Positions 1 to 64,000 of a stretch of DNA of 64,000 nt are shown here, piece after piece; within the stretch, counting starts at the first letter, position 1; each line of letters starts with the position of its first letter. The stretch lies in the NCBI GenBank assembly GCA_002633005.1, contig NMRA01000530.1:204374-268373 (forward strand). The letters run 5' to 3'. Made by a program: the position numbers and the translations under genes. The notes below the pieces were generated by a model. It saw only the letters and a list, made by a program, of their open reading frames with translations. It ran no database searches and was not told where the DNA came from. The stretch is from Phoronis australis. Its lineage: Eukaryota; Animalia; Phoronida.

Positions 1-149
1 TGTAAATTCCGTTCATGCAGCGGACTCAAAACCACAGTTTCTTGAAGGTATGCTAGGTTTAGTGTATGTACGCAACACTTCAAAAAACCGCAAAATACAT
101 CGAATCCATTCCAAAACAGGAACATGTCATTGTTTCTTTAATAGAAAGC

Positions 150-1170
150 TAGTTACCAAATCCAATAAAAATCCGTCAAGGAATTTAGAAGTAAAAGAGG
201 AAAACAAAAAGAATGAAATTGCCACTAGGGGGCACAGATTCATTGGAAAGCCATCGTCGCCGGCGTTGTTAACTTCACATAAATACACTTACTAAAATTA
301 ATCAAGATCCTGCAATGGGTTTAGGAGATACAGCTATGGGCGCAAAAACAAAACTGCCACTAACGGGTGCCACACTAGTCGATGTCGCTGGAAAATCATC
401 ATTAACCATCCTCTTCACACAAAGAACATATATGCTAATTTTCAAAATTATGCTTAGAGTGGGTTTGGTTGGCAGAGGGGCGGACGCCAAAAACAGACTA
501 GGAAACAATACAAATGGCCCTTAGATAGCGTAAAATATGTCAAATCATCCAAAAACGCCGTTTCTGTAATAAAAAGCTGTTAACCAAATTTCATAAAAAT
601 CCATCAAGGAACTTCAGAGAAACAGCTGAGAAAACGAAAAAAAAATGAAATTGCCACTAGGGGGCACAGTGTTTGTTGGATCCGTCAGAAAGTCGTAGTC
701 GTCCGCTGTCAACTTCATATAAATACACTTGCTAAATTTAATATAGATCCTGCAATGGGTTTAGTAGAAACAGCCATGGGCGCTACAAAAAACAAAACTG
801 CCACTACGAGGAGTCAAAGTCGTCGGAAGGTTATCGTCAACCGTTCTCTTCACACTTAGAACATATATGCCAATTTTCACAATCATTCTATGAATGATTT
901 GTTTGATAGAGGGGCAGACTCGAAAACAGTAAAAATGGCCACTGGGTGGAACAAAATACCTCAAATACATCCGAAAATGCGCGAGGATAACGCCATCTCC
1001 CTAATAGATGGTTATTATCCAAATTTCATGAAAATCCGTTGAGGAGCTTTGAAGATACAGAGGTAAATGTATAAAACTAGGATTGTCACTAGGGGGCACA
1101 CCAGTTGTTGGATCCATCCGAAATTTGTCGTCATCTGTCATGTGGGCTCATAAAAACCCGGGTTCCATTC
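150..1170. repeat. Diverged tandem repeat, ~432-bp unit (probably internal array of a non-autonomous rolling-circle/DNA element)
   Basis: Motif (C/T)CACTAGGGGGCAC at 222, 654 and 1086 (432-bp spacing), each preceded by an AAAATCCRTC/TTG block; GATCCTGCAATGGGTTTAG recurs at ~306 and ~746. Confidence 0.8.
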
Positions 1171-1749
1171 AGAAACTAATGAGGTGCACATCTGAATACG
1201 ACTGACCGACTGCATGGCAAAAAGTACTGAATAAGTGAAAATTATGATCAACTGCCATTACAATTTTAAAGGGAACTGAACTGCATTGTCAATTTTTGAG
1301 TCGTGGGGTATAATCATGAGTGGAGCTTCTTTCCATACTTAGAAAATATTTTGACGCAAATATTACAATACAAATTACGGCAAGCAATCACCTCAGGGAT
1401 GGTCGCCATCATTGCTCTGGCATAATCTACTAGCTTCAATGCGACCCGAGCAGACTAGTGGAATGGCAAATCTGGTGACGATTTCATCAGCTCTCACAAG
1501 TCATATGTACTAAAGATGTGTGTAAAGATGGGTCACCTTTTGTACAATTATGTTACATACTTTTTCGTGGTGTTTCGGTATAAACATGGGTCACACCTTT
1601 GAACCATTTGAATAAATGTGGATCACAATTTACAGACTTGCAAGGTATAACATTGTTGCAATTTTCAAAGTCCAGCAGCCCATACTAACCCGCTAACCGG
1701 ATAGGCCTATCAGGTTTGTGCACTTGGGCAGTCAGTAAGTCGAAAGTTG

Positions 1750-2260
1750 TCAGCGAGAGCTAATAAAATATTCTGAACTGAAGTCATGACCTCTTGACTC
1801 AGGCCAACAGTTGTGATAAATATGAAGTAACTTTTTAGCAATTGCTACAAACATATTACTTGCACCAACAGGGACTAACAAATCAAACTGGCGAAAAATC
1901 TTTTGCGACACGCGAAAGTCAACGCCCCGTTCAATCTTCCGCTTCGTTTTAGCTGTGTGTTCTGGATAACAGCACGTCAATTTTTGTCTAAAGCCAAGTC
2001 CAAACTCATGTCGATGTGTAAGACATATAACGGGAAATTTCCATTGGTTTGCCAGTCCAGCCTCCTCTCTCCAGCTCTGGCAAGAATCAACTGTAATTCC
2101 GATATACTTTCAAACTTCTGTGGCACTTTGCATGACATCAGATGACTTCTGACGTCTTTAACACAGCTAATGAAGGCCGAATTTCCTCCGCGATCCCCCT
2201 TTAGTAACGAAAATTGACCAAATGTACAAGAAGGAAATTCACGCCTCCCTATTCTTTGCA
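1750..2260 (-). mobile_element. Degenerate ORF fragment of an unclassified invertebrate DNA transposon
   Basis: Frameshifted peptides SCVKDVRSHL...SELQLILARAG and CCYPEH...RGVD...SQKI...LVPVGA resemble Cys-rich N-terminal regions of uncharacterised invertebrate transposon proteins (recognised from memory). Confidence 0.45.
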
Positions 2261-2272
2261 GTGACAGGAAGT

Positions 2273-2300
2273 CATAGGCGGATTTAGGAGGGGGGGCCAA
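2273..2300 (+). mobile_element. hAT-type terminal sequence (CATAGGCGGATTTAGG...) of a non-autonomous element
   Basis: Near-identical to 17238-17260 and related to the TIR at 31021. Confidence 0.5.
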
Positions 2301-2869
2301 AGAGCAGTTTTACTGACATGAAAAAATGCAAAATATGACTTTATAGTCAAATAGGTCATATCCCGGTAACCAAAGGTCATTGTGTGCAAATATTGCAGCA
2401 ATGCATTTTGGGCCAGCATCCCAACACGTGCACAAAGTATTAGCTCTGTATGAATTTTTGAGTATATGGTGATTTTTCGTTTTCATATGGTTTTTATATG
2501 GAATCATTCTTAAAAACTATTCAACGATAGCTGTGTCCGCACCCCTTAGGTCGTCTACATGTATTTCAATGGCCAATTTTGTTTTGTTTGATCTTGATGT
2601 GTTTTAACACAATTAAAATTAGATGAACGACTTGCAGAAGGCGAGTTCAGTGAGTGTGACCACCGAACACCCCTGAGATAAAATGGTGTTCAGATGTCCT
2701 ATAGCTCATATGTAATTTACGATGACGCCAATGCAAGTTAAGGTAACCTTACACTAAGGCGATGCTAAGGTGGTGCAGTTTTTCTAACGTCTTGTTACTT
2801 ACGAAACAATGTTTCAAATGTTTGAAATGTGCACAGGTTTTCACGTTCTAATAACTGCAAGGCACGTTT

Positions 2870-3586
2870 TCAGGTTTTGTTTCAAGGTTAAGAATCATAA
2901 AATGAAATTTAACGCAAAGCAATAGGGCTCTTCCGTATTATACAGCGGCACTCTAATCTCGTCGTATTTACGCAAATTGGTGGGCGCAATATCTGCCTTA
3001 CACTTAAATTTTCTATTTCGGGCCATTAAAGTACACGTGTTCTTTGTTGTTTTACTATTCCTTACCCTTTTTCCTCGCCTGAATTACTCTATTCGTCCTT
3101 CCAATGACAAGTAGCATTGGTATTATTAAAGGAACTTTTGATATTTTGTTTGCTGCTCTTGGTCTGTCAAATGCTTTGGAGAAATTATGAGATGCATTGG
3201 TAGGAAAGCTAAACTTTGAAGTGTCTAAGAAGTAGGTCACACCAGTGCAGTGTGCAGTTTTAAACCATATATAAATACCTCCAGCATGACCATGCTTATG
3301 GGTAGACACAAAACAATGTCAATAACTGACATTCAACATTTGCGNTCAGGTTTTGTTTCAAGGTTAAGAATCATAAAATGAAATTTAACGCAAAGCAATA
3401 GGGCTCTTCCGTATTACACAGCGGCACTCTAATCTCGTCGTATTTACGCAAATTGGTGGGCGCAATATCTGCCTTACACTTAAATTTTCTATTTCAGGCC
3501 ATTAAAGTACACGTGTTCTTTGTTGTTTTACTATTCCTTACCCTTTTTTCTCGCCTGAATTACTCTATTCGTCCTTCAAATGACAA
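2870..3586 (+). repeat. ~240-bp near-identical direct duplication (2870-3110 and 3346-3586) spanning an N gap
   Basis: Both copies begin TCAGGTTTTGTTTCAAGGTTAAG and differ at only a few positions; the second starts right after the N at 3345. Confidence 0.9.
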
Positions 3587-3780
3587 CGAAATATTACTGC
3601 TGTGCTGTGGGCTGCAACATTCCCCTGTACGAATTTGACAAATATCCGCAGATACGTGATGTAAATAATTTCGTCCCCTTCCCGACATCAAGCAAATGCA
3701 AGAAAATCCGGAGCGAGTGGATAAAACAAATTCGTCGGAATCCCTATTTTCTGCCTTTTCAATCTCGCACTATTCAGTGA
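3580..3780 (+). pseudogene. Truncated THAP zinc-finger ORF (probably transposon-derived)
   Basis: MTTKYYCCAVGC...FPTS...R.EWIKQIRR matches the THAP N-half (CCxxGC, FP, W..I.R); the C-terminal CxxHF ligands are absent. Confidence 0.65.
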
Positions 3781-4156
3781 TTAAAATCGAGAATACTTCC
3801 ACAGCCTTGCACCATGACGGTTTCAAACATAACCTATGTTTTGAAAATGTGCCTGCCTTTCCAAAACTGTGTTAATGGAAACGCGCGTTCTTAACTCTGT
3901 AACAAAGCAGGACGTATCGCTGTGTAATCCTAGACTGTCCTACCAACTGATGTGCTGACGATGTGACACTGATTCTCTTGAATTCACCTTTTGGATTTTT
4001 GGTAGTGTACCACAAAATAAATGACAGAAACTGCATTTAAAAGAGTCAAAATACTAAAATATGCGTTTTTACAAAATATGTTCTTTGATACACAAAAAGA
4101 ACTGTTTCTTGGTGATGTCAGTGTGCCAAACTGTGTCACTTTCATAGAAACTTAGA

Positions 4157-4662
4157 CAGTGACCGCCGTCTCTATTTGTCCAGTGGAGACGGTGTAGCTC
4201 CTAAAGGAGCTTCATACGCCGGAAGTTTTTCAGAGAATGTCTCGCACCTACTAAAACATCAAAGTCATGTTGTTAAATACCTTTTGTGCGTAGAGGACAC
4301 CTTAGGAGGCCATCGATGTCTTTACTTCTCTCAAACTCGAACACATACTCCCGTTATGTAACTTTTTCTTTGGCAGTCCCTCGTCCACTTCCCAAAATCG
4401 GTGACTGGACATTTTTACACTGCGCACGCTAAGGAATATGACGTCATACCATCTGCCGCACGCAAGTGGCCAGTTTGCGATTTTGGAAACTGAACGAGGG
4501 ACTGCTCGAAGAAAAAAGTGATGACGGGAGTATTTGCCCAAGTTGGAAGTAAAAAGACTTTTTTCATCAGTGTGAGGCATAATTCGCCGAAAAGCTTCTG
4601 GCGTATGAAGCTGCTATCGCCGGGATGTTCTCTACTGAGACAGCTAAAGGCGGTGGTCACTG
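4157..4662. mobile_element. MITE with CAGTG termini (Tc1/mariner-like)
   Basis: TIRs CAGTGACCGCCG (4157-4168) and CGGTGGTCACTG (4651-4662), 11/12 match; TA follows the right end; no convincing coding capacity. Confidence 0.65.
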
Positions 4663-4895
4663 TATAATAAAAACGCAACACGTTAGTTTAGCCACCTCGC
4701 CTCTTTTAAAGTCCGCAATCTATATGGGCAGCCCTTGATTTTCACACAAAATTTTAAAGAAATATTGACGTGCATATAACACAGCTGTAGTGAACCGAAT
4801 TTTATTATTCGAACACCGATTTCGGTTACCTACTTCTTGCGTTTTACATATATCGGAAATCTTTTATTCTTATTTTTGTACTTTGAAATGCTAAG

Positions 4896-5101
4896 TTATT
4901 TATTGCATTTTATGATCCTGCTTGCAAAGCTTGAGGGATGTGTTCTTGAAACATTATCACTAACCGATTTTAAGCCCAGACTCCTCTGGCCATGCGCATA
5001 ATAGTAGCCGGGATATCTGGGCATCGCCTGTTCATTAGGGTCAGTGCAACTGGTAAATCCACGCATAGCATTACTGATACTTGTTTTTACTGGCAAATGA
5101 C
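4896..5101 (-). pseudogene. Candidate damaged second exon of the SNAD-like deaminase
   Basis: Acceptor ACAACTCAG|G at 5101. Fragments VM(L)-YAWIY and SCTD occur in different frames, resembling LY(S/A)WxxPCxxCT with small deletions. The in-phase reading stops early. Confidence 0.35.
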
Positions 5102-5257
5102 CTGAGTTGTCATTATCAGTTGAAATACTCGGAAATGTACACGTGACTCTCTAAGCGACAGTTCTCCTTATATTGTGGTACATCTGATGGCCTCGGCGGA
5201 CTCAAAGAGAAAGCGCTCAAAATCACTGTTAGGATTGTGCAACATACTGAGACTTAC

Positions 5258-5643
5258 CTGACTTTCTCTCCAAGATTATTTACTAGCTGCCCAAGCGTAG
5301 AACCAAAAATCTGTTTCTCCGCATGTACGGCCGGGTTTTTTTTGCGCAGCCGCACCCAGTAGTTCATTTTCGTCTCAGGTTGAAGATCATCCCTATACAT
5401 TTTGTTTTTGTTTACGGAATTCTCGTTTGTCCTGAAGCAGGGTTGGAATGGGTTCTCAATGGAGTTTCCAGCTTTGTTCAAGCTAACTGCTGCATACTGC
5501 GTGTTGCCATTGGTCCACAAATGAAAGAACTGTCCCATGAGAACAAGGAATTCACGATCTTCCTCTGCTAATTTATTGTGTCCTTCAGTAACAAGGAAAG
5601 ACGCAGAAATCAGCGCACAGACGATAAGAATTCGCATGGCCAT
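5258..5643 (-). CDS. Secreted AID/APOBEC-like (SNAD-type) deaminase, first coding exon
   Basis: Acceptor TTCTTTCAG before ATG 5643; signal peptide MAMRILIVCALISASFLVTEG; strand QYAAVSL; NYWVRLR; zinc motif HAEKQI plus helix; donor AG|GTAAGT at 5258/5257. Confidence 0.6.
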
Positions 5644-6728
5644 TGAACTCTGAAAGAAGAACATTATTTAAATTTACAAGAAACTCAGACTTGTTGGTAC
5701 AGCAAATTTTAAATTGTTAAATTAGGCAGTCACGTAGACAATTTGCAAAAGGTCCTCTTTTCTACAAACTGTAGAGGAGGGATTCATGACATTCTTTTCG
5801 TACGACTTTCCATTAAAGTATATCGAATCTCGAATATTGTACCAAACGAAACAAACTTCCACTAATACTCAGCCCCATAGCAAGATAACAACACCGGAAC
5901 AAGGCGCATACACGGCGCAACTTCAGCCACGTGAGATCAATGTTGGCGTAGAGTTGCACAAATAGGCTAGATCTTGAACCGTAACTTCAATTTATTTCAG
6001 TTGTGACCATGTCAGGGGTGCAATTTCGTTTATGTGGGTTCAGACTTTTATATATTAACAATTTTCACTCATTATGATTTGCGCATTTTTTGTGGAAAAG
6101 GAGATTTTCATGCCAATAACATAACAATTTTGAGCTTCAGGGGCGCATTATGCTTCCCTTCAGCCAGTCACAAGCTCAGAAGTCCAGAAGGTGCAGAATA
6201 TTTTCAATGCCCCCATTTGTGTTCTTGTGGGTTAATGCTTCATACTTTTTAAATTCGTCTGTCGAATGTTTTTTTTTTTCTTGCATATGGCATGGAATAC
6301 TGACATTCTTCAAAAGATTAAATATCTTTTTACTTTATATTTCTAGCAGAAACATATCTAGATGATACACTGTGTAATACCTACATGTATCACCTAATGA
6401 AGAAACAATGAAGCACAGAAAAATACTCCAAAATTGATACAAAATATCTACGTCACCACAAATATCTCGCAAGTGACATATTTTGTTGGTGAATATTTGT
6501 TTTCGATTTTACATTATGAGATATACCGTAGTCATATCAGAATATTGCTGGATAGTTGCTACCCGGGCCATATACATGTACATGTATCATCGTATTATAG
6601 ATGAGCAATCTATGGATACTACTGTAATGAGTAGCAACTAGAAAGGAAGAACGACTTATTGTGTTTGTGTCAGGAGCTGTCCTCTCGCGGTGCATGGAAT
6701 TCTTCTGCCTTTATTGAGTTATTGCTCG

Positions 6729-7270
6729 TCATTCACGTGGGAGGTCTTCAAGTATATAACATGATGATTGGTCCACTCCTGCATGACTTGCTTCTTTAAA
6801 CATGTCTGCGTTTGACTGACGTGGATGGCGTACTGTTTTGCGACATTTGGTGATGAGTCTCAATCCATTGTTTGGAGTCAGATGGCAGAAGCCAGTTATC
6901 CTGTGCTTTGCCGAATGAACGATGGTAATTGCTTCAGGTAACAGTCGCTGGTATGCTCAGCGTGAATGTAAATCGACACCGAACAGGAACGCTTTCCAGG
7001 ATGAGTAGCCTATAAATCCATCCCAGGGTGGTGTGACCACATTGGTCTTGATACTTAATGATAGTGGCCTCGTCTTCTGCTGTGCAAGAGTTTGATGTTC
7101 CGCTTTGATTTCGGATTAACAGGCCGGGTGAGTTTTCTCGTATGCTCCATTGTAAGTTACGTTTACCCGCCAAGATTCCACAAGTTTCGATGCTTTTTCT
7201 TGTGTTGCTTAACTGATCTTGCCGATAGTTTAACCATATCAGATTGAATTACGATTTGATCAAGCACTGG
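6729..7270 (-). pseudogene. AMSH/STAMBP-like JAMM (MPN+) deubiquitinase domain, intronless and disabled
   Basis: Collinear motifs across frameshifts: NTRKSIETCGILAGK, LLIRNQSGTSNSCTAEDE, YQDQ..TTLGWIY, THP, AFLFGVDLHSR*AYQRLLPEAITIVHS, GLRLITKCRK..HP, EDL. There is an in-frame TGA and the first JAMM His reads Tyr. Confidence 0.9.
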
Positions 7271-7306
7271 GATATACGTTAGTTAGTACATGAGATATGT
7301 TGTTAG

Positions 7307-7702
7307 CTAACACGACAAGCTTCTGAGTTCATTTCTGTTTTCAACATCTGACTGTTTACTCTGTCCTGGAATAAGTGGTTCTTCATACTCGGTTACATTA
7401 GTATGACTGTAAACACTTGCACAGGACTGTACATCTAAATCATGAGCATTCTTCCTGGCAGATTCTTTTAAGTTCATTCTCGTATTATTCGACGTTGTAG
7501 CGGTCTCTGGACAGGGCTGTTTATCTTCATCAGGAGTCATTGTCTTGGCCAAATTTTTCAATTTCAATTCCTGTCGTTCGTTGATACAGAGATCTCTTAA
7601 ACTCTTAATTGATTTCGTAACGGACTCTCTCGAGTTCATTTCATTCGAACTCTCTGTAGAACAGCCGTCGATCAGGGGACAGAGGATACAGCACTTCACC
7701 AA
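7307..7702 (-). pseudogene. Open low-complexity linker between the Mab-21 and JAMM remnants
   Basis: 131-codon hydrophilic S/T/E/K/N-rich open frame ending about 40 bp before the JAMM homology begins on the same strand. Confidence 0.5.
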
Positions 7703-8229
7703 TCGTTGTTAACAATGCCAATAAAACAGCAATTCTAGGCTATGCACTTACTTAAATTCTGGATTTTCGAATAACACCTGTCCATTACAACCAATGAACG
7801 TTTTAATACTTGCATTACATCAATACAACATTTGTTATTTCATAAACTGTTAGCATTTTTGATTTAAAATAAAGGCGAAACTTAAAATTTCAAGATACAA
7901 TTCAAGCTTACTATCTTACCAAATGAATTGGCAATTGACACTTGTAGTTTTGAACATGCAACAACAGCATGTGTTGATTACTTGTAATATCGATTTCATA
8001 TTGTTTAAATGTTACTTTCTAAAAACAAAATTGATTGCAGTGGCGACAATAATGTTTGTCGGTAAATCTTCAGCCTTTTATTGTACCATTCTACATCTTC
8101 TCAGACGATGTGCCGCTATTGAGAAGATATGCGTCTAGGTTTTCCGGATCCACCATCATGTTCCCTCGGCTAGGTGTATCCCGATCCCAATGTTCACCAA
8201 GAGTGATGTCAACGTTTACCCATTGCTGA

Positions 8230-9300
8230 ATGATGTTATTCTTCTCAAACAATTTTTCAAATAACTTGTCACATACTTTGAACATTATGTTTCAGGTTAA
8301 AGTGACCATGTAATTGTTAACTCCATAGAAGTAATGGCAAACATGTTCTTTTACTTCACTGACTTCTGCTCACGTTATTTACAAAAATAATAACACATCC
8401 AATGAAGTGAAAAAACGGTTTAAAATTCAGGCAGCATTCACCCACAGCAACTTATCTGCAGTCATCCATATTCAAACAGTTCTACATCTTTTCAATTTCG
8501 GAAGTTGTGATTGGCTAAAAAGCAACTCCACAGTGGTGTACTAGGAGCCATAGAAATCCATTTTTTTTTACAAAAATATGCAACTTTTAAACTGAATTAC
8601 GCGGAGACTTACCGAATAACAAATGTTTGAAGGCATGTCTAGCCACATGCCTTCCTGGCATGGTAACGGGATAAAAAGACTGGAGCCACTGCCCATGGCC
8701 TACATGGAACAGAAATCATATCGCATGAAATAACGTGGTCAAGGATTCGTGTAGTTGCGACAAAGTATGGAGTAAAATTTGATAGTCACGGGCCCTTGTT
8801 CGTAAGTATTGCAGGAGATGTGTTATTACTCTCTGGTCAATAATATAACTAGATGCAAGTTTAAGAGAATGTAGGCTTAATAGGAGTGATAAATATTTTC
8901 AGTTATTCGTTTTGGTGTCGAATGAATATACTCGTGTCTCTAAACAGATAATTTCGGTTCAGAGGTATTTGTCAGTTACGGAAAGCATCCAAGTATCAAT
9001 GGCTGATAGATTTCTAGTGAGGTTTTAGCCAACTTCTGTCATACTAACTGTTCACCGGTCACTGCCTATATGTACGTGTTTCTGCAGCAAAACGGATAAA
9101 TTCAAAGCCTCGATTGTTGCAACACATTATACTATAAACCTGCGCCGTCTGTCATAAGTTAACTTATAATTTAGACCACTTATTACTGTCAAATTTATCT
9201 GACGTTGTTCCTTTCTCACATCATGAATAGGTTTCGAACCAACTTCAATTAACAGAGCCATTAAGTCGCTTGTCACGGCGGGTAACTTTAAAGAAGCATG
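8230..9300 (-). pseudogene. Decayed Mab-21/cGAS-like receptor (cGLR) nucleotidyltransferase domain
   Basis: Ordered remnants: MTDGAGL..FEFI (weak GS..G/DxD region), EQGPVT, ISCDMISVPCRPWAVAPVFLSR..W, KSCIFL*KKM, RTV*IWM..KLLW..ILNRFFTSLDVLL, VCHYFYGVNN. These match the Mab-21 GPA, D.V..C..WP..A..R, C..llK, KT.llW and CPHYF..N motifs, with many stops and frameshifts. Confidence 0.65.
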
Positions 9301-9466
9301 GAACGCGAATTATATGTCGCCAAAAATATATTTCAAACAACTCCTGACGAAAGTGCCACTTTCTGAAGAACACTGAATCAGCTATTCTTCCATTCTTTTC
9401 GTGGGAATTTTGGACCTTCGGGAATTCCAAGCTGTTACTAATCAGTTATTCTTTTGTCTCAGCCCA

Positions 9467-9670
9467 CAGGCGTAGCAGTGTGCCCCCTTTTTCCTAGAAA
9501 AAAGTGGGATGGAACCATTTTTCCTAGAAAAAGTACGACTTAGTAGATCAGTCCAGACGTAGTGGTGTGTGCCTTCTTTTCCTAGAAAAAAGAGGGAGGG
9601 AACCACGTGTTCGTTAGGAGGAAGGAGGGGTGGGGAGGGTCGAACTTTGTTCCAAAAAGGCCGGGGCATG
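9467..9670. mobile_element. Small repeat/MITE-like insertion with three palindromic TTTTCCTAGAAAAA cores
   Basis: Near-palindrome repeated at ~9488, ~9518 and ~9577; GTAGYRGTGTGCC-like block duplicated (~9472, ~9559). Confidence 0.45.
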
Positions 9671-12589
9671 TCAAGAGCAGTTTTATTTCAAGGGATCCAT
9701 GTCTTTATTCTTTGCTCATCTCGAACATAGCTACTCAATGTGGTATAGAGAAATTGAAAAAACGTTTAGTATAAGACATGTTTTGTTAGCTAGTCTGGAC
9801 GTTGCATTTGCATTTAAAGAGGCCTGGAACAGACTAAATTGCAATATTGAAAGTGGTTCTCTGCCATTGAAACAGAATTCAACCAGCTCAACAGGTATTT
9901 TAGGGTTTTTTTCATAAAGATTTTTAATTTTTGTTGATAATAAAGCAACTTTCTTTTAGTTTTGAATTTCAAAAAACGATCTGTCACCTGCTCCCCACTT
10001 CGTCAGTTATTCTCACGCAAGGCAAAGCATGTCTCCTTTTTTGTATGACATGACATAGACGTAGCAAATTTCACTTATATGGAAATGTGACCTTTGATTT
10101 CAAGCGACTTCAACTGAAGGTATAATAAACTATACGTCAATAATTGTAGTGGAATGTCGTGGTTAACTGATCAAATACAAAGCTCAAAGAACAGAACTAA
10201 CGTTCTTGCATTGACAGTCTAGAGGCTAGGAATACATCGGAGTCGCTAGGTAAATATCTGGTCTATCGAGCACAGTCACATCGTTGAACTTGATCTGATT
10301 TTTACACATCTATCCAGATACATGTACACTCAAGTGCAGTTCCTCAGACTTCTGGGTTGTTATTAAAATGATTTTACGAAAAAATAATAATAAGTGGTGT
10401 TAAGCCCAGAATTCACTAGAAAGAATTGCATCTGGTTCTAAACACAAACCAATGGAAATTGGCGATAAAAACTATGAAAAACTTAGAACGACATAAAGAT
10501 AGATAGTTTTTTTTTTGGAAAATCTCACATACATGTACAAGCGTACAGCAAACAGCCAAATGCATAAAAAGTAAATACAAAAGTCAAATACAGGAGCACG
10601 AAATTATTTGAACGCAACAGTGAAACGCTGAGCAACAAATCTCGACTATGACTTTCCTTAAAAATTTGGAGCTTTCTGACATACATGTACATTGTAATTC
10701 TGTATTCCCCAATCCCCGGACTTAGGTTAGGTTGATATTAAGTTAGAGTAATGAACAGCTATGGTGCAACAATCACACGAACGATCACTCGCCATAACAC
10801 TATCCATGTAATTTGGCAGGTGTCAGTTATATGACTTACCTTTAGCCGTTTCAGTTCTAACCAAGTTAACTTCAGGACTGCCTGCAAGATCAATCAATGG
10901 AACAATGCGTACTTCTGATTTCCCCCTCGTTTCGAGGTCACCACAAAGCGGCGCTCACTGTCCTTGATAAACATGATCTTAGGGGGAACTCTGCAGGACT
11001 GAGTTTTTCACGGCAGTGCACACGTCACGTACTGGGCTTGCTGCCTTTCGTCAACTCCGCCGAAACTATGAAAAAATGAGGTGTTGTGTGCCGTTCCATA
11101 TCAAAGCCGCTACATCCACATAAACTTTATTCTGGTCTTGTATTTTGACCCTTTCACTTCCACCGAAATATGAAAGCGCCGAGCGAGACTCCGAAAAGTG
11201 TGGCAAAACGCATAATTGACAGTTTCCAGCACAAAACCATCGTGACCTCTTGCGAATACTCGACATAAGCCAACATTAGATTCATAACTCAAATTTCATA
11301 CATATTTCAAAAATGTGGCCGGAAATAAAAAGGGTTGATAATGCTGTATGTTTGGGGAATGGCCTAAGTGCAACCTTTTGCAAATCTAGTCCGCGTGCTT
11401 CTAAAATATAGACTTAAACACCTCTTACTCTCCCGCACAGTTATATGGGAAACTCACGCGAATTGGTTTGTTTATTGTAACTCATTGCGTATCCAAAATG
11501 GTGGACGAAATCGTACTGGTCATCTGGTCACGGAAGCTTTTTCTTTGTAACCTGATGCCGGGGCAATTAATTGTCTCGAACACTGCAGCCATGAATCCAA
11601 ACTCTAAAAATTCTAGTGTAGTTCCTTGACATTGGGTTCTTTATCGGTCAATCAAGAAGTTTACCCCCATCAAAAAGTAATTCTTAATAAAGGTTTGTCT
11701 ATCATAAAAGCTGTGGATAATGTCCTTTTCCGCAAACAAGACATACTGAGGATTGAGAACAACGTCGCATAAGCGATTTTTGGGACTTGACAGACTGATC
11801 CCACTATATTTAACCTCCTCTTGATCAATTAGTTTTGCTACTAGGATTGAAGTTCACCCCGGCGAACTGTTCCAAAAGCGTCTGTAGGTTGAGAAAGTGC
11901 GAATGACGCCGCAAACACATAAGACGAATGACTGAGCAGAAAAATAAACCTGGGATGCTTGGGGGATGCCGGAATCATGCTGACCGAATTCACGAGTTAC
12001 GTTAACCTATATAATGAAAACATATTGAATAACTTTTTACAGACTTCAACGTTCATTGATCTGATAAAATGTGGGGCCTCTCTCTGGTGAGGGATGAGTG
12101 GACTGCGAACTGCGAGACTGTTTTCAAATTTTGAAAAATGGCAAGGCTACTAGCCAATAATATTGCATTTTCCCTTTCACTATTTTTATTCAAAGTAACG
12201 CAAACCATGCACACCAAAGGCATAGTCGCGTTAGTTTTTCGAACACGACCACCGAGTATGCATGTATTTATGCCCATGTGCCTGTATCGGGGATAATGCG
12301 TCGTATATAGATTAGATTAAAATAGTTTATTTCTTCAAAGCCCTTGTGCCCACAAGACATCAGTATAATGAAAAAATCTTACATGATAGGTGTGCCCATA
12401 GATACTTACACACTCACCATTTGATTTCTTATTTCATATGCTTTGATAATAAATGTTGCCAGGTTTTAAGATAAATATATAAAAAATAATTGCAGGCAGT
12501 CTGATACACATTGTACCAGACGTGCGCAGGCCTCGCATGTGGGCCCATTGCACTGATCACCTGGAAATATGTTTATGCTTTATTAATAC

Positions 12590-12717
12590 ATAGTTAAAAC
12601 CGAGCTGAGGAGCTAGAAATTTGGCTCAAGGGTTTAGCAGTGTGACCTGGTGGGACTTGAAACCACGACTTCGAGTTAAGAAAGCGGGCACTTATCAACC
12701 AGGCCACACTGCCTCCT
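12590..12717 (-). mobile_element. tRNA-derived SINE head
   Basis: Minus strand GAGGCAGTGTGGCCTGGTTG (A box), GGTTTCAAGTCCCACCAGG (B box), then CCCTTGAGC SINE-body motif; no complete cloverleaf. Confidence 0.65.
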
Positions 12718-12719
12718 CA

Positions 12720-13400
12720 GGTTTTAAGATGGTGTCCTAATCTTTATTAAAGAACATTTGTTAATTATAACTAATAATAGATCTTTGTTTCAAGTAATTA
12801 CGTCTGAGACCGGCTAAAACTTGAAACAAAAAGACTCTATATGGCTTCTGCTTCTGACTGATTACAAATAGAACACAATCTTTGGGGGATACCATTTCTT
12901 CTGCCCAGTTCTATATTAAGTTGATTGGTTGAAAACCTTATGCTCGCTATCACAAAAACATGACCACGTGACAAATTTTCGAACAAGCACATGTATTTCT
13001 CACAAACCAGCTCTGACTTGATTGAATAGTAGAAATTACAATTCTCCATGCTTTCAATAGGTGGCCAACCATTTTTGAAAATTGAAAATGTTAATCTTTG
13101 CTTGAGTTCATACATAAATATCTGTTCATCACCGACCTCCTGGTATAGTCATACATATCAAGTGTCGGTGGTGAATAATTATGGGTTTTTACTCTAGTAC
13201 ACCAGTTTTCCTTCCCAATTATATTCGTAATACACAGAAGTAGTAGGATTGCTTTGGTAGTCTTTTACTACCCATTTTGAGTGACTTATTTCAACTATAA
13301 TTATAAATGATAAATAACAGGCTTACACATGGTGATGCTATGTTGTACAACCCAAATTCACCTCGAGCCATTTGTTTTACTACCAGTAAGCAGTGGTTTT
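12720..13400 (-). mobile_element. LINE (CR1/L2-group) ORF2 3' fragment
   Basis: ELKQRL...YSIK..EKY...RFSTNQLNIELGRRNGIPQRLCSICN is the typical C-terminal zinc-binding region; upstream ARGEFGLY motif. Confidence 0.8.
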
Positions 13401-15199
13401 ACTGAAACGTTTCGCGTATGACGCATGCGCTTTAAACTCCGGACACAAGCACAAACTAACATATAGGCACATCAACCTACACTCCTCTATCCCAGTGATA
13501 CAAGAGGTAGCACTGCGGTTTGTTCATATAGCATGAGTTCTTGTTGCTTAAGAGTACGAAGTGACGTTCGGACTTTCGATTGGCTGGAATATAACATCCA
13601 AACATCCGGATGTTGAAAAATGTTGTAGCATACTGCATCATCTATTGCAAATTTCTTTACAGCCGATTGCGCCAATTAAACCAATCAATGCATTCCACAC
13701 AAGTTAGATAATTATCAAAACGTCAAAGAAAACAACAAAACGATTTTTGACAAAGGCAAAGAAGTCGTGAGTATATGTAATAACAAATTTATGAACGAAC
13801 TTGAACCATGTGCGGAATTTTTAAATTTTAAATAGCACACTTAATAGTGAGACAACTTCTACGCTAACGTTTGGTGTTTTATTACCCTCAACGCCTAAGC
13901 GAGTTTAGGACTAACCCGTGGCTTTAGATTTGCTTCTGAAAAAAATCTATTCGTTAATTTCTCCCATAACACATCGATTTTAATAGTTTCTTTTCAATTT
14001 TAAAAATAGTCATGTTGTCCGTTTGCCTTACTTATTGTTAGTTTTTTCACTTTAAAACTGTTATGCTAAGCAGGCGGATTGGTTACGCCCGCAGTAATCT
14101 CTTCCAATACACATTCGGCCAAGCCCATGAATATCCAAAAGCTTACTTCAATCTGTGACTGTGCTAAGGAATTCGCTGGATACACTGGGATGAACAGTGC
14201 ACGCTTTCTTGTCCTCTTGCATGCATATCCTGTTAGTGTCAGATTTGCATAATGTATTATTTTTTATTGTGGGAATATAGATGCTAACAAACTAGCATCA
14301 AGGGCTCTGCTTCATGAAAGTGACTTAATACTGAAAAATGGGATTACAGTCCCTCTTCACAATTGGTGAAAACAAGTTCAGCCATGTAGTTTAGAGCGCA
14401 TCACAGACTGGATATGATTTACACATTTTTTCACTAGTAGTGTATATTCGCAGAGAATTGGCACAAGTGAGACACAATTATTTTTAAGGAATAGTTGTGT
14501 GGCCCGTACGACCAAATTTCATAAAACAAGACTTTAGGAAGACAGCACCAGAGCTACAAGCACACACTGAAAACTATCGTGTGAGACACTGTAATACTGC
14601 TCCATGTGAAAGTTTCAATCAAACAAGAGAGAGAATTGAGAACCACTGTATCCTTAGCGCCCAACAAAGCAGAACTACCGCTTTCGTCTGTTCAAATACC
14701 AACTGATATTTTCTCCTGTTTCGGTCATCTTTGGGCGTGAAGAACGAACAACATGAAATAAAAAAATAAGTTGATGAAGCATATCGAAATGGATGTATGA
14801 AGTTCTTCTTACGTAGCATTGTTTTTTATTTTGTTTTGCTCAACCAAACAAAAGGAAATGCTGTTTTAACTCAATCGTGTGACGTGTTGTGTTGTGCTAT
14901 TGTATGAATGACTAGCAAACACAGAGTACCATGCCTTCTTCCACCCCCACGAACCGCTCAGGTGGTGCTGTTGATTACATTTATTCCCATGAACACAATT
15001 ATTTTCTCACAAACTGCTTTTACCACGAACTGCTGTTTTATTCTCACGAGGTGTATTACTCACAACTGTAGCTCTACTTATAGTTGATAATAAAAAGGTA
15101 ATTGTTTGTAAAAAAGCGAAATTATGGTTCATAAAAGAAAAGGATTAATAAAACCAACGTTTCCCTTTTTGACTAATGAAGCCGCTGGATCCCCTGCTG

Positions 15200-16700
15200 A
15201 GTTTCAAAAAACTTTCCAAGAACCTTGGTTAGTTGGCGTACATGAAGTTGTACAAAACTCGGAGCCAAATGAAGTTTGACAACCCGTGTAAGTCTGATAA
15301 TTATAGATGGTAATCTATGAAGTATTGGAAGTAACTATTTCTAGTGTACAACGTGCTGTCGCCGAACGCGTAACTTGCAATTCTGCAGACAACAGACGCA
15401 ACAGTTTGACTGACGTGACGCCAGCAAACCAGAGTAAGAATTAAGGATTTTGTCATTTCAGTCCATGTGCCCGTGTCAGCACGCAGCTCTGTAGTAACTT
15501 ACTTTGTATTTGTGGAAACGATTACCAGAACAGTCGTAGGTCATCTCCCGACAATGCATGTTGATGACTTTTCATACGCTTTGTTGGATTGCGTTAATGC
15601 TCATGATCGTTGACCACAACGTTTTTAATTTGACGAACCGCCATAAGCAACCTCTCCGCTTCACAACTTAGTGATGGGTATCCCCAGGAAGAGATAACCA
15701 TTCCTGGTGTCACACAGTTGATCTGCAGTAATACCTGCACATTCACCAACTGTTCCTCCGGACACTGCTTTAATAGCGAAAATAATTAATGTAGGGACCA
15801 CCGATATCCTTCAATCTTGCTCGCCATATCTCACACTCCGCCGTAAGGTATTTCTAGACTCTCCACAATCGAAGGCAGTTCATTGAGATACGTTTTTAAT
15901 TAATGTCAGATGGTAAAAGTGAAATACAGACAGCTGTGGTTGATTGACCGTTCTTGAATATTTAAAACATTTATTGTACTCTAGATACGCAGAGATACAG
16001 TGTGCTTTTTGCCTTGTCGTCTGCAATTATTATACTAAATGAGCATCATTCGTCGATGATTTGTTCTTGAAATAGATTTCTTAAATGTCGTTTGGAATGG
16101 TGTTCGAGAAATACGTCGCATTTGTCGGACAACTGTTCTGAATTGTCTTCAACTTCTCGTCAGCAAACAAAATCAGTTCTTTTAAATTTCGTATCATAGT
16201 CTGAAGGGCATTGTTTTTCTTTTCTTATTCATTTTGACGATGTCACGGCTGCAAATTCTGAAATAAAGATCTTCCCTTTTGTAATCGTTGAGTGTAAGCG
16301 GCAACAGCAGCCTTGTGATACGGATTTGATTTGTGTCTTGGCAAAATCCTGTCTTTTGCGAGGGCTCTTCAAAAATTATTAAACGGTTTTTACATTAGCA
16401 CCGCGAATTGACAGCCGCGCCTGATAGACGTAGTGACCAATAACACAAACTGTGAAAAGTAACCACCATTCTTTCTCTTAGAGTAAACAAGACATGAAAA
16501 AATATCGAACCAATTAAATTTGCTGTTTGTTTCTGCTGCCGATTTGGAAAAAATTAAGTTTTATTCGGGTAAAATGCGTCTTCATAATTCTCACGACTTC
16601 TCGTCTTTTATATTTGTCCAATTAAATGTTCCTACTCGTGCGTTGGAATAACTGCAGTCCACTATGTCCTCCTTAAAGTCACTAGATTCAGCTCATTCGC
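15200..16700 (-). mobile_element. Heavily degenerate hAT transposase (PRKRIR/THAP12/ZMYM1-like, TTF zinc finger + DUF4371)
   Basis: Remnants KFNWFDIFSCLVYSKRKNGGY..FVL (TTF finger), QNL(Q)P*HRQ (LRGH region) and YFSNTIPNDI (YTSxxIQNE region). Confidence 0.65.
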
Positions 16701-17237
16701 AACTTCATGTTGTGCGACTGGGGTTTCTACACAACACGAAGCTGACAAATTCGTAGCATGAGAACACGTCGCTATTCCAGGTGTTTCAGCTGCTGCCTTA
16801 TTAGCCTTTTCGTCTGAAGGCTTTGTTTCTTTTCAAAAATGTTTCCAAGGCGGACAGTCATTGGTTACTTTATTCAGCGTGCATTTTGAGAGTTTGAGAC
16901 CACCGGCGCAGGAAGCATAATTAGATCCCCATTTTAATTGTTAAAACATTTAGACGGTGTAATAGTTGTATCTTTTAGCGTAAAGGAGATTCCCGCCAAA
17001 GATTAGTAGTCATCTCGAATACTTAACCGAAGTACTCTGGGGATTTAAAAACATTACTACGTTAATATATGAGCCTGACTCACTGTTGATTGAACCAACA
17101 ACTCATGATCAAGCCATGGGCAATGCGTACACGCGCCAGTGTCGTATTCTCGACTGCACCTGTTACACGACATCAATGGTAACCGTAGCTAATTCATGTG
17201 GATCAGAAAAACGAAACAAAAACGATACGTGTGAAAG

Positions 17238-17310
17238 CATAGGCGGATTTAGGGGGGGGGCCCAGGGGGCCCGGGCCCCCCCCCCTTGGCTGCNTGGGGG
17301 GCTCAGATCC
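17238..17310 (+). mobile_element. hAT-type G-rich terminal sequence, interrupted by an N gap
   Basis: CATAGGCGGATTTAGGGGGGGGGCCCAGGGGGCCCGGGCCCCCCC; N at 17294; same family as 2273. Confidence 0.55.
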
Positions 17311-19596
17311 AATTTCAAGTGTCACATTCGGAACACGGCTCAATCGTAACGAAACTATGGCTAAGTTTAGGCTCTCTCGCGATATCCCGGGCGACCGGCA
17401 GTGTCGCTGCGCACTGCGACTCCGTTTCCGTCGTCTGCTTCATTGTGCAATGAAGAAAATTACTTCATTTTTTAAAGAAAATGGAATTTGAGTGACGATG
17501 AAAAAACAGAACCTGCTGGTAAGATGCGAATTTTAATCGAAGCCTTTGTGAATCACTCAGAAACTCATAATTCTCTCTTTGTTAAACATTATAAGACGAT
17601 TTCCAAAACAATCACGTCATTAATGCCAACACAAAAAAACGGATTTGGTCTTTTGGACAATTGAAGACTATTTTGAATACGACAAATTTGTTACGAACCG
17701 ATTGCACAAAATATAAAAGGTGAAATAAGCATTACATAATGAAGTAGGTTTCGCGCGCAAACGCTGTGGACCATAAACAAATACATATGTAGGTCTCTTA
17801 TTACCATACTGCGAGTGAAATCGTGGTGGTGCACTGGTAAAGCATGCGCGCACTATCCGCCAGGTCGTGAGTTCGAGTCTTTAGAAATTTCAGTTTTTCA
17901 TGTTTGACACGTTCTCCGCGTTTTTTCTTTGCCTTGTGGTTTGCAGATAAAGATGACATTAAAGCGCCATATTTTAGTGCAATCTGCCAATTAGTTTGTT
18001 ACTCTTATCGTATATTAACGATATTTGGTTTCGCGTGTCTGACTGTAGGCAGGTTTGTACTATACAGCACTGTACTGTGAAGATCTGCACCATTTTCTGA
18101 TCAATCGGGATTAAATTAGAATGGAATCGTAAAAGATGTATAGAGACAATGAAATCAGGACTCAATCTTGGTGCAGTTAGGACTGAAATTATTTAAATAA
18201 CAACCCTAGCAGCTACTCCATATTCAACAAACAATAGCCTATTCATTTACACTTACAAATGTGTAACTTTTTAAAATAACAAGCTCATGTCGAAGGATCT
18301 GTGAATCGATTAGCATATCGGTCATATTTTTCCATAACCGAAGATTTTCTGGTGACAACTTTTGATCCAATGTAATTTCTCACAGAAATCGTGGGAAGAT
18401 TTAGAATCAAGGTGGCGGAATCTCAGTCTTGTGACGTCACACTGTATGGCCCTATTGCTCGGAATGTTGGTTAATTTTTGAAAATTCGAATTATACTCTT
18501 TGAACAAGTCCTCTTCTGACTGATGGTGTTGTGTTGCAAAAACCAAAGGAATTTTCACTAGGCTACATGTAATTAAAAATGACTTGTAGACACTGCGACA
18601 TAAAAATTACAAGTGTATAACCAGTAGTTTGGTATTGCAAAGCTGTATGTAACAACAGGATTGAGAACGAAATCATGATAATGTTACTTAGAGGTCTGAA
18701 GTGTCCAGGTCATTACATTAGTGAACCGGTTCAAAGCGAGGAAAAACAACTCTTGTTCCCGATTTAGAAGCACACAAAACTTTATTAGACACAACCGTAA
18801 AGCAATAACAAAATAGTTGATATTACACACTCATAGGAAAGTCAAGGGCCCTGTCATTCCCATGTAGTTCTTAGAACGGACTCGCACAGGGAGGAAAAGG
18901 GAGTGGGAACCGACATTGTGTTGTCGCATTCTAAGCATGTTTTTACCAAAGTTGACCGTTTTCACCATGCCTAGCCTGTTTCTGCGAAGTATTACTGGCT
19001 TCCGTGAACGCACTTTAATCTGTTATTTTGTATGTTTTGAACTACATGTAGCCATGTAGTCTCAATAATACTTTAGCAACAAAACTAAGAAAAAAGGGTT
19101 CAATCACCGAAATGAAGGCTCGTAAAATGGTACGCAGTAGCCGTTTCGCGCCATAACGTTTAACCTCGAGAATACAGAAGGAGGAAAGAATGGCCGAAAG
19201 TAGTCGTTGTATTGAAGAGGAGTCTGAGTAGAACACCATATAAGTATTCCCGCGGTGACATGGACCGACATAACCAAGTGAGCCTAACCTTTCATTACGT
19301 TTGGCAATAAATGACCTTGGTGAATTCAAGATGATGCTCTGAACATGATTGTAGCAATCAAATTCAAGTGATTGTGTTACCGTTCAAGGCTTTAATGCGA
19401 GTTCGGAAGTTCTGAGAACATTTTTGGTGTGACAGGGCCTAGTATGAAATTAGACATAAACGTTATCATATACATGTAGGTCAAGTATATCGTTCAAATC
19501 TTTTAACACATGTAGAATTTAGTTTGTGATGTAAATGACACTGATAATGAAATGATTGGTTTATGAAACTGCTTAGGAGAGGTCCGTTATAAGCCC

Positions 19597-19600
<4 letters not shown>

Positions 19601-19676
<76 letters not shown>
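19601..19676. repeat. (AC)n microsatellite, ~38 units
   Basis: Perfect AC run. Confidence 0.99.
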
Positions 19677-19681
<5 letters not shown>

Positions 19682-21730
19682 TATAGAACGAGGCCAAACT
19701 GACGCTCTCTTATCTATATAATCTGTTTTGACGATAGCAAACAATTGTTATGCTGATAAGGAAAGATTTTCATCTTTGATTCAGCTATTCCATTAATTGA
19801 ATATTAAGGCAGTGAGTAGGGAGGGCACGGCGTTTTAAAAGCAACTAATGGGTCGTCAATTAAGACGCGCAGTTCGTGTAAGCATGTATATACAGTTTGA
19901 ATTTCAATTTTTAAAAACAGACGTTTATAGAACGTATAACAAAGTTTTTGTCCGACCGGTCGAAAACGAGACGGCGACTATTGGTCGTCGATGACAATGG
20001 CAAATAAATGTTTGCACAGACTAGCTCTCTCATTCTCTGCTTTCATTTGATAAGCTCACGTAATCCAGCAATTATGTTGTAAACAGAGCGCCTGACGCTA
20101 GCTGATATTTAAAAATACTTTTTGCAAATGACTTTCAACAAATGTCATGAAGCAGATGTGTTTTGCATGAAATACTTCACCAAAAAACTTATAGAGAAAA
20201 ACTGTTGAATTTTAGAGACATATGACTCAACTTTCACCTGTTGATTCCTTTGTGCGACCGTAAGCTCTGACCAGCTTAACAACAGCATTGTGTACCATCA
20301 CATAAGGCTGGCTTGACAAGTCTAATGGAGCGTGATTCTAAATTAGCCTGTGATAGTGGGATTTTTTTCAATTTTTACACTCCAGGAGAACGGTACATGT
20401 ATGTAAAGAAATAGGTGGTTGTTCTGCTTAGCCTTAGCAAACTACATTATTTTTGAAAACAGCTGTTGTCGTGCCACTAGCAGGGTAATTTGCTGCTTGT
20501 CCCGCATTCCCAATCCAAGTTACAACCGCAGCTGTGACTGAGCAACCGTGATTCATTCTCGGGATCTGCCAATTAGCTAGCCAGCCAACTAGCTGTAGGA
20601 ATACTAGCAGCAAAATACAACTATATGTAGAAGTCGATGTTTGTAAATTTTATTCAGACCTAATAATTTCGCAGCACCTCAGTAGTTCTGCTTGTGACCG
20701 TATTAACATGTAGAGATAAAGAATGAACGGAGTACTTGCCCAACGTGAGCTCACAAATGACGTTTGTCGTTTGCTATGTATTAAAAACGACCACTGCCTG
20801 CATGGAAATTATCTTTTTAAAATATGATCGACATATGATCCATATCCCAAATTTAGCCTCCTTTGACGAATTGATTATCTGATAAAATCATCAAATCAAG
20901 CAATTTCTGAATTTCATACTCCACCCCGAAAATGTGCTCTGCCTCGGTCACACCTCTGTGGTCTGAAAACCAACATATTGATCTCGGTGAAAGAAAATGG
21001 TTGTATATCAGCAAGTCTTTTGCGTGAAAGATTCTCACGATGAAGTCAAATTTCACCACCTAAGAACTAAATTATGAATCGAATTACATGTCCGTATGTT
21101 ATCTATTGTATGTTATCAATGTGACAACCGCCCTGCAGTGCACTTTAAAAACAACAGCTGCGCAGCAGATGAAATCCCCCATATTAGTGAACCAAATTAT
21201 TTTCGTTTTAATTTTAGTATATTCAGGATATTTACTAATTTATTTATTGACGTATGCGCTCAAAAGTACATGGCTAAATGTTTATTCAGCAGTTGTTAAG
21301 TGGTAGCCACATTTCTCTTTTAGATTTCAGCCACTAATCTTAAAAATCCGTCGAGGTATTGAAAATTAAGCTACATTATTATTCAGAAAATATGACGTGA
21401 CCCATAAACTATAAAAATATACATGCGAAGACACACACACGCACGTGCGCACGCACGCACAAACACTTGCAAACGCACACCTATTTGTTTCTGATAAACT
21501 TAGCTTTTACCATCAACCTCAACATTTGAAACTGCAAAGTTCACCAGTGTCTAGATTCGTAACTGAAAGCACATATGGTGTTCAGGCAACTTGAGTTTCC
21601 AACCACTCAATCAATTTCCGAGACTGGGGCGTAGTGCTTATACATGTATGAACAGAACATTCTGTCACAAGACTTTAAGCCATTTCTAGCTTTAATAGTC
21701 CGGAATAGGTAATGAGCTTATAGATTTATT

Positions 21731-24700
21731 CTAAAATATAGACATACTTCGATTGTTTAAATTCCCCTGAGATAAGTTTATTTTTGGCTGTGTTCTATCG
21801 TCTGCCATGTCTACACTTGACTGAACTTTATGCCATATCATCTGCGACTCATGAAAGCTCTCATAAGCTAACCTTTCTTTCTTCAAATGCTTGTACATTT
21901 CACTCTTTTTAGATAAACAAATCGCAATTTCAGGATGATTGGAGTCATTTCTGTAGACCCTTGACCATTCCCTCAACGATTTGTCGTAGTGCTCTGCGGC
22001 TTCTTCGAATTTTCCCATGTCTTCGAGCTCGTTTGCAATCTGATACAAACATTCTGCGATACTAGCGTGATTTTGATTGTGATGAATCTTCCTCAGTGTT
22101 TCTAAACATTGCTGAAATTTCTTTTCAGCTTCTTGGTGTTTGTCCATTTTGCTGCAAACACGTCCTATGCCATGTAAGCACGATACAATGTGAGGATTAC
22201 CCAATTTTCCGTAAATTTTCTTCATAAAACGTAACGATTTTTGGTAGTAGCTCTCGGCCAATGGGTATTCTCCCAGCTCATAGCAAACATTGCCAGCGTT
22301 ATGCAAACAGAAGGCTACTTCAGGATGAGGTACATCACCGTTAATACGTTTCATCATGTCCAACGAATCTTGGTAGTATTTTAAAGCCACGTTTTTCTCG
22401 CCTTTTTCACTATACACGTTCCCAATGTTGTTCAACCTGGATGCAATTTCGGGATGATCAATGTCACCGTAAATTCTTTTCACCATTTCCATCGAGTCTT
22501 TGTAGTATCGTAAGGAGGAGTCGACCTGACTCATTCGACTGTGCACACTAGCAATGTTGGACAAACTCGATGCAATGTCGGGATGATCTATATTTCCAAG
22601 AATCCTCTTCCTCATTTCCCAAGACTTTTCAAAGTATTCCAAAGCTGACGTGTACTTACCCATGTCATAATACACACCCCCAATGTTGTTTAAACACGAT
22701 GCAATTTCACTGTGGTCTTCTACACCATAAGTGGTGTGCATTACTTGCAACGATTCTGTCAGGTGTTGCAATGCTGACGCATGCTGACCCATCGTGTTAT
22801 ACACATTTCCAATGTTATTCAAACAAGGTGCTGTCTTAGCTTGATGTCCATCACCGGGAAGTCTTTTCCACATACTGAGCGCATCTTTGTAGTGTTTTAA
22901 GGCTAGCTCGTACTCATTCATCTTCATGTACATACTTCCAATGTTGCTAAGACTGGATGCAATGTCGGTGTGATCGATATCTCCAAGAATCCTCTTCCTC
23001 ATTGTCCACGATTCCACGAAGTATTGCGTGGCTGAAACGTAATCACCCATCTCGCTGTACACACTTCCAATGTTATTCAAACACGACGCTATTTCATGGT
23101 GATCTGCGCCATAGCTCATTTTCATTAAATCAACCGCTTGCTTGAGTTGTTGTAAGGCTATGACGTGCTTACCCATCTTGCTGTACACATTTCCAATGTT
23201 ATTCAAACAAGATGCTATGTGAGCTTGATTTCCATCACTGGGGAGCCTCCGCCACATATTCAGCGCATCTTGGTGATATCGTAAAGCTGATTCGAAGTCA
23301 TTTAACTCACTGTATACATTACCAATGTTACAGGAACACGAAGCGATATCACGGTGGTCAGAACCATGAGCAATCCTCTTTCTCATGGCTATGGACTGGT
23401 TATAATATTCCAATGCTTGTTTGTATCTTTTCATCTCTTGGTATGCATTACCGACGTTATTAAAACCTGACGCAATGTCAGGATGATCACTTTCGCCGTG
23501 AATTCTTTTCAGCATGTTCAAAGAGTCATGGCAGTACCGCAAAGCTGACTCGTATTCACCCATGCCAATGTATGAACTACCAATGTTATTCAAAAATGAT
23601 GCAATTTTAGGGTGATCTTCACTATAAACCCGTTGCATTAAATGCAACGATTCTTCGTGGTGCTGTAAGGCTAACGCATTCCTGCCCAGGCTGTTATACG
23701 CAGTGCCAATGTTACTCAAACAAGCTGCGATGTCAGCTTCATTCTCATCAGCAGGATGGTTGTGCCACATATCTAGGGCCTCTTGGTAGTATTGCAAAGC
23801 TGACTCATACTCATTCATCTCATTGAACCCATTACCGAGATTACTGAGGCATGATGCAATTTCAGAATAATTTGTTTCTCCTTCAGCACTCTTCATTAAA
23901 CGCAATGATTCTTGGCAGTGTTCTATGGCTAAATCAAATCGTTGCATTTTGAAGTATGTACTCCCAATATTATTCAAGAGAGGTGCAAACTCTAGACTAT
24001 CTGTATCGCCGTGAATTCTTTTCTTCATACTCAATGAGTCTTGAAAGTATTTTAAAGCCAGATCGTATTGACCTTTGTCACTGTACACGGTTCCAATGTT
24101 GCTCAAACACGATGCAATTTCCGGGTGTTCTTCCCCATAACTCTTTTGCATTAAGCGCAACGATTCGTTGAAATGCTGTAAGGCTAGCGCATGTTTACCC
24201 GTCTTTCTATACACATTGCCAATGTTATTCATACAGGGTGCTGCTTCTGTTTGATTTCCATCACTGGAAAGTCTTTGCCACATACTGAGCGCGTCTTGGT
24301 AGTGTCGCAGTGCTGACTGATAGTCAACTAATTCACTGTACACATTACCAATGTTACTTAAACACGACGCGATGTCACGATGGTCAGCGTCTCCAGCCAT
24401 CCTCTTTCTCATATCTAAAGACACTTTATGTTGCTCCAGCGCTTGTTTGTATTTTCTCATCAATTGATATACATTACCAATGTTATTAAATGCCGACGCA
24501 ATATCAGGATGATCATTTTCACCGTGAATCCTTTTCATCATGGTCAATGAGTCTTGATAGTACTGCATGGCCGATTCGTATTTACCCATATCACTGTACG
24601 CACTACCAATGTTGTTTAAACACGACGCAATTTCAGGGTGATCATCAGTGCCATAAGCTTTTTTCATCAAATTCAACGATTCTACGAGGTGCTGTAGGGC

Positions 24701-26937
24701 TAATGCTTGCTTACCCATCTTTTGATATACAGTGCCGATGTTGTTTAAACACGATGCCATGGTGCCTTGACTGGAACTTCCATGAAGTCGTTTTATCATA
24801 GAAAGCGAGTCTGTGTGATACACCAAGGCGGTTTCGTAGTCGCACATATTACTGTACGCGTTCCCAATGTTATTCAAACATGAAGCAACGGTGTCGCGAT
24901 CCGCACCACCACAAATTCGTTTTTGCATGCTCAAAGACTCTTCGTAGTGTTTCAACGCTAAAGCAGGGGAGCACATTTTACTATGCACATTTCCAATGTT
25001 ATTCAAACATGACGCTACGTCGTTGTCATCTCCATTTCCTATGATACGTCGTCTCATATCTAAGGAGTGTTGGCAGTATTCCAGGGCAACTTTGTAGTTA
25101 CCAACATTTAAGTGTGCACAGCCGATCTTGTTCAAGCACGACGCAATTTCTGGGTGGTCACTTTCTTTATAAATCGTTTTCATTAAGCTCAAGGACCTTT
25201 CGTAGTATGTTAAGGCCATGTCATGCTTGCCAACTTTGCTGTACATATCAGCAAAGCTGCACAGAAGTGACGCAACGGTACGTTGTCTAATACCATGTAT
25301 ACCTGAAGGTTCGATGACTATCGAGGTTTGTGCTGACGTATCACAACTTTCAGCTATACTGTCAATCAAATGCGTTGATTCACCCAGCCATTCCAATGCT
25401 TTTTTCTGCACGACGTCATCTATGGGGGCATCTAGTAAGCTCAAGTAATTAAGGAGCTTTTCAATATCATGAAAGCTTTTCTCTGTTGTAGATTGTGGCG
25501 AAATGAAAAGTTTGCCAGCCCTCAAAAGGTCTTCGTCAAAAAACTGCTGTTTGTTCGTGTCAAACGCAAAATCAGGACCTTGTGTACACAGAAAGACCAA
25601 GAGTGGAAAAACCGTGCAATGGTATCTCATGATCAGAAGATTGTAGTTGCTGTTCTCAGGCTCATCGCCAGTCAAGATTTGGTTCAACGTAAGCAGTGCA
25701 ACTTGCTGGTTATCATTGTGACCAACCACCCTCAACAGTGTGTTTATTGAAAACGCCACTTGCAGATTATGCTTTGCTTTTTCTGACAACATTTCCTTAG
25801 ATTCCATTTCATCAAGCGCGTCCCAAATGTTGTCGTTTTCCAGGCAAAATAGGGATTTTAATGCGGCAAAGAGCCCATCAGGGCAATTTTTTATTACCTT
25901 CGTCGGTTCCTTGTCTTCTTCCTCCAGGTGTCCACGCACCATCAACCTGTATGTTTCAAGTAATACGTCTCCACCTTCACTACCATCTATTTGTAGAACA
26001 TGAGTTAACCCATGACCACTTGGCAATGATAACCTATCACCGAATACACCTGCCATGTAACTGGGAGTCCCGACTAATGTGCAGCTTTCTCGTTTTGTTG
26101 TGCGAGAGTTGGGAGGAGTACTATCTAGTGAAAACCCGCTACCAACAGCGTCATCCACAAACCAATTTCCACCAGGTACATCAAGGTCATTTAGTGACGT
26201 GATATTCAAAGTACTGACGTCTGTTTCTCCCATGTTCAGGCCAATCATGTGGACAAGTTTCAGCGTGTTTTTGAAGTAGTCAATATCTTTGCAGTCATCG
26301 TCTAAAAGAATTCCCAACTTAATTTCGGAATATGTTGTAGCATCGCCTCTTGCCAAAGACCCAAAGGCAAGTGTAGCATAGTCGCAATTCGCTGGGCCTA
26401 ATATTTCTCTAGTCTGGGAGCAGAAATTCTTACACAAAGTCTTCACTTCAGAGTTCAAATTTTCAAGGAGTTTTCTAGTTTCTTCGACAAACATTTTTTC
26501 AAACTCAATTCGTTCATCCGTTGGTGCATCAAGTGTGAATTTGGCTTCAAAGTCGTCTAGTATCTGTTTGGCCTTAGAGGTTATGTCACGCCTACATGTT
26601 TCAAGCCTTTCTTTATTGTTAGGCTTGAAGTCAATGGGCAGCGTATCTTGATCTTTTGATATGGCTCGGCAGAATGTGGCTTCATTTTCTCTCAACAACA
26701 TTTCAAGATCCCGTTCGAGACTTGAATCTTTTACCCTAACTAAAGCAGCGTTATATAACGCAGAAGCGGTTACAAAGTGTTGCGTGGACTTAGTCAGCAA
26801 ACCTCGTTCTTTGTGAACACTTCCTATTTTCTGAAGTATTTCACCAACAGACACCGAACTCCCCTCAGTTGATGAGAGTTCTTTAAGTGATGCTGCGAGT
26901 TTTTTTTCCATGGCATCCAGCCGTGCGAGTCGTTTTT
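21731..26937 (-). CDS. Terminal exon: N-terminal TPR-like helix, DUF294/Pol-beta-like nucleotidyltransferase (degenerate active site) and ~27 TPR repeats
   Basis: Uninterrupted 1745-codon ORF with a phase-1 acceptor GTATTTCAG|AA at 26937; LGPANCDYATLAFGSLARGDATTYSEIKLGILL NTase signature; 42-44-aa units HPEIASCLNNIGxVY...YxxAL..Y..SL.M.KRI.G; stop at 21731. Confidence 0.92.
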
Positions 26938-28722
26938 CTGAAATACAGCAACGTTCGGGATATATCAAGTGATGAAAGATAGTTTAGATTTGAGACGCCA
27001 TGTTTTTATCGAAAGGTAGTAGAGGTATCCCATCAAATTTTCAGAACATGAAAACGAGTATAAATCACGAAACCAAGTTTTCTTCGGACCTAGAAAAGCT
27101 GAAAAATTTTGATATTTCTTAAAAACGTAAAAAAGAAGACCAATGGATACGTCATGATGGACCCAGCTCATGATTTTTTATTGTCTGTACGTGATCACGG
27201 TACCAGTTATCACGACTACATGTAATTTTGATCCGAATTCAAAATGAATCTGAGGGGTTATGGGCACGTAATTTGTTCAAATCTCTGAAATAATACATGT
27301 CGATTGGACCGGGCCCGCCAACATGTAGGTACCTGTCTTTATATATTGGCGCACTGCTGTTGCATTGCATTTTTGTTCTTCCGAAAGTACCTCCAATGTT
27401 ATGTGTTTTCTTTTTGATAAAATCGGTAGGCTGGATCTTGATTCCACAGAAAACCTGATTTGAATTCCCTGCCACAGGCTGCTATCGGCGAGTTACCCGG
27501 TCGAGGTTTAAATGTTTCCAAATGATGCCGATTAAGGATCAGAATTTGAAATGCCAGGCCTGAAACGTCGCGGAGGTATGTCCCGAGGAAGGCGGGCTCA
27601 TCATTGACTGTCGACAGTGCTTTTTTCTCCTGCAATCATCACTGCTCCACCTGTACATTATTTAGTAGTATCATAACGTATGATGTCATAATTTAAGAAT
27701 GCCATAAAACAGTATGTGTATATCGTATCCTGAGAGTTTGAGAGTAAATTACCACAAACAGCGATTCTAGAGCACCATTAGTGATTGCACCCTTCATGAT
27801 ATATGTACATGTACTCAAAACGTATATGGTTTTAGCAAACGCAGCTCCAAAAACGTGCACGGAAACAATCTATTCAGCAGATGCTGTATACTGCGTGTAA
27901 GGGGAATGTGTCAATTTTGATCGCTGTATACACACTGTGGTCCGAAAAGTATCATATTTAGTACGTAACCTATGTCCATATTTTTCGAAAGGTGTACACA
28001 ATAGGCCAGCTAGTATCTTTTGACATCATCGTGAAGCAACTTAGACAGCCCACTAAACAGCAATAGATAATTAAAATTTATCCCGATAGGAGCTAAAAGC
28101 GGTCCACCTTTTTTAATCATAACTCCCACTCCCTCTGGGAATTGCCCACTTCCATTTCAAATCCTATAATCTCGACTGTTTCAGTTTTCTGACATATTTC
28201 GGACAATATGCTGGTCGTTCTGCTCTGCAAAATATTTGTGTAATTAAACGGCAAAAAATCTTGCTTGTGAAAGACAGTGAGTTGATTTTGCCTTGGAAAT
28301 TCTTAGACACTCCTCACGAAGTCTCGATATTGTTGGGAGATCTGACTGAAAGAGGGCCTACGGCTGTGACCATTATTTGAATTAGCTACATTTCCGGTCT
28401 CCAGATATGTGACAACCAAACGTTCACTTGTTTCGGGCACACCATATTTGTGGAAAACTATACCTCAACGATTTAATCTGCTGCTGTTTACCATACTGTC
28501 CAGGACGATTCATGAATATGTCAAAAACTTTGGTTGCATTTTCCCACTCCCTGAATTCGCTCCCATTCTCCCTTTTAATCTTATATTCTAAAGGGGGGGG
28601 GGGACGATTCTTAATAGAAAATCTGGCAAAACGTGAAAATTGCTTTTTGGTGTATTTTTCTCACCTTGCTTTAACTCATTTGTTTGTCTTTTTTGCATGG
28701 GTAATAAATTGGATATACTGAC

Positions 28723-28804
28723 CAATTAACAAAATCTGATAAATCATGAGTCTCTGGAGGTTCAGATTCTGTAGTTCCTTGAGAAATTTGACTTTTAACT
28801 TCTC
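28723..28804 (-). CDS. Candidate internal exon (phase 0 to 1) EKLKVKFLKELQNLNLQRLMIYQILLI
   Basis: TTGACAG acceptor and G|GTCAGT donor; the phase fits a GC donor at 29570 and the phase-1 terminal exon. Confidence 0.5.
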
Positions 28805-29508
28805 CTGTCAAATAACTGACAATGCGGGCACTTGTCTCGGGCCACCTCTCAAAGAAAGGATCCCGTCTGAGAGTTTGCCCTTGACACGGCAGGCATGCTT
28901 CGTAAATACTGTACTCCAAATATGAAAGGCTATACCAATCAATATGGAAAGGAATGACGGTTGATACTGTAACCGGGTCAACTAACGTCCATCATACGAC
29001 TTCATAAAAACAAAATCAGAATGGAAATTGACCCCATCTTTGGGTCTTTCCGTGAGTAGCTCCTTCAGAAAAAGAGTGCCTTCAGTTACCTCAGCAACAG
29101 CTGGGATTCACATCAAATTCTATACATTGAACTGAAAAAGAGAAAGCATCTCTTATGGGAGAGGATTTAAAAATATGTGCAATACCAGTTTTCGGCATTT
29201 TTCGAAGTATATGCTATTAATTGCTCAAGCAACGACCCATGCTGCATTATTTTATATTTGTGGTCTACAAAAAATTCCCGGCTAGGGTCCCCAAAGCGTA
29301 AATTGACAGTGTTATCTACATTTTTAGATACTTCCTTGTGTTTTCTTTCTCCGAATGTTTCTGTTCTACGGCTTGTCGCTACACAGGTTCCATTCTCACG
29401 TTTGCGCTTAGTCTACGCCCACCCTCTTTCCATGCCTCCCCCAACGCCACCGAATCTCCCCCGCGTCCCCCTCTTTCTACGCATATGCACTTGCCATCTA
29501 TACTGTAC

Positions 29509-29658
29509 CTGTTGCTTCAGACAGTTCTACGTCAGGCAGCTTAGTTCCCTTTAGTAGTTTACAACTTGCCATTCTTAGAGTGTCATGCGATGCAGAGAGA
29601 GCTGTGAGTGCACGCTCGAGGTCGGCTTCTGCATCGTCTAATTTCTTTAAAAGGTCGC
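29509..29658 (-). CDS. Internal coiled-coil exon DLLKKLDDAEADLERALTALSASHDTLRM...
   Basis: Acceptor TGTCTTTTAG; donor either ATG|GCAAGT (29570, phase 0) or CAG|GTACAG (29509, phase 1); heptad-like sequence. Confidence 0.7.
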
Positions 29659-30370
29659 CTAAAAGACAAAATCGTGATTTATGTAGCTATTACTATCAAT
29701 GGACCCAAACGTGTGTTTTCAGTAACACGTTGTAAAATATAGCAGTTTAAACCCTCCCCAATACATGTCAATTGTCCCTTATTCATTATGATATTCATCT
29801 TTGAATTTGTACTCAAACAATACCGTAAAAGCAGAGGGGGTTATTAGTAAGCACTCGATCATTCCAAACATAAAAGTTCTATTCTAAGGCTGAAACAGGA
29901 AATTTGTCACAATTTGGCTACATTTGGAACAAAAAAGATCAGAAGTGGCTGTTGAAATGCGTACGAACGTTCAGATATTATACTTTGGGCAAAGCTCTCT
30001 ATACATTATTTTGTTTAAAATATCACTTTTGCTTAAAGTGCTATCAAAATTTATACTTTGAAGAATATTCAGAGAATAAAATAACAGTGATATTTAACAA
30101 GATGAATAAATACTAGAGAACTGTTGTGGAAATTCTGACTTCAACATTTGTCGAATTTTCCTGATACCAATTTTGCAAAGAAAATACTAGTAGTTTTTGC
30201 TGAACTTTACTGAAAATGTTGTCACGAGACCAATCAATGGTGGTTGGGTACGGAGTCGAAAATTAAATTCTACGCATTTTCTACTTCCAGGATTGTTTAT
30301 ATTTCTACTGATCAAGTTAAGCAATTAAGTACATATCTGTAAATATGCAAAGACATGCTGAGAAGGTTAC

Positions 30371-30422
30371 CATCAGCGTTAACTTGAATTTTCGTGTTTG
30401 AGGAGTTCCTAGCTTGATGTAG
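30371..30422 (-). CDS. Internal exon (phase 0 to 1) LHQARNSSNTKIQVNAD
   Basis: TTACAG acceptor and G|GTAACC donor; phases fit both neighbours. Confidence 0.55.
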
Positions 30423-31020
30423 CTGTAATCAAATCCGCCCAAAGATTAGACACTCATTTGCGTAATCCATGATGAACGTGAGCTCAAAATCAAAACAAAC
30501 ATTTTCAGTGTATACATACAAAATGTGTATGCCGATTAATTTGACGTTTTATTTCGAGTTCGGACATTTAATTTCATGCCTGAGGTTCCGTTTCATGAAC
30601 AATATTTTTGTTTCGCGTAAGCTTTTCCACAACTGCTTCCCATGACCAACGGATTGTCGTTGTGCAAAGCCCATCAATGAGTTCTCACCTAGCATTTTCT
30701 TAGTTTCTGAGGTTACAGTTAGATGATATGAAATACATGTAAATAGCTTAAAACTAAATATACACTTCTGATGCCAAACAGTGGCAATTTTTTTAATTTT
30801 GAAAAAATTAGTTATGTCCAAGTTTCTCCCAAAATGATGTATTGGGTGGAAGACGTTTGGTCACTTGACAGTTAATTGCAGTGGAGTACACAGCAGATCA
30901 GAAGACGAGGACGATTTTAAGCGAGAACTGGACAATTAATTTGCAGACTTAGCAGAAAGTGGATGCTGCATCATTCCACACTCTCGTGCGGCGCACAAAC
31001 CGTTGCCATTTCTGTGCAAC

Positions 31021-33642
31021 CAGTGGCGGATCTACGGAGGGGGTTCGGGGGGGTTTAACCCCCCCTAGGCCAGGACCCAAAAATTAAAAAAAAACGTCTC
31101 CAGCAAAACAAAAACGGTAAACCCAAAGTAAACCAACTTGGAAAAAAATGAGGGGGGGGGTTCACTCTGAAAATATACTTTTTTGCATTGTGAATTGCTG
31201 TTATGAAAATCAAAGCATTTCGAGTCTTCGTGGCTCATCGGCAAAACCCCTGAGATCAGTTGTGCGGGCGCTTCTGTCGACACTTCTGTAGTAGCCAAGC
31301 ATTTTAGACGGATGCACCTCTGAAAGGGCAGCTCTATAGCTGATTTCTTCAGGTAACTAGAAGTTTCTTTACTCTAAGATATGTTTTGATTTGATTAGGG
31401 GAAATACTGTGGTGCCGCAACCCTGATATTCAGGCGACTTGACGTGCCACGTTTTTACCTAATCTGTCATGCCGTGTCATCCTATTACATCCCACACGTT
31501 TGTAACTCGAATTTGACTGGTGTATATTAAAGATGTCCTGCGCAATATCATACAGTGTAAATGTGCATGTAATACTTTTGAAAAAAAAATGTTTTCCAAA
31601 GAATTGCTATTGTGGCAAGCGTCGTGGTCTGGTCGCAAGTCTGAAGATGCACTCTAACAGGTTATGTCTATTCAAGGAATAACCAAGGGGGCACTCACAT
31701 TGACAAAGCAACCGCATTCGCGAACAGTGTACAGTGCCAGAAGTTGCGAGGAGGCTGTATTTTCACAACAAAGTCTTGCGGGACTCGTGCGATGTTCAAT
31801 AGGCCTAGGCTTCCTAAAGAGCCCTAGTGCCGACCTCAACACCTACCGTCTTTCTACCTGCAATAAGCACCACTGCCGTTTTCTATACTGGGAATTTCCG
31901 CAGAAAGGCCAACCCGACAAAACGCCCATGCCCATGGGCATTTATTTGATGTTAGTACTTCGGGTTTCAAGCGTTCAGACATTGGGACGCTTATTTCGAA
32001 AATTGCAAGAGATGCAAATGGGTCCTGGGATACATCGTCAAGGTTTGAAGTAGTCCATGATGAACGGATCAAATTTAGTTGCGCATGCTGTAAGTCTTTT
32101 GAATGGACTTGGTAACCTCAGGGGGCTTAGTACCAACTGAGCTGCGAAACGAGATGCTGACTTTGTAGGGGCGTACAAGCTCATTGACACAGCAGTTGAC
32201 GAAGTGCAAGTGTTGGGAACAAACGTCGAAGATGTCTGGGTAGAATGGTTCCAAGAGGAGCAAACCATTGGATCCGATATACAGATTCCTCGGCAGTCTA
32301 GACAACAGAAAGATAGGACCAACGTTCCCGGAGAAACACCCAGATAATAAGTCATAATTCTACACAGTTTGTAACAATGTCGGTTTTTTATGCATGTGTA
32401 CAATGAAAACGAAAAGAAATGGTTTTGGACATGCCAAATTTACCACGTACAGCAGAGGGTCTACGAGCGCACAGAAACTGATTCTGATTTGTATTTCCAC
32501 TTGAGTTTATCTGCTTCATATCCAAAATCTAGTTCACGTAGTGCGTAGTTAAATCTGTACTCAATACTTCTTTCTTCCAGTGAGTACTACAGAACGGTGC
32601 GAAAACCCTTCCTAGACAAGCTCTCGCAGCAGTTGACCACCATATGTGTAAACTACACGTATGAGCAACCACTGGGGATTAAAAAGTGTCTAGAGAGAAG
32701 TTTTCAATTCACAATTTTTTGCAAAGTACGCTTTAGGTCTCGCGACGGACCAGGCCAGCTTGATTTGTGTAGATATCGAGTTTCAGTGTACTTCTGGTCC
32801 CTCGACGAACTTGTCTCGTGATGTTTTTTTTAACAAAGTGTGCTTTGTAAAACTATTTATCTCAGCCAGTAGTGTTTGGTCCCGCGACACATCGACTATT
32901 TTTATAGGGATAATAAGCACAGGTGTACTTTTAGTCTCGTGACGGACCAGGCCAGAATTTTTGTGTACTCTCAGTGTACATCTGGTCCCTCTGCGAACTG
33001 GTCCTGTTATCTTTTCACCACGGTGTACAAAATGTTTTGGTTTCGTGAAAATGTTTTCCGATTATTTGTTTCCTGATATATTTGACGTTTTTCAATTGTT
33101 TGCAACGTGATTCAGCTTAATGAAGTGATACTTATTTGTTTATTGTCGCTTTCAATAATAGACTATGAGCTGAGAGCACCATCGTTCACCAGTTTTTTTC
33201 GTAACGAGACAGAACACATATTTATTTCCGGACTAACAGTACAGGTCTTTGTTCGTAAACAGCTTGAGCCTGTTGCGGTCATCTGATATTCAAGTTTTTA
33301 CGCCTCGTCGGTGCTCCTTATGCTCTTGAATAATTGGTAGTTGCCTAAGCCCCTGTATACACATCACACTTTTTCGTATGCTAAAAAGGTGTGTGTAAGC
33401 AAATGTTCCAACAAAAATTTTTGCTGGTGGTGTGACTCATACACAGATGTGCACAAACTTATGAGCCAAGTTCATGTGACGAAATCGAGAAGGGCTTTCA
33501 ATTATCTTATGACATGTTAAGTGCCAGAAACGTACCAGGATGCATGGAAATTTCACTGTTTGGCTACAAAAACAAAAAGTTTACCCCCCTCCCGTGCAAG
33601 ACANTATCCTAACCCCCTCTTACTGAAAACGTAGATCCGCCA
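31021..33642 (+). mobile_element. Intronic, internally deleted hAT DNA transposon
   Basis: TIRs CAGTGGCGGATCTACG (31021) and CGTAGATCCGCCA (33630-33642); flanks TGTGCAAC/TAGGCAAC resemble a decayed 8-bp TSD; transposase remnants IPRQSRQQ..R.NVPGETP and EYYR..RKPFLDKLSQQL. Confidence 0.8.
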
Positions 33643-33726
33643 TAGGCAACTTTCACGTATTTAGAAAATTTGAACACAGAGACGTTCTCAATCAAGTTGT
33701 TGTTACTACAGCCTCCACAAACGCAC

Positions 33727-33787
33727 CTTTTCATGTATGAAAAAGGCGACTCTGTGCAGACTTTCCTCACAACTCCTCAGTATTGCA
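33727..33787 (-). CDS. Internal exon (phase 2 to 0) AILRSCEESLHRVAFFIHEK
   Basis: TTTTCACCAG acceptor and AAG|GTGCGT donor; requires the 34328-34364 mini-exon upstream. Confidence 0.5.
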
Positions 33788-34327
33788 CTGGTGAAAACAA
33801 CAATGGTGAAGGCGGTCTTCCAACCATTACGTACATGTACAACCTCGATAACAGAAAAATATTTTTCTGTAATTTTTGGCTTTTTTCTTAGCAACAGGTA
33901 TACTAAAGGCAAGTAGATCTCTTAAGAGGTATTACTAAAATTGTTTGTGAGACACAGGGTCATGGTGGGAACTCTTTAAGTCTAATTGCTAAATAATGAA
34001 TTGTATAAAGTATATATACAATTACACCATACTGTATACGCACCCCTAAGTGTGGAAACCAGATGTCGCCTAATCCGATTGCCAAAACTATGTCTGACCT
34101 TCATTAAAGGTAAAACTTCTCGTCTCAGATTATTTACATCAACTAGACTTAGTACACAATCCCAGCAACATTTTATAACGGCGATTTATTGAAACGCATC
34201 GGCGTCGGTGACCCCCATGCTTGTTATTTTACAGAACACACGACCCGCATCAAAATAAAAATTATTAACGTAGAAACTAGAATTCCAAAATTTGAGGTAC
34301 TCAAAACCCAGAAAAACGTTTACTCAC

Positions 34328-34364
34328 TCCGACGTGACATAATTAATAAAATGCGAATTTTGAT
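34328..34364 (-). CDS. Candidate 37-nt mini-exon (phase 1 to 2) QNSHFINYVTS
   Basis: Strong donor GA|GTGAGT, weak acceptor GGCTTAG; restores the frame between the flanking exons. Confidence 0.35.
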
Positions 34365-34947
34365 CTAAGCCGTTTAAACATTAAAATGGCATCGAGCAAC
34401 GGAAATGATCCGTTTTCAAAATGATTTAAATTATTGATATATTTGTAGGTGAATTTTCAGGTAACTCATGTTCATTTCACACTTTAACAGAGGTGCCTCT
34501 TGTTGTGATGTTATAATTTTCTATGACGTCATCCTTTTGTGACGTCATTCTTAAATCCTGTCAATATATTTTACAGTTCTTTTATACGTTTCTGCTTCAT
34601 TCTATTAGAAAAACATAGCACCTCTAACGGAAAAAAATAATTCCGTGAGCCTGTATTTTTGTGGATTTGTAGTTGGCAAGTACTAATATACAAAATATTA
34701 CTTTAAAAGCAGCGACAAATTTAAAACTGTCCAACCCCCAATAAGCTTGAAGTATTCTGTTCTTGTAATGAACCAAAAGTCGCAAAATAATGATTATACC
34801 AGACGTTACCTATCGAACTGGTGATAACAACGTTAAGATACATTTGAACACATGCAGTGAACTGTGTAGCTAAGAATTGTCAGCCAGTTTGCAAAAGTCA
34901 AATGAGCGCATTCAATTATTCGAGTCAAACAAAAAGAGTATTCTTAC

Positions 34948-35061
34948 TGTCTTTCTTCTCTGATGCATTAAACTTTTTCCTAATTTCGTCGTTATTCTTT
35001 CGTAAGTCCTCATATTCCTTTTGTAGCTCGTCAACCTGTTTCTCAAAATCGTCGGATTGAT
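34948..35061 (-). CDS. Internal coiled-coil exon QSDDFEKQVDELQKEYEDLRKNNDEIRKK...
   Basis: TTTCAG acceptor, A|GTAAGA donor, 114 nt, phase 1 to 1, clear heptads. Confidence 0.75.
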
Positions 35062-36365
35062 CTGAAATGAGTGTCACGTAATTTTGTAACAAAATCTTCA
35101 TTATAGCATACCGGAAAGCAACGGAATCACAACATAAAGCAGGGCTATGGTGAATTCATCTGTCCGTCATCCGGTGAATTTAGAGATACACATCAAGTGA
35201 TTGCAAATAAATTGTTCAGCTTTAGTGTATCTGATTTTGAAGATTTGTAAACAGTGGTAAGAGTGTCATTGCACCGCATTTAAGCGAATTTAAGGGCGAA
35301 GTAGAGGGTTGCCCCAGCCAATGCCCCTACTGGTACGGTCAAAGAAGAAAAACAAAGCAACAGGCATTCCGTTTTGGGCGTGCTAGAGGATATTTTTCCA
35401 TTTCGACTGGGCCTCTTTTTGACATTTTAATTATTGGTGCACCGTGTTCCAGAGCTTTATAACTGTTTTGCATTTGTCTGCATTATTTCGTTTAATTTTA
35501 AACTCATCCTTTCCAATTGAAACATAAAGATTCGCCCCAGTAAATAAATGGAGTCTTGGTTGTTTTAGTACCAACTTTGTACTTCGAGTTTACTCTATAA
35601 CATCAAAACAACCTTCCCACAGACACTACATTAGACAGCAAAACAATGTTAGCGACCTTACATTTGGCATATTTCATTCTTGGTGACCAATACTTAACAA
35701 TAGCACTACTGGTTGCTCGACTCGTTTGTATTGTGAGACGTATTATCAGCGCCCGCGGTTTCGAGGCCCAAATGTAAAAGTATACCAAACCTTGTTTTGA
35801 TGATTTCAACCAATTCTCGTTCTGTCACCTGCAACTACATCATTAGCGCTAATCTTCCAAGTTAAAGACAGGAATCAACTAAAAACTCATACTCTCGACC
35901 CTATCTCAAAATTAGACGCGATGGTCCTTGGTTTGGGGTCCTTTCCCACAGTTGCCGTGTGGTTAAAAAAATTTAGGTCACGCTTGCCCCTTAAGCAGAC
36001 ATTGAAAGGAGTTTTCAAATTTTGCTCCAAATTTTGAGGGTGTTACGGTTACAGAGCATTATTTTGTTGCAGAGAATTGTATGGGAAATTCAATTTTAGT
36101 ATTTCTTAATGGGACAAACCGAGCTTGGTATTGACCATAGAGTATGTGAAATTCACGTAGCACTAAAGAGACTTTATTTGAGAATACTTACAGAGGTTGG
36201 CGGAGTCAAGTTGTAATGTAATGATTTTCATAATAGAGTTTTATTAAGGATATGAAACAATGAAGGAAAAAGGTCATTTTGCAAAACGCTGAAAATGCCT
36301 TTGTATTAATATAAGCACATCCAATATTCCCATGTATTCCTAAGGGAGAATGACTAAAAAGGATG

Positions 36366-36601
36366 TCATTTCAAAAGACTAAAAATAGTTAATATAGCAA
36401 AAATAACAGGACGAGCGTCAGTAATAAATTGTATTAAAATATTCCCGATGTTTCGAGCGATGCGCTCTTTGATGGGATTATTTTAATATATTTTAGTACC
36501 GACGCTCGTCATTTTATATTTACTATTTTTACTTGTTTATATTCTTATCCCTGGATAACTGCACGGCATTCAAGCACCTTTTTGGTTCATTTCAAAAGAC
36601 T
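36366..36601. mobile_element. Short hairpin insertion with a 15-bp TSD, Penelope-like remnant
   Basis: TCATTTCAAAAGACT at 36366-36380 and 36587-36601; internal inverted arms GACGAGCGTC..TATTAAAATA..CCC / GGG..TATTTTAATA..GACGCTCGTC around CGATGTTTCG. Confidence 0.6.
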
Positions 36602-37040
36602 TTTATTCGAAAGTGGTTCTAAAATATTTCGAGGGAGATATTTATCTAAACCAAACTACAGTATGATGAAATAAAAATATTTCATCGTCAAGACGAGAAC
36701 TTTTTGGCATTCTCTGTAACATGCCACCTATTAATTTATGCAATATTTTGTTAAGCTGAGGTAAAATTGCAGATTTCATCAACATATGGGAATATTGGAT
36801 ATGAAGAAATTCATACAAAAACATTTTAATTTCTTTAAAATTACGTTTCTTTTATTATTTCATATCCTTAGTAAAATCCCGTTGTCATATTCCATGAATT
36901 GTAACATGACTCGGCCAACATTTTTCGGTTTTGCATGTTTTCGTATATAATGCCTCTTAATTATCTTGAAAACTTGAAGCAATGCGGAAAAGTTGCTCCA
37001 GATTACGAAATATACAAATATACCAAACCTGAAATCTCAC

Positions 37041-37361
37041 CCTTCTCCATATCTTCGACGGTAAAGCTCAACTCTAAGGGAGACCCACTTGTCATCTGTT
37101 TTATCTTGTCGGTTAGCAGAGCGTTTTTTATTCCTTCAGTCAAAAGTCCTCCGCATAGCTTTTGCTTAAACTGCTCCATAGCTTCTTCACTGTCGGATGC
37201 TATCACGAGTTCAATGCACCCCTTTTTGATACATACTACTTTGACTTTACCACCAGACACGCTTAGTAAATATTGTTTTAAGGTCGAGTCATCTGTTCGT
37301 TGTTCTTCAATGATTTTCCATTCCACGAAGTCGCCAAGCTCACTTTCAATCTTCAATTTTG
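37041..37361 (-). CDS. Internal exon encoding a TRADD-N-like domain
   Basis: TTCTAG acceptor, G|GTGAGA donor, 321 nt, phase 1 to 1; LKQYL..KVKVVCIKKGCIELVIASDSEEAMEQFKQKLCGGLLTEGIKNALLT..LELSFTV fits the TRADD-N-like pattern (v..v..G(S/C)i.l.v...s.eal..l....G.L). Confidence 0.7.
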
Positions 37362-37597
37362 CTAGAACAAACATGGATACAAAAGAGATTGAATACCATA
37401 GTTAACAACAATTGCTGCATTTGACAGACGTCACCGGTTCTGCAGGGTAAACCGGCTACTAAGACATCAGAAGAGCGTTAGGTAGATCTTGCTTCGTGAG
37501 AGAAAAGTAAGACTTCACAAGACCTTGCAAAATAAGAACAAAAACGAGTTTTTCTCAAGCATTCTTAGGAGTCTAATATCATATTAATGTATCCTAC

Positions 37598-37646
37598 CAG
37601 AATGGCGGCCACTGAACTGAATGATCGGTGAAGTTAGATCGTTTAT
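37598..37646 (-). CDS. Candidate exon (phase 0 to 1) INDLTSPIIQFSGRHS
   Basis: ACACAG acceptor and G|GTAGGA donor; pairs in phase with 38213-38295. Confidence 0.4.
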
Positions 37647-38212
37647 CTGTGTGGTTGGATTCACTGGGTTAAATAGTAAAGGTTTTTCAAGCTGGTGTCT
37701 TGCGGTCTACGGAGCTCAGCTGAGCATCAATCGGTTGTCAATGACGACTTCCGGTGTATGGATCAATCAGGTGCCATGAATAAAACCCTCTGTTGACATC
37801 CTAACCGGTTGAGGTTGGGCAATTTGACCTATTCGTATACGTTCAACCCTGCCGGTATTGATTGAAGACACCATGCTGTTGCAGTTAACTATATCGCCTC
37901 AGGCTGCTGATGTGGGCGTTATCTAAATAATCAGACCCACCATAAACACATAATTTTTAGTTTTAAAAGTTTTTCAATAACATGGTTGAATAGCTCGTCA
38001 AAAGTACAAGTGAGTAGGCTTTTGAATTTTGAGAATCAAACAAAAATGTGACATTTACTATCTATAATGTTCGTGTAATAGAGTTGTAATTTTATGTTCA
38101 TTATTAAATCTGCAGGGTGTGCAACTCAATTAGGCCAATTTTCAAACCCTCAGGCCCTTGTTTAAGTTTAACATGAGCCAAGTGTAATCGTACAATTCTT
38201 GCCATGACTTAC

Positions 38213-38295
38213 CTGGTTGAGCCAGCGGAACCGGTCAAGACAAAGATAATTAACATAGTGTAAAAGGATATCATTGAGAACGTACAGTAGATACA
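38213..38295 (-). CDS. Candidate exon (phase 1 to 0) YLLYVLNDILLHYVNYLCLDRFRWLNQ
   Basis: CTACAG acceptor and consensus donor CAG|GTAAGT; open frame. Confidence 0.5.
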
Positions 38296-39144
38296 CTGTA
38301 GATGCGAAAAATACAATTTTTGGGACTTAGTATAAAATAATTTCCCGATATTGTGGATCCGCCTGGCTCCTTCTTCTGAGGATTAATGATTGAATGGTTC
38401 CCGCTAAACCTTTGTGGCCTTCTGACTGTCTTCAAGGACGTGAGTGAGGCGACTTAAATCTGACCCCGCACCGTCTTTTCAAAGGGGGATGTTTGCTTTA
38501 ACCCATGTAGCCTCTTTGACACCTCGATCAAACCAAGAACTTTCTATGACCAGTACCCCCATACCCGCTGTCTCGAACGCACGTGTGCCCGTGTCACTAA
38601 GGTGATCAAAAACAGCAGAGGTTAAACCAGTCACTCATCAAAGCCCAGTGTAAGGAGCGAGGCGGCTCTTCATCGTCGGAAAATTTATTTTAAAGCAAGC
38701 TCCACAAGTTGTCGTTGATTGTTTTCCGCATCTAGTTATTCACTTGGATGAACGACCTTTTAGAAATGTGGTAACGCATACAGTAGAAATTTTGTGCCAA
38801 GAATATTTTTCTGTAAGCTGTAACGAGGTTTTTGAGATTTCATCTTGAGACATTTATAGAAAACGAAATTTGGTCATGTCATTGAAACCTTGTTTTGCTA
38901 TTAATTAAATTCTTTTATTTTTGCTTAAATTTAGTGCACAGTATCCTGAAACTCAATTATTGGTATATACATGTAGGTATGAAGCAAAAATCAAATTTTA
39001 TAGGATTTCTTCATTCAGCAAATATGTACTTTTACTTTGTGAACTCAATCTTTTTAGACTCAATTCACAGACCTTCAACGATAAGATCTTACACAGACGT
39101 AAAAATAAACATAGAATTCTAAATCAATAACCCAAACAACTCAC

Positions 39145-39210
39145 CGATGTGATTATATTCATTTTCTTCTATTTCTAGAAGTCGCTGGCGCTTGAGATTG
39201 AGCAGATGTA
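39145..39210 (-). CDS. Internal exon HLLNLKRQRLLEIEENEYNHI
   Basis: TTTCCAG acceptor, G|GTGAGT donor, 66 nt, phase 1 to 1. Confidence 0.7.
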
Positions 39211-39908
39211 CTGGAAATAAGATTTCTAAGTCTAGTGAAGGCAGCCGTCTACATGTGTGTCAGGGGTAGACTGACAATGGGTTTATTTGTTAAAACTGCA
39301 CTTCCTGAGTGTTTAACTGCCAAAAAACACGAAACTTAAACGGGGGCTCTTAAGGTAATAAACTTAGTATCATAATGATCGTTACTGGACAATCACGTTG
39401 AAATTACCAGCTACCCAAGACAATGATATAGAGTTTATTGGCCTTAGCCAATGCCAGCATTTCGAATTTGAAATTGGCTCTTACACGCATTGCCAGAGAT
39501 ATGTGTTGCCGAATCAGTCGGAAACCATTTAACATAGAATAAGCATGACAATGTTTTTCTCTAAAATTGAGACTTTATAAACAGTGGCGAAATGTTGTTT
39601 TAGGAATTATTTGTCTGCGCTAGTTGTTTAGTGTCAGGAAAAGATAGAGTCAACCTAAACGGATTTCAGCCACAATTCTTGAGAAAAATCCCGTAAGTTC
39701 TACATGTAGCATAGATAGTGAATGATATATTTTAGCTATCTGACTTCCCTCACTTTTCTCCTGTCGAAGTAATTTGTCGCTTTAGTTCTTCTCCCTTAAA
39801 ACCCGGCACTGTCGATAGTTTTCAACAAATGTTTGGATTTCACAGCACATGTGCAACCAACCACTATACTGCATACATTTAGAAATTCTGTGTACGAAAA
39901 CAACTTAC

Positions 39909-39977
39909 ATCTTTTCCTTTGGAGATCCAGAACTCGGCTTGTTACAGATCTACAATTCTTAGTTTGGCGATAAATCT
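39909..39977 (-). CDS. Internal exon IYRQTKNCRSVTSRVLDLQRKR
   Basis: TTACAG acceptor, T|GTAAGT donor, 69 nt, phase 1 to 1. Confidence 0.7.
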
Positions 39978-41442
39978 CTGTAATAGGATATTTACATGTA
40001 TTTTTTAAATTTTATATTTGTTACATATTTTCTATAAGTACACTGTACATGGTGACTCAATCAAAAAATACCCACGTTTTGTCTTATTACATAATCATTC
40101 CTAAAGAAATCCTTAGCTGTCTTATCAAATGAAAACTACTACGATTGGATGACATTTCCTCCAAATTACAAAAGATGTTGATTCGCTACCGTGTAATTGC
40201 GTGACAACAATTGCTCAAGTATATAACAATTATTCATTACCGGTTGGTCATTCGTAACCTCGACCCAGTAAGTGCCAATAACGTCATGTTTTCGTGTGGC
40301 TGCTCAAACTGTGGCGTTTTAGGAGTGCAACAGTCTCTATAACACATAATTAGAAGGTAATCTGACCCCAAAGACATAATTATTTTAGTATCCATGACAT
40401 TTGCAACAAAATGGGGGCACTTGAACAATATTTTAACAAGGCATCAAACGGTCATGAATCAGCGATATTTTGTGAATAGACAGAAATGTCATCATCCACT
40501 AATGAAACTCTCATTGTTTAAACTTAATAGCGATTTATAAAGGAAAAATTTGCAGAACCCAAACCGTGAGTAATTCTGGGCGTCCGTGTGAGTAATCTAT
40601 TTTTTGTTTTCTGCAATTATAATGTAACTTGTTAACATTCAACCAATTTTCCTGGTTGTTTCAACTAAATCAAGAATATACAATGATTGTGGCTCTAAAC
40701 GATACAAAATCCAATTCTAAACCGTGAACAGTCGTAGTCAAGGCCAATTTTCTTGTTCCATACATGAAACGCAAATAGACACAAGCGGTGTTTGTACATC
40801 CTTCCACAACATGTTGGTAATTAGTTTATAGCCCCAAACATGTAACCCACTATGTTAACATGTAGTAATTGACTTATTGCAAGCTCCGCCCCCTTGCGTA
40901 GTGTCTACTAACAAACATTATGTTTTACCCGGCAAAGTGTTGCTTGGTGGGTAAAATGGCGGCTTGGAAACGAAGGTGTGTCAAGAATGATGAGTTCTAA
41001 AGGTCAGTTAAGTAAGCCGTCACTCAAAATCCTGGCGACAGGTCAATTGTGTCAGACGACCATCATTCTATGGAGATGGCTCATTGTTCTTTGATATGAA
41101 GGTTCTTTTTAGGCAAGCACAACACAGCTTTGTCTGCAAGTGCTGCTGGATGTACTCAGAGTATTTCTATCAAAGAATCACGGTTGATTCAGGACACGAG
41201 GCCCAATACCCTTTTCATCACCAATATTACATCAACACACAGTTTGCTGTGGAACCATTCATTGTTTGTATAGTAACTGACGATGCTTGACTGAAGTTAA
41301 GCGAAACGTCTGTGTATATATGTATATATGCGAAAGTAAACGTAATGTTAAAACTTTTTGCTGTTTCATTTTCATTAGTTTATATAAATAAATAAATAAA
41401 TAAAAAAATTTAAATGACATATTTGAGTAAATGTTAGTTCAC

Positions 41443-41661
41443 CTTCGCTCAGGTTGATATGGTCATTGCTGTCTGCCGTTGGTTCTTCTGTTCTGCGATA
41501 TAGTTGTTTGACCTCGGTTAACTCAGGCTCAATTACAGAGGACTCAGCTATAGAAGCATCATCGCTGCACTGCACTGGTTTGTCTTTCTCATAGACGTTA
41601 GACAGGTGTGTCGTAAGTGAGTTATTTTCGCTTGTTCTGTCTTCAGGTGGCGAGTTGTTGT
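41443..41661 (-). CDS. Internal low-complexity exon NNSPPEDRTSEN...INLSE
   Basis: TTTCAG acceptor, G|GTGAAC donor, 219 nt, phase 1 to 1. Confidence 0.7.
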
Positions 41662-41850
41662 CTGAAAGGGAAATAATGCTGATTATATCTCCAAAATCAA
41701 ATCTCAATAGACAGCGATGCTTTAATTTAAGAAAAAGTATTACAAAAGACGTAAATAGATGCAAATGAAAGTACTATTAAAGTTTTGTTAGACGTACACG
41801 TGACATGACACGAGGATCTAAATTTACAACGCCCTCAAACAGATGTTCAC

Positions 41851-42708
41851 CTGTTCCAGTACCTAGGAAGCTAATAGCACACTGCTTAGAATGTACGAGG
41901 GTCTGTTCATCTTCGTCACCAGTTGCCGTTGACGACAGCGGGTCTCCAAACCGGCTTGAAAACGCATAGTCTCCACTGCTTGACTTGATAACTTTCCGAT
42001 TCCTTTCATCTTCTTTTGACGTTTGATCTTTTCTTGAAGACAGTTCTTCAGACTCCTTGTCTAGAGAAGCTCCGCCATCAGTGTTTGATTCGAGAACTTT
42101 GGTTTTTGTCTTGTCCTCTTCCGATGTTCTACCATGCCTCTCCTCATCTCGGTAGACCCTTGATTTTGTTTTTAGGGTTTCAGACCGACGTGTTTTCCGG
42201 AATGGAGAATCTTGGTTTCCAGTGCCTAACTCGGAAACATCGCGATTTGTTTGATCTTCGTCAGATAAGCTAGTGCCTTCCCCCAATTTATCTCTTCTTG
42301 GCGACAGTTCTTCAGACTCCCTGTCTAGAGAAGCTCCGTCATCAGTGTTTGATTCGAGAACTTCGGTTTTTGTCTTGTCCTCTTCCGATATTCTACCATG
42401 CGTCTCCTCATCTTGGTAGACACTTGCTTTTGTTTTTAGGCTTTCAGACGGACGTGTTTTCCGGAATGGAGAATCTCGGTTTCCAGTGCCTAACTCGGAA
42501 ACATTGCGATTTGTTTGATCTTCGTCAGATGAACTACGACTTTCCGCCATTTTATCTCTTCTTGACGGCAGTTCTCCGGCCGAGATTTCTGTGCTATACG
42601 AAGATTTCCCAATCCTAGGTTTTGTTTTAAATTCTTCCGCTATTGCATCTACGTCCGCTCTTGTTCTCATTATATTAATTCGATACACAATTCGTTCAGT
42701 GCAAAGAT
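41851..42708 (-). CDS. Large disordered S/E/D/R/K-rich exon with an 88-aa internal repeat; most 5' exon identified (start codon not found)
   Basis: AATTTCAG acceptor at 42708, CAG|GTGAAC donor at 41851, 858 nt, phase 1 to 1; overlaps the 303-aa ORF. Confidence 0.75.
42039..42570. repeat. 264-bp tandem duplication inside a coding exon
   Basis: G(A/G)CAGTTCT anchor at 42039, 42303 and 42567; peptide SDEDQTNRxVSELGTGNxDSPFRKTR...EEDKTKT...ESEELS occurs twice. Confidence 0.95.
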
Positions 42709-44189
42709 CTGAAATTAGACAATTTGAATAACAGCGTTACGTTGTGTGTTACACATATAAGCAAGCATGCATTTAGTCACGACCAAGAGCTTGTTACTCA
42801 AGCGTGATACGAAGGATCACAGCGGTCTATTTTTGGGACTATGGACACAGTTTGCAGGTGGTACGCGCATTTTTTTCCTTTTGTTGTACTCTCAATCGAA
42901 CTAATGAGGGAGCTTGAGCTGCGCAAATATGATTCAACCTGCTCAAAACCAGTTCCACTCTCATATTGCACATCTGCGATTACTAACCCTAAAGTCGCCG
43001 ACGGTTTCGATTTTCTCGTCGGTATTGGAAATGTAAAAGACCTACATGTAATTGGATTTTGGGCCAGTTTTACCTGAGCTTCCCGGGTACCTTTTGTAGG
43101 GCTTTAAATTCCAATTATCTACCACGCATGAAAGAGTATACCAGTGAAGCTATAGCTATTGTAATAGTAGCGTTGTTCTGTGCAAAAGTATCAGGGTTCG
43201 TAATGTTAATTGTAGCCTGTCGATTTTAAAAGTTTCCCATAAGCTGTCTAATAGTTTTGCTATTGTCAGGGAACATACAATTAAAAACACGGTGCTTTGT
43301 ATTTTGACAATAGATTTGTCGGTAAGAGGCATGTTTTTAAGTGAATCTGATCTAAGGTCTCATTCGCTACTTGCACGAATTTGACGCTTAAAAATGAGGT
43401 GTTGTGTCCAAACTACATGTACAAATGGTCATGCATGTTTGGAACGCGCGTTTAACATTTGCGTTGCTAAAATTGATACAAAAACCAGGCATTGTGTCCT
43501 AAATAACGATGCACAACAATCATGTTTGAGCAGTGCTGTACTGGTAAAGTTATAGGTAAGTAAGCGCCCAAAGCCCACAGTATCACCTTGAGCAGTGGAT
43601 TTTAAAAGTGTATTGAGTTTTCAAAACCTGATTCACAAACATGTAGGCCTATTTTTGACTCACGAGTAGGTATTTTTTCGAGTCCACAGGGGCAAATCCA
43701 GGATGTCGCAGAAACGGAGCCCAACCAAACTTGGAAGGCAAAGGGAAGCGTTCCAAGTGGTCTCTGAAGGGGGACCAGACACAATTATAAAAGAAAATAG
43801 CCACGTAGGTCGAACGCCAAGAAACGATATGCTGGCGGCGTTTTTAGTCGCCAGTGGGGTGTGTCCTCGGGGCCCTTCGATCGTTTATTACTAACCAATT
43901 CAATTCACTGAGTCATCCTCCACATTCAGCTGTACTTCATGGAAGAGTTTTAAAAGCTAAGTATGGTGCCATAATGACTATTTTTACATCTAAAATACAT
44001 TTATTGATGAAAAACATCAAAGTACTGTGTCATAGCATACCCCAGTCTTTAATTAAGTAGGCCAACGACAATACAGTAGCCCCATCACGAACCCCATTTA
44101 GCGTCAAAAAAAAGCTTGAGACGGCGCTCGCGCCAATCGAAGTGTACATGTACATGTACGACATCATCGTTTCCACGAATTTGGCTTTC

Positions 44190-44650
44190 ACCGTGTCTCC
44201 ACAGTATTGGAATCAGCGATGACTGGCCATTTAATTTAGTGCAAAATACGTGGAAAATCAAGGAAACACATTAATTTTTCATTTCATATCAGTTAATATT
44301 AAAATTGATCAAAATCATTACCTTTAGAAATTTTTATTCAATTATTTAGCACATATTCTAATACGAGCCGGTATGGGAATCCCCGGGAGAGTGACTGGGG
44401 CCGTCGAAACAGCCGGAAAAATAAAACGTTTCCTCTGAATTGTTTTCAGCAATTTCACAATGTTTATTATAAATAGTAGTTTGCTTGATACAAAAACTTT
44501 GAAGTTAGAAACTTTGCATTCATGTCTTTTTCAGTGAAGCCGAAGGTGTGAAGGCTGCGCGATTCCAATACGGGCGGCTGTCGAGTGTGTGTGTCCCGTA
44601 TTGGTATAGGCGACAATAGGCCGTTTAATTTGGTGCAAAATACTTGGAAA
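44190..44650. repeat. Diverged direct repeat pair about 395 bp apart
   Basis: GTATTGG..GCGA..GGCCRTTTAATTTRGTGCAAAATACKTGGAAA at ~44204-44256 and ~44598-44650. Confidence 0.6.
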
Positions 44651-44719
44651 CGTTACAACACGTTACACGGCGTGACAATAATGGACTCTGCGTGTGCGTA
44701 TTACTGAAATTGTTTTGGG

Positions 44720-47630
44720 AAGTTAATGACAGCAGCCCGTTTACCAATATGAAAAAGGAATTCTTTAAAAATGTAGGAGAAATTACATGTTAATACTTTG
44801 ATGACCTTTCCACCATTTGACCTCTTCCAGTGCATTATGAACCCCGACGAGGGACTAATTGTAAACTCGATTTAAAGTGTGGTTAATGCTAAGAATCACA
44901 GATTTTTTACTTCAAGCAGTTCAGAAGACAAGGTGAATGAATTGGTCAAACTTTCAGAAGAAAAATGCACCTAATGACCCATGGGTGCACCAAATGACCT
45001 GGAAATTTAGAATTCAAACTCCATTGCATTTACCAAACAGATATGTAATTTTGAAGTCTCTAGCTCAAAATTTTAGTTTGCACTTAATGACCTTTCACCT
45101 ATATCTTCTGACTGGTTGAGCCCATTGCTTAGTAAAGTGGGGGTATTTGATTGGCATGTTAGTTTACACCAGTGTGCTGAAATTGAAAACAATTCCTTGA
45201 AAAATGGAGGAGATATAAAATTTTGAACGTTAAATGACATTTGCACTAATTGACCCGATCCGGTGCATTATACGCATCTTAAGGAGAATTTTTGCAAAGC
45301 CCGTAAAAAGTGTGAGAATCACAGTTGTCTAACAGTTGACACATCAGGATACTTGGGGAATAAAAAAGACAAATTTTCAGAAGAAAAATGCACCTAATTA
45401 CCCCCATGGTTGGACTAAATGACCTGAAACTTTGCATTACGAATTGAATTTGATGTACCAATCAATACTTGTGAATTTGAAGTGTCTAGCTCAAAATTTT
45501 AGTTTGCACTCAATGACCTTCGACCTATTTCCTTTGATTGGATGACGCTATTGCTTAGTATAGTAGGGTATTTCATTGGCATGTAGGTTTACACGAATAT
45601 GCTGAAATTGAATAGAATTAATTGATAAATGTAGAAAAAATAAAATTTTGAAAAGTAGATGACTTTTGCACTAATTGACCCTATCCAGTGCATTACAAGC
45701 CCTTTTAGTAGAACTATTGCAAAGTCCGTGAAAAGTATATTTAATGCTGAGAATCACAGTTGTATAACGGTTGACACATGACTACTTGGTGAATGAAAAG
45801 GACAAATTTTCAGAAGAAAAATGCACCTAATGACCCATGGTTGCACTAAATGACCCGAAACTTTGTATTTCGAATTGAATTAGACGTACCAATCAGACTT
45901 GTGATTTTGAAGTGTCTAGCTGAAAATTTTAGTCTGCTCTCAACGGCCTTTGACCTATTTTCTCTGATTGGGTGGCCCTATTGCTTAGCAAAGTAGGGTA
46001 TTTCACTGGCATGTAGGTTTACACCAAGTGCTGGAATTGAAGAGAATTCCTTGAAAAATATAGGAGAAATAATCTTTTCAATTGTAGGTGACCTTTGTAG
46101 TAATTGACCCTATCCAGTGCATTACAAGCCCTTTTAGTAGAACTAACTGCAAGGTCTGTGAAAAGAATATTTATTGCTGAGAATCAGAGTTGTCTAACGG
46201 TTGACACATGAGAATACTTGGTGAATGAAAAGTACAAATTTTGTGAAGAAAAATGCACCTAATGACCCCATGTTTGCCCTAAATGACCTGAAACTTTGGA
46301 CTTCGAATTAAATTACCTGTGCAAATCAGACTTGTGAATTTGAAGTGTCTAGCTTAAAATTTTAGTTTGCACCTATTGATCTTTGACCTGTTTTATCTGA
46401 TTGGATGATTCGATTACTTAGAAAAGTAATTTTTAAATTGTCATGTTGAATTATACCTGTGCACCTAATTTGAAAAAGATTGCTTTTGAAATAAAGAAGG
46501 AGTAGCATTTTGAAAAATACACGATCTTTGCACCAAATGACCTCTTTCGGTGCATTAAGGAATATGAATATATAATGAATCAAAATTTATATACTGCCTA
46601 ACATCATATTTTAAATTTGAAGAACATACTTGCAACCATTTTGGTGTTATTAAAAGTCAAAGTTTGTCAGAAGAAGAATAAGAATAAGAATAAGAAGAAG
46701 AATAAGAAGAATAAAATTGAAGAAAACCCAGGAACAACTGTACTCTGCGCTTGCACGCAGATACGTAATTCTGAAGTCTCTAGCTCAAAATTTTAGTTTG
46801 CACTCAATGACCTTTGACTTATTTTTCTGATTCGTTAGGCCTATTGCGAAGTAAAGTAGGGTATTCAATTGGCATGTTGACTTACACCAGTGTGCTAAAA
46901 TTGAAAAGAATTCCTTGAAAAACCTAAGAGATATAACATTTTGAACGTTACATGACCTTTGCACTAATTGACCTTATCCGGTACATTTTAAGCATCTTTA
47001 GGAGAATTATTGCAAAGCCCATGGAAAATGTGTTTAACGCTGAGAATCACAGTTGTCTAACGATTGACACATCAGAATACTTGCTGATTGAAAAGGTCAA
47101 ATTTTCAGGAGAAAAATGCACCTAATGACCCCATGTTCGCACTAAATAACCTAAAACTTTGGATTCCGATTTGATTTACCTGTGGCAATCAGACCTGTCA
47201 ATTTGAAGTGTCTAGCTCAAAATTTTAGTTTGCACCTAATGCCCTTTGACCTATTTCACCTGATTACTTAGAAAAATAATTTATAAAATTGTCCTGTTTG
47301 ACTTATACCTGTGCACCGAATTTGAAAAAGATAGCTTTAAAACTGAAGGAGATGTAGCATTTTGAAAATTATATGACCTTTGCACCAAGCGACCTCTTCC
47401 GGTGCAACATGGAATATGATTATATAACCAATCAAAATTTATATACTGTCAAAAGTCATATGCTGAATTTAAAGACCGTACCTGCACCCAATTTGGAGTT
47501 ATTAAGCCTCAAAGTTGGTCGGAAGAAGAATAAGAATAAGAATAAAATTGAAGAAACCCCATTAACAACAGTACTCTGCGCTTACACGTGCAGAGTAATA
47601 AAATTGAAAAAACCCAGGAACAACAGTACT
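44720..47630 (+). mobile_element. Helentron/HINE-like non-autonomous elements with internal ~430-bp tandem array
   Basis: AAAAATGCACCTAAT unit at ~44961, 45384, 45817, 46249 and 47112; (AAGAAT)n tracts at ~46670 and ~47523, each followed by a conserved tail with stem-loop CTGCG-cttgca-CGCAG and GTAAT. Confidence 0.7.
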
Positions 47631-47719
47631 GTCCAGGACGTAGGGTCATGCGCGCCGTATTATTCGGAAACAATGAAGTCGTCAACGTAGCATGCATTTA
47701 TACCGCAATCTATCGTATC

Positions 47720-47910
47720 AAGTTTACGCCCCACTATACCTTCACTTACATGTACTATGCGTAGGCGATACGTTAAGATGTAAAAAGATGGTTGGCAGCG
47801 CCTATGTGCGCCTACGCCCCACTATAACAGTTACTTAACTTACGGTGCGTAGGCGCTACATGTACGTGCAAATGCCAAAAGATGGTTGGCTGCGCCGACG
47901 TGCGCCTACC
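47720..47910. repeat. Short ~87-90-bp tandem repeat
   Basis: TACGCCCCACTATA...GCGTAGGCG...AAAAGATGGTTGGC repeated twice. Confidence 0.7.
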
Positions 47911-48558
47911 TGCCATTACAGCACTGTGTTTGAGCGTTACCAAGGTAGTGTAAACAGCAAAAAACAAATAATTTCCCCATGAACCAATTTGAAATGTACA
48001 CGCACACAAAAATACCCCAAAATGCACGAATAAAACTCACTTATTAAAAAATAACATGACCAAAAGTTGCAAAAAATCCAATGTAAACGGCGGACAAAGA
48101 GATCATTAATACAAGAACACACGTGTAAACATTAGCTGTAAAGAATTATAATGCATAATGTATAGTGTATCACTGAAAACTGCTGTACACAGATTGACAC
48201 ATTACTGAAAGCAAGCAATGTTACTAGTTCTGTGTGCAAAAGGATCCAACCGACTTTCCGTTGAAAAGGAAATTGAACAACTGAATTTTAAACTATTCTT
48301 TTATATTCGCTAACTGCGAAGCAATACCGAAGATAGTTTACAGTGAAACAATACGTTAGGTGAGATAAAAGGTCATATAGATTATGACAAACTAAACTAC
48401 TACATATATCGATAAATACGTAAGTTATATAATATGTTGAGCTGTAAAGGTGGGTCACAATCTGCCACAGATGCAGCAGGATGCATCCGCCCACCCAATC
48501 TTTTACGCACATTTCCGATGAGCAAGCAAAGGAGGACAAAGCTACACAATCAAATCTG

Positions 48559-48700
48559 ATTGGATGTCAATCAAAGTCAAACATCTTAGCCAGCCAATGA
48601 GATGTAAGCACTCGGTCGTGATCAATGGTCAAGTCTGGCGCATGTACAGTAGTTGTTTTCCATTGGCTCGTCGCGCTAACTAATAATGCGACAGCATTGG
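48559..48700. promoter_or_regulatory. Cluster of four CCAAT/ATTGG boxes, candidate promoter
   Basis: ATTGG 48559, CCAAT 48594, ATTGG 48662 and ATTGG 48696 (spacing 35, 68, 34). Confidence 0.3.
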
Positions 48701-49379
48701 CCTGACCGTCGGCTAACACTAAGTGGAAATTGAAGTTTGAAGACACGGAGATGGTTTTGATTTTCTCAATTCACTGCTAAACACGTGAATAGGAGAAACA
48801 AAGCAACTCAATTTTTGATCTGTGGATATAAGCTGCAATTCGGGTCACATTTTTGATCATTCAATACTCGTTTCATTTTCAATTTTTGATATTCAGAGAA
48901 AATGAATTACGAAAATTTGAAAATATAAAAATGCCTCGATTTCCTGAATTTTCGAGTCGAACGAAATAGCGTACTTTGTTACCTAAAGGCTTAGAGAAAT
49001 TGACCGAAATGAGGCGTTTTACCGACTTACAGCTGCTTCAAAACATTTGTATTTTGATGCACTTATCTTTGAAAACTGTTATATAGTTATCATATGATAC
49101 CACGAGGTACATGTACATAATAAGACCTAATATTCATGATGCCAGTTATTTGATATCTCACAATTTGAATTGGCGATACGCATCCTAAGCTGTATGACGA
49201 TCTATACCACAGAACGTTGCACAAAATTCAAATCAATGTTTGTAAAAAGCATCTTTTTAAGACTTCATCATGTAAATAGTTACTTGAATTACCCAAGATC
49301 GTTAAAACCATAATGTCTGTAAAAGGTAAGTATATAATATTTACTATCGTTGCCGTTAACATCGTTCAGGAAGGCATTT

Positions 49380-50350
49380 GTCTCTTAGATCACTGTAAAA
49401 AGGGGCATTCTAAATAAGGGTGAAACTTGAATCTAATGTTAGGATAAACATAATAGTGCCTCATTAATGAATGCGCTGAACATCGATGTTTTGCAACTTG
49501 AACTCTAATGAACCCTATTCATCACTGAAGGTAACTTTAAAAACATAGATTGAAAACTACAAAAAATATCATCCTCAAGACATGTATTTAGTCGTTCTTC
49601 TAGACTAAAACCTGACACCCTGATTGTTCCATACTTCAGTAAATCCGAAACAAATAACACTCTTAACCCAGCAGGTCTTGACGTTGGTTTCAACCACATG
49701 AATTGCCATGTATAACAGTGAAAATCAACTTATTTTCATCTAATTTCAATAACTTAAGCCAATACTTGATTATTCTTGGCAATGTTATTGAAACTAACGA
49801 ATACCTGTCAAATTCACTTCTCATGACAGCACCAACTGATGACTTTAAAATGTCTTTGAAGTATCGTGCATGTACATGTACATCAATTCCTTCATTATAC
49901 CTCAATATTTCAAAACAACTGTGTAGCATTGGTAGGATTTTACAATCAAATAAAAAGTCAACTTCAGACTTACTAGGAATGCGTCACCCATGTTTAAGAA
50001 ATATGTCCGAAAGCCACGGCAACGGCAGTTTTCGAGCCATTCTGCGTAGAATTCTAGTAACCGCTGTATAAAACGATTTGATATGGCAGTTTGCCAGCAG
50101 TTTCGATATACTAAATACCCCACGCGATGTACCTTGTTCAGTATTCGAAACTCGATTTAATAACTGACCAATTGCATGTTACGCATCGAGTGAACTTACA
50201 AACTGGTCCTGGAACCACGCTTCATGCTTGGTAGAGTTTCGTAGAGTAGATCCTGGTACTAAGTGCGCCACAATTGCTTTATTGCAACTTGGCACACATC
50301 GTTCACGATACAGATTGCACGAGGCGTTGGTGGACTTCATGAATTTTGCC
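49380..50350 (-). mobile_element. Degenerate LINE (CR1/L2-group) ORF2 C-terminal fragment
   Basis: ILPMLH.CFEI, AVMRSEFDRYSL...RIIKYWLKLLKLDENKL and the downstream LLKYG segment are typical post-RT motifs. Confidence 0.7.
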
Positions 50351-52059
50351 AGTTACCTTAATATGATTCATAGGTAAAATTCACTTTTTTTAAAAGATGT
50401 GGAGTTTAGAGAACTCGAATTTTGAAAGTCACTTCTGTCGCGTAAGACAACAATTCTGTTTCATCAAATTTGAAGCAGAAAGAATTGTTTCGCCCAGGGA
50501 ACGAGCTCGGGTCACTTACAGCTAAAAAATTGAGATCGACTTGATTTTTAGATTTATTATGCGTGGCACATAGAATGACAAACAGGGTGAAGCTAAATAA
50601 GGACCCATGGTCTCAAGCAATTATAACGATACATGTATGTCAGTTCTTTCCAAGAAATGAAATCAGGGTTTTACAGTTAAAGGCGAGTCTGTAGCCACTA
50701 AACAGCCTGTGTAGACTCTGCGAAGGGACCCAAAGAGTCCTCAGGCAAAGGAGATACCACTGAAGATATGGGAAAATCAAGAGTTTAATTTCACTTTCGT
50801 TTTAAAGTCGGATAACCAGTAGTCAATACAAGTGACAAACGTGTTGGCAAATTACCAACTTAGTGGCGCGAACTAGAATTAATTATTAAAGTAGAGAACA
50901 GAGAGCAATGAATACGAACATTGAGGTGGAAAATGGTTGTCAAAGCAAATAACTGTGTTCGTTACTCTGAAAAAATGTTGAACAAAAGAAAGAAATTACC
51001 TCATAGGAAGCAATTGTTTACTTTGTCTGTTACGGCTGAGCGGCAGGTAAACACTAATTTTTTATAACCATTCTTCTTACGATTGAGCTTGTAAAACCGT
51101 AAAGTCGTGTGAGTGCATTTTTCCGATTATGAAGGTCTTATTTGTTCAGACTGACGCTTTCTGAAGACCAGCTAGCATAAGTAGTCCCCAAACCTGGCAA
51201 CTATTGACAGAATATAAGCTATGCAAGTCAAAGTTCTGAAAGAACTCAGACTTCAACGTTTCTCAACAATAATTTAATATTGAATTTTTATCAGAACACT
51301 TGCAAATTAATTCACAATCGAGTCAAAATGAAAGATGGTCACAAAGAAAAATAGTATTTCTGATTCCACATGTCCAGCATTACAACAATGACATAGTCTC
51401 ACCTTCTTTTGAACACCAAAAATCTTTATTTTAACAATAAGAGTGCGCCTTAGAAAATCTAAATGCATCTATAGTAACCCTTCTCTCAACTCGCAGTGCC
51501 AATAAAGGTCGAATAATAAAAATGCTGTGTAGAGCACGGCAGTAAAAACATGAATAGTGTGATGTTTTCGGAATTAGTTTTATGTAAGTGAATCATTTTA
51601 AGAATCTTTATGTACATGTACGTGTAGAGGAGCGAACCAAAAACCATCTTTGAACTTTCGTGCACTGTCATCAGTTAAAGCCATTAGAGGCGGATCCACC
51701 ATGGGGTCTTTTCGGTATTATGAGTGTGTCCTGCTATTTTGATATTCAACTACCACTTTGATTTGGATGTTTGTAAGTGTCAATGTCACAAAAGAAATTA
51801 AGATGCAAATGATTCCAGTGCCCTTTCAACATACAACGAGAGACCGGCACATCGATTCGATCATGAACAAATCAAAGCAACCGTTTGAAATAATGCCGCG
51901 CGTGCATCAAATGACTCAAGAACATGCTGCCGGTTGATGAAATGTAAAGCAAATAGACTAATGCAAATCATAGGAACATCATATCGGACAGCGAGCAGAC
52001 GACTAATTTTGTTCATTACTCAAAGCTTATCATGAGATTCTGATCCTGCATTTGATTAT

Positions 52060-52370
52060 ATCACAACTGGAAACTGCAAACCCACTTTGACAGAGAGGAT
52101 ATATTTTCATTTAACAAAGATATTTCAGAAGAAGTTAGTGAATCGCTTAAAAGTATGCAAAGCGGTAAAAGTCTAGGTGTAGACCAAATACCACTATTTC
52201 ATAAATTTTTGATAAAGACAAAATGAAAGGTGAGCTGTGTAAATATTTTAAATGTGTACTTTCAAATGGTACTTTTCCTGAAAATTGGTTAACTTTTACT
52301 TTTATTTAAAGTTGTTGATGAATTAAAATGTGAACATTGCAGGGGTATTTTTTCTTTTTCTAACATTAAC
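52060..52370 (+). mobile_element. LINE reverse transcriptase N-terminal fragment
   Basis: EEVSESLKSMQSGKSLGVDQIP...GTFPENW...CEHCRGI (GKsPG.DgI, P.sW, NYRgI motifs). Confidence 0.65.
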
Positions 52371-52399
52371 CAAAGTACAACCATCTAGAGATTATAATA

Positions 52400-53800
52400 T
52401 TCGTATTACATTGTAAAATTCTCTAGAATTTTTGTTTTTAGTCGATCTAAACTGACGTGGGCAATTCTATAGTACGCTTTCTTACTTGTAAAATTCAGTT
52501 AAGGATTTAATACGAGCACAAAGCCAATAAAGATGGAATTAATCTTCAGATTCCTGTTTTAAAAAAGTGCATGTATCCCACTCCTTGACTAAAAGTTTAT
52601 GTGAAATTGAATTACATCTTCTGATTCTATTTGATAATCTAAATTGAAACCATTTAAGTTTTATATCAGAAGTAAAACAAAAAGATGAATTATAGAGTTT
52701 TTCCAAACACTCCTGCATTGGCGAAATGTTTTTGCCATTTAAATTCAGATTTTGTTGTTTATAGTAACCGTTACTTTTGTGAGTATAAGTTTTTTATTTG
52801 AATACTCACTAATTAATTCTGTTGAAGAATTGGGAAAATACTTTAAAGTAACAAACACAGAATTTAGGCCAAAGCAAACAAAATATCTTCATATAGAATG
52901 AAAAAATCCAAACTAAGAGTATATAAAACATTAGTCCAACGATTTGAAAGAGTCATCAAGTATCAAAATCCTATCATCGGCATATTGCGCGAATTTGCAC
53001 ATACGCTTTCCTGCTGTGCTATCCAATTTTAATTTCACTTTTTTGTAAAAATAACATGCCTAAAATTTCCCCACAAAGGGCATATAAACAGGGAGATATT
53101 GGGTCACCTTGACGACGACCTCTTAAAATATCAAAGTTTTCCGAGGTGAACCCATGTTGTAGTACGCAGAGCATAGAACCATTATTCACAAGGCTAACCC
53201 AATGTACAAACTCTTTAGGAAAATTTAAAAAGTATTGCGTTATATAAAAAATCCAAAACATACTGTCAGACGCTTTTTTAAAATCGGCAGACTAACAGTC
53301 CTGTAATGTTTTTTCGTAAATTCCCTTACATCATATACTAGTGGCGTATTTTCTCCAATAAAAACATTTTAAAATTCCGTTTTAGTTTTCATAAAAAGTT
53401 TAATAATTATATTATTATTCAACTGCTTAAATTTTTAAACTTAAATTGAGCAAAGATAGAGCCCTCCAATTTTTAAATACTCTCTTTGTATGCCTGGCTT
53501 AAGGATAATACCTATATCTCCTTGGTGTAACGACTACAGCAATGACTGAATCGTATTGCTAAATTAAGTGCTCGAACGAGAAAATCACTTCAAAAGAACT
53601 TGTAGATTTCGCCTGTAAATCAGTCTAGGCCAGGAAACTTGTTGTTTTTTCATTTCTTAACAGCATTTTGAGCTTCATTGACTGTAATTTTTCCAAATTT
53701 TCATAGTTTGATAGCCTGTCTTTGTTTTTGTAGAGCGACTGAATTTTCAAATTTATGCAGAAAACTAAAACACATCTCAAACAAGTGAACGATTCTGAAA
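52400..53800 (-). mobile_element. Degenerate L1/Tx1-type LINE reverse transcriptase
   Basis: NFPKEFVHWVSLV..CVLQHGFTSENFDILRGRRQGDPISPCLYALCGEIL followed by SQYADD. Confidence 0.8.
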
Positions 53801-53978
53801 AGTAAGACTGTGTCGTCTGACATACGGACATGTACTGGATAAGTTTCCTAACTTATGATCTGTCTGTCACATATACACTGATTCAGTTGTTACATTTCTT
53901 GACCATTAATTTAACATATGAGTTATGACCTAAGCAGTAAAAATTCAAATACATTTCTCTCGATGCCGTTTAGACACG

Positions 53979-53980
<2 letters not shown>

Positions 53981-54029
<49 letters not shown>
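53981..54029. repeat. (CA)n(TA)n compound microsatellite next to an N gap
   Basis: Direct observation; N at 54030. Confidence 0.95.
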
Positions 54030-57000
54030 NCTCATAAATGAATGGCGTGACAAAATTAGCAAAAAAAAATCAATTGAAATGTATACAGTTAGTAAACAAA
54101 ATGATCGCCAGACATTATTGTAAAAACACATGTAAATACATAATGTAATGAAATATAATCCAAAATGTACATGTGACAGTGAAACCTACCTTAAAAAGTT
54201 GGGATCATTTCTTAGTGTCTGTAGTTAAGGATACATTTAATGTTAGACAAACAAAACGAATAACGCTGTATAAGGCTACGTTGACGTTTAATAATGAGCT
54301 GTTTTATCGTGATATATCTGTTTTAAAAACACCCACTTTTGGTACACTTACCCTAAAAACCATTTTATAGTTATTTTATGATACCGATTAGAAATGTAAG
54401 TTGCGATACATATCATAAGCGTAAGGAAGAACTACACGAAGTCCACTGCAAAAACGTTATACAAACTTCAATGCTGGAAAAAGTTTGTTTCAGGGCGGTA
54501 CTGATGCTTTTTTGAAAGTTCCGTAAATCTACCTTTATCACTTGGGGTCTTTGAACCGACAACGTCTTTCAACACAGTAACTACGGCGTCTCCCGGACGT
54601 CTCTCCCGTTTAACCGATACGTGTCTCACGTTTGATCCATACGTCTCCCACGTTCACGAAAACAGCCATTCCCCGCGCTTTTCTGTGTGTGTGTATTTCG
54701 CGGAACAGTACAACGCAAACGCAATCCTCTGATACTAAATAATCTTGGCACTTTCCACTATAGTTGTGATATACTAAAAACACTCAGGCACTTTATTTCT
54801 TTACTCGAAAGTTGACCAATCGCAACACAAGCATCGGGTGAACATACAGGATGCACTCGATAATGTCACGTGATCGGTTGTTTTTTAGTATAAGTTAGAT
54901 GATTGGATCTTGGAACGCTCCTCCGCAGCTTCTCTATGTGGTGACAGTGGCTGAAGCAAGGCACTGTGTATAACGTAAGATCTTTGTGTTACACGCCACA
55001 ACGATTTTTTGGTAATTGACAGAATCTATTCATTATATATATTAACAAATACAATTTGAAAATACCTTAAGTCTATGGGACCATAGAGTTTGTCGACCAC
55101 GGAGCTGTCGACAAAAAGTACGTTTCAGAAGAAGAAAAAGAAAAGTCAGCGGTCAATTTCAGGGCTTTTTACAATTTTCCCACTGCATGTGAAAGTAGGA
55201 TATCAGGGTTCATTAGACATACAGTAAAACAGGTGATGACTGACTGGCATGTTACAGACGAATCACTCGACTAGTTGTTCAAAGTGAAAGATAAACAGAC
55301 GTTTTTTTCTAAAACCCGGAGGCGTAGGGAGAATGAATTGGAAACATGATGTCAAAGAAAACACCGTTGTTGTTTCGGTAAAAGCGAACACTGAATAACA
55401 GAAACAAATGACATCGTGTGAAAATCTTATTCGCTATGGCATGCTATGCGTTGACACACTTTGAGGATCAGCATATACATATACGTAGTCTTAAACTGAC
55501 TGGTCACAAAAGTTGGGAGACCATTTCTTTCATGTTTGTTACGAAAATACATTGTGCCATAATAAGATTTATGTTCAGAAAGCGCACGAAAGCATTATAT
55601 ATGGGAGACCATTGACTAGCAAACCGTACATCTTATTATGCATTATAGGATAAAATATTTCATCAAATTTGTAACATTTATGGCACAAAAGTCAATGTTT
55701 AAAATGGTTTAAGCTTCATTTCGAGTAGGACTTCAGTCCACATTACTGATACAAAATGTACAAAGTGTATCTAAGACAAAATTGTTTTTAAGGAACCCAT
55801 AAAAAGAATGCCTATCTGAATGCAGCTATAGTTTCCTTCCCCCCAGTTAATGATGCCATCAGAGGTAAGGCAACCAGAGGACGGGTGTTTTCGGCATAAT
55901 GAGTTTGTCCTTTTGTTTGACATCCAAATGCTAATGTGAAATAGCTTGTTTTTCATTGCTGATATTGGTAAAATGAAAGAAATTAAGACGCAATTAATTT
56001 CCTAACTCATTAGAGAGTGAGAGTCCTCCAAATCCTATGCAAACACGTAGGAATGGGAATAGGGGACAAGTCCCCCCTCCAGGGAGGGCAGACTACCCAC
56101 TAAACTGGGACATAGGAAACGTGGAGGCCAGGAGAGGCATCCCCCAGTAATTTGCAGGAGCATGCATGTAGGTGAAACTTGCATGGTGTAGGGCGGAGCC
56201 AGGGCCAGCCAAGGAAAAACATTCAAAGCGAAACATGTGCAAAAGAGAACATTTTAGAGAACATAAATCAACTGCTAGTGTGTGTTGGATTTGACAAGAC
56301 AGAATTGTTAGGTGGGGGAGGGGCAATTTTGCATCATGTATCGTGTACCCTTGAAACCATGATCTTATTCATACATACTTCAAATGACTCCGCAAAATCA
56401 TGTTATGCACAAATTTTCTTGAACAAACTGACTGAGATATTTAAATTCAAGAAGACAATTTTAGGGCATGTTAGGCTGCATTTCTTCAATAACTCCTAAT
56501 CTAATGCTCTATTTACGTTTTTGTGCCATTTGATATAAATCTCAGCACTTGGAGGAGGCCCGTTGATGGCATTCACCTTTATTTTAAAAGGAAACAAAAC
56601 CCGGATTTGGCCTATTATCAGATACTGAAAACGACTTTCCCATCCAGTTCTCTGAAATAAAATAATCTGTAACCCTCGGTAACCCTCAAACGTTCGAAGG
56701 GAAATTTGAAAACTCCTTTCAAAGTGTGCTACTCTTTTGGCGAATTACTCGGCAACTGTGGGACAAGACCGCCCACCAAGGACCATAATGTTTAACCTGT
56801 GGCGTAGGGAGTACGAGTATTTAGTTGATTCCTGCCTTTAACTTGGAAGATTTACGTCAATGATGCAATAGCAGGTGACTGGACGAGGAATGGTTGAAAA
56901 CGTCAAAACAGGGTTTATTATCCTTCTAATTTAAAGACCACTTACGAAGGGGGGAATGATGGTATCGGTTGTTTCTTTTCTCTTGTTTTATATTTTTTTT

Positions 57001-57718
57001 GTTCTTTTTAATTTCCTCCAGTTCAGATGAGCAAGGACAAAGATTTGGAATTCCCTTGCCTAACTTTACTATTCTTTTGTATAATTTATCTAAAATAAAA
57101 TAAACATCCAAGCGGTGTCTTAATAAATAAAAAAACATGTAACAAGGAGTATCTAGTATAGTTTGTAATAAACAATTTCTGGAGAAGACAATCCTTTTTG
57201 TTAACATGTCCAATTCTAAAATTATTTGAATAAATGCATTTCTCGGAACAGTGATAGAAATGTAATCCTTTTTGCAATTTGTTAAATTTGGAAGTTTACC
57301 TCTTGGGCGTTGTTTATATAAGTGAAATTTGCAAAGGCATGAAATTAAGTTTTGCACTGGGTAGTTTCAACATCTGTTGCCGGATAGAACTGTTATTACT
57401 AGCCACAGAGATATTGTCTCTATTTCTAAACCAGTTTTACATTGCAATCAAAAAGTCTGAACAACATCAGGCTGACAATATGAATGAAGCGAAGTCCCTG
57501 ATTCCGTTCTAGAGAAAGTGCACAGGGAGGAATTACTAACACCAATTTTTGCGAGATTAAATTACAATTGACAGTTCTATGAGATAACATAAACAGAAAC
57601 CACCGACGCTTCACTTCAAGGCTAAAGTTCACATAGTAGGCATTTCCACCGATCAGAACCCTAGGTGACAAAATATACTTTGGCAATAAAAGTAAGAAAA
57701 AGACTTTTGCAAGGGTCT

Positions 57719-57891
57719 TAATTGTATAATTGTATAATTGTATAATTGTTTTGGTTATCTCAGTAGCACGTTCGTCTGTATTTATTGGCCGTGAGCGTCA
57801 TTGTGAAATTGAGTAATAAATAATAATAATAATAATAATAATAATAAGAAGAAGAAGAAGAAATATAGTTATAGTAATAGTAATAGTAATA
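57719..57891. repeat. Simple repeats (TAATTGTA)n, (TAA)n, (GAA)n and (TAGTAA)n
   Basis: Direct observation. Confidence 0.9.
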
Positions 57892-58927
57892 AAACAGTTA
57901 GTATTCAAAGACTGACCACAATATTTAGCGAAAGCTTTTTTATTTTGCTGGTCATCCAAGGTTCACACCGCTGATGAATAATCACCAGTGGATGTAATAT
58001 TAAGTAAAATAAATGGAAACAGATGACATGTACTCCCAGAAAGCATGAATTTTTGGGCGCAGTGACTTGGACATGTATAACTATTAATTTGAACATGGTA
58101 CCTTTTACCAAAGCAGAATTCAATATTTTTTGAAATAATGAAAGAAGTCTAGTGGAGACCAAGTTGTTATTTTACGGAGACTGTAGGTAAATTGTAGAAA
58201 TTCAGAAGCTAAGGAATTCGTGGAACACGAAGCTGAATAATTGATGTACATACGTCATTACTTCGATTTCCTATTTTTTCTGTGCCTCAGTGTAGACACA
58301 AGACTTTGTACCCGTTTAGGGGCTATTGATTAACCGATATCATTAATACATCTTAAATAAACACCATAGACAATTGCCACGTTACGCTATTGTTGAAAGT
58401 GAAAGAAAAACACTACATTTAACATTTTGGAAAAAAAGCTTTATTCCGGGAAAAGAAACCTGTTCAACGAAAATGAGACCGCTGGGAAAAGAAGTACCTC
58501 AAGGCGACAGTAAACTGTTGACAATGCAAGTACGTTCAATGTCCCGTATTACATGTAAAGTGTGGTCGTACCCATGCGTAAAACGGCTTGTGTAGATCTG
58601 TCAGAATTGTACTTGGCGGAAAGAATAAACCAATGCACCAGAATGAGGATGGCGATGATAACATCTTCGGTGTGCTGTCAAATATTTGACAAATAGCGTA
58701 GGCATGATAATTCTTTTGCAACACTGAATATTTTTACTGAAGTGATAATAATCATATTCATTATTGGACAACCGTGTTTTTAGATTTGTTATTCAGGGGA
58801 AATAATCTGACAAGGTAATTCAATGCAAGAGCGCCACCTTGCATACGGTATTGATTCCCTTGGTGACTATGTTTTCTGTCCCTTTTCCTGTTTACGTGAG
58901 ATTACGTGCACTTCAGACAGGCGCTTA

Positions 58928-60290
58928 TAAGTAAGTAAAGTAAGTAAGTAAGTAATTTTTATTATAGTGACATGTGTTCAAATGAATTTAAACAATGAAT
59001 ACGCTACAAAGACTAGGAACACCCAGCCCTCCACGGGACTTATAAGTCACTTTAGATACATGATACAAAAAAGAAAATACAAGAGTACACGCATTGCAAG
59101 AGGACCAGAAATCGAAGAATGAGATAAAAGTGATCATTAATAAATATAATTTTTCCTTACTTCAAAAATATTTTTGATGAAAACTGAAGTTTTTCTAATA
59201 ACACCTTTTTGCATGATTGTAATTAATTTACTTTCACAGCTTTTTGCACGGAATCGTGGATGTTTAATCTCAACTTGACAGTAAAAGGTGTTTCTGGCAT
59301 CTAAGAAAAACGGACACTCAAACAGAAAATGTAGTTCAGTTTCGACCTGACCAGTGTGACAAAGACAGCGAATTCTGTCATCAAAATCTAAAGAACGAAA
59401 ACGCCCAACCTCAACCAATAGCAGTAGGGCTCCGGTTCCAATTTGAGCAAGAATTGACCTACTAGGCCGAGTTAAGTCTAGAAGCACGTAAGGCTTAACT
59501 TCAAACACATTCGTAAGTTATGAAAACAATCCGGAATCCCTAATTCTTCAAAAATGCTCAAAACTTCAGAAGACCAATTATTAGTACAAGTAGTGTAGTC
59601 CCACGAAAATATTCGGTATGTTAGTCTATCATCCTCGAAATTAATAATGCGATTCCACATCCTCAAAAGCTCAATTTTCCGCCTAATACTGGGGAATTCC
59701 CACCCCATGTCACCCATAACAGCATGATTAGGAGCGAATTTGTGAACGCCCAAGAAAAATCGCGCGGCTTTATTCTGAATGACATCATAATCCTGTAGAC
59801 TAGAGCCGCCCCAGACACCTACGCAATAATCTCTAACAGGCACAACACAAGCAGTGAATAATGTAGTGAACGTTCTGTACCTCATATTTTTATTTTTTTT
59901 AAATTTATTTATTAAAGCGCCCAAAGCTCTTCCGGCAGATTTGGATAGAGTTTTAGCAGATTCAGAAAACGTCAAATGTTTATTTAAAATTATTCCTAAA
60001 TATTTATCTTTGAGTACATATTCTAGGTCTAGTCGACCCAACCGAAATGGATGTAAACTACGAGAGACTTGCTTGGATCTGAAGTGAATAATATTAGTTT
60101 TTTCCTGACTGACAATTAGCCTCCATTTAGAGTACCATTTATCAACTATATTCAATAAACCCTGTAAATTTTCTTCGCTCTCGGCAAGTACCACTATATC
60201 ATCAGCATAAAAAAGATGAAGCATTATCAGCACCGATAGGAATTCCTAAATTTGACTGTTTTAATTCCTTTGCCAAATCATCTCAGTAAA
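58928..60290 (-). mobile_element. 5'-truncated, relatively young LINE (CR1/L2/Crack group) with 3' microsatellite tail
   Basis: LFYADDIVVLAESEENLQ, KYLGII, GDMGW; frameshifted into EVGRF..CLC..ETELHFLFECP (CCHC); (TACT)n tail at 58928-58953. Confidence 0.9.
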
Positions 60291-62589
60291 GAGCCTTCTT
60301 CTCGAAAGCCGCTGCATTTAGAGTGCGTAAATTATTAATGGCTAATCAAGCTTGATACAAAAGTGAAAACCGTTACAGCTGTACACAACAGCTGCACTTA
60401 AGTTCCGATATATTTGATGACGTCAATGTTGTCATAAATTTAGGACTTTCCAGGTATCATAAATACATCGTTCACAAACATTGTTGTAACTCAAAATGCT
60501 TTTGATAATAATTATTTATTGTTTAGATTTAGGCACTATGGAATTAGTAATTTTACACGGATGTCGTTGTCGACATAGCGGTGGTGTTATTTTTATTCAC
60601 CAGGACCAGTTCTGAGGGAATGAGAGCATTGTTATCTGAGGGCAACATAGAGCAACAGAGTTTCGTACGACCTGATATGCCAAGGAATTTGTCCACACCT
60701 GTCTCATTACACGACCACTGATGCTTCTTTTACTTGTTTGTCTCGCTTCTTATTAGATTAGCTTTTTACCTGGTTTGGTGAACTGGCTTCTGGTTTTGTT
60801 GTCTGGGGTTGACGGTTTCTACATCGTCTGTTTGGACAGACCGCGAATAGCGACATCGAGTGGCATGAATGAAACGTGTGATATTCTAGGCCAGCCTGCT
60901 CTGTTACTGTATGACTGAAGTTATCGTGCAAATATCACCTGTCGTGTAAAAACATCCGTGTGGAAGCGATTTCGTGTGCAATAATGTTACCTGGGCAGGA
61001 GAAATTCTGTTACTAATGGCGTCGAGCTAAAAGAGAAATGGAACGCAAAAGCTCGTCAAAAGCATCTTTTAAACAATTCTTGACGGAAGTATCATCTCGC
61101 AACGTCTACTACAGCAAAATTAAAACTCCTCTGTCAGGGAATTTCCAGAAAAAATCACAAAACTCATGATTTTTGAAAAAAGCTCGAAAGAAAAACAATG
61201 TAGTCATCTTAGAGTTTCTAATCATCCTCCCGTTGATGATAAATGCACGCATGCACTCACAGTCATTCGATAAACAGATAAGAGACGCTGGAACGTAAGA
61301 GGGACGCGTGGGACTCGGATACATATACATGGAGCTCGCGTCGTCAATGTGATGGCATTTTGAAAAGTGTGACATGAGATAAAAATGGCACCATTCAGGA
61401 AATCTGGGGGCTCGCAGTGTTATGCCACTGTGACGAATGTATTCTGTTAGAGCTTACGACCCCGAGACTAGCCAGGAGAGTTTCCACTGGGAATTTCCTG
61501 TTGTCTGCTCGACTGAGTCTTGATCGAGTGTTGTAGTTAACAAATCACGCCTAATTTCATTGCTTTATTTTCAATTTGCCATTTTATTCATCAAGTGAGA
61601 CCTGATGTACGGTTCCAAGAACTATCGATTTTTCGGGAAATTCAGTCCACCCACTCGACAATTGCATAGGTTATTCTTAATGCGCATCGACGTTTGGCCC
61701 TGGCTGGATGTCGGTAGTAATCTGGTCTCTGATATCTCATGCATGTAAATATTATTACTGTTTTCAATTGCTTCAATAATGATTCGTTTGTACGATATTT
61801 ACCTGTTGCCCCGATATATTTTTGTTAATTCGACTTCTGAGCAATCAATGTTATTATTTCTGTAGTAATTACCAATAGCCGTGAAATTAAATTTAAAAAT
61901 GAAAAGTTTATCTTATAAAAGAATCACTCCAATACTTTATGTTGCTCACAGCGTACCTGGTACTAGCCAATTGTCCCGCTCTGAGGAAACCATTCTAGTT
62001 TTAATTTTTTTTGCTGCCATTCCGTCGCACCATCAAAATATCTTGTTTTTTGGCAGACGGCCAAATTGAAATATTAATCATATTATATAATGCTAGTGTA
62101 ATTTTCTACGAGACATAGCCCTACATTCTCGTTCGATAAAAAAGAAAAGATATTTCATGGGGTTTTTGAGGCTGCTTTTTGGCATACATGTAGACCCAGA
62201 TTTAAGCTTTTTATCCGGAAATCCCGCTTTTCAATTCACTTGTCCCATTTTTTCATTCTCGAATATTGACGACTATGCAATAGGTGTTTAAAAAACAAAT
62301 TGTCTTTTTGTCATAAATATTGTTATTTTCTGTGTAAACTTTCTTCAATAACAGAACGATTGTAAGAATGTGTTCCAATAACTTTCTTTCCAGGGCTGGA
62401 GTTCTATGAAGTCATGAATCCCGAGGAAATAGGGCAACGCTGTTTTTTTTTTACTTTTTAATAACACTGTGTGTGTCCGTCATCACTGAAATTGAAAGAA
62501 GGCAATATTTCACGAGTTTTCACACATTTGAACTTTTTTCACCAATACGATTTCTTTTAATCAACAAAATGTCAGAGACTGGAACATTG

Positions 62590-63400
62590 GCCATTGACTC
62601 CGAAAGCGTGTGAAGAAATTTGTCCTTAGATTTTTGCATTTGGAAATACGAATAACGCTCTCTGGATTTCTGTTTTTCTTAGAGATATGGCACATCTTCA
62701 ACAAACCCACCCTTCAGTGCACGAAGCTTTCATGGAAGGGAAATTTGTTGTTCAACGGTGTGACAGGAAGTTTTTTTTGACGGCTCGTGACCGGAGCCAA
62801 CAGTGTGGTATCAAGTTCTTGAAGGGGGACAGTGGTGGAAAGGGACTCTATGGCCAACAAGGAGAGAACGAAATGATTGGGCTCTGAAAGCCAGAAGTGT
62901 TGAGATTAACTGATGAGTTAGAGGATGCATGCTTCTGCACATCAAGAAGCAATTAAATTCAGGTCAAACCAGATTCATAGAGTTTGTTAAAACCAGAACT
63001 GAAATTGCTACCAAATCGTTGTCTGACATCATCCCAAGGACGAACGTGTTTATAACTTTCGTCAACAGACCACGCACGGACTTGAAGAAGGGTAATAACA
63101 AGCTGGGATCTACCAAAGCGAATACGGCTTTCATCACCAAGATGTTCATGTCACTCCAAGCACGTCCCTTGCCAAAAAACCTCAGATCACCAAACAACGG
63201 AATGCTAGATTAAAAAAATGGGTGCGATATTGGACAGATCTGGAAGATGTGTCCTCGACTTCTCCATTGTGGCTGTGTTGTTGCCTGCAAAGACAATTGT
63301 AAGTGCCATCAAGCTGGACTCCAGTGTTCCACATTGTTCAAATATGAAGGTACATCATGTACCTGCACCTGCAATGACTCTTAAACTTGAAATTTCATCT
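62590..63400 (+). mobile_element. Degenerate transposase of an unclassified invertebrate DNA transposon with a C-terminal CXC cluster
   Basis: THPSVHEAFMEGKFVVQR..RKF..DRSQ..IKFLKGDSGGKGL and C-terminal LHCGCVVACKDNCKCHQAGLQCSTL, with frameshifts and deletions. Confidence 0.65.
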
Positions 63401-64000
63401 TATCTTTGTCAATGTCTGCATGCTTTATAAGTACATGATACAAACCAGTAACCACCAGTGTTTGGTAGACAATTCTGTTCATTCAGTTGCTAATAAAGTA
63501 TTTATGTTTCTGTATCCCATTAATTAAACAAAGTAACTTCAACGAGTTATCTGCAAATGACATTTGCCTTCAAAGTATCATTTTGCATTGGAATTGACCT
63601 CAAAACATAAAGCTAACACCAGAAATGAAGTTCTCACCCCCAAAAGTATTGAAAACATGATATTAGAATTAGTCGGTGGGCCAGATTTTGTAGGGCCTCT
63701 AGAAAATGGTTTTTGTGAGTACTTTAGGGGGGCAATTTTATTTTGGTGTTTTTTAATTCATTTATTAGTGTGTTTTCAAAATCTAAAAAGTTCCCACATA
63801 TAAAGTTGCACATTTTTGAGAAATTTGAGTTTGAAGTTACCCAAAAATCACCAAAGAGCTTAGTAAACTTATATTTGTAAAAACAACAGTTTTGGTGACT
63901 TTTTTGTAAAACAAGTAATATGGTCCCATCAGTGCCATTGTATTGAACAATATTACACTCACATTACATGTTTTACTATTGTAAATTAACTGTAAACAGT

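Follow-up and report, generated by a model that had tools for sequence, protein, structure and literature searches.

We judge, with a probability of about 0.5, that the TRADD-N-like, coiled-coil and pseudo-nucleotidyltransferase (NTase)-TPR exons on the minus strand of the window (the whole 64,000-nt stretch of Phoronis australis DNA that was analysed) are spliced, in at least one isoform, into a cytosolic adaptor of about 2300 aa with a predicted role in invertebrate innate immunity. Such a fusion is plausible and has a direct precedent in amphioxus proteins that join TRADD-N to an NTase. The layout TRADD-N+NTase+HEPN+TPR is already catalogued in amphioxus, and the locus is a divergent variant of it; new here are the predicted dead active site, the coiled-coil linker and the divergent lineage. 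The stretch has about 38% G+C and contains microsatellites and repeats, and the best protein matches, which come from Branchiostoma, Ptychodera, Saccoglossus, Ciona and Owenia, reach only about 30-35% identity.

Table 1. Features of the locus (positions in the window; chain, member of the stop-free upstream exon chain)
Feature	Position	Strand	Remarks
Predicted first coding exon	41851..42708	-	chain; ATG 42670; low-complexity, S/E/D/K-rich; 264-bp duplication inside
Exon, 219 nt, phase 1-1, low complexity	41443..41661	-	chain
Exon, 69 nt, phase 1-1	39909..39977	-	chain; weak, under exon-scan threshold
Exon, 66 nt, phase 1-1	39145..39210	-	chain
Exon-like segment, 83 nt, not frame-preserving	38213..38295	-	strongest donor; excluded from chain
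TRADD-N-like domain exon, 321 nt, phase 1-1	37041..37361	-	chain; ESM Atlas; HMM; G-C at beta2-beta3 turn
Coiled-coil-like exon, 114 nt, phase 1-1	34948..35061	-	chain; heptad pattern
Coiled-coil-like exon, 150 nt, phase 1-1	29509..29658	-	chain; heptad pattern
Symmetric exon-like segment, 42 nt	29090..29131	-	best acceptor of 35100-26880; good donor; in-frame TGA is last codon
Exon-like segment, 140 nt	28665..28804	-	strong donor; in-frame TAA
Optional weak exon, phase 1-1	28492..28587	-	acceptor score and donor; contains in-frame ATG
Optional weak exon, 63 nt, phase 1-1	27497..27559	-	splice-site scoring
TATA-like TATATAA	27339..27345	-	430 nt above big exon's ATG; consensus match only
Terminal (big) exon, 5207 nt	21731..26937	-	phase-1 acceptor; internal in-frame ATG 26911, gccATGg context
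N-terminal TPR-like helical repeat, exon residues 2-92	26660..26932	-	model and fold matches
DUF294 + DUF294_C module (GlnE/GlnD/DrrA-type NTase and C-terminal HEPN-like helical bundle), residues 53-457	25565..26779	-
Degenerate catalytic motif	26318..26362	-	G-S kept; E-x-K for D-x-E
27 TPRs, TPR_10/TPR_12 type	21827..25288	-	42-43 residues each; traces of 4-repeat duplication unit
AATAAA	21725..21730	-	directly after terminal exon's stop codon

The big exon lies in a minus-strand frame (26983-21731) that is open over 1750 codons, and the exon itself contributes 1734 codons with neither stop nor shift. An earlier note on this DNA had placed a phase-1 acceptor at 26937 at its opening, and this AG indeed scores in the top 3.7% against 792 control AGs; the 27 TPRs of the same note were likewise recovered on counting. 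The closest kin within the array are repeats 5/9/13/17, 6/10/14/18 and 8/16, a pattern that we read as the trace of a 4-repeat duplication. Among 44 close TPR pairs, differences by codon position numbered 416/340/694, and the excess at the third position is as expected under past purifying selection.

Upstream exons were scanned with generic splice weights of our own and with codon statistics learned from the big ORF. Among the best candidates in 43000-26950 (minus), 6/8 were phase 1-1, against 1/15 in five 16-kb control stretches. Seven symmetric phase-1 exons lead into the big exon and form with it a frame of 2321 aa without stops, beginning at ATG 42670, and the heptads in two of them (35061-34948 and 29658-29509, simple heptad score) bear out the coiled coil proposed before. 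The count of up to 13 upstream exons chaining in frame did not hold: only these seven are firm, two weak ones (28587-28492, 27559-27497) are optional, and the frame is broken by three well-scoring exon-like segments (38295-38213, 29131-29090, 28804-28665), two of which sit between the coiled-coil exons and the big exon. Splice-site pairs scoring at least 11 occurred once in the five 16-kb control stretches and at two places in this locus, and from this rarity the exon-like segments are probably not all due to chance.

Including 29131-29090 gives a TRADD-N/coiled-coil product of 599 aa. A possible though doubtful arrangement is two separate units, namely a TRADD-N/coiled-coil gene that ends at the TGA of this segment and a stand-alone pseudo-NTase-TPR gene that starts at ATG 26911 or in a short exon close by; they could result from recent fission or represent a neighbourhood that was never joined. 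The best acceptor of the region (29131) does lead into a stop, but the exon that bears it is exactly phase-symmetric and has a donor of good quality, as a terminal exon would not. The context of ATG 26911, the TATA-like box upstream of it and the many homologues that begin near its position (most have no long N-terminus) would suit a separate gene, whereas conserved residues lie ahead of this ATG and annotated amphioxus proteins show the same fusion. Specifically, the family helix consensus G-D-L-D-x-A-E aligns to R-L-D-A-M-E of the big exon and spans the internal ATG, and the half-conserved L (30/60) and D (30/59 aligned rows) fall before it, which favours a big exon entered by splicing. A selenocysteine reading of the TGA (29091-29093) was rejected: the window gave no Rfam match at gathering score, and none of the 7 weak matches in 20400-21800 was a SECIS.

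Exon 37361-37041 is, judged by sequence comparison, TRADD-N-like, as had been claimed. ESM Atlas placed it at 0.94, with 219/256 features shared with clusters of PF20694 (TRADD-like_N), a family found on 18% and 58% of the members of the clusters ranked 1 and 3, and its ten best family matches all belong to the same family or clan. Moreover, a TRADD-N HMM ranked the exon first among 1243 window ORFs (E 1.4e-4, the next 0.9); this HMM was realigned from 22 non-window segments, part of which had been collected by means of a profile built with the exon among its sequences. K-G-C-I-E-L of the exon aligns with G-C/G-S of four amphioxus TRADD-N domains, that is, with the u-S/C motif at the beta2-beta3 turn described in section 8 of PMC8195603. 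Identity to the amphioxus domains is only 13-21%. A Pfam search of the exon gave no TRADD match, none of 206 candidates was retrieved when the exon alone served as query of a word-indexed search, and a PDB sequence search with alignment A1 gave no meaningful match. Folding of the single sequence yielded a model of too low quality for use (pLDDT 44.6; best Z 5.6, no TRADD chain among the matches listed).

The core of the big exon is, on its structural model, a protein nucleotidyltransferase fold of the GlnE/GlnD/DrrA type, including the helical HEPN-like domain. Pfam on the N-terminal 584 residues found DUF294 weakly (E 0.0038, under the curated cut-off) together with NTP_transf_2 and Polbeta. 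HMMER with exon residues 1-512 retrieved 903 representatives at E <= 0.001, and the top matches (best 150 of 903) bear DUF294 (up to E 2e-22) and DUF294_C, the families with whose clusters ESM Atlas also groups residues 100-460 (0.95). An AlphaFold2 model of the region, built on a 72-row alignment (pLDDT 84.5, pTM 0.86), has as its best fold match the adenylyltransferase domain of DrrA (Z 20.0, rmsd 3.9, 285 aligned), followed by both GlnE domains (Z 19.9 and 19.4); all further entries score 12.3 or less. The likeness to the GlnE/GlnD/DrrA structures (PDB 3k7d, 1v4a, 6yx5) covers the whole NTase and helical domain fold, with Z 19.4-20.0 over 276-285 residues, but identity is 10-14%, the metal ligands are missing in the present module, and the structures carry neither the TPR array nor the TRADD-N that are encoded at this locus. 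The R-x4-6-H motif of HEPN RNases was not found in residues 335-460, as expected for the GlnD/GlnE/DUF294_C subgroup, whose HEPNs are listed in PMC3710099 as being without it; the motif follows the conserved Arg in 8/68 homologues. In a FastTree phylogeny of 159 rows including the window copy (rooted at the midpoint, with copies shorter than 200 aa removed), the NTase of the window forms a long branch that falls outside the clade with the named Branchiostoma copies, a weakly supported placement that hints at independent assembly. Bacterial loci were recovered neither for the module of the window nor for its homologue P0138.

The motif of this enzyme class is described in PMC7815794 as G-S-L followed by D-x-D, which binds Mg. 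D-x-E is kept in 161/169 domain copies from 152 homologues, whereas the window copy retains G-S and has E-x-K; the other degenerate copies (8/169) include Ptychodera P0050 and P0143. In addition, P201, K345, Y349 and R350, each 94-99% conserved (69-71 rows), are absent from the window copy, which keeps 41/65 family-conserved columns against a median of 93% in homologues (71 rows; leave-in figure). Catalytic and basic residues are among the lost positions, and many structural G/L/W/Y positions are retained. With E-x-K in place of the metal ligands, the module is a predicted pseudo-enzyme in which catalysis has probably been lost, in agreement with the pseudo-NTase of DUF294/GlnE type that the earlier note had named.

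The same note went on to call the protein an NLR analogue, with the NTase fold replacing the STAND ATPase; read as a mechanism, this would be a nucleotide-operated switch that, like a STAND ATPase, oligomerises when the TPRs sense a target. The tripartite order adaptor-core-repeat does match that of the NLR/STAND receptors treated in PMC3879445, the target of DrrA activates it allosterically (PMC7815794), and amphioxus proteins of the type TIR+TRADDN+DED+STAND+wHTH+TPRs are also listed (PMC8195603, Figure 4 source data 1), from which the core slot can hold either an NTase or a STAND module. The comparison holds for the domain order only: neither Walker A nor LRR patterns were found in the 2321-aa model, the closest folds are transferases of the protein AMPylase kind and not ring-forming ATPases, and, besides the metal ligands, the helical domain has lost its conserved Lys and Arg, a change that speaks against a switch worked by a nucleotide. 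We found no support for a STAND-like switch role of the NTase and consider this reading improbable; having no NACHT/NB-ARC domain, no P-loop and no LRR, the 2321-aa model is not a bona fide NLR by the definition given in PMC3879445.

The closest known architectures are instead two amphioxus proteins, XP_002605446.1 (our homologue P0052) and XP_019613615.1/LOC109461677 (matched by the locus tag of P0200), for which Figure 4 source data 1 of PMC8195603 (eLife 2021) lists CARD+FN3+TRADDN-DEDD2+NTase+HEPN+TPR. Both have TRADD-N ahead of a homologous DUF294 NTase (E 2.7e-29 and 3.6e-31), a HEPN-like helical domain and TPRs; CARD and FN3 were not found at the present locus, which has a low-complexity N-terminus and a coiled-coil linker, and P0052 retains D-x-E while the window copy does not. 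TRADD-N stands upstream of the same NTase in 4/152 homologues (P0031, P0037, P0047, P0052) plus P0200. The source data also list XP_002600337.1 as TIR+TRADDN+Coiled-coil+NTP_transf. According to sections 11 and 13 of PMC8195603, TRADD-N has expanded in marine invertebrates, where its partners change rapidly by shuffling, and a role in immunity is proposed there. With the animal DUF294-TPR family in general, the window copy shares the N-terminal TPR-like hairpin, NTase, helical domain and TPR_10/12 array, but most members retain the catalytic residues. The residues before the NTase module number at most 70 in 96 of the 152 homologues, 71-200 in 20 and more in 36, and among the extensions are additional TPR-like pairs, CARD, FN3, IRF, HEPN_DZIP3, F-box and OTU. 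Because most homologues keep the catalytic residues and these 96 have so little before the module, the sequences point to a family of enzymes or effectors with optional N-terminal add-ons rather than to an oligomerising switch. The NEX2 family of Neochlamydia (F-box/OTU-DUF294-TPR, as described in PMC4209131) is similar in its mid-protein DUF294, C-terminal TPRs and variable N-terminal module; it differs in consisting of bacterial putative effectors with ubiquitin-system modules where the present locus has TRADD-N. Among our homologues, P0061 and P0147 bear an F-box and P0093 an OTU match, which makes them candidate members of NEX2 at most.

For the spliced adaptor that we favour, the TPR superhelix would bind a target protein, the coiled coil would oligomerise, and TRADD-N, by analogy with vertebrate TRADD, may pass the signal to a MATH/TRAF-type partner. 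The GlnE/DrrA-fold module may serve as a non-catalytic binding or scaffold unit, as a decoy or as a regulator of active paralogues, and in relatives with an intact site it would attach a nucleotide to a protein. Through its stop, the 42-nt exon could give a short TRADD-N/coiled-coil isoform, or damp expression through decay. Further, we offer, quite tentatively and as an unlikely proposal for now, that marine invertebrates carry a family of GlnE/DrrA-type protein AMPylases, related to the DUF294-TPR proteins of intracellular bacteria and placed, through shuffling of phase-1 exons, behind death-fold, IRF, HEPN or TRADD-N modules; the locus would be an independently assembled dead member, a decoy or regulator of active paralogues, in which the cassette exon with the stop would select either the adaptor alone or the complete sensor. 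Among the new points, the DrrA/GlnE fold match is the most useful; from it we predict that intact members nucleotidylate proteins. They would then be a new writer of this modification in invertebrate immunity, and a copy predicted to be naturally dead, adjoining a TRADD-N adaptor, would provide an internal control as well as a candidate for a regulator of the pseudo-enzyme kind. A literature search, confined largely to openly accessible papers, found no test of animal DUF294-TPR proteins, nucleotidyl transfer included. Even without the splice into 26937, the locus would remain a record of exons shuffled between two immune cassettes.

It is improbable that we are dealing with a decaying member of an expanded family that yields no functional product, in which the stops in the intermediate exons and the eroded active site would reflect relaxed selection. 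The three frame-breaking segments and the low share of family-conserved columns fit such decay, but 1734 codons have stayed open, and the losses hit catalytic and basic residues while many structural positions stay. The absence of reads of this copy from four RNA runs of the same species label also fits, although the runs may come from other tissues, haplotypes or sister species. We used 18-19% of each raw run at 90% and 80% identity settings. At 90%, repeat-derived reads appeared, and most reads were only 90-95% alike. At 80%, each raw run gave 213-231 reads in 21000-30500, none of them 99% alike and 96-97% of them diverging from the window further along. No RNA read had a joint at a predicted intron, and none showed the splice from the TRADD-N/coiled-coil exons into 26937; the reads obtained at 80% are those of paralogues and uninformative on the splicing of this copy. 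A 4956-nt RNA contig matches the NTase region and one TPR, and the first mates on its coding part are nearly all of one strand, so that a paralogue appears to be transcribed.

Besides the copy in the window, degenerate metal ligands were found in other members of the DUF294-TPR family, such as P0050 (Ptychodera flava), P0143 and P0140, which suggests that dead copies may have arisen repeatedly in this family. Contig record 6 (4956 nt) of run X4, an RNA run of the same species label, matches window 26112-26177 and 23193-23211, and is, judging by these matches, an NTase-TPR paralogue.

Among the homologues of the NTase module, the Branchiostoma protein P0031 had TRADD-N, an IRF domain (PF00605), the DUF294 NTase with an E-x-E motif, and TPRs; on its domain content, it is a predicted DUF294-TPR family member with a fused-in IRF DNA-binding domain. 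The P0094 cluster (Branchiostoma, 7 members) represents a HEPN_DZIP3, DUF294 and TPR protein that several lancelet species share with 90% conservation, in contrast to the fast-changing paralogues.

Repeats and further coding candidates in the window
Feature	Window position	Strand	Remarks
Exon-like stretch	5258-5649	(-)	signal-peptide-like start, basic cleavage-like site
Further candidates with it	8699-8613, 5027-4965	(-)
133-codon open frame	7307-7708	(-)	like cytoplasmic tail of receptor
Repeat-rich block	about 30800-33700		intron separating the two coiled-coil exons
264-bp (88-codon) duplication	42026-42575		91% match; within first coding exon
433-bp tandem array	44932-47265		5.4 copies, 72% match; upstream of first coding exon
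Reverse transcriptase fragment	59478-60245	(-)	RVT_1, E 2.4e-10

The repeat-rich block was matched by many RNA reads on both strands at 90-95% identity, and the resemblance between its ends, close to 31015 and 33646, points to a single inserted element. Neither the exon-like stretch, possibly encoding a secreted peptide precursor, nor the 133-codon open frame had a Pfam match. The reverse transcriptase fragment is probably a LINE remnant, and retrotransposons near TRADD-N genes are noted in PMC8195603.
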